DNA of 64,000 nucleotides from an uncultured delta proteobacterium (lineage in GTDB: Bacteria > Desulfobacterota > Binatia > Binatales > Binataceae). A program made the translations under genes and the position numbers. Location: contig CAWEEQ010000004.1 in the NCBI GenBank assembly GCA_963808235.1, forward strand, positions 2,368,001-2,432,000. Direction: 5' to 3'. Below the pieces are notes generated by a model. That model was given only the letters and a program-made list of their open reading frames with translations. It had not been told where the DNA came from and did no database searches. Within the stretch, counting starts at the first letter, position 1. Every line of letters begins with the position of its first letter. Shown here piece after piece: positions 1 to 64,000 of this stretch.

Positions 1-686
1 GCCAGCGCCGCGACCTCTTCGGGTTTGCCGTTGCGTCCGAGCGGATGCATGTTGCCGGTACGCTCCCAGACCATCGACGATGCGCCGGCCGGCACGGTGT
101 TGCAGTTCTCGGCGATCGGCGTCTCGATAACGCCCGGGCATATCGAGACGCATCGAATCTTGCTGCGCGCGAAGTCGAGCGCGATTCCTTTCGACATGAT
201 CACGACGCCGCCTTTCGCGGCCTGGTAGGCGCCGAGATTCGGCACGCCTTCGATTCCGGCCCCGCTGGCGGTGTTGATAATCACGCCGCCGCCCTGCTTT
301 TCCATTTGCGGGATCGCGTACTTGCAGCCGAGAAATACGCCCTTCAGGCACACGTCGACGACCCAGTCCCATTCCTCTTCGCTGGTGTTGACGACATTTT
401 TAGGAACGAAAACGCCGGCGTTGTTGAACAGGATATCGAGCCGTCCGAAGGCGCGGACGGTTTCATTGACCATGCGCTCGACCTGCGCGGCGACGCGCAC
501 GTCGACTGCGATCGATTTTGCGATCCCGCCGGCCTTCTCAATTTCAGCGGCGCTGTTGCTGGCCGATTCCGCGCGCACGTCAGCGACCATCACCTTCGCG
601 CCTTCTTGCGCAAAGCGAATCGCGCTCGCGCGCCCGATTCCCGAGCCAGCGCCGGTTATCAATGCGACTTTATCTTTGAGCAACAT
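1..686 (-). CDS. SDR family oxidoreductase (3' end runs off window)
   Basis: Manual translation from ATG at 686 (RBS AAAGGAG upstream): MLLKDKVALITGAGSGIG...NNAG...YQAAK, i.e. TGxxxGxG, NNAG and YxxxK motifs. Absent from the ORF track because it is truncated. Confidence 0.9.
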   Translation of the reverse strand, partial: MLLKDKVALITGAGSGIGRASAIRFAQEGAKVMVADVRAESASNSAAEIEKAGGIAKSIAVDVRVAAQVERMVNETVRAFGRLDILFNNAGVFVPKNVVNTSEEEWDWVVDVCLKGVFLGCKYAIPQMEKQGGGVIINTASGAGIEGVPNLGAYQAAKGGVVIMSKGIALDFARSKIRCVSICPGVIETPIAENCNTVPAGASSMVWERTGNMHPLGRNGKPEEVAAL

Positions 687-1605
687 CGTAATGCTCCTTT
701 TCGATCTTGTCGAAGACCGATGACCGACTATCGGCGGAAATGCGCTGGGCTGTCCAGACCGGCAGATCGCGTTCGTACGGGAAGTCGGCGAGATGGCGCT
801 CGATCGCTGCCTCGTCACCATAACAATCGCGCCGGGTCAGAATATGAATCGCGAACGCAGCGAAAGGCAGGTAGATGAACACGCTCGCCCATCCGATATT
901 CGACGCGCCGATTCGGAACAACATCGTGATTCCGAAAATTACGATGCCCGAATAGAGCGCCGGCCCGAGCAACGCGCGCGAAGGCATCGCAGGAATCGAG
1001 CCGGCGGGTTTGCCCGCGCCGCGATTTAGAGCCGCGTCGAGCAACTGGAAAATCGCGATCGAGATCGCCGCGACGAAGAACCATCCCAGGTAGTTGCTGA
1101 TCGGCACTCCGAAATGCGGCCCGGGCGGGTCGTACCAGAAAATCTTGCCGAGGAACCACCGGTCGCCGAGCACACTCAAGGGATCGACGACCATGTCGAT
1201 CATGACCATGAACAACGCGGCCATCAGCCATACTCGCGGGGCGCGACGAAGTTTCCAGGTATCGAGGATTCGCAAATCGGCGCCGCGGCGGTAGAGCGGC
1301 GAACTCAACAGCATCGCGACCGTGTAGCTGGCGAAGCCGAGAAATGTGAAGGAGAGCGAATCCATGAACGGGACGCCGAACACCCAGATCTCACGGCCGC
1401 GAGTCGCCTCGACATAATGATAAAGCCCGAATGGGAATCCGTTGTGGACCGACGACCATTCGCAAGCGAGCGACACGACGTAGGTCAGCAGCGTAAAAAG
1501 AATCGTCGTGCGAAATCCGAAATTGACGATCGCAATAAACAGGAAGCTCGCCAGAAAAATAAACACATACGGGCGCAGTGCGATCGTGGAGAGGAGCAGA
1601 TGCAT
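670..1605 (-). CDS. CruF/DUF422-like carotenoid-biosynthesis membrane protein (putative hydratase)
   Basis: Multi-TM protein with GFPFGLYHY, GVP, DMVVDP and GVPISNYLGW motifs typical of the Caroten_synth/CruF family. Confidence 0.75.
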   Translation of the reverse strand: MHLLLSTIALRPYVFIFLASFLFIAIVNFGFRTTILFTLLTYVVSLACEWSSVHNGFPFGLYHYVEATRGREIWVFGVPFMDSLSFTFLGFASYTVAMLLSSPLYRRGADLRILDTWKLRRAPRVWLMAALFMVMIDMVVDPLSVLGDRWFLGKIFWYDPPGPHFGVPISNYLGWFFVAAISIAIFQLLDAALNRGAGKPAGSIPAMPSRALLGPALYSGIVIFGITMLFRIGASNIGWASVFIYLPFAAFAIHILTRRDCYGDEAAIERHLADFPYERDLPVWTAQRISADSRSSVFDKIEKEHYDVAQR

Positions 1606-1618
1606 CGCGGATGCCTGC

Positions 1619-2623
1619 CTACGCGGCGCTCTTCGCGGCGCCGTGCGATCGGAAGAACTCGATCGCGGCGGTCAGCGCCGAGTCGATCGGACCCGGCGAA
1701 TAGCCGAGCTCGGCGCGCGCCTTCGACGAGTCGAAGAACATCCGCTTTCGCGACATCCGCACTTCGGTCAGGCTGGCGCGCGGGGCTCGACGCGTGACGG
1801 TGCGCGCAAGCGCTTCGGCGCCGAGTGCGAATCCGAACGCTACGGCATAGGGAATCCTCATTTTCGGACCGGGCAGTCCCGAAATCGCGGCGAGCCGCTC
1901 CAGGAATTCCTTGAGAGTCAGGTTCTCTCCGCCAAGAATATATTTCTCGCCGACTCGGCCGCGCTCCGCCGCCAGCAGATGGCCGCGCGCAACGTCTTCG
2001 ACATCGACGATATTAAGCCCCGTCTCGACATAAGCGGGCATCCGCCGATTAAGAAAATCCACGATTATTCTTCCCGTCGGCGTCGGCTTAAAGTCGAGCG
2101 CGCCGATCGGCGTAGAGGGATTCACGATTACCACCGGCGCACCCGCGCGCGCGGCTTCGAGCGCCGCCTGCTCCGCCATGTATTTCGAGCGCTTGTAATG
2201 GCCCGTCATCGCGGCGAGCGACGAGGGGGTGTCTTCGCGCCCAACTCCATCGTGCGGAATCCCAAGCGCTCCCACGGTGCTGGTATGAACGATACGCGAC
2301 ACCCCCGCGGCAACTGCGGCGCGGATGACATACCGGGTGCCCTCGAGGTTGGTCGCGTACATCGGCGCGGGATCGGTGAGCCACAGCCGGTAGTCGGCGG
2401 CGACGTGATAAACCTGGTCGCATCCGGCGACCGCGCGCTCGACCGATTGGAAGTGCCGGAGATCGCCGCGCATGATCTCGACGGAGAGGCCGGCGAGCGC
2501 GCTCAAATCCGCGCTCTCGCGGACCAGGACGCGGACCCGATCGCCGCGCGCAAGGAGAGCGCGCACCACGTGGCATCCGACGAATCCGTTTCCGCCCGTG
2601 ACCAGAGCCAACTTGGTCGCCAT
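1619..2623 (-). CDS. hpnA: Hopanoid-associated NAD-dependent epimerase/dehydratase
   Basis: TGGNGFVG, HVAADYRLW, YKRSK, VNPSTPIGALDFKPTPTG; hopanoid cluster context. Confidence 0.9.
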   Translation of the reverse strand: MATKLALVTGGNGFVGCHVVRALLARGDRVRVLVRESADLSALAGLSVEIMRGDLRHFQSVERAVAGCDQVYHVAADYRLWLTDPAPMYATNLEGTRYVIRAAVAAGVSRIVHTSTVGALGIPHDGVGREDTPSSLAAMTGHYKRSKYMAEQAALEAARAGAPVVIVNPSTPIGALDFKPTPTGRIIVDFLNRRMPAYVETGLNIVDVEDVARGHLLAAERGRVGEKYILGGENLTLKEFLERLAAISGLPGPKMRIPYAVAFGFALGAEALARTVTRRAPRASLTEVRMSRKRMFFDSSKARAELGYSPGPIDSALTAAIEFFRSHGAAKSAA

Positions 2624-2627
2624 CAGA

Positions 2628-4013
2628 TTAGATTTGCGCGCCGGCGCGCGCGATGACCGCTGCGGCGGCGGCCCGGCCGGAAATTACGGCGCTCTCGATA
2701 GTCGCCGGGAGGCCGGTCTGTATCCAGTCGCCGGCAAGGAAAAAATTCGGAATTGGAGTCTTCGCGGCCGGCCGCAATTCGTGCGAGCGCAAATCCGGCG
2801 CCATGGTCGCGTTTTTCTCTTTGAGTACGATCGACTTGACGACCTTCGCATCGCGCGACTCCGGGATCATCGCATGCAGATCGTTCAGCACGATCTCCAG
2901 GAGCTCATCGCTGCCGCGCTCGACCAGGCTTCGCGCCCCGCTGATCACGAAACTCATGTAGCCCGGATGCGTCTCGCCGCGCTGGGTGAAAATCCGCCGC
3001 TTGTTGAATAGCCACTGAGTAGTCGTGCCGATAAAGCCGACGAACGGACGATTAGTCACTTCGCGATCGAGCCAGATATGCACGCAGATGATCGGCGAGC
3101 TGGTAAGACCTGTCAGCCGCGCGAAGAAAGGATCGGCGATCGCATTTTCAGGAATGAAGCGGAGCAACTGCGGCGCCGGAACCGCGGAGATAAAATTTGC
3201 GGCTTCGATCCTGCGCCCGTCGCGCAAGCGGACGCTCGCAACGACTCCGCCCGGCCCAAGCTCGAGCATCTCGACTATCGAGTGCGACTCAACCGCGCCG
3301 CCCGCGCGCTCGACAAGCCGCTTCGAGCCGGTGCAGTACAGCTCGGTAAGCCCGACCCGCGAATAGACGAATGCCGAATCGCGCCGGCGTGAGAAAAACG
3401 CGCGCTTCAAAACTTCGGCCAGCAACTCGGCTGACGACGAACCCGGCTCGTCGTTCAAAGTCGCGATCGACATCGGATACCAGAAACATTGCCGCGCCCA
3501 TTGCGATTGCCCGAGACGATCCATGAGCTGGGTCACGGTCAGGCGGCGCAGTTCGCCATCGCCGAGCCGGCGCATCGCAAGCATTCGGAGTCCCCCGCGC
3601 ATCACGCCGATTCGATCCGCGATGCTCAGATGCCGGTAGCCGAGCAACGCGCCGGTCATGTGCAGCGGACCAGGAAGCCGCACGGTTTTGAGCAGCGCGC
3701 TTCGTCCCGGTCCGGCGAGCATTTCGATTTCCAGGTTCTCGTGAAATACAAGTTCATCGCTCGCGCCGATTCGATCGAGGAAGTCGAGCGTCTGGGCGTA
3801 GCATCCCATCAGCACATGTTGTCCGTTGTCGACGAAGTCGCCGGTGTCGAGATCGGCAAACGAGTACGCGCGACCGCCGAGTGCGGGTTTGCCCTCGAGC
3901 ACCGTGACCCGGAATCCTTTTTCCGCCAGCGCGACGGCCGCGCTGAGTCCAGCAAAGCCCGCGCCGATCACAACCGCGTGGCTGGACGGCGCCGCATGAC
4001 TAGCAACCGCCAT
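2628..4013 (-). CDS. hpnE: Hydroxysqualene dehydroxylase
   Basis: GAGFAG FAD motif, DNGQHVLMGCY, LAGDWIQTGLPATIESAV; follows hpnCD. Confidence 0.9.
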   Translation of the reverse strand: MAVASHAAPSSHAVVIGAGFAGLSAAVALAEKGFRVTVLEGKPALGGRAYSFADLDTGDFVDNGQHVLMGCYAQTLDFLDRIGASDELVFHENLEIEMLAGPGRSALLKTVRLPGPLHMTGALLGYRHLSIADRIGVMRGGLRMLAMRRLGDGELRRLTVTQLMDRLGQSQWARQCFWYPMSIATLNDEPGSSSAELLAEVLKRAFFSRRRDSAFVYSRVGLTELYCTGSKRLVERAGGAVESHSIVEMLELGPGGVVASVRLRDGRRIEAANFISAVPAPQLLRFIPENAIADPFFARLTGLTSSPIICVHIWLDREVTNRPFVGFIGTTTQWLFNKRRIFTQRGETHPGYMSFVISGARSLVERGSDELLEIVLNDLHAMIPESRDAKVVKSIVLKEKNATMAPDLRSHELRPAAKTPIPNFFLAGDWIQTGLPATIESAVISGRAAAAAVIARAGAQI

Positions 4014-4018
4014 TTCGA

Positions 4019-4944
4019 TCAACCGCGCAGCGCGCCGAATCGTCCCGTCGCCCAGGCGCGTCCGACCAGGTAGAGCTTGTGCGGAGCGGAGAGCCGGTGA
4101 CGCCGGTCGAGCACCCGATAGTTTGACTTGATAATCCGTTCAAGCAACGCGGCGTAAATAAGGCGCATCGCCTCGGCCGTCAGCAGCGTCGATCGATCTT
4201 CCGCAGCGAGCGCCGATTTGAGCGGCCGCGTACAGTTCCCGCGCGCGTTTCGCTTCGAAGTCCATCAGCGCGACGAAGTTTGCCGAGTACACGCCGCCCA
4301 GGATTTCATCTTCGCTGACGTTGAATCGCGCGAGGTCTTCCAGCGGAAGATAAATCCGCCCGCGCTCCGCATCCTCGCGCACATCGCGCAGAATATTGGT
4401 CAACTGAAGCGCGAGCCCAAGGTTCTCCGCGTACAGCTTGGCCGACGGATTGCGGTAGCCGAATATCTCGATGCAGATGAGGCCCAGCGCCGACGCGACG
4501 CGATAGCAGTACGGCCTCAGCTCTGCGAAAGTTTGATAGCGCTTGCGTCGAGAGATCCATCTCGACGCCCGCGATAATTTCCTCGAAGAGCTCGCGCGGA
4601 ATGTTGAATCGCCGCACGCTATCGGCGAGCGCGCGGGACAGCGCTCGCGTCGGCACGCCCGCATACACGCGGTGAAGTTCCTCGCGCCACCGCTTGAGCA
4701 GGCGCGCCGGCTCGCCAATCGATTCGTCGTCGGCGATATCATCTATGAATCGGCAGAACGCATACACCGCGTAGAGCGCGCGGCGGCGGTCGGGCGGCAG
4801 CAGAACGAACGCATAGTAAAAGCTCGACCTCGATCGTCGCGTGATTTGCGCGCAGCGTTCGTAATCCGCGTCGAGCGAGGCGTCGTTGCGAAGAGCGCTC
4901 GCCTCGTTAGCAATCACGTTGCTATCAGGCTTCAAGGCGTCCAC
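4019..4944 (-). CDS. hpnD: Presqualene diphosphate synthase; two apparent +1 frameshifts (~4548, ~4218)
   Basis: SSFYYAF, FCRFIDDIAD, YCYRVAS and LQLTNILRDVRED are spread over three frames; removing one base at each site gives a continuous ORF ending TGA at 4019. Confidence 0.85.
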
Positions 4945-5852
4945 GAAGTGCGTTCCATCCGAGTTTCAGGTAGTCCACCTTGCCGAGCTTCGGCCGCCTC
5001 CAGAATACATCGTATTGAATCCGATCGATCGCACGCAGTATCGCGAGTCCGCCGCCGGCGAACATCAGGAGGTCGCGGCTGAGGCGCTTGTCGACCCGCC
5101 GGTAGAGTTCGCCGCCTTCAATCAGCATCGTGCGCGCGACTCCGACTTCGTGCCCCATCAATTCCAGGAACCCGCGCGATGACGTGTGCGCCGCGAGATC
5201 GGCAGCCGTGACTCCGAAGCGTTCCATGTCGCGGCGCGGCAGATAGATTCGTCCCTTGTCAAGATCGACCGCGACATCCTGCCAGAAATTCGCGAGCTGC
5301 AGGCCGCTGCAAATCAGATCCGACAGATGCTGCCGCTCAGCATCGCGATAACCGAAAAGATAGAGCACCAACCGACCGACCGGGTTCGCCGAATGGCGCG
5401 AGTAGCCGAGCAGGTCGTCGAGCGTTTCGAAACCCTTGAAATCGACGTCGGAGCGAAACGCCGTGAGCAGATCCTTGAACGGCTCGCGGGGAATGTCGAA
5501 TCGACGGACGGTGTCTGCGAGCGCGATGAACACCGGATGACGCGGCTTACCTGCGTACGCGCCTTCGAGTTCGCGCTCCCAATTGATCCAGCATCGCGAG
5601 GTCGTGATGCTCATCGGCAAAGTCGTCGGCCATTCGAGCGTACGCATATATCGCGTACATGTGCGGGCGCATCTCGCGCCGCATCAGCCACGACGCGATC
5701 GTGAAATTTTCATAGTGCGATTTCGCAAGCCGCGCGCAGAATTCGTATGACGCAGCGAGGTCGTAGCTCCCCGCGGGCGGCGCCGCCGTGGGCACCGTGT
5801 TCACCGCGTAGCCGGTCGCATCGTTTCGCAGATGAGCGCGCGCACTCTGCAT
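4925..5852 (-). CDS. hpnC: Squalene synthase HpnC; one apparent +1 frameshift (~5585)
   Basis: HYENFTIAS and YAYARMADDFADE in one frame; SANPVGRLVL and QLANFWQDV in the next. Start could be 5852 (ATG) or 5804 (GTG). Confidence 0.85.
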
Positions 5853-5856
5853 CGGA

Positions 5857-7026
5857 TCAGGCCGCCGCCGGTCTTGCGCCGACCAGTTCGCGCGCGGCCG
5901 CGCGTGCCCACCCATCGGTCTCGAGCAAATCTTCGATCGTTCGGGCCGGTGAATTCGAATGTCGGCGCATGACGGCTTCGATATGCCGGGGAATATCGAC
6001 GAAGGGCACCCGTCCGGCCAGGAAGCTTGCCACCAGTTCCTCGTTGGCGGCGTTGAGGCACGCGGGCATCGTGTTACCCGCCGCGAGCGCCTCGTATGCC
6101 AGCCGGAGACACGGAAACCGCGAAAGATCCGGCTCTTCGAATGTGAGGCGTGAATTTTCCGCCAGCGAGAGCGGCTTCAGATGAGTCATCGGCAGCCGTT
6201 CCGGATACGCGAGCGCGTACGCAACCGGAATCGCCATGTCGGGAATCGCCATCTCGGCAATCACGGAGCCGTCGATCATCTCGACCATCGAGTGAATCAC
6301 GCTCTGCGGATGAATCACCACCGAAACTTCCGCCGCCGTCAGATCGAACAGCCATCTCGCCTCGATCACTTCCAGTCCCTTGTTCATCAGGGTCGCCGAA
6401 TCGATCGTGATCTTGCTGCCCATCTTCCAGGTCGGATGTTTCAGCGCCTGCTCGATTGTAATCGACGCGAAGCGTTCGGCGGGAAGTTCGCGAAATGGTC
6501 CACCCGACGCGGTCAGAATGATCCGCTTCAGCGATTCGCGTCCGCGCCCTTCGAGGCATTGAAAAATCGCGTTGTGCTCGCTGTCCACCGGCAGCAGGCG
6601 CACCTGATTCGAGCGCACTGCCGCCGTGATCAACTCGCCCGCGATCACCAGCACTTCCTTGTTGGCGAACGCGATGTCCTTGCCCGCGTTGATCGCGGCG
6701 AAGGTCGGACGCAGGCCCATCGCGCCCACCAGCGCCGACATCACCAGCCGCGCCTCAGGATGCGTCGCGACCGCCACCGCGCCTTCGAGACCGTGCACTA
6801 TCGTCACCCGCTCAGTGCGCAGCCGCGTCGCGAGTTCGCGCGCAAGCTCCGGCGTCGCGACCGAAACCAATTCGGGATGAAAGCCCTTCACCTGTTCGAC
6901 GAGCAGATCGAGATTGCTGCCTGCCGCGATCGCTACTACTCGGAAGCGATCGCTGAAACGCCCCACCACGTCGAGCGTGGTGACGCCGACCGATCCGGTC
7001 GAGCCGAGAATCGAAATCGCTTTCAT
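5857..7026 (-). CDS. dxr: 1-deoxy-D-xylulose-5-phosphate reductoisomerase
   Basis: LGSTGSVG, ANKE, LPVDSEHNAIFQ, TASGGPFR, HPTWKMGSKITIDSATLMNKGLEVIEA. Confidence 0.97.
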   Translation of the reverse strand: MKAISILGSTGSVGVTTLDVVGRFSDRFRVVAIAAGSNLDLLVEQVKGFHPELVSVATPELARELATRLRTERVTIVHGLEGAVAVATHPEARLVMSALVGAMGLRPTFAAINAGKDIAFANKEVLVIAGELITAAVRSNQVRLLPVDSEHNAIFQCLEGRGRESLKRIILTASGGPFRELPAERFASITIEQALKHPTWKMGSKITIDSATLMNKGLEVIEARWLFDLTAAEVSVVIHPQSVIHSMVEMIDGSVIAEMAIPDMAIPVAYALAYPERLPMTHLKPLSLAENSRLTFEEPDLSRFPCLRLAYEALAAGNTMPACLNAANEELVASFLAGRVPFVDIPRHIEAVMRRHSNSPARTIEDLLETDGWARAAARELVGARPAAA

Positions 7027-7036
7027 CGCATCGTGC

Positions 7037-8995
7037 TCATACGGACCCGTTCTCCATCACGCGCCGGCGGAAACGTCCCAGCGCCATCAACGGAAAATAG
7101 TGGGGATACAAATGGTAACGAAGATAAAAGTGATTCGGAAAGCCGTTGCCGGTCGATTCGGTCTCGTCCCAAGCGCCTTCATCGTTCTGCCGCTCTGAGA
7201 GCCACTGTGCGCCACGCGTCGCGTGATCGCTCAAGCCCGCTTCGCCCGCGAGCAATCCGATCAACGCCCACGCGGTTTGCGAGGCGGTGCTGGTTCCGCG
7301 CCCGTGCCACGCAGGATCGCGGTCCGAGAGCGGACTCTCGCCCCATCCGCCGTCGGGATTCTGCTTCGACTTGAGCCATTGCACTGAGCGCTTGATCCAC
7401 GGCTCGTTGATATCGACGCCGATCGCGCGCAGGCCGGAGAGCGCCGAGAAAGTGCCGTAGATGTAATTGATTCCCCAGCGTCCCCACCATCCGCCTTGAG
7501 CCGCCTGATTTTTCTTCAGCCACTCGATCGCACGTCGCGCGACCGGATGATCGGCGCGGTAACCGACCGACGCCATCATCTCGAGCACGCGTCCGGTCAA
7601 GTCGGGGCACGACGGATCCGTAACCGCTTCCACGTCTGCGAGCGGCACGTGATTGAGCCAGGTAGCATTGTTGTCGGCGTCGAACGCCGCGAAGCCGCCG
7701 TCTTTCGATTGCATCCCCATTACCCAATTTGCGCCGGCCCGAATCGAGCGTTCCTTGAGCGCCGGATCGCCGCCGCTCGAATCGGCAAGCACCGACAAAA
7801 TGACCGCCGAATCATCAACGTCGGGATACCAGTCATTGTAAAACTCGAACGCCCATCCGCCCGGTTCGAGATCCGGGCGCTTGATCGACCAATCCCCTTT
7901 TTTGAATATCTGGTGATCGAAAAACCACTGCGCAGTCTGCTTCAACGCCGGATGATCGCCCGGCAGATCGGAATCGAGCAGCGCCTTTCCGGCCAGAGCG
8001 GTGTCCCAGTTCACCGAGACGCACGGCATGTACATCGCGTAATCGGAAAAATTCCAGATCAGTTCCCGCGACGCCTCGATCGCCTTTTTCAGCACGGGAT
8101 GGTCGTTGCGATACCCGTTGGCTTTCAGAGCCATCGCGCTCAGCAAGTAGCACGGCTCGATTCCGCCCCACGATCCGTTGGCTTCCTGATGCTCGAGGAT
8201 CCAGTTTTCGACATAGCTTAGGCCGCGCGCGCGCAGAGACTTGAGCCGATGCCGATCGTAAAATCTTAGCCCTGTGTCGGCGACGTTGAACGCGTTGCGC
8301 AGCGAAAAAAACTTGGCGCCTTTCGGCTGCTTGAATTTTGTGAAATGCGGCGGCTCGATAAAGAGTTCCAGGACGCCGCGCTGATAGTCGATTTTTTTCT
8401 CCGGCCGCGCAGCCTGCAACAGCATCAGCGCCATCATCGTTCCGCGCGCCCACGAACCCAGCTCGTAAATGTTGAATGGAAACCAATTTGGGAACAGCGA
8501 GACTTCAACCGGCACCGCGGCGGTCGCGTCCCACGTAATCTGACCCATAGCAGCCAGGTAAAAACGTGCGAGCGTCCCGCAATTTACGATTCCGCCCTTG
8601 GAGAGAATCCACCGCCGCGCGGCTGCCATCGGCTCGTCGCCGGCCCGCATTCCGGTAAGCTTGAGCGCGAAGTAACTCTCGATCGAACTCGAAAGATAAC
8701 CCTCGCCGCCGCGATAAAGCGGCCAGCTTCCGTCCGAGCTTTGGGCGTCGAGCAGATGCTTCTTCAGGCGCGCTTCGAGTTCGAGATCGACCGTGTCCAT
8801 GAAGTGATTGAAGATGATGAACTCCGCGTTCATCTCCGCGTTCGCCTCGAGCGGCGCGTGCCAGTAGCCTTCGGGCTTTTGCAGTGCGATCAGCGCGCGC
8901 TGGGCGCGATCGATCGTGTAATCGATCTTGCCTGCGAACTCATCGCGCGGCGAAATCGCGATCGCCGAATTGCCGATTTCAATCGCCTGGGTCAT
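7037..8995 (-). CDS. shc: Squalene-hopene cyclase
   Basis: DxDD motif (YPDVDDSAV), multiple QW repeats (QKPEGYW, QEANGSW, QNPDGGW, QNDEGAW), GFPNHFYLRY. Confidence 0.97.
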   Translation of the reverse strand: MTQAIEIGNSAIAISPRDEFAGKIDYTIDRAQRALIALQKPEGYWHAPLEANAEMNAEFIIFNHFMDTVDLELEARLKKHLLDAQSSDGSWPLYRGGEGYLSSSIESYFALKLTGMRAGDEPMAAARRWILSKGGIVNCGTLARFYLAAMGQITWDATAAVPVEVSLFPNWFPFNIYELGSWARGTMMALMLLQAARPEKKIDYQRGVLELFIEPPHFTKFKQPKGAKFFSLRNAFNVADTGLRFYDRHRLKSLRARGLSYVENWILEHQEANGSWGGIEPCYLLSAMALKANGYRNDHPVLKKAIEASRELIWNFSDYAMYMPCVSVNWDTALAGKALLDSDLPGDHPALKQTAQWFFDHQIFKKGDWSIKRPDLEPGGWAFEFYNDWYPDVDDSAVILSVLADSSGGDPALKERSIRAGANWVMGMQSKDGGFAAFDADNNATWLNHVPLADVEAVTDPSCPDLTGRVLEMMASVGYRADHPVARRAIEWLKKNQAAQGGWWGRWGINYIYGTFSALSGLRAIGVDINEPWIKRSVQWLKSKQNPDGGWGESPLSDRDPAWHGRGTSTASQTAWALIGLLAGEAGLSDHATRGAQWLSERQNDEGAWDETESTGNGFPNHFYLRYHLYPHYFPLMALGRFRRRVMENGSV

Positions 8996-9052
8996 ATCTC
9001 ACCTGATCTCTACTTTCGGCTACGCGCCGTGTGCGAAATAATCGCGGCCGTT

Positions 9053-10120
9053 TTATGGAATCACCGCACATTTGAGCGCCGCGCCGCGCTCGAGCATCGA
9101 AAATACTTCCGCCAGATCGCCAAGCCGCCTCCGCGCGTTGACGATCGCGCCGGCATTCAGCCCGCGCCCCGCCAGCAACTCGTAGGCGCGGCGCACGTCG
9201 CGGGGGCGGAAATGAAACGGCGCAATCAAAGTTAAATTGTCGTAATGCATCCGGCGCGTATCGACACGAAGCTCTGTGCCGGCCGGACATCCACCGAAAA
9301 ACACCACCCGTCCACCGCGTCGCACCCGCGCGAGCGCATCCTGCCAACCCTCGACCTGCCCCGTGCATTCGATCACGAGGTCGGGTCCGAAGCCGCTGTT
9401 GACTCTTGCGATCTCATCAGCCGCGTCGACGCCGCGCGCATCGACCACCGAGTCGGCGCCCAGCTCCGAGGCCCACTTGAGACGCTCCGCGCCGCGCCCG
9501 ACGACGACCACCTCGCGCACGCCCGACGCTTTTAGCACCAGCATGTGCAGCAGGCCGAACGCGCCGGCGCCGATAATCACCACGGTTTCGGATTTTTCCG
9601 GCCGCGCCATTTCGTTCGCGTGAACCACGCATGCGAGCGGTTCGAGCAGCGCCGCTTCCTCGAACGGCAGATTTGCGGGCTTGATAAAAGTGTTTCGCGC
9701 GACCACGTGCTGCGGCAGAAGGAGCAGGTCCGCGTACGCACCGAGCACCATCCGCCCGACCGCATCGGCGCAGAGATTTTCCTGTCCGTGCTGGCAATAG
9801 AAACAAATCCCGCATGGCGCGGTCGGCGCCGCCATGATCTCGTCGCCGACCTTGAATGCGCTCACGCCCGCGCCACGCTCTTCCACCACGCCCGAGAACT
9901 CGTGCCCGAACGGAGTCGGCATCTTCCACAGCGGATGCCCGCGCCGGAAAGTTTTGAGATCTGTGCCGCAGCTCAATGCGCACCGAACCCTGATCAGCAG
10001 TTCACCCGGCCCCGGATCAGGCGGGGTAAAGTCGCGCAACTCGAGTCGGCCTGGCTCGACTAGCACCGCCTGGCGCGATTGCGTCTGCGATATGTTCAGC
10101 GTTCGTTCCGCAGCGCTCAC
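9053..10120 (-). CDS. Zinc-dependent alcohol/polyol dehydrogenase (MDR family)
   Basis: CGTD, GHEFSG, CGICFYC...C structural Zn, GAGAFG; GTG start overlaps the ispA stop (GTGA). Confidence 0.9.
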   Translation of the reverse strand: MSAAERTLNISQTQSRQAVLVEPGRLELRDFTPPDPGPGELLIRVRCALSCGTDLKTFRRGHPLWKMPTPFGHEFSGVVEERGAGVSAFKVGDEIMAAPTAPCGICFYCQHGQENLCADAVGRMVLGAYADLLLLPQHVVARNTFIKPANLPFEEAALLEPLACVVHANEMARPEKSETVVIIGAGAFGLLHMLVLKASGVREVVVVGRGAERLKWASELGADSVVDARGVDAADEIARVNSGFGPDLVIECTGQVEGWQDALARVRRGGRVVFFGGCPAGTELRVDTRRMHYDNLTLIAPFHFRPRDVRRAYELLAGRGLNAGAIVNARRRLGDLAEVFSMLERGAALKCAVIP

Positions 10121-11007
10121 AGTTTGCGCTCCACTACAAATGTCGCGAGCTCGCGCAGCGCAATCGCGCGCTCGTCGAAGCTCGCGAGTGCGCAATGAGC
10201 CCGGCTTTCGAGCTCGCGCGCCAAGTCGAGCGAGCGCTCGACTCCCAAAATTGCGGGATAGGTTGCCTTCCCACGCTCGCTGTCTTTCTGCGTCCGCTTG
10301 CCCATCTGCTCGGAGTTGCCCTGGACGTCCAGCAGGTCATCGACAACCTGAAACGCGAGACCGAGCGCACGCGCGTACGCGTCGAGCGACTCGATTTGCG
10401 CCGGGGTCGCGCCACCCATCCGCGCGCCGCCGCGTACCGACGCCAAAAATAGCGCGCCGGTCTTTCTGCCGTGCAGTTCCTCGAGCTCCTCGAGCGTTTT
10501 CGTCTTGCCCTCGCCGAGCAGATCGATCACCTGCCCGCCGACCATGCCCTCCGATCCCGCGGCACTCGCAAGTTCCGCAATCGTCTCGAGGACAATCGGC
10601 GCCGCCACGCCCGCCGCGGTTGCGCGCGCAAGTACCTTGAACGCGTCGGTCAGCAGCGCATCGCCCGCCAGCGTCGCGATCGCCTCGCCATAGACTTTGT
10701 GATTGGTCGGCCGCCCGCGGCGAAAGTCGTCATCGTCCATGCACGGCAGATCGTCGTGAATCAGCGAGTAGGTGTGAATCATCTCCACCGCGCACGCCAG
10801 ATCGATCGCCGCCACGATCTTCCCGCCGACCGCCTCGCACGACGCGAGCGCGAGCACCGGCCGCAGCCGCTTGCCGCCCGCGAGCAGACTGTAGCGCATC
10901 GCCTCCATCAGGCGCGCCGAGGCGCCCGCGGGAGTGTCCACGCATTTCGCAAGCGCCAACTCAACCAACTGGGCGCGTTCTTTTAGATAGTGGTTGAGAA
11001 CGAACAC
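10117..11007 (-). CDS. ispA: Farnesyl diphosphate synthase / polyprenyl synthetase
   Basis: GGKRLRP, LIHDDLPCMDDDDFRRG (FARM), FQVVDDLLD (SARM). Confidence 0.93.
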   Translation of the reverse strand: MFVLNHYLKERAQLVELALAKCVDTPAGASARLMEAMRYSLLAGGKRLRPVLALASCEAVGGKIVAAIDLACAVEMIHTYSLIHDDLPCMDDDDFRRGRPTNHKVYGEAIATLAGDALLTDAFKVLARATAAGVAAPIVLETIAELASAAGSEGMVGGQVIDLLGEGKTKTLEELEELHGRKTGALFLASVRGGARMGGATPAQIESLDAYARALGLAFQVVDDLLDVQGNSEQMGKRTQKDSERGKATYPAILGVERSLDLARELESRAHCALASFDERAIALRELATFVVERKL

Positions 11008-11089
11008 TCTTCTTTTTTCTTTTCTCTCCCGATGGGGATAAATTTCCCCGGCGGAGTCCGGAACAGGCGCAGGCGTTGAAATCGCCCGG

Positions 11090-12094
11090 TTAGGATACGT
11101 AGTGACGGACCATCCGCCACGAGTCTTTCAGATTCTTGCCGAAATCGAGCGCGACCGTGCCTTCAAAGCCCGAGTGCAGCTTGCAATCGCGGCAGCGAAA
11201 ATCCTGCTTGGTCCGGTAGTACTCCCAATCGGTCGCCTCGTGCATTTCCGAAAGGGTCTTGTAGTGACCGTTGGTTATCAAATAGCACGGCCCCTTCCAT
11301 CCCTGCGGATTGCGCGTCACCGTGGTCCACGGGCTGCACTGCAGATCGCGCTTGCCAACCAGGTAATCAAGATAAATAGGCGTGTTGATTATCTTGTAGT
11401 CGTCGGACATGTCGCGAACTTTCACGAACTTCGCCGGCATCTCTTCTTTCTTCAGGTACTCCTCGTCGTTGTTAAGCACCTGGTAATGATATCCGGGGCT
11501 GAGCAGCATCCCATCAACACCGAGACTCGTCAGGTACTTGACCATCGACTCCAGTTCCTCGCTGGTGGTCTCGCGGAAGACGGTCGTATTCGTCTGAACG
11601 CGATAGCCCTTCTCCTTCAGCATCTTGATCATCTTTACGACGATATCGAAATGCCCATGCCGGTCGACGACGCGATCGTTGGTCTCGCGCATCCCGTCCA
11701 GATGCAGGTTGAAGCTCAAGTACGGACTTGGGCCTACTTGCTTGACGAAGCGCTCGAGCAAAATCGCATTGGTGCAGATCATGACGTGACGCTTTTGGTC
11801 CTCGATCAGGCCCATGGTCAGCGCCGCGATATGCTTGTACATCAGCGGCTCGCCGCCGCAGATTGAAACGATCGGAGCGCCCGCTTCCTCGGCCGAATGC
11901 AACGCCTCATCGAGCGGCATCATGTCGCGAATCGTTTCCTTGTACTCGACTATTCGCCCGCATCCGATACACGCGAGATTGCACGCATGCAGCGGCTCGA
12001 GCATCAACACCAACGGAAAATATTTTTCCCCCGCACGCTTCTTCGCGCGCATGTACTTGCCGAGATCGATCATCTGTCTTAGAGGAATGCGCAT
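11090..12094 (-). CDS. hpnH: Adenosyl-hopene transferase (radical SAM)
   Basis: FPLVLMLEPLHACNLACIGCG, GWKGPCYL, CRDCKLHSGFE; hopanoid operon. Confidence 0.92.
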   Translation of the reverse strand: MRIPLRQMIDLGKYMRAKKRAGEKYFPLVLMLEPLHACNLACIGCGRIVEYKETIRDMMPLDEALHSAEEAGAPIVSICGGEPLMYKHIAALTMGLIEDQKRHVMICTNAILLERFVKQVGPSPYLSFNLHLDGMRETNDRVVDRHGHFDIVVKMIKMLKEKGYRVQTNTTVFRETTSEELESMVKYLTSLGVDGMLLSPGYHYQVLNNDEEYLKKEEMPAKFVKVRDMSDDYKIINTPIYLDYLVGKRDLQCSPWTTVTRNPQGWKGPCYLITNGHYKTLSEMHEATDWEYYRTKQDFRCRDCKLHSGFEGTVALDFGKNLKDSWRMVRHYVS

Positions 12095-12136
12095 GATGGG
12101 CCGTTCTCCCTGGTAACTGGAAATATGTCCGGCGGC

Positions 12137-12805
12137 TTAGGCGCCGCCGGGTGATGAAGATGATGGCGACGACTTTGACGCATCGCCGAACAGCCATTCC
12201 CCGACCATCGCGATGGCCCCTTCCGGGTCGACCGCCTGCGCGCCGAGGAACAAATACTCGATCAGCAAACCGTTGAGCGCCGAGAGCAGGAAACCGGCTG
12301 CCACCTCGGGCGCCGAACGCCGCGGGCAGATTCCTTTCTTTTGCGCGCTCGCGATCAACTCGATCAGCATCGTCCGATAGCCGGTGTAGAGCTTGAGCAC
12401 CTGGTCGTTGAGGCTCTCGGATAGCTGCTGATCGTGGAGCATCTGCGCCAGGAAAAAGCGCACCGAGCTCGCATTGTCGCGTACGAAAAGCAGGTAGAAC
12501 TCGACCAGCTTCTGTATCTGGGCGCGCTCGTCCATCGCCGCCGCTTCTTCGGCAAAGTCGATAACGTACGGCTCGAGCAGCCGGTTCAGGACCGCGACGA
12601 ACAGCTCTTCCTTGGTCTTGAAATGCCAGAAAATCAGCGCCTTGCTGACCCGCGCCTCGCGCGCGACCTCCGACATCGACGTCTCATGAAAGCCACGACT
12701 CGCGAACAGGTTCATCGCGGCCTTCAGGATTTCGTCACGTGAATCCTGCGACTGCGTTCGTGGTTCGTTAGAGCTAGCGCCTACTTTGACCTGCGATGCG
12801 CCCAT
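12137..12805 (-). CDS. TetR/AcrR family transcriptional regulator
   Basis: N-terminal HTH ILKAAMNLFASRGFHETSMSEVAREARVSKALIFWHFKTKEEL. Confidence 0.93.
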   Translation of the reverse strand: MGASQVKVGASSNEPRTQSQDSRDEILKAAMNLFASRGFHETSMSEVAREARVSKALIFWHFKTKEELFVAVLNRLLEPYVIDFAEEAAAMDERAQIQKLVEFYLLFVRDNASSVRFFLAQMLHDQQLSESLNDQVLKLYTGYRTMLIELIASAQKKGICPRRSAPEVAAGFLLSALNGLLIEYLFLGAQAVDPEGAIAMVGEWLFGDASKSSPSSSSPGGA

Positions 12806-12927
12806 AATACCTATCTGAAACCCTTATCTTCCCCGTTTTCCGCATGGCGCCGGGCGGCCCGTCCTTAGCCAAATTCGGCCTACGACGCGCCGTTTCCAGC
12901 CGCAGCCGACTCCAACCGCCGATACCG

Positions 12928-13009
12928 CTAACCATTCGGTCAATCGAAGATTTATCGTCACACTGCCGAAATGTCAAGAGCATACAGTCCGAGCGGTCAG
13001 TCGGTCAGG
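12928..13009 (-). promoter_or_regulatory. Putative sigma70 promoter of the tetR-hopanoid operon with TGACCG-containing operator-like sites
   Basis: Minus strand TTGACA (12977-12972), 17 nt, TAAATC (12954-12949); imperfect palindrome TTGACCGAATGGTTAG just downstream and repeated CTGACCG upstream. Confidence 0.5.
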
Positions 13010-13051
13010 AAGGTTGTCGATGATGTTTCACGTGCGAAACTCGTTCGCTAA

Positions 13052-14095
13052 CTAGCTGATTTGATGGGTTAAATTTATTTCAAGTCCGTCGTGGACGGCC
13101 GACCGTCGGGCAGCGTCGATAAGCTCAAGCGCCGTCCGCGCCTCGGCCAGGTTGCGCCGCGCCGTCGGCGATTCGGTTCCTTCGGTAACTGCCTGTTCAA
13201 ACTCCGCCGCTACCGCGCCGAACCACGCCGAATGGTAGGAGTCGTCGGCAACGTCGGCGACGGACAGATTCTCGGCCGCATCAGTGCGGTCGGTCAGAGT
13301 CACGCGATCGCCTTCGATCTCTATACATGCGCGCTCGCCGTAAATTACCGCTGAAGTTCGCCGAATCGGCGCCCGCCACGATAGATGCGCCCGCGCGATG
13401 CATCCCGAAGAAAACGCGACGCGAAGGTCGGCCAGGTTTTCCGCATCGCCACCGGCGGGCAATTCAAGATGCGCCGAGATAGCGGTCGGCACGTCGCCGG
13501 CCAACAGCCATTGCATCAGGTAGAAGACGTGCCATCCGTGATCGATCAAAATTCCGCCGCCGGACTTCGCCGAGGCTCGCCACTTCCCGCCGCTACCGCC
13601 CGCACCCGCAGGCTCGGTACGGAGTCGATCGATCGAGATGAATCGAATGTCGCCAAGCCGCCCCGCTTCGATAGCTCTGCGCGCGACCGCATACGCCGGC
13701 GCATACTTCCAATTATGCACGCACATCAGCACCCGCCCCTGATTCGCCGCAAGCGCCGCGAGTTCATCAAACTCGCCGAGCTCGAGACATAGCGGCTTCT
13801 CGACGATCACATGCGCGCGAGCATTCAGCGCCGCGCGAACCGACTCAGCATGAAACCCAGGCGGACTGGCAATATCCACAAAGTCAGGCGACTCCCCGTC
13901 AAGCATCAACTCCAGGTCATCATAAACACGAACACTCTTAATCAGCCTAATAGCCTCATGCCGCCGCTCGGAGATTGGATCGTGAACAACTGTAAGCGAG
14001 ATATTCTCCCGCGACCACCAGCCAGGAAGATGCGCCCGAGCAGCAACCTCCCCAAACCCAGAAATCGCCCCCCGCAATTTCGCGCTAGTCACCAC
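13052..14095 (-). CDS. Gfo/Idh/MocA family oxidoreductase (inositol dehydrogenase-like)
   Basis: GFGEVA Rossmann motif, VIVEKP, GGGILIDHGWH. Confidence 0.9.
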   Translation of the reverse strand: MVTSAKLRGAISGFGEVAARAHLPGWWSRENISLTVVHDPISERRHEAIRLIKSVRVYDDLELMLDGESPDFVDIASPPGFHAESVRAALNARAHVIVEKPLCLELGEFDELAALAANQGRVLMCVHNWKYAPAYAVARRAIEAGRLGDIRFISIDRLRTEPAGAGGSGGKWRASAKSGGGILIDHGWHVFYLMQWLLAGDVPTAISAHLELPAGGDAENLADLRVAFSSGCIARAHLSWRAPIRRTSAVIYGERACIEIEGDRVTLTDRTDAAENLSVADVADDSYHSAWFGAVAAEFEQAVTEGTESPTARRNLAEARTALELIDAARRSAVHDGLEINLTHQIS

Positions 14096-14155
14096 CGCGC
14101 CGATCAGTTTCAGCTAAAGCGACGATACGAGCAACCGCCGCATCCGGACTCTTCA

Positions 14156-14232
14156 GTGGCACAGGCGTCTCCGCCCTGATTGATGCGAAAAAACTAATGG
14201 CACGGGCGTCCCTGCCCGTGAGATTGATTGCG
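14156..14232 (+). repeat. Tandem pair of REP-like hairpins
   Basis: GTGGCACAGGCGTCTCCGCCCTG-ATTGATGCG (14156) and ATGGCACGGGCGTCCCTGCCCGTG-AGATTGATTGCG (14197); the second forms a perfect CACGGGC/GCCCGTG stem. Confidence 0.65.
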
Positions 14233-14301
14233 CGAGCTTCCTGCTCGCGCCACCAACCCTCACTCCTCCTCAGATGCCCAAACCCATCGGTACCTACCTA
14301 C

Positions 14302-14541
14302 TCAAATCTCATCACGCAAAATTCGCGTCCCGACCACCAATGCAGTCGCGCCCGCGGTGGACATAAGTACCGCGCCGACGAAGTTATGCGCACGCACGCC
14401 CAAGATCTCGAAAATTATTCCGCCGACCACGCCGCCCACCAGCCCGAGCATGATGTCGCAGAACATCCCGTAACCGACGCCGTTGATTATTTTCCCGGCG
14501 AGCCATCCGGAGACCAGCCCGACGATTATCCATTCAAACAT
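14302..14541 (-). CDS. GlsB/YeaQ/YmgE family stress-response membrane protein
   Basis: WIIVGLVSGWLAGKII...DIMLGLVGGVVGG pattern; RBS GGAGG upstream of ATG 14541. Confidence 0.85.
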   Translation of the reverse strand: MFEWIIVGLVSGWLAGKIINGVGYGMFCDIMLGLVGGVVGGIIFEILGVRAHNFVGAVLMSTAGATALVVGTRILRDEI

Positions 14542-14723
14542 GATTCGCGATCCTCCCGGTTGATACCCGCGCCACCCCAAAAGTGGCGACAGCTTTCATC
14601 AAGCGTTAGAGCAAGAGCGCTGCCATCGGAAATCGCGATAGTTTCTGGGGGAATCGTGCGCAGTCGCGGGCAGTAACGATGCCGCATTCGAACTGCACGC
14701 CAGATTGTGACTGCGGCAGTATT

Positions 14724-15575
14724 TTAAATGTAAAGCGACGCCATCTTCTTGAGCGTGCCTTCCGAGGACTCGAAGGTGAGATCGCCAAGGCCGGCGACGA
14801 AGCTATGCGCGCCGGCGGCGGCGAACTCCTTCAACCCGTCCTGCACTTTGGCCCGATCGCCGGGGATGCCGCCCATTATCGTGATGTCGAGCTTTGAGAA
14901 ATCGCGTCCGACGGCGGCGCACTCGCGCTTGAGTTCATCGACTCGTTCCTTGAACGCGGGAGCATTCAAGCGAATTGGACACCATCCGTCGGCCCATTTC
15001 GCAACGCGTTTCAGCGCGTTCTTGTCGAGGCTGCCGATCAACACCGGCGGCCCGGACTTCTGCACCGGCTTGGGAAAGGAACGAATCGACGGGAACTTGA
15101 CGTAACGGCCGTCGACTTCGGACTGGTCTTCGGTCCAGAGCTTGCGCATCGCCGCGACCATCTCCGCCGTTTGCGTCCATCGGCGCGGGAAATCGACGTG
15201 GAACAATTCGCTCTCCTCCCGCAGCCACCCGGCGCCAATCCCGAACAGGACGCGGCCGCCCGAGTATGCATCCAAAGTTGCGATTTGCTTGGCGAGCGCG
15301 ATCGGCTCGTGCTCTGGGACCAAACAGATTCCGGTCGCGAGTTTCAGATTCTTCGTTACCGAGGCTGCCATGCTGAGCGCCACGATTTGATCGCCCATCT
15401 GATGATACACCGGCGGAATCGGGCCGCCGCCGGGAAACTGAGTTTTGGGATTGGAGGGCACCGCAGGATGCTCCGGAACCCAGATCGATTCAAAGCCGAG
15501 CGATTCGGCAACTCGCGCGAACTCCGCGGGATGCGCATTCTTGCCGGTAAAGGGAGTGAGTAGACCGATTTTCAT
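14724..15575 (-). CDS. LLM class (probably F420-dependent) oxidoreductase
   Basis: GFESIWVPEH, LAKQIATLDAYSGGRVLFGIGAGWLREE, PKPVQ. Confidence 0.88.
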   Translation of the reverse strand: MKIGLLTPFTGKNAHPAEFARVAESLGFESIWVPEHPAVPSNPKTQFPGGGPIPPVYHQMGDQIVALSMAASVTKNLKLATGICLVPEHEPIALAKQIATLDAYSGGRVLFGIGAGWLREESELFHVDFPRRWTQTAEMVAAMRKLWTEDQSEVDGRYVKFPSIRSFPKPVQKSGPPVLIGSLDKNALKRVAKWADGWCPIRLNAPAFKERVDELKRECAAVGRDFSKLDITIMGGIPGDRAKVQDGLKEFAAAGAHSFVAGLGDLTFESSEGTLKKMASLYI

Positions 15576-15600
15576 TGGATACCTCCGCGAAGGTAACGGC

Positions 15601-16077
15601 TCATTTCCAGGAGAAAAACTCTTGCGCGAATACGAACTTGCCGACGCCGGCAGCCTTGCCCGCCTGTCTGTCGACTTCCTGATCGCCGACCATCGTCGAT
15701 GAAGTCAGATCGACGCCGTATAACTCGGCAAGCTCGGTGATCATGCCGCCCTTGGGCTTGCGGCATTCGCATTTGTCGTCGTCGACGTGCGGACAGACCA
15801 GCCACCCGGTGAGGATGTCGCCGAGCTGGCGGTCGAGTTCCACGAGCGCGGCTTCGACGGCTTCCCGCTTGAACCATCCGCGCGCGATTCCGGACTGGTT
15901 GGTGACGACGAACATCAGATGGTCGTGCATCGGGCGGAGTTTCTCCGCCACGTTCGGCAGCAACTGGACGATCACGTTGCCCTTTGCATCGAGTGGCAGC
16001 GAGCGCGTCTCATTCAGCTTGACCAGCGTGCCGCCGAGATCGAAAAACAGCGCCGCGTTTCCATTCGGATTGGACAT
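15601..16077 (-). CDS. HAD-IIIA phosphatase (GmhB/HisB-N like)
   Basis: FDLGGTL, VTNQSG, CPH...CECRKP, MVGD; the second Asp of motif I is replaced by Gly. Confidence 0.85.
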   Translation of the reverse strand: MSNPNGNAALFFDLGGTLVKLNETRSLPLDAKGNVIVQLLPNVAEKLRPMHDHLMFVVTNQSGIARGWFKREAVEAALVELDRQLGDILTGWLVCPHVDDDKCECRKPKGGMITELAELYGVDLTSSTMVGDQEVDRQAGKAAGVGKFVFAQEFFSWK

Positions 16078-16092
16078 CGAAAAAAACTTATC

Positions 16093-17460
16093 TTACGCGT
16101 GGCGCCAGTCAACGTGGTCGCGGACGTGCGCAAACACCTCGTCGAGGATTGCGATGCCGGCTTCCGCCTGCGCCTCCGTGATCACCAGCGCGGGATTGAT
16201 TCGAATCTTGGGGAAGTAGCCCATGATGACCAGTCCGCGCTTCAGGCATTCGGCAAAAATCAGCTCGGTGACTTTTTTGCCGAGCTGTTCTTTGCTCTTG
16301 AGATCGCGGACCAGCTCGACGCCGATCAGCAGACCCTTGCCACGAACGTCGCCGATGAATTCGTATTTTTCCTTGAGTTGCACGAGCCGCGAGAGCATCT
16401 GCGCGCCGACTCTGCGCGAATTCTCGACCAGGTGCTGTTTTTGAATCGCGCGGATCGTTTCCGCGACCGCAACCGCGGCAAGCGGGTTCCCGCCGTAACT
16501 CGATGACGACGCGCTCGGTTTCGAAAACGGCTCGGCCTTGCCGAGTTCGTCGCCGAGCAACACGCCTGAGACAGGGAAGCCGCTGCCCATGCCCTTGCCG
16601 ACGGTCACGATGTCGGGCTTTACGCCGCTGTGATCGACTCCCCACCACTTTCCGGTCCGTCCGAAGCCGGTGATCATCTCGTCGGCGATCAGCAGCGCGC
16701 CGAAATCCTTGGCCACGGATTTTACCGCGGGCATCCAGTCGTCGGGCGGTATCACGTTGCCGGCGGTCCCCTGCATCGGCTCCGCCACGATTGCCGCGAG
16801 CGCGCCGCCGCTGCTCATCTTGATCTGTTGGCGCGCGAAATCGACGCAGTAGAGGCCGCAGTCGGGATACTTCAACTGGAAGGGACACCGGTAGCAGTCC
16901 GCATACGGCATCGTGTACTGCCCGCCCTGCAATGGTCCGTAGCCTTGCTTGGATTCATCGCCGATAAGGCCGATCACGCCGCCGGTCTTGCCATGGAATC
17001 CACCCCAGAAACTCGCGACTTCGTGTTTTTTGGTCGCCGAGCGCGCTAGCCGTATTGCTGCTTCGACTGCTTCGGCGCCGCCGCTGTACAGATGCGCACG
17101 ATTGAGGCCGGCGGGTGCGACTTCGCTCAGAAGCTTGAATGCCGCGGCCCGCTCCTTCGTTGCAAACGTGCCGACCATCAGCCGCGACGCCTGATGCGCC
17201 AGCGCCTCTGCGAGCGCAGGATGCCCATGGCCCAGGCTCGCCACCGCTACCCCGGCGAAGAAATCGACGTAGGTGTTGCCGTCGGCGTCGGTGAGCGTAG
17301 CGCCTTCACCATGATCGAAGGCGACACCGGCGAGCAGCGAAATCCGCTGGCGGCCGGGCGCGATATAGCGCTGTTCGGTGTCGAAAATTTCTTTCGACTT
17401 GGGACCAGGGATGGCAGTTTTGATTGCCGGCAGTTTACCGTCGATGTTTGAGCTGGCGAT
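16093..17460 (-). CDS. Class III PLP aminotransferase
   Basis: DADGNTYVDFFAG, FHGKT, AEPMQG, LIADEMITGFGRTG, DIVTVGKG. The open frame extends upstream of the ORF-track start to an ATC at 17460 preceded by AAGGA. Confidence 0.9.
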   Translation of the reverse strand: MASSNIDGKLPAIKTAIPGPKSKEIFDTEQRYIAPGRQRISLLAGVAFDHGEGATLTDADGNTYVDFFAGVAVASLGHGHPALAEALAHQASRLMVGTFATKERAAAFKLLSEVAPAGLNRAHLYSGGAEAVEAAIRLARSATKKHEVASFWGGFHGKTGGVIGLIGDESKQGYGPLQGGQYTMPYADCYRCPFQLKYPDCGLYCVDFARQQIKMSSGGALAAIVAEPMQGTAGNVIPPDDWMPAVKSVAKDFGALLIADEMITGFGRTGKWWGVDHSGVKPDIVTVGKGMGSGFPVSGVLLGDELGKAEPFSKPSASSSSYGGNPLAAVAVAETIRAIQKQHLVENSRRVGAQMLSRLVQLKEKYEFIGDVRGKGLLIGVELVRDLKSKEQLGKKVTELIFAECLKRGLVIMGYFPKIRINPALVITEAQAEAGIAILDEVFAHVRDHVDWRHA

Positions 17461-17473
17461 TTGCTTTAGTTCC

Positions 17474-18310
17474 TTATTTTAATTTCTGGCCCGTCACTGG
17501 GCGACTCAGCAGACCTATCGCGCGCCGCGCGATCGCGCGAGCGGCAAGCGCCCGGACCCGGCTGTAACTCGGCCAGTCGTTAAAGTCGATAATCGCAAAT
17601 CGATCGCCACTCAAGACCGCGTCTCCGCCCCATACCTCAAGACCGAGCGCTGCGGCGGCGGTCGAGGCGGCCTCCGACAGCGCGCGGACGCTCGCTTCGG
17701 GGACTTCCTCTTCGGGATGTGCGCTGAAATATGCGTTCCCGCTCACGCCATAAAATTTTACGACGCGGCCGGCGACTTCCTGCTGCAGGTAGGCGAAACG
17801 AATCCGCCGCCGTGCGAAATCAGCGAGTATCGATTCGATCTCGGCGCGCTCGGACGCGCGCTGCACGTCTTTGGGGCCAAGCGCGTGGAGATCGCCACGC
17901 TTTACGAACACGCCCGCCGACAGGTCGAGGCCGGCGAGTTTGCGCGCGTCCAATGGCTCGTCGGTCGCGACCAGCGCACCCACCGGCGTCGGTACGCCGG
18001 CGCGTTCGAGGCCGGGCGCGAGCAGGTCGCGATAGCAGTTGCGAATCGAGAGCGCGGAATTGACCGCAATCGCGCCCGCCTGCTCAGCCTCGGCAAGACG
18101 CTTGAGAGCTCGACCACCCTGGCACATCGGCAGAACTATGTCGGCACGCGCGGGCGCGCCGTTGCCAAAGCTGGCCGCGTCGATAGCCGCAGTCTCGACC
18201 CCTTCGCGCTTCAATTCCGTCAGGGTCGCGTCCATGATGGCCGCGTCGAGCTCGACCTTGCCGGGAGAAAATTCGGGTTCGCGGTAGATTCCCAAAGCGC
18301 GATAATTCAT
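17474..18310 (-). CDS. ATP-grasp fold protein, function unknown
   Basis: GVPTP, FVKRGD, LQQEVAGRVVKFYGV, LGLEVWGGD, IIDFNDWPSY. Confidence 0.7.
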   Translation of the reverse strand: MNYRALGIYREPEFSPGKVELDAAIMDATLTELKREGVETAAIDAASFGNGAPARADIVLPMCQGGRALKRLAEAEQAGAIAVNSALSIRNCYRDLLAPGLERAGVPTPVGALVATDEPLDARKLAGLDLSAGVFVKRGDLHALGPKDVQRASERAEIESILADFARRRIRFAYLQQEVAGRVVKFYGVSGNAYFSAHPEEEVPEASVRALSEAASTAAAALGLEVWGGDAVLSGDRFAIIDFNDWPSYSRVRALAARAIARRAIGLLSRPVTGQKLK

Positions 18311-19032
18311 TGGGTGCTCCGTAGCGCACGCCGGGCGGCATCGAGATCCGGCTCTTCGTCAACGTCAATCGCACCATCGATCTCGATTGCGCCGAGATGG
18401 AATTGCCGTTCGATCAGCATCGCAAGAAACCGGCGGAGCGCGTCGAGCCCGGCGCCTCGAGCTTCGCCGGCGAAGTCGAAAATCCGGGTCGACAAAAAAT
18501 AAAGTCCCGCCGTTACCGTTTGAGTCTGAACGCCGCCCAGCCGCACGATCAACCCATCTACTGTTACATCGGCGAAAAGCGCCCGGTTATCGCCGCGCCA
18601 TCGCGTAACGGCCAACACACCATCGAGATTTTTGTCGTTGGATAGCTCAATTTTTCGGCGCGCGTCATTAACAAATCTCGCCAATTCTGTCTGCGGAATT
18701 ACAGCGTCCACCGTCGCCGCGAGGAACCATCCCGGTTCCAGCAGCTCGCCGAGCGCGAGCATCGTCTCCATCGAATTGGCTGTGTTACGAACGACCAGTT
18801 TGACGTCGGGTGGGGTCGGGAGCCTCATTTCATCGGCGATACGCGCGGTTTCGGAGTTGATCACCGCGACGACAGATGATGCGCCCGCCGCGATCAGCGC
18901 GCGTGCCTGCCGCACCAGCATCGTCTCGCCGCCAAGCTCGACGAGCGGTTTTGGCAAGTCGGCACGCGTCGATTTGCGCAGCCGCTCACCGCGGCCCGCC
19001 GCGATGATTGCTCCTTGCAATTTCGTCACCAT
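18307..19032 (-). CDS. NTP transferase (sugar/polyol-phosphate cytidylyltransferase-like)
   Basis: AIIAAGRGERL...PKPLV signature; C-terminal IDVD. Confidence 0.85.
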   Translation of the reverse strand: MVTKLQGAIIAAGRGERLRKSTRADLPKPLVELGGETMLVRQARALIAAGASSVVAVINSETARIADEMRLPTPPDVKLVVRNTANSMETMLALGELLEPGWFLAATVDAVIPQTELARFVNDARRKIELSNDKNLDGVLAVTRWRGDNRALFADVTVDGLIVRLGGVQTQTVTAGLYFLSTRIFDFAGEARGAGLDALRRFLAMLIERQFHLGAIEIDGAIDVDEEPDLDAARRALRSTQ

Positions 19033-19775
19033 TGGATCCGCCCGACTTCATCGATCGAGCCGATCGTAATGTCCGCAAGAGCGTCCGCACCCTCGGGAGG
19101 GGTGCGATTCAAATCCGTGCGCAGCCAAACAGTTCTGAGGCCGAGTTTCTTCGCGGGTGCGCAATCTTTGCTCAGCGAGTCGCCGATTATGGCAGTTCTC
19201 TCGGCAGTCGTTTGGCCTGCGGCTCGCATTTTCTTCAACGCGAATTCGAAAATTCCGGGTTCGGGTTTAAAAATTCCTAGCCGCGACGAATCCGCGATCG
19301 CGTCGAAGAATCGATCGAGGCGCGCGTCGGCGAGAATCCGATCGAGATTCCCATAAAAATTCGACACCACGCCCATCCGGTAACGGCCTCGGAGCGCGGC
19401 GAGGACGTCGCGGCTGTGCTCCAATCCGGCCAACGTCTCACGCACGAATGAACTCGTTACCGCCTCGACTACTCGATGACGCCCCTTTGCGCCGCCTTCG
19501 TCCAGTAACGCCCGGATTTTCGGCGGCCCGCTTTGCCGAAGATATTCAAACTGATGGCCAACGAGGAATCGCACCAGGTCGATCAAGCCGAAGCGAGTGA
19601 CGATCCGCGTGGCCCCATAGCCAATCCTGGTCGCATGGTCGAAGGCCGGGTCGAGTTCCGCGCGGCTGATCTCGACTCCTGCGGCGCGATAATCCGCGAG
19701 GAACCGGTCGAGCCAATGCGCGGGCCCGTCGAGCGTGCCGCCGAAATCGAACAGGATTGCCTCTATGTTTGCCAC
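19026..19775 (-). CDS. HAD family hydrolase
   Basis: FDFGGTLD, VVSNFYGN, KPEPGIF, IGDSLSKD. Confidence 0.88.
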   Translation of the reverse strand: MANIEAILFDFGGTLDGPAHWLDRFLADYRAAGVEISRAELDPAFDHATRIGYGATRIVTRFGLIDLVRFLVGHQFEYLRQSGPPKIRALLDEGGAKGRHRVVEAVTSSFVRETLAGLEHSRDVLAALRGRYRMGVVSNFYGNLDRILADARLDRFFDAIADSSRLGIFKPEPGIFEFALKKMRAAGQTTAERTAIIGDSLSKDCAPAKKLGLRTVWLRTDLNRTPPEGADALADITIGSIDEVGRIQW

Positions 19776-20248
19776 GAACGCTCCAGCTTAACAGTCGTGA
19801 TACCCAGCCTCTAGCATGCGGTTTGAAAACCCGATGAAAGGGTCACATCGCAAGCCGCGTACCATCGATGATCCCGCGATCTGGAGCCGATTTCGTCCAT
19901 CAATGCTTCGCTCGCTCCGGACTCGCTTTCGCAACAGGCACCTGGCGCCCCGCAGACCAGCTTGAGGGCGCAAAAAATGCTGTCCGTTGCTATTCCGAGT
20001 GTAGACCTACGTCGATTTGACGGTGTTCTCCAAGTAACGCGCTGACCATCAAGAGTTCGTCGGTATAGTTCTCGGCTGGTGCGGGTTGGCGGAGGGTGTG
20101 GACTGCTGAAATTTGGCCCTCGTCAAACAAGGTTCCTGAAGGCTATAATTTAGGAGATGAAAGCCCGGCGGAACCAACAATCAAACTCATAATTCGGGCC
20201 CGGAGCTAGTAGCCGGGCTACTTCCGCTGCGGTTACCCCTGTGTTACG

Positions 20249-21484
20249 TTGACCGCGACCTGTACGCGGCTGAACGAAAACGGTTTTACTAGAACGTTGT
20301 TAATAGAAACTGCACTAATCGCCGCGCCTAACCGCGCGGACAATGCGATTTTCGGGCGCCCGCTCCTGGAGCGGCTGATGATTAATTGCGAGCGCGTCGG
20401 CGTGAAGCGGTTCGTGATCGCGGCGCCATCGGCACAGCATCAGGAACTCGGACACGCGATGGGCCGGTTCAAAAATCTTGACACGGTCTCAATCGTCGAG
20501 TCGTTCGGCGAGGTCTTGGACGCCAGTAGCGCGAATGGGGCGGCAATCGACCCGTCGGCGCCTTGCGTCACATTTTCAGGAAACCTGGTTTTCGCGAAAT
20601 CGCATCTGACGCGGATTTTCGCTTTGCACGCGGCGAGTCCTGAAAGGGTGCATCGCGCGGAAAGCACCGACCGCGATCACGGCGGAGAGATCGCAACCGG
20701 ACCGATCGGTCAGATTCTCGAACGCGCCGGAATCGCGACTATGCTCACGCCGGCCGCGTCCCGCCTGTTGCCATTCGCACTGAACGGACGGCCTGAGGAT
20801 CGTGAGGAGGCGGAGCTGCGGCTGGCGCAAGCCGTCCGCGAGGAATCCGCACACAAGGACGCGCCGATGGCGCGCTGGGTCGATCGGCGTGTCTCGTGGC
20901 GAATCAGCTACTGGCTCGCGACGCACACCTCGATCACGCCCAACATGGTCACGGTCGCAAACACCACGTTCGGACTCGGATGCGCATTCATGTTCGCGGT
21001 GCCGAATTACTGGGCGCGGCTGTTCGCGGCGATATTCTTTCTCATTTCCGTAACGATTGACGGTGTGGACGGCGAGCTCGCACGCCTCAAGATGCAGGAG
21101 AGCGATTTCGGCGGCTCGCTGGATGTCATCACTGACAACGTCGTTCATGTCGGAATCTTCATCGGCCTGCTCGCGGGATGCTATCGCGCGAGCCAAAGCG
21201 CTGCGTACCTGTACCTGATTCCGATTCTGCTGATTGGATTCGCGATGTGCGCCTATGCGACCTGGCGCGCCTTCAAGTTCAAGGGCGAGCAGGCCGCGGC
21301 GTGGCTGGACAAGGTCGATCGATGGAGCGGGCGCGACTTCGCGTACCTGCTGGTGCTGTTGGCTGCAATCAATCGGCTGGAGTGGTTCGCGTGGGGCACC
21401 GCGTTTGGCACCTATGTCTTCGCAGTCGCGCTCATCTGGATCACCGGCCATTCACGATCTCCGTTGTCTGCTGAGAGCCCGTAG
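20249..21484 (+). CDS. CDP-alcohol phosphotransferase with a degenerate N-terminal nucleotidyltransferase-like domain
   Basis: TPNMVT and DGVDGELARLKMQESDFGGSLDVITD match DxxDGxxAR-G-xxxD-xxxD; N-terminal IFGRPLLERL segment. Confidence 0.88.
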   Translation: MTATCTRLNENGFTRTLLIETALIAAPNRADNAIFGRPLLERLMINCERVGVKRFVIAAPSAQHQELGHAMGRFKNLDTVSIVESFGEVLDASSANGAAIDPSAPCVTFSGNLVFAKSHLTRIFALHAASPERVHRAESTDRDHGGEIATGPIGQILERAGIATMLTPAASRLLPFALNGRPEDREEAELRLAQAVREESAHKDAPMARWVDRRVSWRISYWLATHTSITPNMVTVANTTFGLGCAFMFAVPNYWARLFAAIFFLISVTIDGVDGELARLKMQESDFGGSLDVITDNVVHVGIFIGLLAGCYRASQSAAYLYLIPILLIGFAMCAYATWRAFKFKGEQAAAWLDKVDRWSGRDFAYLLVLLAAINRLEWFAWGTAFGTYVFAVALIWITGHSRSPLSAESP

Positions 21485-21511
21485 CTGAGCGTCGCTGCGG
21501 GCGGAGGAAGT

Positions 21512-22843
21512 ATGAAAGGTAAGAAGCCGAAACTCCTGTTGGTGCAACCTACGACCGTCCATCTGGACGGCACTCCGCACAAAACCCGCTGGCGGCTGAT
21601 TATGGGGCTGATGATTCCCCTGATGGCGGGACTGACTCCGGACGATTTCGACGTGACGCTGTGCGACGAGCGACTCGAGGAAATCGATTTCGACGGCGGC
21701 TGGGACCTGGTCGGGATGACCACCACGATCGGCGCGTCGCTGCGCGCTTATCAGCTAGGCGACGAATTTCGCCGGCGCGGAATCCCGGTAGTGTTCGGCG
21801 GATTTCATGCAACTCTGCAGACCGAAGAAGCGCTCCATCATTGCGACGCGGTCGTGCAGGGAGAGGCTGACCTGGTCTGGCCCGAGCTGCTGCAGGACTG
21901 GCAGGACGGCAAGCTCAAGCAAGTCTACAAAGCCGACAAGATGCACGATCTGAAAAATCTCCCACGCCCGCGCCATGAGCTGCTCAAGCTCAACCGCTAC
22001 CTGTTCAAAGCGGTGCCGGTGCAGGCGAGCCGGGGATGCCCATATCGATGCTCGTTCTGCGAAATTCCGGTCTTCTATGAAGGCGCGTACCGGACCCGGC
22101 CTATCGAGGACATCGTCGAAGAGATCAAGCAGGTGGTGAAAATCACCGGCTTCAGGCGCTTCCAGTTTATCGACGATCAGATCACCGGCAAGCATAAGTT
22201 CGCGCGTGAGCTATTCAAGGCGCTCGAGCCCTTGAACATCCGGTTCTCATGCCTGTGGACGATCAACTCGAACCATGACGACGACTTGCTCGAGCTGGCG
22301 GCCAAGGCGGGAATCTTCCACGTCAATATCGGGGTCGAATCGATCAGCCAGGAAAGCCTGCTCTCGATGAACAAGATCCAGAATCACGCGGGGCAGTATA
22401 AGAAGCTGCTGAAGAAGCTCGAGAAATACGGCATCTACTATTCGCTCAATTTCCTGTTCGGGCTGGAAGAAGATCATCCCGGCATCTTCGACGACACGCT
22501 CAAGTTCCTGCATGAGGTCAAGGCGCCCGAGGCGTTCTTCAACACGGTGACGCCGCGCCGCGGCACGCCGATGCGCACGCAGCTCGAGAACGAGGGCCGC
22601 GTGATCATCCCCGACGCCGACCTCTACACCAACAACTTCCGCTGCATGTTCGTGCCCAAGAACATGTCGCCGCAGGAAGTCGAAGAAGGCGTGTGGCGAT
22701 GCACGAAGGAATTCTACTCGCTGAAGTCGATGTTCCGCCGGCTGCTGATGCCGCCCGGGAAGTTCACCTGGCAGGGCCTGACTGAGAACATGCTCTTCTA
22801 CTGGGGCGCGAAGCGGCAGATCGATCCGGTCGATTACTATTAG
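21512..22843 (+). CDS. B12-binding-domain radical SAM protein
   Basis: VVFGGFHAT, GEAD, SRGCPYRCSFC (CxxxCxxC); RBS GGAGG. Confidence 0.9.
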   Translation: MKGKKPKLLLVQPTTVHLDGTPHKTRWRLIMGLMIPLMAGLTPDDFDVTLCDERLEEIDFDGGWDLVGMTTTIGASLRAYQLGDEFRRRGIPVVFGGFHATLQTEEALHHCDAVVQGEADLVWPELLQDWQDGKLKQVYKADKMHDLKNLPRPRHELLKLNRYLFKAVPVQASRGCPYRCSFCEIPVFYEGAYRTRPIEDIVEEIKQVVKITGFRRFQFIDDQITGKHKFARELFKALEPLNIRFSCLWTINSNHDDDLLELAAKAGIFHVNIGVESISQESLLSMNKIQNHAGQYKKLLKKLEKYGIYYSLNFLFGLEEDHPGIFDDTLKFLHEVKAPEAFFNTVTPRRGTPMRTQLENEGRVIIPDADLYTNNFRCMFVPKNMSPQEVEEGVWRCTKEFYSLKSMFRRLLMPPGKFTWQGLTENMLFYWGAKRQIDPVDYY

Positions 22844-22855
22844 GCCGTCCGGTCT

Positions 22856-23171
22856 TTGATCCTAAAGACTTCCGCCATCCTCGTGCTTGGCCGCGCTGCT
22901 TGAAGTCGGCGGCGATGCGCTCATCCGAATCGGGCTGCGCGGAACGGGCTACTCGATCGTAGCCGGCGCGCTGACGCTGTTCGCATACGGCGTAGTGGTG
23001 AATCTGAGCGGTGTGGATTTCAACCGCCTGATGGGAATCTACATCGCGGTCTTCTTCGTAGTGTCGCAGGCGATCTCGTTTATTCTCTTCAAGCAGATTC
23101 CCGACGACAGAATCCTGCTCGGCGGCGGATTTATCGTCGCCGGCGGCCTCCTGATCCTGCTGATGACCTGA
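22856..23171 (+). CDS. Small 4-TM membrane protein (YnfA/SMR-like); apparent +1 frameshift near 22886
   Basis: AALLEVGGDALIR...YG...GIYIAVFFVVSQ; hydrophobic N-terminus from TTG 22856 in the adjacent frame. Confidence 0.6.
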
Positions 23172-23451
23172 TCCGCTTGCCCGCTCAGGATTTGAATTCG
23201 GCCTTCAGCCGATCCGCGACGAACATCTTCAGCAGCGATTGATAGGGCACGTCGCGCTTGTTTGCCAGGAGCTTCAAGCGATCCAGCATTGGCTTCGGCA
23301 GACGGATCGAGATGGTCTGGGACGAGGGCTTCAGGTTGGGCAGTCGCGCGCCTGGCCTCGCGCCAGTCAATGTAATCCGTCGAGTCGTGAGACGCCCAAA
23401 ACTTGCGCTCGGCATCTTCGCTCCTGAATTTCGGGTAGTGGGTCAGTTTGC

Positions 23452-23676
23452 CGATTTACGCGGTTAACCAACGCGTTTTCAAAGAAAGTCGAAAACCATA
23501 TGCATGCGCTTTCGATCTACTTCATGCACTATAGTTTCGTGCGTATCCATCAGACGCTCCGATGCTCGCCCGCGATGGAAGCTGGCGTCACTGACCGGCT
23601 CTGGTCGCTTGTAGATATGGTCGGAATCGTGGACGAATGGGAAACGAGCCAGAAGGCAGAGCAGCAGAGTGCATAA
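23452..23676 (+). pseudogene. C-terminal remnant of an IS1-family transposase
   Basis: Manual translation RFTRLTNAFSKKVENHMHALSIYFMHYSFVRIHQTLRCSPAMEAGVTDRLW...*; no start codon, abuts the left TIR. Confidence 0.8.
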
Positions 23677-23904
23677 ATGAACCAGAACGGCCTTCCGATG
23701 TTAGTTCTTGTTGTCGGCTTCGGTCTCTGGTGGGTACTAGCGCCCCGAAGCGTGATCCGTTTCTACTGTTGGTTCTATCCAAGTCCCAAAAATGCTTTTG
23801 CACGAGCAACGCCGCTTAGGATTAGGCTGGCGGGACTGACGTGGTTAATTTTGCTCGCTTGGGTTCTTATCTCGGTAGCACTTCACCCGCGGACTTCAAA
23901 CTGA
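23677..23904 (+). CDS. Small 2-TM passenger protein, unknown function
   Basis: 75-aa ORF whose ATG immediately follows the transposase TAA; its TGA lies inside the right TIR; two hydrophobic segments. Confidence 0.55.
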   Translation: MNQNGLPMLVLVVGFGLWWVLAPRSVIRFYCWFYPSPKNAFARATPLRIRLAGLTWLILLAWVLISVALHPRTSN

Positions 23905-23967
23905 CCCACTTCCGAATTTCGGCAGCGGTTTCTTCATGATGGTCGCATTTAGTATAGCGCGGATGAT

Positions 23968-24813
23968 TCAGGGCTGCAGGACGGTATTGTCTATCAGCCG
24001 CGTCTTGCCGACGCGCGCGGCGATCGCAATCAGGATCGGCCGGTCCAGCGACGGGTCCGGCGCGAGGGTTTCGGCGTCGACCGCCTCGACGTATTCAACC
24101 GCCACATTTTTCATCCGCTTGAGCACGCGCGTCGCCGCGAACACGATCTCCTCGGTGCAACACGCGCCGGTGCGATGCTTTTCGCGGGCCGCGCGGAGCG
24201 CGAGGCTCAGCGCAAGCGCATCTTCGCGCTCGGCGGGCGAGAGGTATGCGTTGCGCGAACTCATCGCGAGGCCGTCCTTCTCGCGCACGATGGGCACCGG
24301 GACAATTTCGACATCGAAGTTCAAATCGCGCACCATCCGCTGAATCGAGCGCAACTGCTGGAAGTCTTTTTCGCCGAAAACTGCGAAATGCGGCTTCACG
24401 ATGTTGAACAGTTTCGCGACCACCGTGGTAACGCCGCGAAAATGGCCCGGGCGATTGCTCCCGCAGAGGCCGCGCGTGACCTCGGTCACTTCGACCCAGC
24501 TCTGCGAGTCCAGCGAGTACATCGTCGAAGGCTCCGGCGCGAATACGATGTCCACCGGCACGGTTTGCAACATCGCGCAGTCACGCTCGAAGTCGCGCGG
24601 ATAGCGTGCGAAATCCTCGCCCGGCCCGAATTGGGTTGGATTGACGAAGATCGACGCGACCAGAATTGAGGACCTTCGGCGCCCTTCGCGCATCAGGGTC
24701 AGATGCCCATCATGCAGATAGCCCATCGTCGGCACTAGCGCGATTCGCTCGCCCCTCTTGCGAGCAGTCTCGGCGCACCGGGTCATCTCGTCGGGCGAAG
24801 TAACAATCTCCAT
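23968..24813 (-). CDS. panC: Pantoate--beta-alanine ligase
   Basis: VPTMGYLHDGH, SIFVNPTQF, RPGHFRGV, FGEKDFQQ, GLAMSSRN, RLIDN; own RBS GGAGG and ATG at 24813. Confidence 0.95.
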   Translation of the reverse strand: MEIVTSPDEMTRCAETARKRGERIALVPTMGYLHDGHLTLMREGRRRSSILVASIFVNPTQFGPGEDFARYPRDFERDCAMLQTVPVDIVFAPEPSTMYSLDSQSWVEVTEVTRGLCGSNRPGHFRGVTTVVAKLFNIVKPHFAVFGEKDFQQLRSIQRMVRDLNFDVEIVPVPIVREKDGLAMSSRNAYLSPAEREDALALSLALRAAREKHRTGACCTEEIVFAATRVLKRMKNVAVEYVEAVDAETLAPDPSLDRPILIAIAARVGKTRLIDNTVLQP

Positions 24814-24815
24814 CG

Positions 24816-25650
24816 CTAACTCCTCCGATTCTCGCTGTAGCAATGCTCGCGGCGCGGGGAACGCGCGCTCCTTCACTTCGCGCACGTAGGCTGTGGCAGC
24901 GGCCGTGGCGTCGTTCCACAGATGCGCGAACGGCTTGGCGAAGCGCGGCGCACACCCTTCGACAAGGCCGAGCATGTCATGCATCACCAGCACCTGGCCG
25001 TCGCAATGCGGCCCGGCGCCGATGCCGATAGTCGGGACCGCGACGCGCGCGCTGATCTCGCGGGCCAGTGACGGTGGCACGCCTTCCACGACGATCGCGA
25101 ACGCGCCGGCCGCTTCCAGCGCGGCCGCGTCGTCGAGCAGCCGCTGGCGGCATCCTGGTTTGCGGCCCTGCACGCGATATCCACCCATGCGATGAATCGA
25201 CTGCGGGGTAAGGCCGATATGGCCCATCACCGGTATATCAACCGAGGTGATTCGCCGGATCGTCTCGGCAACTGCGATGCCGCCTTCGAGCTTCACCGCC
25301 TCTGCGCCGCCCTCCTTGACCAGTCTGCCCGCGTTGCGAAGCGCTTCCTCGGAACTGATTTGATAGGAGAGGAACGGCATGTCGGCGATGACCAGCGCGC
25401 GCCGCCGGCCGCGGGCGACTGCGCGGGTGTGATAGATGACTTCGTCGATCGTGACGGCAAGGGTGCTGTCCTCGCCGCGCACCGCCATCGCGAGGCTGTC
25501 GCCCACCAGGAGCGCATCGACGCCGCAGTTGTCGAAGATTCTCGCAAATGGAAAGTCGTACGCCGTCAGCATCGTGATCGGCTGGCCGGCAGCCTTCATC
25601 CGCGCGAAATCCGGAACCCGGACTTTGTCCTGCGAGGTATTTGTTTTCAA
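24816..25650 (-). CDS. panB: 3-methyl-2-oxobutanoate hydroxymethyltransferase; apparent +1 base near 24849 fuses it to panC in the ORF track
   Basis: MLTAYD, LVGDSL, ADMPF, AVKLEGG, GHIGLTPQ, IGIGAG, DGQVLV; corrected end reads FPAPEHCYSENRRS*. Confidence 0.93.
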
Positions 25651-25667
25651 ACGATTCAGCCGCTCCC

Positions 25668-25860
25668 AAAAAAAATCGGGACTGCGCGCGTCGGCAACCC
25701 CGTATGAGAGCGCACTCGCTCGAGCGAGCGCTCAGAATCACTCGGAGTCCCGGTCACCAACATCGGATCCAGGCGCGAGCAGAACGTTATGTCTTTTGCC
25801 TCCACTCCGGAGGCGCTCACATCACCCAAGTCTCGCCGGAAGAAAGTCTTCTCGACGGAC
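25668..25860 (-). ncRNA. Structured panB leader resembling the pan RNA motif, with a U8 tract before the RBS
   Basis: Two stems, each with a 5' bulged A and ending in GAC: CGTCG-A-GAAGA/TCTTC-CGGCG (25830-25860) and CCTGG-A-TC/GA-CCGGG (25747-25775); AGTCCCGA-T8 at 25683-25668. Confidence 0.6.
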
Positions 25861-26066
25861 GAACTCAACTATATAGAGAAAGTCGGCGCCCCCGTAAAGC
25901 TAAATTTTTCGGTCGGCGGCTTCAGTCGTATCGGGCGGAGCGGGACTTCGAGCAGCCAGATCACCGGCGAATGCCTTAGTCGACTATGAGGCGCGTACGC
26001 GGCGAGAGTTCGCAAAGCGTTCAGCCGAAACGACCGACAGTCACGCGGAAGAGGCGGACGAATTAC

Positions 26067-27044
26067 TCAATTGGTGGCTTGGGTCAGGTTGGGCGGGCCG
26101 GGAGGGATCGAAATCACGATCTGCAGGCGCTTCCCGTCGCGCACCACGCTCAGATAGATCATCTCGCCCGGCTGGAGATTGCGGGTGCGATCCTGGAAGT
26201 CGAGAAAGTTTCTCACCCGGGTGCCGTCCACGCCGATAATCAGATCGTAGCTCTGGCCGATAGCGCTGTAGTCGAGTGCGGGGATGAGCAGAATCGCGGG
26301 CGGGAAAAACATCGCCCCGGCAATCGCAACACCGGTAATCATGTCATGCTTGCCGCTGCTGTATGCGTGCAAGCCCACATCGGCGGCAGGGCTGCCCTTC
26401 TTGATCGCGACGATCAACAAGCCGTCGGCTTCCTCGCCGGAGCTTAGCGTGCGATGGTCCTCGCGCAGTTCCAGGCCGATCGGAGTGGAAAGATCGCCAC
26501 CGCTATCGTAGTCGCGAAGGCTCTGAAGCTGCTCGGGCGGCATCCCGCTTTGCTCCTGCTCGTAGGTTGTGATCTCGTTGGGTTCGCCGGAGGACTGCGA
26601 CTCAGCGGAGGTAATGGCGGGCGGATCTACAGGGATCGAACCTGAGACAGGCGGAATCTCGGCCAAACCAGGCACGTCGTGCGCGTCTTGAGACGTTGGC
26701 ACGAGGTTGGATGCGCCGGTGTTCGAGAGCCGATCGTCATTCGCGGGCGTCGTCGCGCCCTTACTCGGAAGTGGATTCGGTTCCGCAACTATCGGGGCGT
26801 CGGCAGACGCGACTCGCGCGTTCGCGCTATTGGAGGCTGCGGGCGTGGGCTTCGCGGCCGGGGAACTGACCGGCGGCGCGGGCGTTGAGGCGAGTGACGC
26901 GGCCTTCCATGCCGCCGACGCTGCGGGCTCGTCGACCGGCTGCGCAAATGCGCGCGCACTCATGATGAGCGCGGTCGCGGCGATTGCCGCGGCAGTCAAG
27001 CAGCTGCGCCGCCTCCTGCTATTTAACGCTCCATCGCTTTTCAT
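26067..27044 (-). CDS. Secreted protein with a low-complexity Pro/Ala/Ser linker and C-terminal PDZ domain
   Basis: Signal peptide ending AFA; GLLIVAIKKGSPAADVGL...DLIIGVDG...VVRDGK PDZ pattern. Confidence 0.75.
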   Translation of the reverse strand: MKSDGALNSRRRRSCLTAAAIAATALIMSARAFAQPVDEPAASAAWKAASLASTPAPPVSSPAAKPTPAASNSANARVASADAPIVAEPNPLPSKGATTPANDDRLSNTGASNLVPTSQDAHDVPGLAEIPPVSGSIPVDPPAITSAESQSSGEPNEITTYEQEQSGMPPEQLQSLRDYDSGGDLSTPIGLELREDHRTLSSGEEADGLLIVAIKKGSPAADVGLHAYSSGKHDMITGVAIAGAMFFPPAILLIPALDYSAIGQSYDLIIGVDGTRVRNFLDFQDRTRNLQPGEMIYLSVVRDGKRLQIVISIPPGPPNLTQATN

Positions 27045-27891
27045 GCTCCACCACGCGGCTCTCTCGCTCGAGCTTTCGCAGATGCGAGCGGACCGAATTT
27101 GCAGCGGCAGGATGCAGATACTCGGGAACGTCGAGATAGATCTTCTTCACAATCGCCATGGCGTCGAGCGGGCCGTCCGCGAGTGCGGTCAGGATCTGCC
27201 GCTCGCGGAGTTCGCGATGCTCGATATATTCGCGAATCTTCTGCTTGGGATTGCGGATGACCGGTCCGTGCGCCGGATAAATCGTTTCGAGATCGAGTTC
27301 GAGCAAGCGCCTGAGCGAATCCATGTACTGCCCCAGGTCGCCGGTGTCATCGGGGATCACCGTGGTCCCCGCGCCCAGCACCACGTCACCAGTAAATAGC
27401 GCGCGTTCCTCTTCGAGCACATAGCACAAATGATCCGGCGCGTGCCCTGGCGTGAACACCGCGCGCAAGGTGGCGCCTTCGGTCTCGATAACCGCATCGT
27501 GGCCGATAGCGGAAATTGCGCCGGCGGAAGCATCGTGGCCTTCCCACGGCATCTTGGACACTGGCATCTCGCCAAACCGCTCGATGACCTGGCGCACGCC
27601 GCCAAGATGATCAATGTGAGCGTGGGTGAGAACAATCTGCTCGAGTTCGTCGCAGTCTGAGAGTTCCTTTAGTGCCGTCTCGAGCAGGTCCGCGTAGATG
27701 GCGACGCCCTGCCCCGTATCGAGCAGAAGAGGTCGCTTCGAAGTCCCGACGATATATGTGTTGGTGCCCGGCCCGGTGAAAGGACTCGGATTCTGACCAA
27801 GCACGGTGGCGACGCGCGGCGAGACCCGCGAGTAGTCCGGCATCTTGAGTCCGATCATCGAATCGGTGACGACTCGGCCGCGCTCAGCCAT
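27019..27891 (-). CDS. MBL-fold metallo-hydrolase (LACTB2-like)
   Basis: NPSPFTGPGTNTY, THAHIDHLGG, TPGHAPDH, FTGD, PAHG. Confidence 0.9.
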   Translation of the reverse strand: MAERGRVVTDSMIGLKMPDYSRVSPRVATVLGQNPSPFTGPGTNTYIVGTSKRPLLLDTGQGVAIYADLLETALKELSDCDELEQIVLTHAHIDHLGGVRQVIERFGEMPVSKMPWEGHDASAGAISAIGHDAVIETEGATLRAVFTPGHAPDHLCYVLEEERALFTGDVVLGAGTTVIPDDTGDLGQYMDSLRRLLELDLETIYPAHGPVIRNPKQKIREYIEHRELRERQILTALADGPLDAMAIVKKIYLDVPEYLHPAAANSVRSHLRKLERESRVVEHEKRWSVK

Positions 27892-27912
27892 TTACAGTCT
27901 CCCCAAATACCT

Positions 27913-28683
27913 TCAGCGCCGGTTGCGCTCGAAAATCAACCGGAGTCCCTTCAGAGTCAGGAACTCGTCCACTTCTTCTATGGTCTCGCTCTCGGGCGCG
28001 ATCAACTCGGCCAGGCCCCCGGTCGCAATCACGCGGGTCTTCTCACCGCGCTCCTTAAGGATGCGAGTAACGAGTCCGTCGACAAGCGCGGTGTAGCCGA
28101 AAATGAGTCCCGACTGAATCGAACCGACCGTGGTGCGGCCAACCGCTTCGCGGGGGCGGACCAGCTCGACGCGGTAGAGCTTGGCGGCGTGCTCGATCAA
28201 CGCGTTCATCGAGACACCCAGGCCCGGCGCGATTGCGCCGCCCGCGTACTCACCTTTGCCGGTCACGTAGTCGAACGTGGTCGCGGTGCCGAAATCAACG
28301 ACGATGCATGCGCCCGCGAATCGCTCGTAAGCAGCGACTGCGTTGACGATCCGATCGGCGCCGACTTCCTTGGGATTCTCGTAGAGGATCGGCATCCCGG
28401 TTTTAATTCCCGGACCGACCATGAGCGGGGCGCAGTGGAAGTAGCGCTCTGCGAGTTGTTCCATCACCTGGTTGAGGGGCGGTACCACGCAGGCAATCAC
28501 GACACCGTCAGGCCGAAAGCCGGTTTCCAGACCTGCGGCCGCGAGCAGCGTGTTGAGCAGCGCGCCATGCTCGTCGGTGGTGCGATCGACCACGGTCGAG
28601 ATGCGCCAATTGTTGCGCAGGCCCTCGCCCTCGTAAATTCCGATCACGGTATGGCTGTTGCCAACGTCAACCGTTATGAGCAT
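27913..28683 (-). CDS. coaX: Type III pantothenate kinase
   Basis: DVGNSHT, YENPKEVGADR, VDFGTATTFD, GGAIAPG, IATGG. Confidence 0.95.
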   Translation of the reverse strand: MLITVDVGNSHTVIGIYEGEGLRNNWRISTVVDRTTDEHGALLNTLLAAAGLETGFRPDGVVIACVVPPLNQVMEQLAERYFHCAPLMVGPGIKTGMPILYENPKEVGADRIVNAVAAYERFAGACIVVDFGTATTFDYVTGKGEYAGGAIAPGLGVSMNALIEHAAKLYRVELVRPREAVGRTTVGSIQSGLIFGYTALVDGLVTRILKERGEKTRVIATGGLAELIAPESETIEEVDEFLTLKGLRLIFERNRR

Positions 28684-28752
28684 GGCACGAATCTCCGCCC
28701 GACCGCCGCGTTCGGCGAAGTCATGATCGGGCCAAGATAATAGCGCGAGATC

Positions 28753-29406
28753 TCAGTGGAACCGAAACGCGCCGCCAGCCATCGGACTGCCCGCCGGCCG
28801 GGCCATCGTCATCATCCTCGGCGGGGTCATCCAGGGACCGCCGGGATAGAGCGACGGACGCCCCGGAGGAGTAAGCGGGTTGCTCATCGCCATGGGAGGA
28901 AACGGAGATCCCGAGGCAGTTCCATAACTGGGGGCTCTTGCCACCACGGTGCCGTATTGTGTGGTCGCGTACGGGAATCCGTAAGGCGACTGGGTCGCAT
29001 AGTCGTCCGCAGAGCCCCAATCGTCGGAGTTGGCAGGCGCCGCGCTGGCCGTGTCGTCGTCGAAGGTCTGCGGCGATGCGGGCGGAGGTCCGCCGACGGC
29101 GATCGGTTGATCGGCATCGTCACCGTCTGCGTCAGAAGGATTACTGGCGGTGTCGCATGGCACTGCCGTGCCGTCTTTGATGCATGCCGTTTGCGGAATC
29201 TCGAGGACTTCTCCACTGGGGTCCGATCCACTCGTGTCCGCGGAAGAATCGGGATCGACGCGCACCCAGGCGGCGGCATCTGACTCGTCGGCATCCTGGG
29301 CGAACGCGGCGCGTGAGCCAGCGAGAGCTATCAGTGCAAAGAGGGCGAACAATCCGACCGCAGTGGATTTGAGGCGATGCGGCAAAGCGCGGCTCTGACT
29401 CCGCAT
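28753..29406 (-). CDS. Secreted low-complexity hypothetical protein
   Basis: Signal peptide ending AAFA-Q, then an Asp/Ser-rich and a Pro/Gly/Met-rich region. Confidence 0.6.
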   Translation of the reverse strand: MRSQSRALPHRLKSTAVGLFALFALIALAGSRAAFAQDADESDAAAWVRVDPDSSADTSGSDPSGEVLEIPQTACIKDGTAVPCDTASNPSDADGDDADQPIAVGGPPPASPQTFDDDTASAAPANSDDWGSADDYATQSPYGFPYATTQYGTVVARAPSYGTASGSPFPPMAMSNPLTPPGRPSLYPGGPWMTPPRMMTMARPAGSPMAGGAFRFH

Positions 29407-29538
29407 AGACCAAACCGAAGTGGCGCCTGAACAACTCATAATGAAGACGCTATCACCGCGAAGGCAGAGTGAGAAGGCAAAATCTTTGCTCGCGAAAACA
29501 GTTTGCACGCTCGCAGCGAGCGGCTAAGATCGCGCCCT

Positions 29539-30279
29539 ATGCCGGAAACAAAAGTTGCATTGGTAACCGGCGCGGGCCGCGGCATCGGCCGTGACATCGC
29601 GCTTCGAATGGCAAAGGAAGGATACGCGGTCGGTCTGATCGCGCGGACCAAGTCCCAACTCGAGGAAACCGCCGAGCTGATTCGCGCCCAGGGCGGCAAG
29701 GCGGTGGTCACTCCGACCGACGTATCGCGGCGCGAGCAAGTAGTCGCGGCGGTCGATACGGTCGAGCGCGAGCTTGGGCCGATCTCGGTGCTGATCAACA
29801 ATGCGGGCGCTTACCTGCGCAAACGCTTCATCGAGATCAGCGAAGAGGACTTCGATTTCCAGCTCAAGGTCAACGCATACGGACCCTTTTTTTGCACTCA
29901 GGCCGTGGTCGGCAAGATGGCGGAGCGCAAGGCAGGCACGGTGATTTTCGTGCTCGGCTCGGAGTCGCGCAGCGGGCCCGCGCAATATTCCGCGTACAAC
30001 GCGTCGAAGCTGGCGCAACGCGCGATCGCGGAGTCGGTCGCCTACGAGTTCATGCATCTCGGAGTGCATGCGGCGGCACTCGACGTTGACGGCGCGGTCG
30101 ACAGTGCGCGAGTGCGGGAGTCGATGCCCGACGTGGACCCATTGCACTTCGTTCCGCCCGCGGCAATCTGCGACGAGATTGTGCATCTGATCAATCAGTC
30201 GAAGAGCGCGTGGACGTTCCAGGTCGATATGCGATCGTACGTGCAATGGCGCCCGCGGATCGCGCCCAAGAAAAAGTAG
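29539..30279 (+). CDS. SDR family oxidoreductase
   Basis: TGAGRGIG, INNAG, YNASK. Confidence 0.9.
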   Translation: MPETKVALVTGAGRGIGRDIALRMAKEGYAVGLIARTKSQLEETAELIRAQGGKAVVTPTDVSRREQVVAAVDTVERELGPISVLINNAGAYLRKRFIEISEEDFDFQLKVNAYGPFFCTQAVVGKMAERKAGTVIFVLGSESRSGPAQYSAYNASKLAQRAIAESVAYEFMHLGVHAAALDVDGAVDSARVRESMPDVDPLHFVPPAAICDEIVHLINQSKSAWTFQVDMRSYVQWRPRIAPKKK

Positions 30280-31251
30280 TCACAAGCAGGGTCGGCCTGC
30301 CGGGGTGATTGCCCGGCGGATCGAAGCTTCGGGAGCGTGGTCGTCAAATGCGATCCCGTTCGCGCGATCCTCGACGCCTAGAGTCTTCCATAGTGCGTTG
30401 AGATCGGGCTCGACGGGCGTGGCCTTCGTCCGCGCGTAGAGTTCCGTCATCACTGGCGCGGCGACGGCGTCGTCGGCGGCTTTGAGAGCGCGCGTGAGCG
30501 GCCACTCGACTTCGATATTTCCGCCCGCGGCGAGAATCCCGCGAAGCGCATCCGCGAGTCCGTGCCGATTGCCGGTGCGGCGTCGAATCTCCACGTCTGC
30601 GAGGAGACAGAACATCGCGCCGCCCCAATAGGTGCGGCCCCAGGTCGGAGTGTTATCGAGTCCCGCGTCGCCCTTCGCGGGCATGCCCTTGGGCAGACCC
30701 GTGACCAGGTCCTGCCAGACTTGCGGCACCGGATAGTTTCCGATCTCGGCACGCGCGATTGGCTCCACATAGGTCGCAATCCCTTCTTCGATCCAATGAT
30801 GATCGCGGGTGACAGACGGGAACGCGAGATGAACCATCTCGTGAGTCATGACCCAATCGCCATCGAGGTCGCTCTTACGCGTGTCGACGCCGAGAATGAT
30901 CCGCGAATGCGCTCCACCGAATCCCCAGGTGGTACCCGAGAGCACGCCACGGCGGTCCGGCGCGGCAAAAATGGCGATTCGATAGCGGCGGACCGGGAAG
31001 CGGCCGTAGTAGGCTGAAACCGCACAAGCGGAGCGCTTAATCCATGCGAGGATCGCGTCGCGCGGGAGCTTGTAGTCCGCGGGCGCGAAAAGGACATCTA
31101 TTTCGGCGCCCGCTACTTCGAGCTTCGCGGTCTCCGGCGAGTGTTCCGCGGCAAAGGCGCGCAATGGGAGAAACTCGGCCGCGCGCATCGCCGCTATTGC
31201 GGCAATGACGACGATAACGATTGCGATTCTTGGCACGCGTATCATCAGCAT
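30280..31251 (-). CDS. Secreted gluzincin-like metallopeptidase (putative)
   Basis: Signal peptide; HEMVH...WIEEG zinc motif. Confidence 0.65.
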   Translation of the reverse strand: MLMIRVPRIAIVIVVIAAIAAMRAAEFLPLRAFAAEHSPETAKLEVAGAEIDVLFAPADYKLPRDAILAWIKRSACAVSAYYGRFPVRRYRIAIFAAPDRRGVLSGTTWGFGGAHSRIILGVDTRKSDLDGDWVMTHEMVHLAFPSVTRDHHWIEEGIATYVEPIARAEIGNYPVPQVWQDLVTGLPKGMPAKGDAGLDNTPTWGRTYWGGAMFCLLADVEIRRRTGNRHGLADALRGILAAGGNIEVEWPLTRALKAADDAVAAPVMTELYARTKATPVEPDLNALWKTLGVEDRANGIAFDDHAPEASIRRAITPAGRPCL

Positions 31252-31368
31252 TAGCGACTCAGCCTCTACTCATGCGCATGCGGGTGTGGTCTTGCCAAGA
31301 GCGAAAATATATTGTGGCGGCCTGAGCTTGCGCGGCGTGTGATTGCGGCGCGCACGAGGTTCAAGGGT

Positions 31369-31445
31369 CGGGGTGTGGCGCAGCCTGGTAGCGCACACGC
31401 TTGGGGTGCGTGTGGTCGCCGGTTCAAATCCGGCCACCCCGACCA
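31369..31445 (+). tRNA. tRNA-Pro(GGG)
   Basis: CGGGGTG acceptor stem pairs with CACCCCG, followed by discriminator A and CCA; anticodon stem CACGC/GCGTG with loop TTGGGGT; T-loop GGTTCAAATCC. Confidence 0.97.
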
Positions 31446-31580
31446 AATTAAGTCGTCTTCGGGGGTCAAGCTTTCGCTAGTCGAGGCAAGGGAATTCCAC
31501 GACGTACACTTCGACGTTGTCCACGCCGGAAATCGTCACTTCCTTGTCGCGGTGCGGTAAGGCTCACTTGGGGAGAACGG

Positions 31581-33161
31581 ATGGAAAGACTCAATTCCCC
31601 GGATACCTTCAGGGTTGAGGGGAAATCGGACAGGAGTGCGATGCATATCGCGCTTCTGGCCCTCGCGCTCACAGTTCTGGTCAGGACCGCGTGGATGTCT
31701 GATGATGCCGAGATCACACTCCGATGCGTAATGAACTTTCTGCACGGCTACGGACCGACCTTCAATGCCGACGAAAGGGTCCAGCCTTTTACGCATCCGC
31801 TGTGGTTCATGCTCATCACTGCGGCCACTCCGATCTTCAGAAATATCTTTGCCGCCACCTTTACGGTCTCGATTCTCCTGTCTTTAGGCACTTGGTGGCT
31901 TCTTCTCTCGCGGATAGCGACTAACTTCTGGTCCGGGATGCTCGCCGGCGTCGCTCTTCTGCTGTCCAAGGCATACGTCGATTTTTCTACCTCCGGTCTG
32001 GAAGGACCTCTATCTCACTTTGTTCTCGTTTGTGGTTTGCTACTTGGATTCAAGTATCTAGAGACCCGCCGCAGACATCTGGCCACACTTAGTCTGACTG
32101 TATTGAGTTCGATCTATCTATGCAGGCCCGACTTGCTACTCATGGTTGCTCCATTTTGCCTGCTGATACTTCTAAACTCGTATCAGGATTTTCGGACTGC
32201 AGCGCGAATGGTAGCCATTGCGACCATGCCCATATGGCTTTGGACGATCTTCAGCGTTATCTACTATGGAGCACCTTTTCCCAACACCGCATACGCAAAG
32301 CTGGGAACCGGCATTCCGTCAGGAGAATTGGTGCAGCAGGGGTTGATTTATTTGTTCGACTCACTTTCGAGAGATCCGCTGACCCTGACCCTTACTGCAA
32401 TCGGTATACTGCTTTCGTTTCGCCAGGGTATAGAACAGAAAGCAATCGCCGTAGGAATAATCCTTTTCCTCGTCTACGTAGTCAGCATAGGCGGCGACTT
32501 CATGAGTGGCCGGTTCCTCACGGTTCCGCTTTTGGCGGCCGCTGTGATCCTCGCCCGTACCGAGCTAGCTGGCCTTGCTATCGCGACTATCGCAATCGTA
32601 GTAGCCGCTCTTGGAACAGTTACTTTGAACGCCACTATACTAAGCGGACCAGCCTATTCCGCGAATTCAATTCCGCCGAATGGAATCACTGACGAGCGGG
32701 GCTTCATGTTCCCAGGTCGCGGCCTTCTGAATGCAAAACGCAATAGTCCGGATAGTGTGAATCAGACCGACTGGAGCCCTCGCCCGAAGTCAGTATCTAT
32801 CCAGTTACAGTGTGGTTGGTTAGGATCCGCCAGTTTCGGGAACCCGCCGGAAGTTCACTACATCGATCCTTGTGCTCTGACGGATCCTCTACTGGCAAGG
32901 TTGCCGGCGAAGTACGACCCTAACTGGAGGATCGGACATTTCGAGCGGCAGATACCAGCCGGATACGAAGAAAGCATTCAGCAGGATAGAAACCTGCTGC
33001 ACGATCCTCTTACAAAGCAGTACTGGGAAGTCATTCGAAAGGCCACTCGAGGACCGATTTTCAGCATCGAGAGATTCAAGGCAATAGCGCGTCTAAACCT
33101 GGGTCTCGTCACGAAGCCCGATACCGATTTGTACCGCACAGGTGACGCGGTCCATCGATAG
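31581..33161 (+). CDS. Multi-TM GT-C fold glycosyltransferase (AftB-like)
   Basis: DDAEITLR...GYGPTFNADERVQPFTHPLW, SGLE, RPD, PNTAYAK, GGDFMSGRF; visibly lower GC than neighbours. Confidence 0.75.
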   Translation: MERLNSPDTFRVEGKSDRSAMHIALLALALTVLVRTAWMSDDAEITLRCVMNFLHGYGPTFNADERVQPFTHPLWFMLITAATPIFRNIFAATFTVSILLSLGTWWLLLSRIATNFWSGMLAGVALLLSKAYVDFSTSGLEGPLSHFVLVCGLLLGFKYLETRRRHLATLSLTVLSSIYLCRPDLLLMVAPFCLLILLNSYQDFRTAARMVAIATMPIWLWTIFSVIYYGAPFPNTAYAKLGTGIPSGELVQQGLIYLFDSLSRDPLTLTLTAIGILLSFRQGIEQKAIAVGIILFLVYVVSIGGDFMSGRFLTVPLLAAAVILARTELAGLAIATIAIVVAALGTVTLNATILSGPAYSANSIPPNGITDERGFMFPGRGLLNAKRNSPDSVNQTDWSPRPKSVSIQLQCGWLGSASFGNPPEVHYIDPCALTDPLLARLPAKYDPNWRIGHFERQIPAGYEESIQQDRNLLHDPLTKQYWEVIRKATRGPIFSIERFKAIARLNLGLVTKPDTDLYRTGDAVHR

Positions 33162-33263
33162 ACACCTGCATGCCCCCAGTTTGGAACAGTCGACAGGACG
33201 CGGCTATTGAAGAGCGGCCTCAGAATGGCGAAGCTGGCTTGATTCCGCGCAAGGAGTTGACAG

Positions 33264-34334
33264 ATGGATTTTGGGACGCTGATATTCACCAAGCCGGAGC
33301 ACGCGATAAGCGACGTCAGGTACGCAGAGGAGCGCGGCTTCAGTCATGCATGGATCCCCGACTCGCACATGATTTGGGGCGATACCTACGCGTGCATGGC
33401 GCTCGCGGCGGTGAATACAAAAAAGATCAAACTCGGAACCGGAGTTGCGATCGCGTCGAATCGGATTGCGCCGGTCACGGTGCATTCGATCGCTACGATC
33501 AACCAGCTGGCACCGGGTCGCGTGATATTGGGCTTCGGCACTGGTCATACCGGCCGGCGCGTGATGGGGCTGCCGCCGGTCAAGCAGGCGGAATTCCGCG
33601 AACAGGTGCGTGTGATTCACGACCTGCTCCAGAGTGGAGAGGCGACCTACAACACGGAGGGACTCAGCCGAAAAATTAAATACCTTCACCGCGATCGGCG
33701 CTTTATCAATCTCGACGATCGGATTCCATTTTACGTCGCCGCCAACGGGCCCAAGACGCTCGCGCTGGCGGGAGAGTTCGGCGATGGAGTCATTACGACG
33801 GGTATCACCGACGCGGACCGGGTTGCCGCGGTGCGAAAAAATCTCGCCGCCGGCGCGACGAAAGCGGGACGCAGTGCCGACAAGATGCCGATCGTCTCGT
33901 TGACGCATGTCTGCGTGCTGCGGCCCGGGGAACAACTCGATTCACCGCGGGTGAAGCAGATGACCGGGCATTGGGTGATGGCGAGTTTTCATGCGATCGC
34001 CGCAGGATACGCGGGCTCGGGTTATCTGCCGGAGGACGTTCAGCCGGTATACCGTGCGTACGAAAAATATGTTGCCGCGATGAAGACCCCGGCCGCGGAG
34101 CGTTACCTTGAGTTGCACCTCGGGCATTGCACTTACGTGGCGCCCGACGAGCGGCCGTTCGTCACACCGGCGACGATTTCAGCGACGACGATGATTGGGC
34201 CGCGCGAGGAAATCGTCGAGCGGCTCAGAGCGCTCGAGCGCGCGGGATTGTCGCAAGTGTTCATCAATCCACCGATGGACGGATTCAACGATTGTATTGA
34301 CGAGATTTCGCGCGACGTAATCGAACGGATGTGA
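33264..34334 (+). CDS. LLM class flavin-dependent oxidoreductase
   Basis: GFSHAWIPDSH, LGTGV, LAPGRVILGFGTG, AANGPKTLALAGEFGDG; RBS AAGGAG. Confidence 0.88.
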   Translation: MDFGTLIFTKPEHAISDVRYAEERGFSHAWIPDSHMIWGDTYACMALAAVNTKKIKLGTGVAIASNRIAPVTVHSIATINQLAPGRVILGFGTGHTGRRVMGLPPVKQAEFREQVRVIHDLLQSGEATYNTEGLSRKIKYLHRDRRFINLDDRIPFYVAANGPKTLALAGEFGDGVITTGITDADRVAAVRKNLAAGATKAGRSADKMPIVSLTHVCVLRPGEQLDSPRVKQMTGHWVMASFHAIAAGYAGSGYLPEDVQPVYRAYEKYVAAMKTPAAERYLELHLGHCTYVAPDERPFVTPATISATTMIGPREEIVERLRALERAGLSQVFINPPMDGFNDCIDEISRDVIERM

Positions 34335-34347
34335 GCGTGCGTGGCCC

Positions 34348-35886
34348 TCAAGCGGTCGGGGCGACTTCGACCAATGCAATCTTTTCCGCGGCCAGCGCGG
34401 GAACGTAGTAGGCCTCGGGCGAGCCCCACACGGTCGCAGGACGCGGCCGCGCACCGACCGCGATCGGATTCAGGAACACTTCGGAAATATTGGCGTTGAT
34501 GCGCAAGCAGTTGGGCGCGAGCGGCTCCGATAGTTCTCCATTTCGAATCAGGTACGAATCGCCGCTGACAGTGCAGGTGAAGTCTCCGGCGCGCTGTCCG
34601 TTGATCGGATAGGTGTACCAGACGCGGCCGACGTAGATTCCGTCGCCCACGGTTCGGATCAGCTCGCGGTCAGCGAGACCGGCGCGGGTGCGCATCACGA
34701 CGTTGGTCCCGGCAGCGCCCGGGCTCGCGTCAAAGCGCCGCGCACCGCTCTCACCAAGCCGGTAGCCGCTGCGCGGTGGAAAATCGAGTTGGGCGGGGGC
34801 GCGGGGCCCGAGTTTTTCCGCACGATGCTCATCGGTGAGGAGGCGATTGGTATCGTAAAAGTCCGAGAGCAGACCAACCAACTGGCCGTTGCGAATCATT
34901 TCGACGCGGCCCGCGGGAATTCCTTCGCAAGTGATTCGACGACGCATCGCACCAGCGCGATACACGGGATCGTCAGCGAGACTGAGCCGCGCATCCATCA
35001 CGCGCTCACCGAATTTCGCGTGATAGGCGGAACTCGCAGCGTGAAACGATCCAGTGGTCAGCGAGCCCATCACCATGTAGTTCAAGATTTCTGCTACTGG
35101 CTGCGGACCGAGAACGACGCGAAATGTTCCCGACGCGAGCCGGGCGCCGTGGGCGAGCGCGAGCGCGCGCATCACCGCGTCGCGGCCCAGCGCGGTCGCC
35201 GCAGCGCGCATCGCCGCAGCAGAACCGCCGAGGGTGTTGGCGGTGCCCTTGGCGTCGAGCGATTCGACTATCGCCGTGACGGAAGAGTTGAAGTGCGCGC
35301 TTTCGTCGGTGCGAATTTCGGCGAAGTTCGAATTGATCACCGCGATTCGATCGCGAATCACGGATACGTCACCGCCAATGATCAGGCCCGGGCGCTCGAC
35401 GGGCGATCCGCCGGATTGCTTTGGCGCATGCTTCGCGAAACTTTCGAGCGCTCCGCCCAGCACGTCCCAGGCGGCGGAGGCGATCGCGCTATCGGCCACT
35501 GTCGCGAGGTCGCTCTTTTCGAGCGGAGCCCCGACGAGTCTCTGCGGCTCGGCCGGGAAACCGTGAAAATGCGGATCGACAACGGCTGCGCTACGCGCGC
35601 GGCGAAGAGCGTCACGCACGGAGTCACGGCTTAAGTCGGCGGCCTCAAACGCGGAGCCGATTTCATGCGGATCGCGGCGCATCGCGATGCGGAGCTGGAA
35701 ACCGTCGGCGTGGAGCGATTTGAACTCTTCGAGTCCGCGGCTCGGAATATCGGAGGTATAGTTGAGCCGCGCGATGCGCGATTCGGACGACGCGGCGTAA
35801 ATCTCGAAGCTCGCGAGATCGGGTTCGCGCGCGAGAATCGCGGCGGCCTCGCGCGTGAAAATTTTGAGTTCCGCAGCCTTGAGCAT
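34348..35886 (-). CDS. PmbA/TldE-like protein
   Basis: TldD/PmbA C-terminal features (DDP, EGIP, GDF, YLIRNGE), no HExxxH; coupled to tldD. Confidence 0.8.
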   Translation of the reverse strand: MLKAAELKIFTREAAAILAREPDLASFEIYAASSESRIARLNYTSDIPSRGLEEFKSLHADGFQLRIAMRRDPHEIGSAFEAADLSRDSVRDALRRARSAAVVDPHFHGFPAEPQRLVGAPLEKSDLATVADSAIASAAWDVLGGALESFAKHAPKQSGGSPVERPGLIIGGDVSVIRDRIAVINSNFAEIRTDESAHFNSSVTAIVESLDAKGTANTLGGSAAAMRAAATALGRDAVMRALALAHGARLASGTFRVVLGPQPVAEILNYMVMGSLTTGSFHAASSAYHAKFGERVMDARLSLADDPVYRAGAMRRRITCEGIPAGRVEMIRNGQLVGLLSDFYDTNRLLTDEHRAEKLGPRAPAQLDFPPRSGYRLGESGARRFDASPGAAGTNVVMRTRAGLADRELIRTVGDGIYVGRVWYTYPINGQRAGDFTCTVSGDSYLIRNGELSEPLAPNCLRINANISEVFLNPIAVGARPRPATVWGSPEAYYVPALAAEKIALVEVAPTA

Positions 35887-37463
35887 CAGCCGCCACCGAG
35901 TCGGGCGCGTGATCGCAGGGTCGGACCGCCGTTGGACATCCGCTTGACCTGCATCGGCTGCCCCTTGCCGCAGTTGGGGATCGCGACGAGCCGCAAGTCG
36001 TTGCCGACCGCGTCGACATTCATGAAGAAGCTTTTCGAATCGGCGATGAGGCTGCCGGAACGGAACATTCGGCCGACCTTTCCGTGATCGATCTCGTAAA
36101 CGCGACGCGCCGAGATTCGAAAATTCTCGCGCGATTCGGCAATCGACGGGATCTGATGGCCGCAGACGTAGTAGCCGTGCTCGACGTCGGCGATGATTTT
36201 CTCCGGCGGCGTCTCACCGGGCATGAAGAACGTGTTCGACATCCTGATCAACGGCAGGTGCCATCCTTCGCTCGCACGCGCGGATCCGTTGGGCGGTGCG
36301 CCGAGCAACGCTGCGGTCGCCCGTGAATTGAGAAAGCCGCTGAACACGCCGCGATCGATATGCGTCACGCGCTGTCCGCGGGTTCCTTCGTGGTCGTAAA
36401 GATAGTGTCCATAGCCGTCGAGACTCGGATCAGAGCAAGCGGAGAGGATCGGCGACCCGACCATCTTCCCGAGCTGATTGTCCACCAGCGAGCGCAGGAA
36501 CCAACTGCGTCCTGCGTAGGCCGCCTCCATCTTGAGTGCGCGATCTGCTTCGCACGGATGGCCGATTACCTCGTGCGCGACCAGCGCGTTGAAATGCGGA
36601 TCGGTCACGACCACGACTTCGCCGTCGGGAGGCTTCAGCACCGGCGCCGCGGCAAGCTCGCGCGCTTCGTTAGCGAGATTCACACAAAATCTGCCGAGGT
36701 CAGGATTTGGCATCAGCTCGCCTCGCCATCCGTCGCTGAGGCACTCGAGACCGCGCTGTTGGCCAATCGTATCGTAGCTCTCCTGATGACCGTCACCGCT
36801 CTGCGCGACGACGTAACAGTCGCCCTGCGAGAACGCGTACGCTTGCGAGACTACGGTTCCCTCGCTGTCGATGAAAATTTCGCGGCGCAGTTCGGTCATC
36901 GCGGCGACGACCTGGTAGGCGATCGAGTCGCCAAGGCCGGCGACCTCCCGCGACGCGTCCAGCGAAATTTTCTTGAGTTCGTCGGTTGAGAGCGAGCGTG
37001 GATCGCGCTCGAAGATCGCCTCGACGTCGTCATGCACTGGATTGCGCTTGGGAATCGGCGGAACGATCAGGCCGCCAGCGGAATTTCCGAGGCGTTTGAT
37101 GAGATCGGCTTTTTCGCGCGCGCTGAAGCGAGCGCGGTGATAAGCGTCGGTCAGCCCGCGCTTGAGTTCGGCGACCATCTTCCCCGGCCGGCCGGCGAGC
37201 ACGCCAATCTCGGCGCCAGTTTGACCGTGGCCAATCGGGCCGGCGCGATCGGCCACCTGGACCGAAACCGCGTAGGACGCACTCTCGCTCTCAGAGCCGT
37301 CGCGAGGCTCTCCGCCGACGGCGGCAGCGGCGCGGTTGAAAACCACTTCGGCGCGCAGGTCCGCATAGATCACTCCGCGATTTGCACGAGCGAAGCGCGC
37401 GAGGATGCCCTCGCCTTCGCGACGCAGATACTCGATTGCTTCGAACAAGTCGCCGCGCGCCAT
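35886..37463 (-). CDS. tldD: TldD-like metalloprotease
   Basis: HEVIGHPCEADR, YDHEGT, RMSNT, CGKGQPMQ, GGPT. Confidence 0.85.
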   Translation of the reverse strand: MARGDLFEAIEYLRREGEGILARFARANRGVIYADLRAEVVFNRAAAAVGGEPRDGSESESASYAVSVQVADRAGPIGHGQTGAEIGVLAGRPGKMVAELKRGLTDAYHRARFSAREKADLIKRLGNSAGGLIVPPIPKRNPVHDDVEAIFERDPRSLSTDELKKISLDASREVAGLGDSIAYQVVAAMTELRREIFIDSEGTVVSQAYAFSQGDCYVVAQSGDGHQESYDTIGQQRGLECLSDGWRGELMPNPDLGRFCVNLANEARELAAAPVLKPPDGEVVVVTDPHFNALVAHEVIGHPCEADRALKMEAAYAGRSWFLRSLVDNQLGKMVGSPILSACSDPSLDGYGHYLYDHEGTRGQRVTHIDRGVFSGFLNSRATAALLGAPPNGSARASEGWHLPLIRMSNTFFMPGETPPEKIIADVEHGYYVCGHQIPSIAESRENFRISARRVYEIDHGKVGRMFRSGSLIADSKSFFMNVDAVGNDLRLVAIPNCGKGQPMQVKRMSNGGPTLRSRARLGGG

Positions 37464-37516
37464 CAGAGACTGTTTGTATCGGGCGGCCGGTTCATGTGCG
37501 CGAGACTTCCGGTGGT

Positions 37517-38374
37517 TCAGTACAGGACCGACGGCAGGTATGCTCCCGCCGGCTCGTTGTAGAGACCGATCGTCATCAGGGTCATCTGATGCACCAGGCG
37601 CAGTCCGTTTTGGAGACACCAGCGAAACAGCTCACCGTTGCGCGTCGGCAGCAGAAAACCGCCGCCACCAATCTCCGGAGCAGCGGAGATAAGCGCTTTG
37701 AGGTCCTGATTGGTTTCGCCCACAGCGTGCGCAAAGAAGGCCACGTCGGTCGAATAGCCGGTGATCCTTCCCAGATGCTCGACGACTCTGGCCGTGCCTT
37801 GATTGATAGCGTCGCGAAGCTCGCCGCCGCGGTCATGACCATGCACGCGGCGACAGAGTTGATTGCAGGCATCGAGGTCCCGCTCTGCGGCCGACCGCAC
37901 TTCGTACCCGGGCAATTTCAACTTGGGTGGCGGCCCGAACATCTTGGATAGCGTTTCGCGGGTGTCGAAACCGAGTTTCGTGTACAGGCAGAGCGAGCGA
38001 TTGTGGTAGGCCGCCTGAACCAGTCGAATCCCGGCGAAGCCGCGTTGTGCCGATCGCTCCATCACGCCGAGCATCAGCTGCCGCCCGACGGTCTGATTCT
38101 GCACCGCCGGATCGACCGAGATCGGACCAACTCCGGATATCGGGTTTCGCTCATCGAGAAAGTTGCTACCGACGACTGTGCCGTTCATCTCCGCTACCAG
38201 GGAATAGAAGCCCGGGTTGGATAGCATCATCGTGACCACGGCGGTCGCAATCTCGACCGACGGAAAGTCCCAAGGGAAGTTATGCTGACTGGAAACCGAC
38301 TTGAAGGCCTCGAAGTCGATCAGCCCGCACGCTGCTGCATCTTCTCGTGTACCTGGTCGCAGTTTTGGGTTCAT
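37517..38374 (-). CDS. GNAT family N-acetyltransferase
   Basis: ISVDPAVQNQTVGRQLM, LYTKLGF. Confidence 0.85.
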   Translation of the reverse strand: MNPKLRPGTREDAAACGLIDFEAFKSVSSQHNFPWDFPSVEIATAVVTMMLSNPGFYSLVAEMNGTVVGSNFLDERNPISGVGPISVDPAVQNQTVGRQLMLGVMERSAQRGFAGIRLVQAAYHNRSLCLYTKLGFDTRETLSKMFGPPPKLKLPGYEVRSAAERDLDACNQLCRRVHGHDRGGELRDAINQGTARVVEHLGRITGYSTDVAFFAHAVGETNQDLKALISAAPEIGGGGFLLPTRNGELFRWCLQNGLRLVHQMTLMTIGLYNEPAGAYLPSVLY

Positions 38375-38380
38375 TTCGAT

Positions 38381-39581
38381 TCAGATGACTCCCTCGCGCT
38401 TCAGATCGTCGAGCTGGCCGGCGCCGAGGCCGAGCAGCTCGCCGTAAACGTCGGCGTTATGCTGGCCGAGCAGAGGCGCCGAGGTTACCTCGACGGGCGA
38501 GTCCTCGAGGCGCACCGGACATCCGGGCATCGTGAAGTCGCCGCGCACCGGATGCTTGATCGTGACGATCATGCCGCGCTGCTTCATATGCGGATCGTTC
38601 AACAGCTCGACGCTGTCGAGCACGGCGCCGCAAGGGACTCCAGCTTCGCCTAGGATGCGCATCACTTCGAACTTGGTGTGGCGGCCGGTCCATTCGTTGA
38701 TGATCGCGGTCAGCGTGTCGACGTTCTGTGCGCGGCTTCGGCCCGCGTGGAAACGTTCGTCGCTCGCGAGTTCCGGCCGGCCCATCACGTTGCACAGGCT
38801 CTGGAACATGTCGGGCGAGGTGCAAAGGATGTAGCAGTAATCGTTGTCGCCGCCGGGCGCGCATTTGTAGATGTCGCCCGGACCACCGCCACCGACGCGA
38901 TTGCCGGTGCGCGGGCGTGGGCTTCTTAGTGACGTAGGTTCCCATCATGGGAACGCGCACGAAATTCAGCACCGCTTCCTGCATCGCGACTTCGACCTTC
39001 TGCCCCTTGCCGGTGCGCTCTCGCTGGATGTATGCGGCGAGCACGCCGACCGCCGCATGCATCCCGGTGCCGGTGTCGCCGATGGTCGGGCCGGGCTTGA
39101 GCGGCGGCGAGCCGGGAAATCCCGTCAGCGCCATCGCGCCGCCGCTTGCTTGAGCGATCATGTCGAAGCTCTTGTACTTGCTATACGGGCCGTGAGTGCC
39201 GAAGCCCTTGATGGTCAGATAGATCAGCCGCGGATTTATTTCGCGCAGCTTGTCGTAGCCGAGGCCGAGGCTCTCGAGCGTGCCGAGCGAAAAGTTTTCG
39301 CTGAGTATGTCGACCTGCTTCACGAGATCGAGGAACATCGCGCGGCCCTTGTCGCTCTTGAGGTTCAGCGTGATGCCGCGTTTGTTCGCATTGAGCAGGA
39401 TGAAGTAGTAGGAATCGACGCCCTGCTTTTCGGTCAATAGCCAGCGCCCCTGCTCGCCCATCTTTGGCGATTCGACCTTGATTACGTCGGCGCCGAGCCA
39501 CGCGAGCATCTCGGTGCACGAGGTGCCGGCTTCGAACTGAGTCATGTCGAGGACTTTCACACCGGCCAGCGCTTTTTCCAT
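38381..39581 (-). CDS. CaiB/BaiF (class III) CoA-transferase; apparent +1 frameshift near 38914
   Basis: [41 protein letters not shown], then APLLGQHN in the next frame. Confidence 0.88.
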
Positions 39582-39734
39582 TGCCGCCCTCCGCAAATTG
39601 CGCGCGCTAAAATATGAGCATGGTGACTGTCTGAACGCGCGCTTCGATCTTATGTAGCGCTCGCGACAGCGCGGGAGCAAGGATGGGGAAAGATGGGGTT
39701 AAGTCTTTCGCCGCGGTCTGGTACAAATCACATT

Positions 39735-40868
39735 GTGACCGATACTCCCGTATCCAAGATTGCGCGAATCCGCGAGGAACTGAACCGCATGTTCCTCGAG
39801 CGCGCCGATTTGATCGATGGCGCGATCGTCGCGATGCTGTCGGCGAATCACGTGCTCATAATCGGGCCGCCGGGAACGGCAAAGTCGATGCTCGCTGATG
39901 AGCTATGCGGCCGGATCGAAGGCGCCAACTATTTTCAGTGGCTGTTGACGAAGTTCAGCACGCCGGAGGAAATTTTCGGCGCGGTAAGTTTGAAGGGCCT
40001 CGAAGAAGACGACTATCGGCGCGTCACCGCACACAAGCTGCCGGAGGCGCATATCGCGTTTCTGGACGAAATCTTCAAGGCCAATTCATCGATCCTCAAC
40101 GCGCTGCTGACGATAATCAACGAGCGCGTTTTTCATAACGGACGCGCACGCGTCGCGGTGCCGCTCATCACGATGTTCGGCGCGTCGAACGAACTGCCCG
40201 ACGAGGACGAGCTGACCGCGCTCTACGACCGCTTCATGCTGCGCTTCATGGCGGATTACATCACCGAGGAACACGGCTTTATCCGAATGATGGCGGGCGG
40301 AGCGGAGCGGGCCCGGACGACGCTTACATTTGCGGAGCTGGAGGAACTGCGCGCGGTGACGGCGGCGGTGAAAGTTCCCGGGCCGATCCTGGAGTCGATC
40401 GCGCAGATAAGACGCGAACTCGCGCGCGAACAAATTATCGTTTCGGATCGGCGATGGAAAAATTCGCTCGGCGTGCTGCGCGCGCATGCGATCCTCGCGG
40501 GGCGGAGCGCGGTCACCGAAGACGACCTGATGTTTCTCGCGCACGTGCTCTGGAAGGATCCCGAAGAAAGGCCGAAAGTGAATGAGGCAATCCGCCGAAT
40601 CGTGCGCGGATACGAAGACAAGCTGCAGGAGCTGGTGTTCGAGAGCCGCGAGCTGCGCGAATATGCCGAAGGCTCGTGGGAGAGCGCGGAGCTGCGCCGG
40701 CGCGCATTGACCGAAGCCAACGCCAAGCTCGCCAACCTGGTAACGCGCTTCGACAGCCTGATGAAAGAAGCGTCCGACAGCGGACGCACGATTGCGAATG
40801 CGGATCGGATGCGAATTGAAGTGAAGGATATACAGCAGGCGCTGTTTCGCAGAAGCGTCGGCGACTGA
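39735..40868 (+). CDS. MoxR/RavA-like AAA+ ATPase
   Basis: GPPGTAKS, LLTKFSTPEEIFG, FLDEIFKANSSILNALL, GASNELP, ALYDRF, SDRRW. Confidence 0.88.
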   Translation: MTDTPVSKIARIREELNRMFLERADLIDGAIVAMLSANHVLIIGPPGTAKSMLADELCGRIEGANYFQWLLTKFSTPEEIFGAVSLKGLEEDDYRRVTAHKLPEAHIAFLDEIFKANSSILNALLTIINERVFHNGRARVAVPLITMFGASNELPDEDELTALYDRFMLRFMADYITEEHGFIRMMAGGAERARTTLTFAELEELRAVTAAVKVPGPILESIAQIRRELAREQIIVSDRRWKNSLGVLRAHAILAGRSAVTEDDLMFLAHVLWKDPEERPKVNEAIRRIVRGYEDKLQELVFESRELREYAEGSWESAELRRRALTEANAKLANLVTRFDSLMKEASDSGRTIANADRMRIEVKDIQQALFRRSVGD

Positions 40869-40872
40869 AAAA

Positions 40873-41652
40873 ATGCCGGCCGAAGAATCCACGCCCGCAA
40901 TTGTGCTCCGCGCACGCGACTACGCCGAGTCGGATCGAATCGTCACGCTGCTGACGCGCAACGCCGGCAAAGTGAGCGGAATCGCGAAGGGCGCGAAAGC
41001 GTCCCGGCATCGCTTCGAGCGCAAACTCGAACCGTTTTCGCACGTGGTGCTCCATTTTCGCAGACGCCCGCATGGACAACTGGTATTCATCACGCGCGCC
41101 GAGGCGGCCGATCTCGCGCAACACGTCCTCGACGACGACCTCGCCAAAATTGCGCTCGGCAGCTACATGCTCGAACTCACCGACGCGCTGACCACCGAGG
41201 AGAGCGAAGCGGCGGAGGCATATCGGGTGCTGTCGGAGGGCCTCGGCACGCTCGCGAGCGGAACCGCGGACTCGGCGCTCCGCCAGGCGTTCGAGATGCG
41301 TCTGCTCGGATGGGCGGGATTCGGACTCGAGTTCGGGCGATGCCGATTATGCGCGACGATCAGTTCCAACGATACCGCGCCGGTCTATTTCGTGATCTCG
41401 CGCGGCGGCGTGGTGTGCGCGCGATGCCGGCCGGCGGTCGCGGAAGGCGCAATCAAGCTGGCGGCGCGCAGCGCGGCGATCCTCGCGCGCTTGAGCGCTC
41501 TCCCTATGAACGATTCGCCCGGCTCGGAATCCGCGGGCCCGGACGGAGCACTCGCACTCGCGCGGTTTATCGGATCGATTGTCGATCGGAGACTTCGAAG
41601 CGCGGAATTTCTCGATTCGATATTGCCCGGCGCGGGCAAGGCGTCGATCTAG
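40873..41652 (+). CDS. recO: DNA repair protein RecO
   Basis: AIVLRARDYAESDRIVTLLT...GKVSGIAKGA; CxxC...CxxC zinc finger. Confidence 0.92.
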   Translation: MPAEESTPAIVLRARDYAESDRIVTLLTRNAGKVSGIAKGAKASRHRFERKLEPFSHVVLHFRRRPHGQLVFITRAEAADLAQHVLDDDLAKIALGSYMLELTDALTTEESEAAEAYRVLSEGLGTLASGTADSALRQAFEMRLLGWAGFGLEFGRCRLCATISSNDTAPVYFVISRGGVVCARCRPAVAEGAIKLAARSAAILARLSALPMNDSPGSESAGPDGALALARFIGSIVDRRLRSAEFLDSILPGAGKASI

Positions 41653-42251
41653 CCGCCCGATTCGTCGGCGGGCGCCTCATCGTAGTCAACTTGAGGCTCG
41701 CGGTAGCTGCCGCTTACGTGCTCGATCACAACGATTCCGCAGTTCGGTGGAACGTGGGCGTTCTCCCATTTTCCGGTGACGTGCGCCCACACCGAGCGCA
41801 TCACGCCGCCGTGACTGACTATTACAATTTCTTTGTCGGAATGTTTTTTCGCGACTCGATCAAGCACCGGCGCCACGCGCCTTAGCACGTCCTCATGGCT
41901 TTCGCCCCCCGGTGGACGCCATGTCCATGAGCGCTTCGGGTCGAAAGTAGGATCGCTCGCGACCGACTCGTAGGGCTGGCCCGCGAGGTCGCCAAGACTC
42001 ATCTCTCGAAACTCGGCTTCGTATTCGATCGGGATACCGAGTTCTTCTGCGATGATGCGGCCGGTCTCGCGCGCGCGTGCGAAGGTACTCGCGATTACCA
42101 GCGTCGGCTTGAATTTGAGCTTGATCTTGATCGCTGCCTCGCGCGCCTGCCGCCGCCCCAAGTCGGTTATCTTTGCCTCGCCGGAAGTGGTGAAGCGGCG
42201 AATCGCGTTGCCTTCGCTCTCGCCGTGCCGAACCATTATCAACTTACCCAT
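41649..42251 (-). CDS. Histidine phosphatase family protein
   Basis: MVRHGES, RARET, GGES, VSHGG. Confidence 0.9.
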   Translation of the reverse strand: MGKLIMVRHGESEGNAIRRFTTSGEAKITDLGRRQAREAAIKIKLKFKPTLVIASTFARARETGRIIAEELGIPIEYEAEFREMSLGDLAGQPYESVASDPTFDPKRSWTWRPPGGESHEDVLRRVAPVLDRVAKKHSDKEIVIVSHGGVMRSVWAHVTGKWENAHVPPNCGIVVIEHVSGSYREPQVDYDEAPADESGG

Positions 42252-42309
42252 ATGATCGAAATTCTCTCTCAGAAGTAAATTTCGCGCCACCGCGAGTCTT
42301 GGCGAGCGA

Positions 42310-43089
42310 TCACGTTTTGGGCTTGTCTTCCGCGGCGGCGACGGTTTTCGCAAAAGCGCGGAACGGCTCGAACAGATCGATCGGCATCGGGAAAACGGTG
42401 GTGGAATTGTTCTCGGTCGCGATCTCCTTGAGCGTCTGCAGATAGCGGAGCTGCAGCGTGATCGGGCTCTTGCTCATGATTTCGGCGGCGTCGGCGAGCC
42501 GCTGCGAGGCCTGGAACTCACCCTCCGCCGCGATCACTTTGGCGCGCCGCTCGCGCTCGGCCTCGGCCTGCGCGGCGATCGCGCGCTGCATGTCCTGCGG
42601 CAGATCGATATTTTTGAGCTCGACCAGCGTGACCTTGACGCCCCACGGCTCGGTTTGCGCATCGACGACTTCCTGGATGCGCGCGTTGAGCTTGTCGCGC
42701 TGGCTCAGCAGCTCGTCGAGCTCCGTCTGCCCGCCAACCGAGCGCAGCGTGGTTTGCGCGAGTTGCATCGTGGCAAAGAGATAATTCGCGACCTCCGTGA
42801 CCGCGCGCGACGGATCGACGACGCGGAAATAGAGCACCGCGCTGACCTTCACCGTCACATTGTCCTTGGTGATCACGTCTTGCGGGGGAATGTCGAGCGT
42901 GACGGTGCGCAAATCGATCCGCACCATGCGCTCGAGCAGGGGAATCACGAAAATCACGCCCGGCCCGCGATACGGCGTCAGCCGCCCAAGCCGGAAGACC
43001 ACGCCGCGTTCATATTCGTTGAGGACTTTGAGGCCGCTCAGAATGAAAATTACGGCAATAAAAACGACTGCGCCGACTCCGCTCGCCAT
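42310..43089 (-). CDS. Stomatin-like SPFH (slipin) protein
   Basis: [50 protein letters not shown]. Confidence 0.93.
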
Positions 43090-43167
43090 CGCGAATTCTC
43101 CTTTGTGCCCAACGCGCGAGTTTTTTAGCGCATCGTGGGCTCGCGGTCGCTCAAGGTTACGTTACAT

Positions 43168-44500
43168 CTACGCTATCTTCTGGACCTGAATTTCCAGGCC
43201 GTTAACAGCCTTGACCCGAGCGCGAGCGCCCGCGCCGAGTGCGTCGGAACTGCTCGCACGCCAAATCTCGCCGTGAACGAAAACTTTGCCGGGCGCGCCG
43301 GGAGCGATCGCCTCGCGCACTTCGCCAACTTCGCCGACCAGGCCCTCAGCGCCGGTCGTCGATCGATGACGACGCTCACGCGCGACGATGAATCCGATCC
43401 CGAGAATGATCACCGTCAACGCGGCCGCGGCGCCGTAGACAATATTGCGATTTACGGCCAGGTCGGTCTTCGAGGTGTCGATCAAAAATAGCGAACCGAT
43501 CACGAACGCAGAAACGCCACCCAGGCCGAGGATTCCGTAGCTGGTGACGAAGGCCTCGGAGATCAGCAGTCCGACGCCAAGGAAGATCAGCAGCAGCCCG
43601 GTGAGATTAACCGGCAGCACCTGAAAGGACACCAGAGCCAGCAGCAGGCAGATCGCGCCAGCGACGCCCGGAAAGATAACCCCCGGATGCGCGAACTCGA
43701 AGTAGAGTCCGATCAAGCCCGCCATCAGGAGCAGGTAGACGATGTTAGGATCGGCCAGCGTGTTGAGGAGTTGCTGGCCTGGAGTCATTCGCGCGCGGCG
43801 CACGACTGCGTCGGCAAGCGCGAGCGTCACCGTTGTGCCACCGACCTGCGCTTTGCGGCCCTGAGGCCTGGGTCAGCAGATTGCGCAAGTCCGGCGCAAC
43901 GATGTCGACGACATTTTTCGCCAGCGCCTCACGCTCGCCGATCGCGACGCTGTGGCGGACGGCCTGCTCGATCCAATCCTCGTTGCGCCCGCGCTGCTGC
44001 GCGATCGTACGCGCGAAGGTCGCGGTGAAATTTTCGATTTTCTGCCCCATCGGACCCTTGATATCCTCGCCGCCCTCCTCGACCGGATGCGCGGCGCCGA
44101 TAGTGGTTCCAGGAGCCATCGCGGCGACATTGGCGGCCTCGGTGATAAAGGTCCCGGCACTCGCGGCGCTCGCACCCGACGGCGCGACGTACACGATAAC
44201 CGGGACCGGCGCGGCGAGGAGATCCTTGACGATCTTTTCCGCGGAGCTGAGCAGTCCGCCCGGCGTGTCGAGCTCGATCACCAGCGCGCTCGCGCCTTCA
44301 GCTTTTGCCGACGCAAGAGAATCTTCGATGTACGACGCGACCGCTGGATTGATTGAGCCGTCGATAGTGATCAACTGAACCCATGGCGGTGCCGACGCCA
44401 GTTTCGCGGCAGCATCGGCGGAATATGATCGCGCGGATACGACGAGCGCGAACGCGCCTGCGACTCCCGCGAGGGCGAGCCATTTGGCCCGTGCGCTCAC
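43168..44500 (-). CDS. nfeD: NfeD membrane-bound serine protease (long form); apparent +1 frameshift near 43860
   Basis: LDTPGG, AASAG, MAPGTTIGAAHPV, TM region and C-terminal OB domain (GKVFVHGEIWRA); upstream of the slipin gene. Confidence 0.88.
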
Positions 44501-45294
44501 GACGGAGAACCGCCGCGGCGCGGAATCGGCATCTCGAGAAATCGCATCACTTCTTGAATATCTGCCCAAACCAGGCGCTTGTCGCCGGGATTGCGGAGCA
44601 GATACGCGGGGTGAAAAGTCGGCATAAATCGAATCCCGCGGAAATCCTGCCACTGACCGCGCATCTTGCTGATCGGCGTTTTCACCTTCAGGACCGCCTG
44701 CACCGCAAACGTGCCGAGACCGACGATCGCGCGCGGCCGTACGATTTCAATCTGGCGAAAAAGAAACGGTTCACAAGACGCGACTTCATCGGGCTCGGGA
44801 TTTCGATTCTCGGGCGGCCGGCATTTGATCACGTTGCAGATATAAACGTCGCTGCGCCGGATTCCCATGCCGCGCTCGATTATATCGGTCAGCAACTGGC
44901 CGGCGCGGCCGACAAACGGCTCGCCGCGCGCGTCTTCGTCGGCGCCGGGCGCCTCGCCCACGAACATCAACTGCGCGTTGGGATCGCCGACGCCGAAAAC
45001 CAGGTTGGTTCGCCGCGGCGCGAGCTTGCATCGAGTGCATTCACCGATAAACTCGCGCAGATTTTCCAGTGTGGAAGTAGCTTCGAGGCCGGGATACTTC
45101 GAAAACAGTTCGACCGATTTCGGCACGCCTGCATTCTTGACGGCCGCAGAAGCGGATGCGGCAGTACGTACGGCTTGTGCGGATGAAGCGGCGGCGGGCA
45201 GACCTTCCATCCCTTCTTCGCGCAATTGCTCGACGTAATCGCGCAAGGTAGCGATCAAGGTCTGTCGATCCGGGGGCGACGATGGAGCGTTCAT
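44497..45294 (-). CDS. Uracil-DNA glycosylase family 4
   Basis: [43 protein letters not shown]. Confidence 0.93.
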
Positions 45295-45369
45295 AAGGTC
45301 GCGATGCACACTATGCAGGCGACGTTATAACGCCGGATCACCTCCTTCAAGCAGGCGTATTTTCTTCGG

Positions 45370-45597
45370 TCACAGCCCCAGCATCTTTCTCAACTTAACG
45401 GCGCTGAAGCCAAGCATCGTTTCGTTGCCGACGCGGATTACGGGAACGGCGCGGAATCCCATGGCCACCAGTTCATCGCGAGCGGACGGATCGCTCGCGA
45501 GGCTCTTTTCGACGAAGCTCACGTTGTGCGCGGTGAGAAAATCCTTCGCCTGATGACACGCGCTGCATCCCGTGTTCGTGTAAATGATCACTTCCAT
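45370..45597 (-). CDS. Glutaredoxin (NrdH/YruB-like)
   Basis: YTNTGCSACHQAK, AVP, GF; RBS AAGGAG. Confidence 0.85.
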   Translation of the reverse strand: MEVIIYTNTGCSACHQAKDFLTAHNVSFVEKSLASDPSARDELVAMGFRAVPVIRVGNETMLGFSAVKLRKMLGL

Positions 45598-45979
45598 CGT
45601 GAGTCTCCTTCGAATTGACGCATTGCGAGCACGCGCATCCGCCGCAATCCTCGATCATTTTACCGAGCGTGCGGCGGAGCCTCTGCAGGCGGCGAATCTC
45701 GTCGTTCATTCCGGCCAGCTTCGCTTGCGCCTTGAGCGTCACCGCTCCGCATTCCGTCGTTGACTTCACCCCGAGTGAGAGCAGCTCCTTGATTTCGCGG
45801 AGCGTGAAGCCAAGCGCCTTCGCATCCGCGATGAAACGTAGGCGCTCCAGCACGTCGACAGTGTAGATGCGGTACCCGGAAAAGTTTCGCCGCGGCCGTG
45901 CGATAAGTCCGTGCCGCTCGTAAAAGCGGATCGCATCGACGCTCACCTTAGCCGCGTTCGCAACCAGACCGATCCTCAT
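45473..45979 (-). CDS. MerR family heavy-metal-responsive regulator
   Basis: MRIGLVA...IRFYERHGL...SGYRIY...LGFTLREI; Cys at the dimer-helix start and a CGGCACSQC loop; 3' end overlaps the glutaredoxin gene. Confidence 0.88.
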   Translation of the reverse strand: MRIGLVANAAKVSVDAIRFYERHGLIARPRRNFSGYRIYTVDVLERLRFIADAKALGFTLREIKELLSLGVKSTTECGAVTLKAQAKLAGMNDEIRRLQRLRRTLGKMIEDCGGCACSQCVNSKETHDGSDHLHEHGMQRVSSGEGFSHRAQRELRRKEPRERSVRSR

Positions 45980-45988
45980 CTCTGCCTC

Positions 45989-46020
45989 ACGATAGACCCT
46001 TGACCACGGTCCAGAGTCAA
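45989..46020 (-). promoter_or_regulatory. MerR-type long-spacer promoter with dyad operator
   Basis: TTGACT, 20 nt, TATCGT, with dyad ACTCTGGACC-GT-GGTCAAGGGT; closely resembles the ZntR-controlled zntA promoter. Confidence 0.8.
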
Positions 46021-46030
46021 GCAGGGTTGG

Positions 46031-47293
46031 CTACCTGACGCTGCGCAGCCGAACTGATTTCGTGGACGACTTCGCCTTGGCGCCGCGCGGTGCGAGGGAC
46101 TGCCGGAGCGCGACGATTCGATCGAGGATCACGTCGGCGACCGCGTCCTTGGACATCTGCGGATGACGGCGCGCATCGCCGTCGGCGCCAATGAGCGTCA
46201 CGATGTTCGTATCGACGGCGAACCCCGCGCCGGGTTCCGTGACGTCGTTGGCGACGATCAGATCGAGGCCTTTGCGCTTCAACTTGCCACGCGCGTTCGC
46301 TTCGAGCTGGTCGGTCTCGGCCGCGAACCCAATCATCAGGCGCGAGCCCTTTTTCGCCGCAAGGCGCGGCATCTCGTCAGCAATCGGCTCCATCGCGAGT
46401 TGAAGTCCTCGCGCGTCTTTTTTTATTTTGCCTCGTGCCGGATTTGCCGGACGGAAGTCGGCAACCGCCGCGGCCATCACAAGCGTCGTGCACCACGGAA
46501 AATTTGACGAGGTCGCATCGAGCATCTCAGACGCGCTCACAGTGTCGATCCTGTCGATCCCGTGAGGCGTCGCGAGCGATGCTGGACCGGCGACCAGCTT
46601 CACACTGGCGCCGCGACGCCACGCCGCACGCGCAATTGCGAACCCCATCTTTCCCGACGATCGGTTCGAGACGAACCGCACCGGATCGATCGGCTCCTGG
46701 GTAGGACCTGCGGTAACTAGAATATTTTCGGAAGCGAGGTCCTGCGCGGCGAGCATTCGTTCGATCTCTGCGAGGATGATCGCGGGATCGGGCAGGCGCC
46801 CCATCCCCTCGTAACCGCACGCGAGCGCGCCCTCGGCGGGATCGATAATCGTCACACCACGCGAGCGCAGTCTCGCCAGATTCTCGGTGACCGTCGGATG
46901 CTCGTACATGTGCACATTCATCGCCGGTGCAAACGCGACTTTCGCGCGCGTCGCCAGCAGCACGGTGGTCAAGATGTCGTCAGCGATACCGACGCTCGCT
47001 TTCGCGATCACGTCGGCGGTGGCCGGAGCAATCACGATCGCGTCGGCGCTGTCGGCGAGTCGGATATGTCCAATCTCGGATTCCTGGGTGAGCGAGAAAG
47101 TGTCGGTCGCGACCGGATTCGAGCTGAGCGTCTGCAGCGTGAGCGGCGAGATAAACTCGGTCGCGTTGCGCGTCATCATCACCTTGACGATGGCGCCGCT
47201 GGTGACGAGCAGGCGGACCAACTCGGCGGCTTTGTACGCCGCGATTCCGCCGCTCACGCCGAGCACAATCGTTTTGCCGGTCAATACACTCAT
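46031..47293 (-). CDS. coaBC: Phosphopantothenoylcysteine decarboxylase/ligase
   Basis: GGIAAYKA, APATAD, PAMN, LACG, TAGPTQEPIDPVRFVSNRSSGKMG, AAVADF, GFAAET. Confidence 0.96.
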   Translation of the reverse strand: MSVLTGKTIVLGVSGGIAAYKAAELVRLLVTSGAIVKVMMTRNATEFISPLTLQTLSSNPVATDTFSLTQESEIGHIRLADSADAIVIAPATADVIAKASVGIADDILTTVLLATRAKVAFAPAMNVHMYEHPTVTENLARLRSRGVTIIDPAEGALACGYEGMGRLPDPAIILAEIERMLAAQDLASENILVTAGPTQEPIDPVRFVSNRSSGKMGFAIARAAWRRGASVKLVAGPASLATPHGIDRIDTVSASEMLDATSSNFPWCTTLVMAAAVADFRPANPARGKIKKDARGLQLAMEPIADEMPRLAAKKGSRLMIGFAAETDQLEANARGKLKRKGLDLIVANDVTEPGAGFAVDTNIVTLIGADGDARRHPQMSKDAVADVILDRIVALRQSLAPRGAKAKSSTKSVRLRSVR

Positions 47294-47347
47294 CGCGGAA
47301 CAATTCTACGCGGTTCAACGCACGCATTGAACCAAGGGGTTTGCAGG

Positions 47348-48667
47348 CTAGTCGTAGTACTCGAGGCCGAGATGGGTGATCAGATCCTCGCCGCGCATCC
47401 AGCGCAGTGTGTTCTTGAGCTTCATGAGCTGGATGAAAATGTCGTGCTCCGGATAAACCTTCGCCGCATGCATCGGCGCTTTGAAGTAGAACGACAGCCA
47501 TTCCTGGATTCCGCGCATTCCCGCGCGATGCGCCAAATCAAGAAACAGCACCAGGTCGAGCACCAGGGGTGCTGCCAGGATCGAGTCGCGGCAGAGGAAG
47601 TTTATTTTGATCTGCATCGGATAGCCGAGCCATCCGAAGATATCGATATTGTCCCAACCCTCCTTCGAGTCGCCGCGCGGTGGGTAGTAGTCGATACGCA
47701 CCTTATGAAAGAGATCGCCGTAAAGCTGCGGATACATTTCCGGCTGAAGAATTTGATCGAGTACCGAGAGCTTGGTCTCTTCTTTGGATCTGAACGAGCC
47801 CGGATCGTCGAGCACTTCGCCGTCGCGATTGCCCAGGATGTTAGTCGAGAACCATCCCGACATTCCGAGCATCCGCGCTTTCAGTCCTGGCGCGATCATC
47901 GTTTTCATGAACGTCTGCCCGGTCTTGAAGTCCTTGCCGCAGATGGGGATATGAACTTCGCGGGCCAGCTCGAGCAGCGCCGGCGTGTCGGTGGTGAGAT
48001 TCGGCGCTCCGTTCGCGTATGGGATTCCGCTTTTCAGCGCGGCGTATGCATAAATCTGGCTGGGCGCGATCTCGGGATCGTTGTTCGCGAGCCCGGCCTC
48101 GAACTTCCTGAGACTCTCATGAACCTCCGACGGGCGATGGAACACCTCGGTCGATCCGCACCAGATCATCACCGTCCGCGCGACTCCGGTGCGACTCTGG
48201 AAATTCCGGATGTCCTCCATCAGCATCTGCGCCTTGTCCATCTTGGTGCGCGCTTCCTTCACGTTGGGGCCGTGAATCCGCCGCACGTACTCATTGTCGA
48301 ACACGGCTTCCATCGGCTGGAGTTTTTCCAGAGGCTCGCGCACCCGCTCCAGGAGCGCAGGATCGAGCACCGCGGCCTTGCGCGCGGCTTGATACGCATT
48401 GTCTTCGAAGATATCCCAGCCGCCGAATTCGAGGTCGGACAGACTAGCGAGCGGAACGAAGTCCTTGATCAGCGGCGCGCGCCCGTCGGTCCGTTTACCA
48501 AGACGCACGGTGGCAAGCTGGGTCAACGACCCGATTGGAACGCCGAGCCCGCGCTTCACCGCCTCGACACCGGCCATGAAGGTGGTGCTGACGGCGCCGA
48601 TTCCCGGCAGCAAAACGCCGAGCTTGCCCTCCGCCGGCGCTATTCGGACGGGATCCTTTATTGCCAA
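47348..48667 (-). CDS. ino1: myo-Inositol-1-phosphate synthase
   Basis: GIGAVST, WCGSTE, NGAPN, GKDFKTGQT, NILGNRDG, CRDSILAAPLVLDL; RBS AGGAG. Confidence 0.93.
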   Translation of the reverse strand: MAIKDPVRIAPAEGKLGVLLPGIGAVSTTFMAGVEAVKRGLGVPIGSLTQLATVRLGKRTDGRAPLIKDFVPLASLSDLEFGGWDIFEDNAYQAARKAAVLDPALLERVREPLEKLQPMEAVFDNEYVRRIHGPNVKEARTKMDKAQMLMEDIRNFQSRTGVARTVMIWCGSTEVFHRPSEVHESLRKFEAGLANNDPEIAPSQIYAYAALKSGIPYANGAPNLTTDTPALLELAREVHIPICGKDFKTGQTFMKTMIAPGLKARMLGMSGWFSTNILGNRDGEVLDDPGSFRSKEETKLSVLDQILQPEMYPQLYGDLFHKVRIDYYPPRGDSKEGWDNIDIFGWLGYPMQIKINFLCRDSILAAPLVLDLVLFLDLAHRAGMRGIQEWLSFYFKAPMHAAKVYPEHDIFIQLMKLKNTLRWMRGEDLITHLGLEYYD

Positions 48668-48698
48668 ACTGAAGCTCCTGTTGGCGACGCCGTCGTCA

Positions 48699-49031
48699 TC
48701 ATTTTCGAAATCGCGACGGATAATCAGCGCCGAAGGTTTGTTCGGGATGGAGCACTTTCGCGCGTGCGATCAGGACCTCTTCGGTCTCGGGTATATTCGG
48801 ATCGGGGATGCAACAATCGACGGGACAGACCGCGGCGCACTGCTCCTGATCGAAGAAGCCCACGCATTCGGTGCACTTGTCGGGGGCTATATAGTAGATG
48901 TCCTGCTTGATCGCCGGCGTAGTCGCGCCGTTCAGCTCCCACGGCGCCCCGCCTTCGTAGATCGCGGTGTTCGGGCATTCGGGCTCGCAGGCGCCGCAAT
49001 TGATGCATTCCTCTGTAATCAACGTGGACAT
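48699..49031 (-). CDS. YfhL-type 2x[4Fe-4S] ferredoxin
   Basis: CINCGACEPECP and CTECVG...CAAVCPVDC. Confidence 0.92.
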   Translation of the reverse strand: MSTLITEECINCGACEPECPNTAIYEGGAPWELNGATTPAIKQDIYYIAPDKCTECVGFFDQEQCAAVCPVDCCIPDPNIPETEEVLIARAKVLHPEQTFGADYPSRFRK

Positions 49032-49129
49032 TTTCTTGAGCTCCGGAACAGGTCTGTCTTGACGGATCGGTAGCCGATCAAACGGCAACAATATCGGCGC
49101 GCATCAAGCCGGGCAAGCATGTCGACCGA

Positions 49130-50180
49130 TCATTCTGCAATGCCGGCCACCACGCGGCGCGCGAGTTCCACGAACGCCTCGCTCACCGGATGCGTCGGCT
49201 GCGCGATTGTGATCGGCATCCCACCGTCGCCCGCTTTGCGCACCTCGGGATAGATCGGGATTCTCGCGAGCAGATGCGTTCCTTCGTCTTCAGCCATCCG
49301 CTCGCCGCCGCCGTAGCCGAATATTTCGTCGCGCTCGCCGCAATCGGGACAGACGAAATAGCTCATGTTCTCGACCACGCCGAGAATCGGGCAGTGCACC
49401 TGGCGGAACATCTTGATTGCGCGGGTTGCATCGAGCAGCGCGACGTCCTGAGGAGTGGTCACGATCACCGCACCGTCGAGCGATACCTGCTGCGCAAGCG
49501 TGAGCTGCGCGTCTCCGGTGCCGGGCGGCAAATCGACAACCAGGAAATCCTGCGAGCCCCACAGCGTGTCCTTGAGAAATTGCCGCACCGCACCCATCAC
49601 CATCGGTCCTCGCCAAATGACCGGCGCTTTCTCGCCAAGAAAAAATCCAATCGAGATCAGCTTCACGCCATATTTTTCGATCGGATAAAAATTCTGCCCG
49701 CCCGCCGACTTCGGCCGCTCGTCGCCGACGTTGAACATCATCGGAATCGACGGTCCATAGATGTCCGCATCGAGCAGCCCGACGCTGAGCCCCAGCCGCG
49801 CAAGCGCCACCGCGAGATTCGCCGCGACGGTGGATTTGCCGACCCCGCCCTTCCCGCTCGCGACTGCGATAATGTGCTTGGTTCCCTCGAGCCGGACCCG
49901 CCCGGTTTTCTCACCAAGCTCGGCTTCAATCCGATGCACCCGCAGCTCAACCTTCGGCACGCCGAGCTCATGAGTAAGCGCATGATGAATTTTCGTGGCG
50001 AGGTCGCGAATCACATCTTCGCGCTGAGTCACCTGGCGCAAACGTGATCGCGTAACCACCGTCGGGTTTCGCAGCCGCATCCTCGACGATTCCAAGCGTG
50101 ACAATATCCGAGGCGAAACCGGGATACTTGACGTGCCCCAATGCCTCAATAATCGCCTCGTTTGTTACCTGCTGCGCCAC
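49130..50180 (-). CDS. mrp: Mrp/ApbC Fe-S carrier ATPase; apparent +1 frameshift near 50041
   Basis: SGKGGVGKST, DADIYGPS, WRGPM, DLPPGTGD, ENMS, CPDC; N-terminal domain (VKYPGFASDIVTLG) in the adjacent frame. Confidence 0.9.
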
Positions 50181-50264
50181 TAATGCGATTATCGCAGATG
50201 CATTAGCAATTCGATAGCAAGTCGGTTGCGTTCTGATCCGCAATTCCTCGGTTATTCCGCCATC

Positions 50265-50303
50265 CGCTTACTGTTTGACGGTAAGCGCGTCGCGGTTTAT
50301 ACT
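50265..50303 (+). promoter_or_regulatory. higBA promoter and operator
   Basis: TTGACG (50275), 17 nt, TATACT (50298); inverted repeat CGCTTACTGT-TTG-ACGGTAAGCG over the -35. Confidence 0.75.
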
Positions 50304-50309
50304 CCTTCC

Positions 50310-50591
50310 GTGATCAAGAGCTTTCGCGACGCCCGCGCCAAAGCTCTTTTCCAACAGCAGAATGTACCGGCATTCCGGCATATCGAGCGGGCGGCGCGGC
50401 GGAAACTGGAAGCGTTGGACGCGGCGCGGCAACTGGGCGATCTCGCGGCAGCACGAGGCAACCATCTGGAAGCCTTCAAAGGCAACCGTTTGGGGCAACA
50501 CAGCATTCGAATCAACGACCAGTATCGAATTTGCTTCGTATGGCAAAAGGGAGACGCGTCGGAGGTAGAGATAGTCGATTATCATCGGTGA
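50310..50591 (+). CDS. higB: HigB/RelE-family toxin
   Basis: MIKSFRD...GNHLEAFKGNRLGQHSIRINDQYRICFVW...EIVDYH. Confidence 0.92.
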   Translation: MIKSFRDARAKALFQQQNVPAFRHIERAARRKLEALDAARQLGDLAAARGNHLEAFKGNRLGQHSIRINDQYRICFVWQKGDASEVEIVDYHR

Positions 50592-50613
50592 GACGACCGT
50601 AGGAGAAGGACTC

Positions 50614-50925
50614 ATGACGACACCAAAGAAACTATCCCCGATTTTACCGGGTGAGATCTTGTACGAGGACTACCTGGTGCCAGCCGGCATCAGCGTGAAC
50701 CGGCTCGCGATGGACATCCACGTGCCGATCTCACGCGTCTATGAGATCGTCAAGGGCGAGCGTGCGATCACTGCTGACACGGCGCTCCGACTCGCGCGCT
50801 ACCTCGGCACGACTGCTGAGTTCTGGATGAATTTGCAGGCGAAGTATGAACTTCGCAAAGCGACGGATGAGCGCGCCGCAAAAATAGCAGCCGAGGTACG
50901 TCCGCTCGCCGCATCCGCGCGCTGA
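50614..50925 (+). CDS. higA: HigA antitoxin (HTH-XRE)
   Basis: PGEILYEDYL, ITADTALRLARYLGTTAEFWMNLQ. Confidence 0.93.
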   Translation: MTTPKKLSPILPGEILYEDYLVPAGISVNRLAMDIHVPISRVYEIVKGERAITADTALRLARYLGTTAEFWMNLQAKYELRKATDERAAKIAAEVRPLAASAR

Positions 50926-50961
50926 CTCGCGACGAGTTTTCGATTGTCTGCGCCAGCCTGC

Positions 50962-51972
50962 CTAATGCACCAGCGGCGCGAGCCTCGACGCGATCACATC
51001 GATAGCTTCGCGTGCAATTTCGCGGACCACCTCGCCGGCGGGCGCGATCTCTTTCACCAGGCTCACCGATTGACCAGCGTAAAACGCAAGCCCGCCGATA
51101 TCTCCCTCGACCGATTCAGTCGGCGCCGCGACTGAGTAATTTACTATCGGCAGCTCGAGGTCGGCGCGCTTGATGCGCCCGGTCGTCTCGCCCTCATGCG
51201 GCCGATGCCCTGACTCTGGACGGCCTGCTCGCTCCCAGGCATCGACCAGCGGCGTGCGAATCACGCGATGTGCCGCGTCGGGCCATCCAATGTCGTAGAG
51301 CTTGGTATGCAGAGTGTCGCTCGCGTGCGCAGACAATAGAGCCTGCTTGTACGCGCGATGCGCGCCGGATTCATGCGTCGCCAGAAAGCGCGTGCCGAAA
51401 ACGGCGCCGTCGGCGCCCAGCGCGATCGCCGCCGCCAGTCCGCGCCCATCGCTGATACCACCCGCCGCCAGCATCGGCAGATCGCCAATGGCGTCGCGCA
51501 CTTCCGGAACCAGCGCGAACGTGGTTACGACGCCACGCACATGGCCGCCGGCCTCGAACCCCTGCGCGATTATCGCGTCGGCGCCGGCGCGTTTCGCCGC
51601 GAGCGCTTCGTCAGCCGATCCGCATTGCCAGATGACCTTCAACCCGAGCTGTTTGCAGGCGGGAATGTGCTCGGCAGGATCGCCCCAGAAAAGCGTCACC
51701 GCCGATATCGGCTGATTCGCGAGCGCCTCGATGGTACCCGGGCGAAGAAACGGGATCAGAAGATTCACGACGATTGGCTTGCTCGTAATCTTCCTCGCCG
51801 CGCCAATCTGTTCGTGGATTCCATTCGCCGAGAATCCGGCCAGCGCGATCGTGCCGAGCCCGCCTGCCTCCGAGACGGCGCCGGCAAGTTCCGCGAGCGC
51901 GACGCCGCCCATCCCGGCGCACACGATTGGATACTCGATTCCAAACAGCTCTGAGAAGCGTGTCTTTAGCAT
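50962..51972 (-). CDS. Nitronate monooxygenase / FabK-like flavoprotein
   Basis: PIVCAGMGG, AGGLG, QGFEAGGH, AAGGISDGRG, GTRF. Confidence 0.88.
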   Translation of the reverse strand: MLKTRFSELFGIEYPIVCAGMGGVALAELAGAVSEAGGLGTIALAGFSANGIHEQIGAARKITSKPIVVNLLIPFLRPGTIEALANQPISAVTLFWGDPAEHIPACKQLGLKVIWQCGSADEALAAKRAGADAIIAQGFEAGGHVRGVVTTFALVPEVRDAIGDLPMLAAGGISDGRGLAAAIALGADGAVFGTRFLATHESGAHRAYKQALLSAHASDTLHTKLYDIGWPDAAHRVIRTPLVDAWERAGRPESGHRPHEGETTGRIKRADLELPIVNYSVAAPTESVEGDIGGLAFYAGQSVSLVKEIAPAGEVVREIAREAIDVIASRLAPLVH

Positions 51973-51990
51973 CGCACTATCCCGCGACTG

Positions 51991-52785
51991 TCAGGGCTTG
52001 GTCGCCTTGATCGAAAAAATCGTCGGAATCGGATCGCCCTCGATATGCCACTGGCCGTCACTACCCCTCTTCATGAACGGGAAATGCGGATAGATGCATT
52101 CGGCGAACTCATGCAGGTACTCGATTCGTAATCCGGTCGCCGCGAGCGCGCTGACCACGTCACCTGTCCGATACATCCATTCGTGAGTCCCGGAGACCGT
52201 TTTGCTCGGGTCGGAATAATCGGGGCCGGGCGGATATTCGCGCATCGCGGCGTGAAAGTACGAAATCTCGAACTCGAGTTTGGTCGTGCCCGGGCGATTG
52301 TTCGCCATCTGCGTCAGCGGATGAAATTCCGCGATATAGAAGAAGCCGCCCGGCTTCACGAAATTCGCCGCGATCTCCGCCCATCGCTTGATATCCGGAA
52401 GCCAGCACAATGCCCCGTACGACGTGAACACGATGTCGAATTGCTCGTGCAGCGCGCTCGGGGCGTCGAAAATGTTGGACTGGATAAATCTCGCGGGAAT
52501 TTTGAGCTCGGCGCTGATCGACCGCGCGAGCGCGATCGCCTGATCGGAAAAATCAATCCCGGTGACGCTCGCACCGAGCCGCGCCCATGACATCGTGTCG
52601 AGTCCAAAATGGCATTGCATATGAAGCATCGATTTGCCGCGGACCTCGCCAACCTCGCGCAGTTCGATCGGCTTCAGCACGTTCTCGCCGGCTTTGAACT
52701 CCGCGAGACGATACTCACGCGAGGCCTCGTGAATCCGCGCCATCATGTTCCACGCGTCGAGATTTGGCTTCAGCCGTTCGTCCAT
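51991..52785 (-). CDS. Class I SAM-dependent methyltransferase
   Basis: LHMQCHFGLDT, GIDFS, FDIVFTSYGALCWLPD, KPGG. Confidence 0.88.
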   Translation of the reverse strand: MDERLKPNLDAWNMMARIHEASREYRLAEFKAGENVLKPIELREVGEVRGKSMLHMQCHFGLDTMSWARLGASVTGIDFSDQAIALARSISAELKIPARFIQSNIFDAPSALHEQFDIVFTSYGALCWLPDIKRWAEIAANFVKPGGFFYIAEFHPLTQMANNRPGTTKLEFEISYFHAAMREYPPGPDYSDPSKTVSGTHEWMYRTGDVVSALAATGLRIEYLHEFAECIYPHFPFMKRGSDGQWHIEGDPIPTIFSIKATKP

Positions 52786-52815
52786 CGTCGTGAATTTATG
52801 GGCGCTCTTTATGCG

Positions 52816-53235
52816 TTACGGCCGCTCCTGCGCGTAGTCCCACGAGATCGTCCGCGCCGGCTTGAAGCTCACCAGCACCACCTTGTTTCCGCTGAGCGAC
52901 TTGGCGTACGCCTTGCCGAGTTTCTTGCCCAGGTACGCCACTGCCATCCGCTGGGTGCGCTTGTCGTCGATCTTTTCCTCGAACGTCGCGCGGCCTTTCA
53001 GCACCACGGTCTTGTACGGCGCCTTCTTGGTATCGATCACCAGCGTGAGCCGCGGATCGCGCACCAGGCACTTGTATTTGAACGCCTCGGCGCCGGTGTG
53101 AAATCGGATCGTCCCATTGTCGTATTCAAACCAGGTCGGCACCGCATGCGGCGAACCGTCCGGCGCAGTCACGGCGACCACCGCGACGATCGGCTTCTTG
53201 AGCATTTTCTCGATGTCTTTTTTCTTCATCGGCAT
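52816..53235 (-). CDS. PPOX-class (pyridoxamine 5'-phosphate oxidase-like, possibly F420-dependent) protein
   Basis: DGSPHAVPTWF, K...RDPRLTL, SWDY. Confidence 0.8.
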   Translation of the reverse strand: MPMKKKDIEKMLKKPIVAVVAVTAPDGSPHAVPTWFEYDNGTIRFHTGAEAFKYKCLVRDPRLTLVIDTKKAPYKTVVLKGRATFEEKIDDKRTQRMAVAYLGKKLGKAYAKSLSGNKVVLVSFKPARTISWDYAQERP

Positions 53236-53283
53236 GGGGCGATGTCTCCAGGCAAGGCGCGATCCAGAACTAGTGAAAAAAAG

Positions 53284-54084
53284 TTACTTTCCCGCGAAGT
53301 TGGGTTTGCTCTTTTCGCGAAACGCGCGCATCCCTTCGCGCACATCCGCCGACGGATTGGTGATCATCACATTGAGCGCGGCGTCTTCGAGCGCATTCTC
53401 GAGCGTCATCTCGCGCTGCTTGTACATCATGCGCTTGGCGAGCCTTATCGCCAGCGGCGGCCCGTCGGCGAGTCGGCGCGCAAATTCGTGCACCCGCGCC
53501 TCGAGCTCGGCGTGCGGCACCACTTCCGTCACCAGTCCCAGTTCGAGCGCGGTCTTCGCATCGTAGACTTCCGATAGCAGCGTCATCTTGAGCGCGCGAT
53601 CAAGACCCATGAATCGCGGAAACAGGTACGCGCCGCCCTCATCGCACAGCAGCGCAAACTTGAGCGCGGTATCTCCGAGCCGCGCCTGGTCCGACGCGAT
53701 TCTGAAATCGCACGAGAGCGCCAGCGTAAGCCCGCCCGCGACCGCCGCGCCGTTGATCGCCGCGATCACCGGTTTGTCGAATCGATGCAGCGAGAGCACC
53801 AGTTGATGGAACCCCTCACGCATTTCGAGCATGTGTCCCATCGGATGCCCATGGAAGCGCGAGCGGCTCTCCGGCGCCCCGCTGATATCGCCGCCGGCGC
53901 AAAACGCGCGCCCGCTGCCGGTGATTATCAGCACGCGCACGTCGTCATCCTGCCGAGCAAGATCGATCGCCGCGCACATCTCCTTGACCATCGTCTCGTT
54001 GTACCCATTCATCCGCTCAGCGCGGTTGATGGTAATTTTCGCGATCTTGTCGCGCGAGCCATAAATGATCGTCTTGAAGTCCAT
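53284..54084 (-). CDS. Enoyl-CoA hydratase/isomerase
   Basis: RAFCAGGD, KPVIAAINGAAVAGG, CDFRIA, EGMRAFREK. Confidence 0.9.
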   Translation of the reverse strand: MDFKTIIYGSRDKIAKITINRAERMNGYNETMVKEMCAAIDLARQDDDVRVLIITGSGRAFCAGGDISGAPESRSRFHGHPMGHMLEMREGFHQLVLSLHRFDKPVIAAINGAAVAGGLTLALSCDFRIASDQARLGDTALKFALLCDEGGAYLFPRFMGLDRALKMTLLSEVYDAKTALELGLVTEVVPHAELEARVHEFARRLADGPPLAIRLAKRMMYKQREMTLENALEDAALNVMITNPSADVREGMRAFREKSKPNFAGK

Positions 54085-54114
54085 AGCTCTGCTCCTATCT
54101 TGTCTGAATATCCT

Positions 54115-54174
54115 GACCTCTCCTTGTCCGAGGAGAGGTCGCGTGAGCGAGGAACGAAGCGAACGCGGGAGAGG
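54115..54174. repeat. REP-like intergenic palindrome (CCTCTCC...GGAGAGG family), copy 1
   Basis: GACCTCTCCT-TGTCCG-AGGAGAGGTC stem followed by ...GCGGGAGAGG. Confidence 0.55.
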
Positions 54175-54228
54175 TTCAACGCCGGACCGCGCGAAACTTC
54201 CGGCGTTTCACCGAACGCGAAAATCCTG

Positions 54229-55038
54229 CTACCTGCCTTTGAAAGTCGGCGGACGCTTCTCCAAAAATGCCTTCACCGCCTCGCGATGGTCCTCGGTGCG
54301 GCCCGTCATCGTTTGCCCCCACGCCTCGCGGTCGAGCAGCTCGTTGAACTCATGCGTCAACGCGGCATTGAGGTTCGCCTTCATGTAGGTGTACGCAATC
54401 GTCGGTCCGTTCGCGATTCGAGACGCGAGCGCATGCACCTCGTCGCGGAACGACGCCGCCGGCACGACCCGGTTGGCTAGTCCGATCCTGAGCGCCTCTT
54501 CGGCCGGGATCACGTCGGCCAGAAAGTACAGTTCGCGCGCCTTCGCCGATCCAACCAACTGCGTGAGCGACCAGGTACCGCCGTAATCGCCCGAGAAGCC
54601 GACCTTCGCGAACGCGGTGCCAAATCGCGCCGCGTCCGACGCGATCCTGAGATCGCACGCCATCGCGAGGCTGAGTCCCGCGCCCGCCGCCGGCCCGTTG
54701 ACCGCCGCGATCGTCACCTTCGACATCTGATGCAGCAGCGCCGACGCCTCTTCACCGCGGCGAAGTCCCGCAACTCGATCCTCGATCGTCGTCGCCGTTC
54801 CCTCGCTGGCGCCGGCGCCCTCGTTGCGATCGCGCATCCCGCCGATATCTCCGCCCGAGCAGAATCCGCGCCCGGCTCCAGTCAGTACCACGGCGCCGAT
54901 TTCGGAATTGGTCGCCGCGCGAGCCAGGTTATCGACCAGCCCACCCATCATTTCGGCGCTCATGGCGTTGAGTTTGTCGGGCCGGTTCAGCGTGAGATAC
55001 AGCACGCGGTCCTTTATTTCGGTGAGCAGGTCTCCCAT
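54229..55038 (-). CDS. Enoyl-CoA hydratase/isomerase
   Basis: LNRPDKLNA, FCSGGD, AVNGPAAGAG, CDLRIA, AFLEKRPP. Confidence 0.9.
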   Translation of the reverse strand: MGDLLTEIKDRVLYLTLNRPDKLNAMSAEMMGGLVDNLARAATNSEIGAVVLTGAGRGFCSGGDIGGMRDRNEGAGASEGTATTIEDRVAGLRRGEEASALLHQMSKVTIAAVNGPAAGAGLSLAMACDLRIASDAARFGTAFAKVGFSGDYGGTWSLTQLVGSAKARELYFLADVIPAEEALRIGLANRVVPAASFRDEVHALASRIANGPTIAYTYMKANLNAALTHEFNELLDREAWGQTMTGRTEDHREAVKAFLEKRPPTFKGR

Positions 55039-55078
55039 ATTTTTGCCTCCAGAATTCGGTTCGTCTTCAGGTACTACT

Positions 55079-55954
55079 TCAGGTAACCGATTCTGTCGAG
55101 GCTAACCTGTTAAGCGCGTCGGCTACCGATTGAGTGCCGTCGAGATCATGACCCAGTGCGGCCGCCGAGTTGAACATCGAGACCATCAGCGCGAGTCCCG
55201 GCAGCGCGAGCCTGGCGTCGCGCGCAGCCTCCGTCACCAGGCGCAGATCCTTGCGAATCAGCTTGACGAAAAACCCGGGCCGATTGTCGCCCGCGACTAT
55301 TTTCGGACCGAGATTCGCAAGCTGCCACGAGGCCGCCGCGCCCGCTCCCAGAGCCTCCACGACCCGCGCCGGATCGAGACCGCCGGCCTGCGCGAGCTTG
55401 ATAGCCTCGGCCGCCGCTTCGAGCGTCAGCGCAACCGCGATCTGATTGGCGAGCTTGGTCATCTGCCCCGCGCCCGACTGACCCATATGGGTCGTGCGAC
55501 GCCCAAGATGCTCGAACAGCGGCCGCGCGCGCTCAAATGCCTTCGCGTCACCGCCGACCATTATCGTGAGCGTGCCCTCGCGAGCGCCGACGTCGCCGCC
55601 CGAGACCGGCGCATCCAGGTAGTCGACGCCGCGAAGCCGCAGACGCGCCGCGATCGCGCGCTCAGCCGCCGGCGAAACCGTGCTCATATCGACGACCAGC
55701 TGACCGCGCTTCAGCGCGGACTCGATCTTCGCGATCGTCGCCTCCACGTCAGGCGTGTCGGGCACCATGACAAAAACAAGTTCGGCCCCCGCAACGCATG
55801 CGGCAGCGTCCGCCGCGACGATCGCTCCGTCAGCGGCAAGAGCGCGCGCCTTCTCCGCCGAGCGATTGAAGACGCGCACGCGATGCCCCGCGCCGAGTAA
55901 CCGTCGCGCCATCGGCGCGCCCATGATTCCGGTTCCAATCCACGCGATTTCCAT
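55079..55954 (-). CDS. Beta-hydroxyacid dehydrogenase (HIBADH/tartronate semialdehyde reductase family)
   Basis: IGTGIMG, DMST, DAPVSGG, KLANQ. Confidence 0.9.
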   Translation of the reverse strand: MEIAWIGTGIMGAPMARRLLGAGHRVRVFNRSAEKARALAADGAIVAADAAACVAGAELVFVMVPDTPDVEATIAKIESALKRGQLVVDMSTVSPAAERAIAARLRLRGVDYLDAPVSGGDVGAREGTLTIMVGGDAKAFERARPLFEHLGRRTTHMGQSGAGQMTKLANQIAVALTLEAAAEAIKLAQAGGLDPARVVEALGAGAAASWQLANLGPKIVAGDNRPGFFVKLIRKDLRLVTEAARDARLALPGLALMVSMFNSAAALGHDLDGTQSVADALNRLASTESVT

Positions 55955-55977
55955 GCGAACTTCTCCAGCGGAATTAG

Positions 55978-56045
55978 CCTCTCCCTGACTGTTAAAAGGT
56001 TAAAAAGGGAGATGCCGAAGATCGTCTTCGAGCGGCGGGTGAGGG
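55978..56045. repeat. REP-like intergenic palindrome (CCTCTCCC...GGGAGA family), copy 2
   Basis: CCTCTCCCT...AGGGAGA stem, internal CGAAGA/TCTTCG hairpin, ends GCGGGTGAGGG; same layout as 54115. Confidence 0.5.
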
Positions 56046-56154
56046 TCCGGACGCAAAAATTTTGGATAGCTTAGGTCCGCTAACAGTCACTCGCTAGTGA
56101 GTACACCCGACCGGCCGGCAAGTTCCAAATCGGCCCGGCGTCAGCCGAGTCCTC

Positions 56155-56472
56155 TCAACGGATCCCGCCGCCAATTCCGCCCAGTCCGCCGCCCATTCCG
56201 CCCATTCCACCGATCCCGCCAACGTGGACGCCGCCCGGAGGCAGTCCGCCGGAACCGGGGCTCAAGCCGCCGCCAGGCATCACGTGTATCGTGCTATCCG
56301 GCGGATAAGGTGCCGGAGATTCATCGGCGGCAAGTTGCTGGCAAGCAGCCTGGCTCCCGGTGTTGCAGCTCTCTTGAAGCGCAACCCTTTGATCATGCGC
56401 AGCGCAACCGCTGGTGAGCAGTAGCCCCAATGCAAGTGCAAAGGTCGTCAGTTTGAACATAGGTTTTCCCAT
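56155..56472 (-). CDS. Small lipoprotein with a Gly-rich tail
   Basis: Lipobox LTSG-C; C-terminal GGIGGMGGMGGGLGGIGGG. Confidence 0.65.
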   Translation of the reverse strand: MGKPMFKLTTFALALGLLLTSGCAAHDQRVALQESCNTGSQAACQQLAADESPAPYPPDSTIHVMPGGGLSPGSGGLPPGGVHVGGIGGMGGMGGGLGGIGGGIR

Positions 56473-56668
56473 AGTCCTTTACTTACTATCGTAGCTTGGA
56501 AACTCTACCCTGAAACTGAGCTCCGGCCGGGTAGTCTCTTTGGCCCAAGATTAGCGCGCCGTCCGAATACTGTCACCAGTGAAAAATGATACTTGTTACG
56601 AAACGAAATGAGGACTAAAGCTCGCTCCCAAACCATCGCCGAAAGCGAGCTATCATAAAGGCACAATC

Positions 56669-57769
56669 ATGACCCTCGATCGCGCCAGCAAAGTAATCGA
56701 AGCAGGCATCGAGCGCGGGCTGCATATCGGCGCGCAGCTCTATGTCTCGCATGATGGCAATTGCGTCGGCGATCTCGCATTCGGCCTCGCGCGCGAGGGC
56801 GTTGCGATGACTCCCGACACGATCATGCTGTGGATGTCATCGACCAAGCCGATCACCGCGATCGCAATCGGGCAGATCTGGGAGCGCGGGAAAATTGCGC
56901 TCGACGACCCCGTGGCGAAATACATTCCGGAATTCGGCGCAAAGGGAAAAGAAGCAATCACGATTCGCCACGTCCTGACTCATACCGGCGGCTTCCGCGC
57001 TGCGGTCGGTCCGTGGACCAATGATCCGTGGGACCAGATCATCGCGCAGATTTGCGCCGCCGAGATCGAAGCGGGATGGATCGTCGGCCAAACCTCCGGC
57101 TACCACATCGCGTCAGGATGGTACGTGCTGGGCGAGATAGTCCGCCGCGTATGCGCAGACGGCCGCCCCTATAGCGAGTACGTCCGCGAGCAAATCTGCG
57201 AGCCGCTTGGGATGCGCGATACGTGGATCGGGATGCCCGCGGCGCGATGGCGCGCGTATGGCGATCGAATCGCGCCGATGCATTTCGGCGCTACCTTCAA
57301 GCGCCCCCAACCGCATAACTACCCACCGTGGTCCAACACCGCAGAAGCAGTTGCGATCGAGCGGCCGGGCGGCAACGGCCGCGGCCCGATTCACGACCTG
57401 GGACGATTTTACGAAGCGATGCTCGCGGGAGGCGAAGGTGTCGTCACGCCGCAAACTATCGAAGCGATCGCCTCGCGGCACACCATCGGCCTTCTCGACA
57501 AGACTTTCCAGTTCCAGCTCGATCGTGGACTCGGCGTCGTGCTCGATTCGAAACAGTACGGCCCGCTTTCCGGATGGTACGGCACGCGATGCTCTCCGCG
57601 CACGTGGGGGCACGCCGGCTACAACTGCTCGGTGGGATTCCTCGATCCGGAAAATCGTATCGTCGTCGCACTGGTGTTCAACGGGATGCCCGAAGCCGAG
57701 CCCGCCTTGCACGTGGAGCGCGCTGGCGCGACTGTCGACGCGGTCTACGAGGAACTTGGAATTGGCTAA
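56669..57769 (+). CDS. Serine hydrolase, beta-lactamase (class C/esterase) family
   Basis: SSTK (SxxK), LDDPV, VLTHTGG, YH, WGHAG. Confidence 0.88.
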   Translation: MTLDRASKVIEAGIERGLHIGAQLYVSHDGNCVGDLAFGLAREGVAMTPDTIMLWMSSTKPITAIAIGQIWERGKIALDDPVAKYIPEFGAKGKEAITIRHVLTHTGGFRAAVGPWTNDPWDQIIAQICAAEIEAGWIVGQTSGYHIASGWYVLGEIVRRVCADGRPYSEYVREQICEPLGMRDTWIGMPAARWRAYGDRIAPMHFGATFKRPQPHNYPPWSNTAEAVAIERPGGNGRGPIHDLGRFYEAMLAGGEGVVTPQTIEAIASRHTIGLLDKTFQFQLDRGLGVVLDSKQYGPLSGWYGTRCSPRTWGHAGYNCSVGFLDPENRIVVALVFNGMPEAEPALHVERAGATVDAVYEELGIG

Positions 57770-58698
57770 CGCTGGCCGGTCCATTCGGGACGCGCGACCT
57801 GACGCCATCGCGCCCGAATCGCTTGATACTCCGCTACCGGCAGCGGTCCCGCATTCGCGTATCCGATATTCTGCGCGATACGCTCGACTCGGGTCGTGCC
57901 GACGATCGCAGTGCTGACGCCGGCGGTGCCGAGCGTGAATCGAAGCGCGGTCGCGACCGCCGCCTCAACGTCTCCCTTGAGAAAGTCGTAGTCGAGCTCA
58001 CGAAGCCGATCCCAATATGGCTGCGAGTACCAATCGGCGGGCGGCTTGGTGCCGCTGCGCCATGCGGCATTGGCAATCGGACGCTTGACGATCACGCCAA
58101 TCCCGCGCGCCGATGCTTTCGGCGTCACGCGATCGACGGCCTCCTGATCCGCGATACTGAGCGAAATCTGCAGCGTGTCGAAAATCCCCATCTCGACTGC
58201 GTACAGCGCGTCGTCGGAGTCGCCGCTGTATCCGATGTACCTGGTTTTGCCGGCGTCGCGCGCGCGAGCGAGCACGTCGATCACGCGGTCATCGCGGAGA
58301 GTCTCGGCTGAGCAACTATGAAATTGCATCACGTCGACATAGTCGGTCTTGAGATTTTTGAGACTGCGGTCGATGCTCGCGGAGAGCATCGCGGGCTCCC
58401 AATCCGCCTGCGCATAGCCCGAAGCGCGGTCCGACCCGGACTTGAGCGGCGCATGCCCGCATTTGGTCATCAGGATCACGTCGGCGCGCCGGCGCGCGAG
58501 AGCCTTTCCGAGTAGCTGCTCTCCGTTGGCGTAGCATTCGGCGGTGTCGACGACGTTGATGCCCGAGTCGAGCGCGGTGCCGACGATCTTGTCGACGGTC
58601 TTCTGCGCGACTTCCTGGTAGCCGATTTCCGAACCGCCCAGTCCGAGCGCGCTGACCCGAATTCCGGTCTTGCCGAGGGTGCGATATTCGATTGCCAT
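57766..58698 (-). CDS. Aldo/keto reductase
   Basis: LGKTGIRVSALGLG, DTAECY, TKCG, SLKNLKTDYVD, GKTRYIG. Confidence 0.92.
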   Translation of the reverse strand: MAIEYRTLGKTGIRVSALGLGGSEIGYQEVAQKTVDKIVGTALDSGINVVDTAECYANGEQLLGKALARRRADVILMTKCGHAPLKSGSDRASGYAQADWEPAMLSASIDRSLKNLKTDYVDVMQFHSCSAETLRDDRVIDVLARARDAGKTRYIGYSGDSDDALYAVEMGIFDTLQISLSIADQEAVDRVTPKASARGIGVIVKRPIANAAWRSGTKPPADWYSQPYWDRLRELDYDFLKGDVEAAVATALRFTLGTAGVSTAIVGTTRVERIAQNIGYANAGPLPVAEYQAIRARWRQVARPEWTGQR

Positions 58699-58982
58699 GA
58701 CGAGTTGGCAGATTATTGGGAAGTGTGAAGCGAAGCAAAAGCAAAGGTCGGGTGTTGATTCGTGTGCTTGCCGACACTTGCCATCCGGATCAGGCTCGAT
58801 CAACTTTTGCGCACTGCGGCAGGTGGCGGGAGCGATATCGGGACGATCCATTTCACCTTGCCAAAATGACGTGTCGCGACCTGGCTCGGTTGGATTGGGC
58901 GGTTGGATGTTTCATTCAGATGCACGGATACAGTTTGCCGCGGATTTATGTTCTCCGTAAGGATGAACTGTTCAGCCTTGAC

Positions 58983-59013
58983 GCAGGGGCCAGCCCCTGC
59001 ACCTGAGTGAGGA
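58983..59013. repeat. 31-bp hairpin-containing direct repeat, copy 1
   Basis: GCAGGGGCCAGCCCCTGCACCTGAGTGAGGA, identical to 59823-59853; stem GCAGGGGC/GCCCCTGC. Confidence 0.85.
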
Positions 59014-59172
59014 GCCGGCTCCGTTGTCGCCGGGAGGCGAGATCGTACGCGAAACACTTTTCACTTGTCGCGTGCGGGTGAGGAGGCGATGCTGCTGCGA
59101 GCGCCGGCTGCTTCCGCAGATGGAACCCTGGTAGGGGGGCTTTCGGTTATAGATCGGGGAGGAATACTCGAT

Positions 59173-59760
59173 ATGCGCACAATCGTTCCGGTGGCGATCT
59201 TCGCGGCAATCGCGGCGCTGGCGGCGCCGGCCTTCGCCGATTCAATCCATCTCAAGATTGATCCATCCGCGAGCAAGGTGACGACCGACGTTGCGGAGCC
59301 GGACCGCGCCAAGGGCAACGCTACCGGCAAGTTCGAAATCAAGTCGGGCGAGGTTTCCGGCGATACGGCGAATCCCGCGGCCGGGACCGTCAGTATCGTG
59401 CTGGACGCACAAAGCTATGACAGCGGGAATCCGTTTCGCGATGACGCCGTGTTCGGGCTCCTCGATGCGCGTACCTATCCCACGATCACGTTCCAGAGCA
59501 CCGCTCTTCAGAATGTCGCGACCAGCTCGGCGAATGCGGGTACGGCGACCGTGGTCGGCAATTTGACCATCCATAACACCACGCGACCGGTCAGCGTGCC
59601 GATCAAGATGGCACTCGACTCGGCGCAGCATCTGACGGTCGACGGCGCAGTGACCTTCAACTACGCCGACTACGGGGTGAAGGTGCCGAGCCTGCTCGGG
59701 ATGACAGCCGCCAATGAAGTCACGGTGACGCTTCATATCGTGGCGGTGCCCAAGCAGTAA
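59173..59760 (+). CDS. YceI family secreted lipid/isoprenoid-binding protein
   Basis: Signal peptide; DSGNPFRD, YPTITFQS, GNLTIHNTTRPV, DYGV; RBS GGAGG. Confidence 0.87.
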   Translation: MRTIVPVAIFAAIAALAAPAFADSIHLKIDPSASKVTTDVAEPDRAKGNATGKFEIKSGEVSGDTANPAAGTVSIVLDAQSYDSGNPFRDDAVFGLLDARTYPTITFQSTALQNVATSSANAGTATVVGNLTIHNTTRPVSVPIKMALDSAQHLTVDGAVTFNYADYGVKVPSLLGMTAANEVTVTLHIVAVPKQ

Positions 59761-59822
59761 GGGCGAAAGAGAGAACAACTTGATTTAATGTGAAACCCAC
59801 CTGGGTTTCACGGCTTCCTTGG

Positions 59823-59853
59823 GCAGGGGCCAGCCCCTGCACCTGAGTGAGGA
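59823..59853. repeat. 31-bp hairpin-containing direct repeat, copy 2
   Basis: Exact copy 840 bp after copy 1; preceded by a perfect hairpin GTGAAACCCA-CC-TGGGTTTCAC at 59790-59811. Confidence 0.85.
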
Positions 59854-60261
59854 TAAAAGATGCGGCGCGGAGCGCCTGTTCGAACTGGTTTATGGGAGAA
59901 GGTGATGCTGTTCTGGTGATCGCCGATGTATCGGCGCGGTGTTGCTCGATGGGATGGAGACTCAGGGCGAACGCAACTGTCGCGCGGCGAATCCAGATCT
60001 GGCTGCGGCATTCTGACTTGAACTTGATGTAGTGAAACCTGCCGGTGCGCCCCGGGGGCGATTGCTAACTGCCAGTTGAAGCGGTTCAACTCGATTCTGC
60101 TTGACATGCTTTGACACGCGTGAGACCGTCACGCTTGTCGTTGATTTGCGGGGGAGCGTTTCGACCTTCCGATTCTGCCTGAATCACGCACCATCTGTGG
60201 GTTTGCGAGAGCCTTGCGACCGGCGCGCTGGGCTCCACAGTGAACGCCGCGGGGGATTGGC

Positions 60262-63200
60262 GTGAAGCATAAGAGCGTTACGGCAGCCGTGGTGCTGCTG
60301 GCGGTGACCATTGCGCTTTCGGTGTGGGGCGATTCTACCCAGCTTAGTATCTCGGGCGGCTCGGATACGGTGACCGGCAACTCGCCGAGCACGCTTAATT
60401 TTCCGATCGCGCGTGGTGGCGATCTCAGCTACGACGCGTTTCTTCAGTACCAGACTATGGACGGGACCGCGATCGCGGGGACTGACTACACGGCGGCGAG
60501 CGGGTCGGTTGTGATTCCAGCCGGCCAAACCAGCGGGACGATTCCGGTGACGGTCGCCGGCAGCAACAGCAATCCGCCTGACAAAATGTTTCAGATGCTG
60601 TTGCTCGGCGGTGGCGGTGCGGGAATGGGCTTCACGCCCAGCTTCGCCACCCAGCAGACCTTCGGCACGGGCAGCCAGCCGAGCTCGGTGACGGTGGCCG
60701 ATGTCAATGGCGACGGCAAGCCCGACCTGATCGTGGCAAATCTCAACAGCAATACGGTCTCGGTGCTGCTCAACACCACCGCGCCGGGCGCAGCCACGCC
60801 CAGCTTCGCCACCGAGCAGACCTTCACTGTGGGCAGCCTTCCGCGATCGGTGACGGTGGCCGACCTCAACGGCGACGGGCTGCCCGACCTGATCGTGGCG
60901 AATCAAGGTGACAACACGGTATCGGTGCTGCTGAACAGCACCACCCCAGGCGCCACCACGCCCAGCTTCGCGACCCAGCAGACCTTCGCCGTGGGCAGCG
61001 GCCCGTACTCGGTGACGACGGCCGACCTCAACGGCGACGGCTTGGCCGACGTGATTGTGGCGAATGAGGCCAGCAACACGGTTTCGGTGCTGCTCAACAA
61101 GACCGCGCCGGGCGCCAGCACGGCCAGCTTCGCCAGTCAGCAGACCTTTGCTACGGGCAGCAAGCCGTTCTCAGTGACGGCGGCGGATGTCAACGGCGAC
61201 GGCAAGCCCGACCTGATCGCTACTAGTGCCAACGGCGTCTCGGTGCTGCTCAACACGACCGCCCCGGGCGCGACCACGCCCAGCTTCGCCACCCAGCAGA
61301 CCTTTGCAGCGAGCACCTCCCCGTTCTCGGTGACGGTAGCCGACATCAACGGCGACGGCTTGCCCGACCTGATTGTCGCGAACTTGAACGGCAACACGGT
61401 CTCGGTGCTGCTCAACACCACCACCCCCGGCGCCACCACGCCCAGCTTCGCCACCCATCAGGACTTCGCTGCGGGCAATCACCTGTACTCGGTGACGGCA
61501 GCCGACGTCAACGGCGACGGCAAGCCCGACCTGATCGTCGCGAATGAGTTAGACAGAACGGTCTCGGTGCTGCTCAACACCACCGCCCCGGGCGCCACCA
61601 CCCCTAGCTTCGTCACCCAGCAGACCTTTGCTACGGGCAACGGCCCGAGCTCGGTGACAGCGGCCGACATCAACGGCGACGGTAGGCCCGACCTGATCGT
61701 GGCGAATGGCGGCGAATTCACGGTCTCGGTGTTGCTCAACACCACTCCGGCGCCGACGACGGCGTTTGACGGCAACAGCTTCACCACCCATCAGGACTTT
61801 GGCACCGGCAACGCCCCGAGTTCTGTGACGACAGCCGACATTAACGGGGACGGGTTGCCCGACCTGATCGTGGCGAATGACGGTAGCGCCAGCAAGGTCT
61901 CGGTGTTGCTGAACACCACCGCTCCGGGCTCGACCACGCCCAGCTTCGCCGCCCAGCAGACGTTTGGCATCGGAGGCTTTCCAACATCGGTGACGGCGGC
62001 GGACGTGAACGGCGACGGCAAACCTGACCTGATCGTCGCGAATTCCAACGGTAACTCAGTCTCGGTGCTGCTCAACACCACCAGCCCAGGAGCGACGACG
62101 GCCAGCTTCGCAAGTGGCCCTAATGGCGCTCTGTTTGTTTTCGCCGCGGGAAGCTTTCCGACCTCGGTGACGGCGGCCGACATCAACGGCGACGGGAAGC
62201 CCGATCTGATTGTCGCTAATTTCGGCGGCAACACCGTCTCCGTGCTGCTCAACACCACCGCGCCGGGGGCGACCACTCCAACCTTCGCTATCCAGCAGAC
62301 CTTCGCCGTCGGCAGCGAACCGTCCTCGGTGACGGCGGCCGACATCAACGGCGACGGCTTGCCCGACCTGATCGTGACGAATTCGAGCGACAACACCGTC
62401 TCGGTGCTGCTCAACACGACCGCCCCGGGCGCCACCACCCCGAGCTTTGCCACCCAGCAGACCTTTGCCACTGGCATCCTCCCGGAAGGGGTGACGACGG
62501 CCGACATCAACGGCGACGGCAGGCCCGACCTGATCGTCGCGAACGCGGGCCTCAACCTCCACGGCAACACGGTCTCGGTGCTGCTCAACACGACGACTCC
62601 GGGCGCCACCACCCCCAGTTTCGCCACCCAGCAGACGTTTGTCACGGGAAGCGGCCCGTTCTCTGTGATAACGAGCGACGTGAACGGCGACGGCAAACCC
62701 GACCTGATCGTGGCGGATCTCTCCAGCTCCCTGGTCTCGGTGCTGCTCAACACCACCGCCCCGGGCGCGACCACGCCCAGCTTCGCCACCCAGCAGACCT
62801 TTGCCACGGGCATCGAACCGCAATCGGTTAAGGCAGTAGACGTCAACGGCGACGGCCAGCCCGACCTGATCTTGTCGAATGGTGCCGGCAACACGGTCTC
62901 GGTGTTGTTAAATAGTCTGTATGCTGCCGCCGCTTCCGGCAGTCCGGCGACTGGGACGATCCATTACGCCGTACCGACGCCGACGCCAACCGCTACGGCC
63001 ACGGCTACTGCGACCGCGACTGCAACTGAGACGGCTACTGCGACGAGCGACAGCTACGGCAACATCAACGGCGACTGCGACGCCGACGGCGACGCCGACG
63101 ACTTCGATTGCGGTGCCGACAGCGCTCTCATTCTTCAGCGTGCCGGTTAACGACACCGTCACCGACGACCTGATTGTCAAAAACACCGGCACGCAGCGAC

Positions 63201-64000
63201 TGTTCATCGGGAGCGTAACTTCATCGAACCCGGCTGAATTCGCGCCGGGCGGCACGACCTGCCCGGCGGGCGGCCTGGGCCCCGACTCCGACTGCGCGAT
63301 TGCGATCAGTTTCACGCCGAGCGCGCTCGGCGCGCGCAGCGCGACGCTTTCGATCAACGACAATACGACGAGCAGCCCAAAGCACGTGGCGCTGAGCGGC
63401 GCCGGCACCGCTGATACGACGGTCACGCCAACGAGTTTCGCATTCGGCAAGGTGAAGATTGGCGCCAAGGCGGCCAAGGCGATCGCGGTGCACAATTTCC
63501 AGACCAACCCGGTTACGCTGACGCTGCCGCCGGGATTCAGCGGCGCGAATGCGGGCGACTTCAGCCAGACGGGCGGCACGTGCACATCGACGCTGGCGAC
63601 GAAGACGAGTTGCACACTGATCGTTACTTATGCGCCGACCCAGCTGGGGACGGAAGCGGCGACGATGACGGTTGCCGACAGTCCGGATGCGCTCGGGCCG
63701 TACACGGTTTCGTTCACCAGCGGGCCGACGATACCGGCGACGGTCCTGCCGACCACGCTTGCGTTTGGCACGTTGACGGCCAGGACATCGCCGAAGACCA
63801 AGGACATCACGGTTACTAATCTGTCGGCATTTTCGCTATCGGTGAGCGAGAGCAGTGTCAGCGGATCGAGTGCGGGCGACTTTGCGGTGACCGGCGGAAC
63901 TTGCGGCGGCACGGTGTCGGCTCACTCGGCATGCGCGATCGCGATTAAATTCACGCCGACGGCGGAGCCATTGGCGGAGAGTGCGAGTATCGCGGTGACG
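60262..64000 (+). CDS. Large secreted/surface protein: Calx-beta, 14 FG-GAP/VCBS repeats, Thr/Ala/Pro linker, ASH-type Ig-like domains; apparent +1 frameshift near 63046; runs off window
   Basis: Signal peptide; DGTAIAGTDY; 14 copies of D[VIL]NGDGxxD[LV]; TATATA linker; after the frameshift KNTG...CAIAISFTPSALGARSATLSI...VALSG repeats. Confidence 0.88.

Follow-up and report, generated by a model that had tools for sequence, protein, structure and literature searches.

Inositol phosphoceramide has been reported in Bacteroides vulgatus, which lacks the PIP-synthase route, and a three-gene core of the B. vulgatus type is in print as a putative CDP-inositol lipid pathway whose functions are unconfirmed (Heaver et al. 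2022, PMC9246714). The three genes are named in the main text of that paper, in which a term search found neither 'ATP-grasp' nor 'aminotransferase'. Homologous NTP transferase, HAD phosphatase and CDP-alcohol phosphotransferase genes are also found in the locus studied here, which lies in a 64-kb stretch of DNA (the window) from a soil-dwelling member of the Binataceae, an uncultured family. We tentatively regard this cluster as an aminating variant of the B. vulgatus-type cluster, itself unproven, and put the probability of that assignment close to, though below, an even chance. The initial annotation had called the pathway undescribed; this still applies to the aminating extension and the ATP-grasp gene, but the three-gene core had already been published as putative (PMC9246714).

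The genes named in the initial annotation were all confirmed at their positions by the ORF list, Pfam and NCBIfam. The features are as follows.

2628-12094: hopanoid operon (SQS_PSY genes, amine oxidase, dxr, shc and HpnH, 381 bits)
13052..14095, minus strand: Gfo/Idh/MocA NAD(P) oxidoreductase, core of the aminating variant (GFO_IDH_MocA 71.5 bits, C3 domain 74.6 bits)
14302..14580, minus strand: small membrane ORF of 92 aa, Transgly_assoc-like, between the LLM and oxidoreductase genes (PF04226 21.1 bits, below the cut-off of 25.3)
14724..15575, minus strand: F420-type luciferase-like oxidoreductase (LLM), loosely linked (TIGR03619 235.2 bits, cut-off 166.9)
15601..16077, minus strand: HAD-IIIA phosphatase, GmhB/histidinol-phosphatase-like, Binataceae add-on (TIGR01656 91.9 bits, cut-off 84.15)
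16093..17460, minus strand: class III (GabT-like) aminotransferase, core of the aminating variant (Aminotran_3 280.5 bits)
17474..18310, minus strand: ATP-grasp enzyme of 278 aa, core (AlphaFold model and fold searches)
18307..19032, minus strand: MobA-like NTP transferase, core (NTP_transf_3 42.6 bits)
19026..19775, minus strand: HAD-IA phosphatase, first gene of the minus-strand operon, core (Pfam Hydrolase 55.8 bits, HAD_2)
20249..21484, plus strand: two-domain CDP-alcohol phosphotransferase, core (PF01066, CDP-OH_P_transf, 53.9 bits)
21512..22843, plus strand: B12-binding radical SAM protein of an unnamed family, Binataceae add-on (Radical_SAM 69.3 bits, B12-binding 30 bits)
47348..48667, minus strand: ino1 (myo-inositol-1-phosphate synthase), not adjacent to the cluster (PF07994 328.4 bits, PF01658 110.7 bits)

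The HAD-IA and NTP transferase genes overlap by 7 nt, and the radical SAM gene starts 27 nt downstream of the phosphotransferase gene. The minus-strand 92-aa ORF, additional to the genes named initially, probably lies outside the pathway. The aminotransferase had been listed at 16093-17244; the gene is present, but its reading frame extends upstream to about 17460, over a stretch that is open without any ATG, GTG or TTG, and the conserved N-terminus reaches upstream of the listed GTG. Where relatives carry TTG or ATG the window has CTA, and an ATC at 17460 follows an AAGGA by about 10 nt.

Six genes constitute the core: HAD-IA, MobA-like NTP transferase, ATP-grasp, class III aminotransferase, Gfo/Idh/MocA oxidoreductase and IPCT-DIPPS-like phosphotransferase. 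Conservation of neighbourhood had been proposed as a check, and the core is syntenic in four Binatia families and five other phylum-level groups. Four distant Binatia genomes have the order HAD, NTP transferase, ATP-grasp, aminotransferase, oxidoreductase, phosphotransferase at 30-63% identity, with the oxidoreductase gene directly after that of the aminotransferase. In a set of 80 related loci on genome contigs, HAD was present in 68, NTP transferase in 70 and phosphotransferase in 63, all three together in 55; the aminotransferase was present in 38, and together with the oxidoreductase in 21 (Binatia, Syntrophobacteraceae, Verrucomicrobiota, Ignavibacteria, Gemmatimonadota and two Bacteroidota MAGs). 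Because the same genes recur together across other families and phyla, the grouping is far beyond chance. Natural fusions also join four core parts: a scan of 10 long homologues gave seven NTP transferase-grasp fusions, one HAD-NTP transferase-grasp fusion (P0196), one grasp-phosphotransferase fusion and one protein with no match at all.

The same pattern was seen among 41 Binatia genomes. ATP-grasp was found in 28; these same 28 have aminotransferase orthologues (identity 59% or higher), and they and one more genome (G022), 29 altogether, have the oxidoreductase (E ≤ 1e-40); in the other 12 genomes, from seven families, none of the three was found. Orthologues of the aminotransferase (59-63% identity) and of the oxidoreductase are thus confined to the Binatia families that have ATP-grasp. 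This bears on the unlikely reading that the module makes a plain inositol lipid without amination, as Bacteroides does, and that the aminotransferase and oxidoreductase have some other function. That reading would fit the 38 of 80 loci in which the ATP-grasp module has no aminotransferase in the flank examined, and the LLM gene and small ORF that separate the oxidoreductase from the operon in the window, but not the distribution of the two genes in Binatia, nor the fact that in six phylum-level groups the aminotransferase gene is flanked by ATP-grasp on one side and by phosphotransferase or oxidoreductase on the other. The pairing of dehydrogenase and aminotransferase, which had been put forward as a source of inosamine, was borne out in that the two travel together inside the module in several phyla and lie directly beside ino1 in six loci. 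Speaking against the aminated-cyclitol reading, no close relative of the aminotransferase has been characterised, and among solved structures it best matched GABA-aminotransferase-like proteins and racemases.

The phosphotransferase consists of a degenerate nucleotidyltransferase-like N-domain and a transmembrane catalytic domain in which the motif DGVDGELAR...GGSLDVITD is intact; its start is uncertain, as gene callers give 368 aa (P0394). Sequence matches in the PDB were AF2299 (3.6e-15) and IPCT-DIPPS (2.4e-9), and the top Foldseek match of the AF2 model (pLDDT 80.2) was the structure 4mnd of IPCT-DIPPS (E 3.1e-10, 456 columns). IPCT-DIPPS, a bifunctional CTP:inositol-1-phosphate cytidylyltransferase/di-myo-inositol-phosphate-phosphate synthase, and AF2299 (4o6m) have the same two-domain architecture, a cytoplasmic nucleotidyltransferase fold joined to a six-helix CDP-alcohol phosphotransferase. 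The N-domain also matched CobY, IspD and TarI (Foldseek) and the NTP transferase family (hhalign, 82% probability). It lacks the glycine-rich loop, however, having AAPNRADN where active enzymes have GxGxR, and its role is probably limited to binding the nucleotide or passing it on; unlike in IPCT-DIPPS, nucleotidyl transfer is here assigned to the separate NTP transferase gene, and a lipid, not inositol phosphate, is the probable acceptor. The initial annotation had seen in NTP transferase, CDP-alcohol phosphotransferase and phosphatase the logic of CDP-inositol chemistry, and this stands: the module is homologous to the B. vulgatus-type cluster and the best match of the phosphotransferase model is IPCT-DIPPS.

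With a solute enzyme as the nearest structure and AF2299 next, it could be asked whether the pathway yields a compatible solute and not a lipid, namely a soluble phosphodiester akin to di-myo-inositol phosphate but aminated. IPCT/DIPPS was also the best NCBIfam match of the phosphotransferase (NF041135), HAD phosphatases would suit a final dephosphorylation as in DIPP, and no lipid-transport gene adjoining the cluster was found by Pfam annotation of the 64-kb window. With NF041135, however, the phosphotransferase scores 84.6 where the cut-off is 580, flippase-like genes (LPG_synthase_TM) are part of the clusters of P. vulgatus, Syntrophobacteraceae, Ignavibacteria and one distant Binatia genome, and MlaC or MlaD and OEP genes occur in or near related clusters, which we counted for a lipid over a solute. 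PMC9246714 describes inositol lipid production in Bacteroides strains that carry the core cluster. We therefore consider a soluble product improbable, if a little less so than the plain inositol lipid.

The NTP transferase is predicted to be a CTP:cyclitol-phosphate cytidylyltransferase; it has an AAGRGERLR loop and a weak match to IPCT/DIPPS NF041135 (29.8 bits). The 278-aa protein gave no Pfam or NCBIfam match and is assigned to the ATP-grasp enzymes by fold only (AF2 model, pLDDT 95.4; against RimK, VIA Z 22.6, rmsd 3.1, 252 residues aligned). Its family, for which Pfam has no model, comprises 874 clusters at 50% identity (E ≤ 0.001). We propose it as a cyclitol kinase, although its best fold matches are ligases (RimK, LysX, Ddl) and not inositol-phosphate kinases. 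Profile matches were to PsnB-type ATP-grasp (3e-8), ITPK4 (9e-7) and ITPK1 (1e-4). With the last two, which are ATP-grasp inositol tris/tetrakisphosphate kinases, it shares an inositol context; yet the similarity is confined to the last 50-90 residues, there is no Pfam match to ITPK, and the best 50 VIA matches are ligases (Z 19.8-22.6), without ITPK1 among them.

In the window, ino1, from which the cyclitol presumably derives, lies 25 kb from the cluster. Co-conservation with ino1, named initially as a point on which the proposal could fail, was complete within the genus (24 of 24 genomes) and uneven beyond it: PF07994 was not found in two distant Binatia genomes carrying the core (G028, 100% complete; G036, 99% complete) or in two of five further cluster-bearing genomes (one a 4.2-Mb chromosome), and reached only about 20 bits in two others with the core (G025, G033). 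Such a pattern would agree with a second reading, less probable than the inositol-based one though the most serious of its rivals, in which the CDP-alcohol machinery is the same and the head-group alcohol is not inositol: oxidation, transamination, CDP activation and transfer would act on some other phospho-alcohol or phospho-acid, for example a hexose phosphate or a compound of the glycerate or serine type. In four cluster-bearing genomes (G028, G036, G043, G045) no MIPS was found, and ino1 and the cluster differ in their presence across Binatia. The oxidoreductase, predicted to be a cyclitol dehydrogenase, scores 77.9 bits with the IolG model, below its cut-off of 355, and relatives of the NTP transferase in the IMPCT-like cytidylyltransferase family act on phosphoglycerate, phosphocholine or phosphoglutamine, as given in PMC12275187. 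Against a non-inositol head group, ino1 homologues lie directly beside the module or within 8 kb of it in 26 of the 80 loci, six of them with the aminotransferase (L043, L048, L051, L062, L067, L097) and one, L062, with the same two-domain phosphotransferase type and ino1 immediately after it; ino1 is constant in the genus, and genomes without MIPS may import inositol.

The B12 radical SAM, HAD-IIIA and LLM genes are Binataceae add-ons. Among the 18 Binataceae-like loci, 15 have HAD-IIIA, which was found in none of the 62 other related loci, and LLM lies within 8 kb in six of the 18; in G006 it is on the other strand, 4.5 kb away. Radical SAM orthologues (91-97% identity) are present in all 24 same-genus genomes, other Binatia have at most 39% identity, and relatives of 53-59% identity were found in Geobacter, Geotalea, Nitrospirota and Elusimicrobia. 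This protein is perhaps a C-methylase; its methylation of the product, like an extra phosphorylation, is a guess.

The add-ons also concern the link to hopanoids suggested initially. The cluster adjoins tetR, hpnH and shc in the window, G017, L030 and L037, and Desulfoferrobacter suflitae encodes a genuine HpnJ (739 bits) directly upstream of it, so that an HpnO-like aminotransferase might act on the side chain and the radical SAM protein might be a hopanoid methylase or HpnJ-like. We found no tie of the product to hopanoids, however, and the adjacency is not conserved: G006 has no hopanoid gene within 10 kb of the operon, and the operon and oxidoreductase lie 0.18-1.8 Mb apart in G006, G003 and G013. 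The radical SAM protein is far below the cut-offs for HpnJ (79.9 vs 577.6), HpnR (50.2 vs 650) and also PhpK (87.5 vs 600), and G000 has its own hpnI-hpnJ locus elsewhere. Squalene-hopene cyclase was not found in four of the five genomes with an aminotransferase-oxidoreductase cluster beside ino1, which disfavours the HpnO-like alternative. Hopanoid modification thus appears very improbable, the least likely of the readings.

The reading that we prefer, putatively and with slightly less than even confidence, is a Kennedy-type (CDP-alcohol) pathway for a polar head group, in which an aminated cyclitol is activated with CDP and then passed to a lipid. The gene families, the conserved six-gene core, the fusions and the linkage of the module to ino1 in other phyla are observed, and the steps that follow are inferred from them. 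Inositol phosphate would be made by ino1 and inositol released by the HAD-IA phosphatase; the oxidoreductase would then oxidise a single ring hydroxyl, giving an inosose, which the aminotransferase would turn into an inosamine. The cyclitol would be re-phosphorylated by ATP-grasp, the least certain step, the NTP transferase would form the CDP-cyclitol, and the membrane phosphotransferase would pass the phospho-cyclitol to a lipid alcohol, for example diacylglycerol or some other lipid of the membrane. In Binataceae, HAD-IIIA, the B12 radical SAM protein and the F420-type oxidoreductase are candidates for lineage-specific tailoring.

The locus of Phocaeicola vulgatus (L079) has the order NTP transferase, grasp, phosphotransferase, LPG_synthase_TM, HAD, MFS, PfkB, MIPS, which fits the published cluster (BVU_RS13095, RS13105, RS13115; PMC9246714). 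Its grasp gene, between those of the NTP transferase and phosphotransferase, belongs to the same ATP-grasp family, and the proposed logic is the same, with CDP-inositol as head-group donor. We also noticed that the PfkB kinase beside ino1 in P. vulgatus may be the inositol kinase instead of ATP-grasp. The Bacteroides cluster adjoins ino1, whereas that in the window does not, and lacks the aminotransferase and oxidoreductase, both of which are in the Binataceae cluster; its phosphotransferase is shorter, without the N-terminal domain, and has 29% identity over 77 residues to the window type.

The aminocyclitol branch of aminoglycoside biosynthesis (streptomycin, hygromycin A) uses inositol phosphate synthase, phosphatase, Gfo-type inositol dehydrogenase, aminotransferase and kinase. 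To our knowledge its kinases are not ATP-grasp enzymes, and its aminotransferases are mostly of the DegT type, whereas that in the window is class III. Its products are antibiotics and not CDP-activated head groups, but its steps follow the sequence proposed here, from dephosphorylation through oxidation and transamination to re-phosphorylation.

The genes named in the initial annotation were all confirmed by the ORF list and by Pfam and NCBIfam scans. The source assembly (G000) comprises 4.59 Mb in four contigs; database proteins nearly identical to those of the window are labelled Candidatus Binatus or Binataceae. The genes discussed here lie at the following window positions:

2628-12094: hopanoid operon (hpnC/D/E-like genes, dxr, shc, hpnH)
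13052-14095, minus strand: Gfo/Idh/MocA oxidoreductase
14302-14580: membrane ORF, 92 aa
14724-15575, minus strand: F420-type LLM protein (TIGR03619, 235 bits, cut-off 166.9)
15601-16077, minus strand: HAD-IIIA protein
16093-17244, minus strand: class III aminotransferase, listed from a GTG, downstream of the gene for the 278-aa protein
17474-18310, minus strand: 278-aa protein (ATP-grasp)
18307-19032, minus strand: MobA-like NTP transferase
19026-19775, minus strand: HAD-IA protein
20249-21484, plus strand, divergent: CDP-alcohol phosphotransferase
21512-22843, plus strand, divergent: B12-binding radical SAM protein
47348-48667: ino1, the MIPS gene (PF07994)

The HAD-IA, NTP transferase and 278-aa genes overlap by 7 and 4 nt and the gaps thereafter are 13-25 nt, so that HAD-IA through LLM reads as one operon. 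Above the listed GTG the aminotransferase frame stays open for a further 70 or so conserved codons of the N-terminus, and this stretch (17244-17480, minus strand) contains no ATG, GTG or TTG; at the position where relatives begin with TTG or ATG, the window has CTA. A possible start is the ATC at 17460, which lies behind AAGGA. In four soil DNA runs, which yielded short contigs only, one contig was identical over 17373-17643, thus the absence of a start codon is not confined to this assembly, although that run may be the source sample. No RNA data set was listed as containing the 9.8-kb stretch of the cluster. The start position of the phosphotransferase is uncertain. No Rfam match was obtained at E ≤ 0.1 across 11000-26000, and the promoter and terminator scans did not rise above shuffles (3 vs 2.8 and 9 vs 11.4).

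Some neighbouring features were also recorded. The region 3' of the radical SAM gene (22887-23900) has a low GC content (0.565) and contains a YnfA/UPF0060-like 94-aa ORF (below cut-off), a CopG antitoxin (57.8 bits) and short ORFs resembling mobile-element debris. It is followed by a single 560-aa ORF (23968-25650, minus strand) that combines ketopantoate hydroxymethyltransferase (PanB) and pantoate-beta-alanine ligase (PanC); coaX lies at 27913-28683, and coaBC at 46031-47293 adjoins ino1. Near the window end, a 962-aa protein (60262-63150) that combines a Calx-beta domain with some 12 FG-GAP repeats precedes an Ig-like (ASH/HYDIN-type) repeat protein, which extends past the end.

The ATP-grasp gene is a constant member of a module that is tied together by gene fusions, and a widespread variant of this module adds a dehydrogenase and aminotransferase pair. 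The supposition that the cluster genes belong together was borne out by their order in distant Binatia, by a common presence pattern within Binatia and by recurrence in other phyla. We surveyed 41 Binatia genomes, G000 included, and found the ATP-grasp gene in 28: it was present in 23 of 24 same-genus relatives and in all four genomes of families f2, f5 and f10, but was not found in any of the 12 genomes from the seven other Binatia families. The same-genus tallies include the unpublished G018 and G023, although these two by themselves carry none of the conclusions. Aminotransferase orthologues (at least 59% identity) occurred in exactly these 28 genomes, with only 32-40% paralogues elsewhere, and the oxidoreductase (E ≤ 1e-40) in the same 28 and G022 (82% complete), but in no other of the 41. 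In four distant Binatia genomes the order is HAD, NTP transferase, ATP-grasp, aminotransferase, oxidoreductase and then phosphotransferase, at 30-63% identity.

A pattern scan limited to a single genome for each species yielded 594 confirmed loci, and the best 80, many of which end at contig boundaries, were mapped with the window proteins. Among these best 80 of 594, the NTP transferase was found in 70, HAD-IA in 68 and the phosphotransferase in 63, all three together in 55; the aminotransferase was present in 38, the aminotransferase with the oxidoreductase in 21, and ino1 within 8 kb in 26. Loci with both aminotransferase and oxidoreductase belong to Binatia, Syntrophobacteraceae (including the isolate Desulfoferrobacter suflitae), Verrucomicrobiota, Ignavibacteria, Gemmatimonadota and two Bacteroidota MAGs. 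When ten long homologues were scanned, seven proved to be NTP transferase-grasp fusions, one a HAD-NTP transferase-grasp fusion and one a grasp-phosphotransferase fusion, and one had no match.

The 278-aa protein itself matched no Pfam family at E ≤ 0.001 and no NCBIfam model, and a Protein Atlas query returned 'hypothetical protein' clusters only; the family comprises 874 clusters (50% identity, E ≤ 0.001). A model built from 103 homologues (pLDDT 95.4) predicts a complete three-domain ATP-grasp, and judging from this model and the fold searches the name ATP-grasp is right. Foldseek returned Ddl, ArgX/LysX, DcsG and ZmITPK1 at E values of about 1e-12 to 1e-13, and with VIA, RimK reached Z 22.6 (252 aligned residues, rmsd 3.1) and LysX Z 21.7, both as part of a plateau that is flat as far as Z 19.8 and also includes Ddl, CPS and PurK. 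The family profile matched a PsnB-type ATP-grasp (3e-8), ITPK4 (8.6e-7), RimK (6e-5) and ITPK1 (1.3e-4). The ITPK matches run through a C-terminal motif, [IV]DxN[DA]WPSF, and this motif is the only part that aligns to ITPK chains; the Pfam ITPK family Ins134_P3_kin did not match the 278-aa protein.

Foldseek, VIA and the profile searches do not separate a kinase from a ligase. We propose that the protein acts as a cyclitol kinase and put the chance of this slightly short of even. The NTP transferase-grasp fusions lend a kinase role indirect support, as does the Bacteroides product, whose plain mass does not allow for a ligated group. What weakens it is that the fold matches are ligase-like and that Phocaeicola vulgatus has a PfkB kinase next to ino1. 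In that species (locus L079, 11524-13673) the HAD gene is separated from MIPS by an MFS transporter and the PfkB-family kinase, which might take up and phosphorylate inositol and are thus relevant to what the ATP-grasp protein does.

The catalytic motif of the phosphotransferase, DGxxAR...GxxxDxxxD, is intact. By sequence its closest solved chains are AF2299 (3.6e-15) and IPCT-DIPPS (2.4e-9), and with a model from 24 sequences (pLDDT 80.2) the best Foldseek match was IPCT-DIPPS 4mnd over both domains (E 3.1e-10, 456 columns, TM 0.57). Searched on its own, the N-terminal stretch of 200 residues matches the cytidylyltransferases CobY, IspD and TarI. A comparison of this domain with the NTP transferase family of the cluster by hhalign gave 82% probability; the query alignment held one mis-extracted row (from locus L013), and the fold search independently supports the same conclusion. 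The window protein thus has the IPCT/DIPPS architecture, a nucleotidyltransferase fused to a CDP-alcohol phosphotransferase with the motif, although the IPCT/DIPPS model NF041135 gave 84.6 bits against a cut-off of 580 and aligned to the C-terminal domain only. The GxGxR glycine-rich loop is a defining feature of the nucleotidyltransferase domain. In contrast to IPCT/DIPPS, this loop is missing here: the N-domain reads AAPNRADN and the separate NTP transferase AAGRGERL. As AAPNRADN stands where the separate enzyme has AAGRGERL, the N-domain of the phosphotransferase is probably inactive. The residues named for IMPCT are R16, K26 and D112 (PMC12275187). Bacteroidota, Ignavibacteria and Gemmatimonadota have a shorter phosphotransferase without the N-terminal domain. 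When G000 was examined for a canonical PIP synthase, one of its six other CDP-alcohol phosphotransferases scored 64.5 bits on the archaetidylinositol-phosphate synthase model (cut-off 180).

From these assignments we infer a route in which ino1 would supply inositol phosphate and HAD-IA would release free inositol, which the oxidoreductase and the aminotransferase could convert through inosose to inosamine. The ATP-grasp protein would then re-phosphorylate the cyclitol, the NTP transferase would form CDP-cyclitol and the phosphotransferase would place phospho-cyclitol on a lipid alcohol. Such a route would assign a role to every core gene and, by analogy, would mirror the Kennedy order of kinase, cytidylyltransferase and phosphotransferase.

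The expectation that ino1 would be conserved together with the cluster was borne out only in part. It held in 24 of 24 same-genus genomes, where ino1 lies away from the cluster (25 kb in the window), and in the 26 of the best 80 of 594 loci that stand beside ino1; it did not hold across Binatia, where the patterns differ, nor in four cluster genomes without detected MIPS (G028, G036, G043 and G045). Of the 26 ino1 loci, 20 lack the aminotransferase and are mostly from Bacteroidota, and six combine both genes (L043, L048, L051, L062, L067 and L097). One of these, L062 from Verrucomicrobiae, has a two-domain phosphotransferase of the window type with ino1 immediately behind it. Several observations count against inositol. 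None of the 18 Binataceae-like loci among the best 80 of 594 has ino1 within 8 kb; ino1 is absent from the cluster-bearing families f2, f5 and f10 and present in f6, f9 and f11, all of which are without the cluster. A PF07994 search found nothing in G028 (100% complete) or G036 (99% complete), and only about 20 bits were obtained in G025 and G033. In five further genomes whose extended cluster does not adjoin ino1, MIPS was located elsewhere in three and was not found in two. Inositol uptake, which is hypothetical, would reconcile the absence of ino1 with inositol. The oxidoreductase reached 77.9 bits on the IolG model TIGR04380 (cut-off 355), which also counts against inositol, and only about 56 bits with solved inositol dehydrogenases. 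Two further points tell against it: the aminotransferase has no characterised close relative, and the cytidylyltransferase family includes enzymes for phosphoglycerate, phosphocholine and phosphoglutamine (PMC12275187).

As for a lipid or a solute, LPG_synthase_TM (MprF flippase-like) genes occur in five related clusters (L079, L059, L038, L048 and L011), and related clusters also carry MlaC, MlaD with an ABC ATPase, or OEP genes. Judged by this gene content, a membrane lipid that is moved outward is favoured. In the window no gene of these kinds neighbours the cluster; it has no LPG_synthase_TM gene, and the closest G000 copy is about 300 kb away. In a Syntrophobacteraceae MAG (L059, 4529-6499) the cluster is immediately preceded by genes for a sulfotransferase and an O-methyltransferase, which suggests that head-group tailoring may differ from lineage to lineage.

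The initial annotation had tentatively placed the aminated cyclitol phosphodiester head group on a hopanoid or a glycerolipid. The cluster adjoins hpnH and shc in the window, G017, L030 and L037. In G003, G006 and G013 a distance of 0.18-1.8 Mb separates the operon from the oxidoreductase gene, and in G006 there is no hopanoid gene within 10 kb of the operon. Squalene-hopene cyclase (PF13243) was missing from four of five searched genomes with the aminating cluster beside ino1. A functional link to hopanoids is therefore not supported, as the adjacency is not conserved. The suggestion that the aminotransferase is HpnO-like is disfavoured, since its orthologues stand in the same cluster of these four PF13243-less genomes and, in Binatia, follow the pattern of the ATP-grasp gene.

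Other hopanoid genes were observed along the way. G000 has canonical hpnI (324 bits, cut-off 310) and hpnJ (726-727 bits) elsewhere on the same contig (L191, 474000-493900), flanked by an RND efflux system, an ArnT-like glycosyltransferase with a flippase-like protein, and a TOMM-type kinase/cyclase-like protein. The one oddity is D. suflitae (L038, 5088-6548), where a gene for a true HpnJ (TIGR03471, 739 bits, cut-off 577.6) immediately precedes the HAD gene of the cluster; no hpnI match was seen in this flank with a query set that contained no hpnI or hpnK. The same locus also holds LPG_synthase_TM, OEP, MlaC, a second radical SAM gene and a phosphotransferase gene. In the window, overlapping ORFs at 4140-4742 and 4306-4944 (minus strand) split one SQS_PSY domain (profile positions 92-219 and 2-107), which suggests that an hpnC/D-like gene is frameshifted, whether genuinely or through an assembly error.

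Some of the genes are lineage-specific. Among the best 80 of 594 loci, HAD-IIIA was present in 15 of the 18 Binataceae-like loci but was not detected in any of the 62 others, and orthologues of the B12 radical SAM protein (at least 70% identity) likewise in 15 of the 18. At the genome level, all 24 same-genus relatives have radical SAM matches of 91-98% identity, several of them partial, and a metagenome scan kept 80 loci, all 80 Binataceae-like (77-98% identity). The protein is 88-98% identical across Binataceae, compared with 50-85% for the neighbouring genes; proteins from Geobacter, Geotalea, Nitrospirota and Elusimicrobia are 53-59% identical, and other Binatia have only 30-39% paralogues. 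These values hint at a laterally transferred member of an unnamed, strongly constrained family. Its scores were below the cut-offs for HpnJ (79.9 vs 577.6), HpnR (50.2 vs 650), PhpK (87.5 vs 600) and BchE (106.8 vs 481). Our guess is that it C-methylates the head group. A review of lipid-modifying radical SAM enzymes lists Cds and HpnJ as head-group enzymes, and in the parts of it available no such enzyme for an inositol head group is named (PMC13459092). The LLM gene is only loosely linked to the cluster.

Taken together, these observations could mean that at least six phylum-level groups of soil and sediment bacteria make undescribed amino-cyclitol (inosamine) phospholipids by a complete Kennedy-type pathway with an ATP-grasp kinase of a new family, that the same ATP-grasp step operates in the inositol-lipid synthesis of abundant gut Bacteroides and Prevotella, and that in Binataceae the head group is C-methylated by the highly conserved B12 radical SAM protein. 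We offer this combination tentatively and consider it rather unlikely in its entirety. Bacterial inositol lipids are rare, and the second route to them, via CDP-inositol, is still a genomic prediction only. If true, the reading would give common soil phyla a new nitrogen-bearing phospholipid head group, which could be a biomarker and would alter membrane surface charge. The prediction implies that the head-group fragment would differ in mass by about 1 Da; D. suflitae DRH4 is a cultured carrier of the extended cluster, with MIPS at another place in its genome, and P. vulgatus is a genetically tractable carrier of the plain form.

The closest known system is that of the gut Bacteroidetes, whose inositol lipids influence the capsule and fitness in the host (PMC9246714). 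The B. vulgatus-like cluster is proposed to make CDP-inositol, which is transferred to diacylglycerol, its functions being unconfirmed; Heaver et al. compare their cluster to the Kennedy pathway, and inositol phosphoceramide is made by B. vulgatus and P. veroralis although the PIP-synthase cluster is missing (PMC9246714). The three-gene core is already published as a prediction. Neither 'ATP-grasp' nor 'aminotransferase' was found by a term search of the main text of PMC9246714. In the open-access literature searched we found no aminated inositol lipid and no ATP-grasp protein in this pathway, nor the constant ATP-grasp gene, the fusions, the dehydrogenase-aminotransferase extension or the spread across phyla. 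Inositol lipids are made by B. vulgatus (PMC9246714), whereas Binataceae are known here from assemblies alone, and the B. vulgatus-like cluster is directly near MIPS, whereas 25 kb separate the two in the window. All three genes of that cluster (NTP transferase, CDP-alcohol phosphotransferase and HAD) are present in the window, at 25-34% identity to P. vulgatus L079 and other Bacteroidota loci (tblastn). In L079 (P. vulgatus ATCC 8482) the order is NTP transferase, ATP-grasp, phosphotransferase, LPG_synthase_TM, HAD, MFS, PfkB kinase and MIPS, which fits the published locus tags BVU_RS13095, RS13105 and RS13115, with the ATP-grasp and the flippase-like gene in the two slots left unnamed there (PMC9246714).
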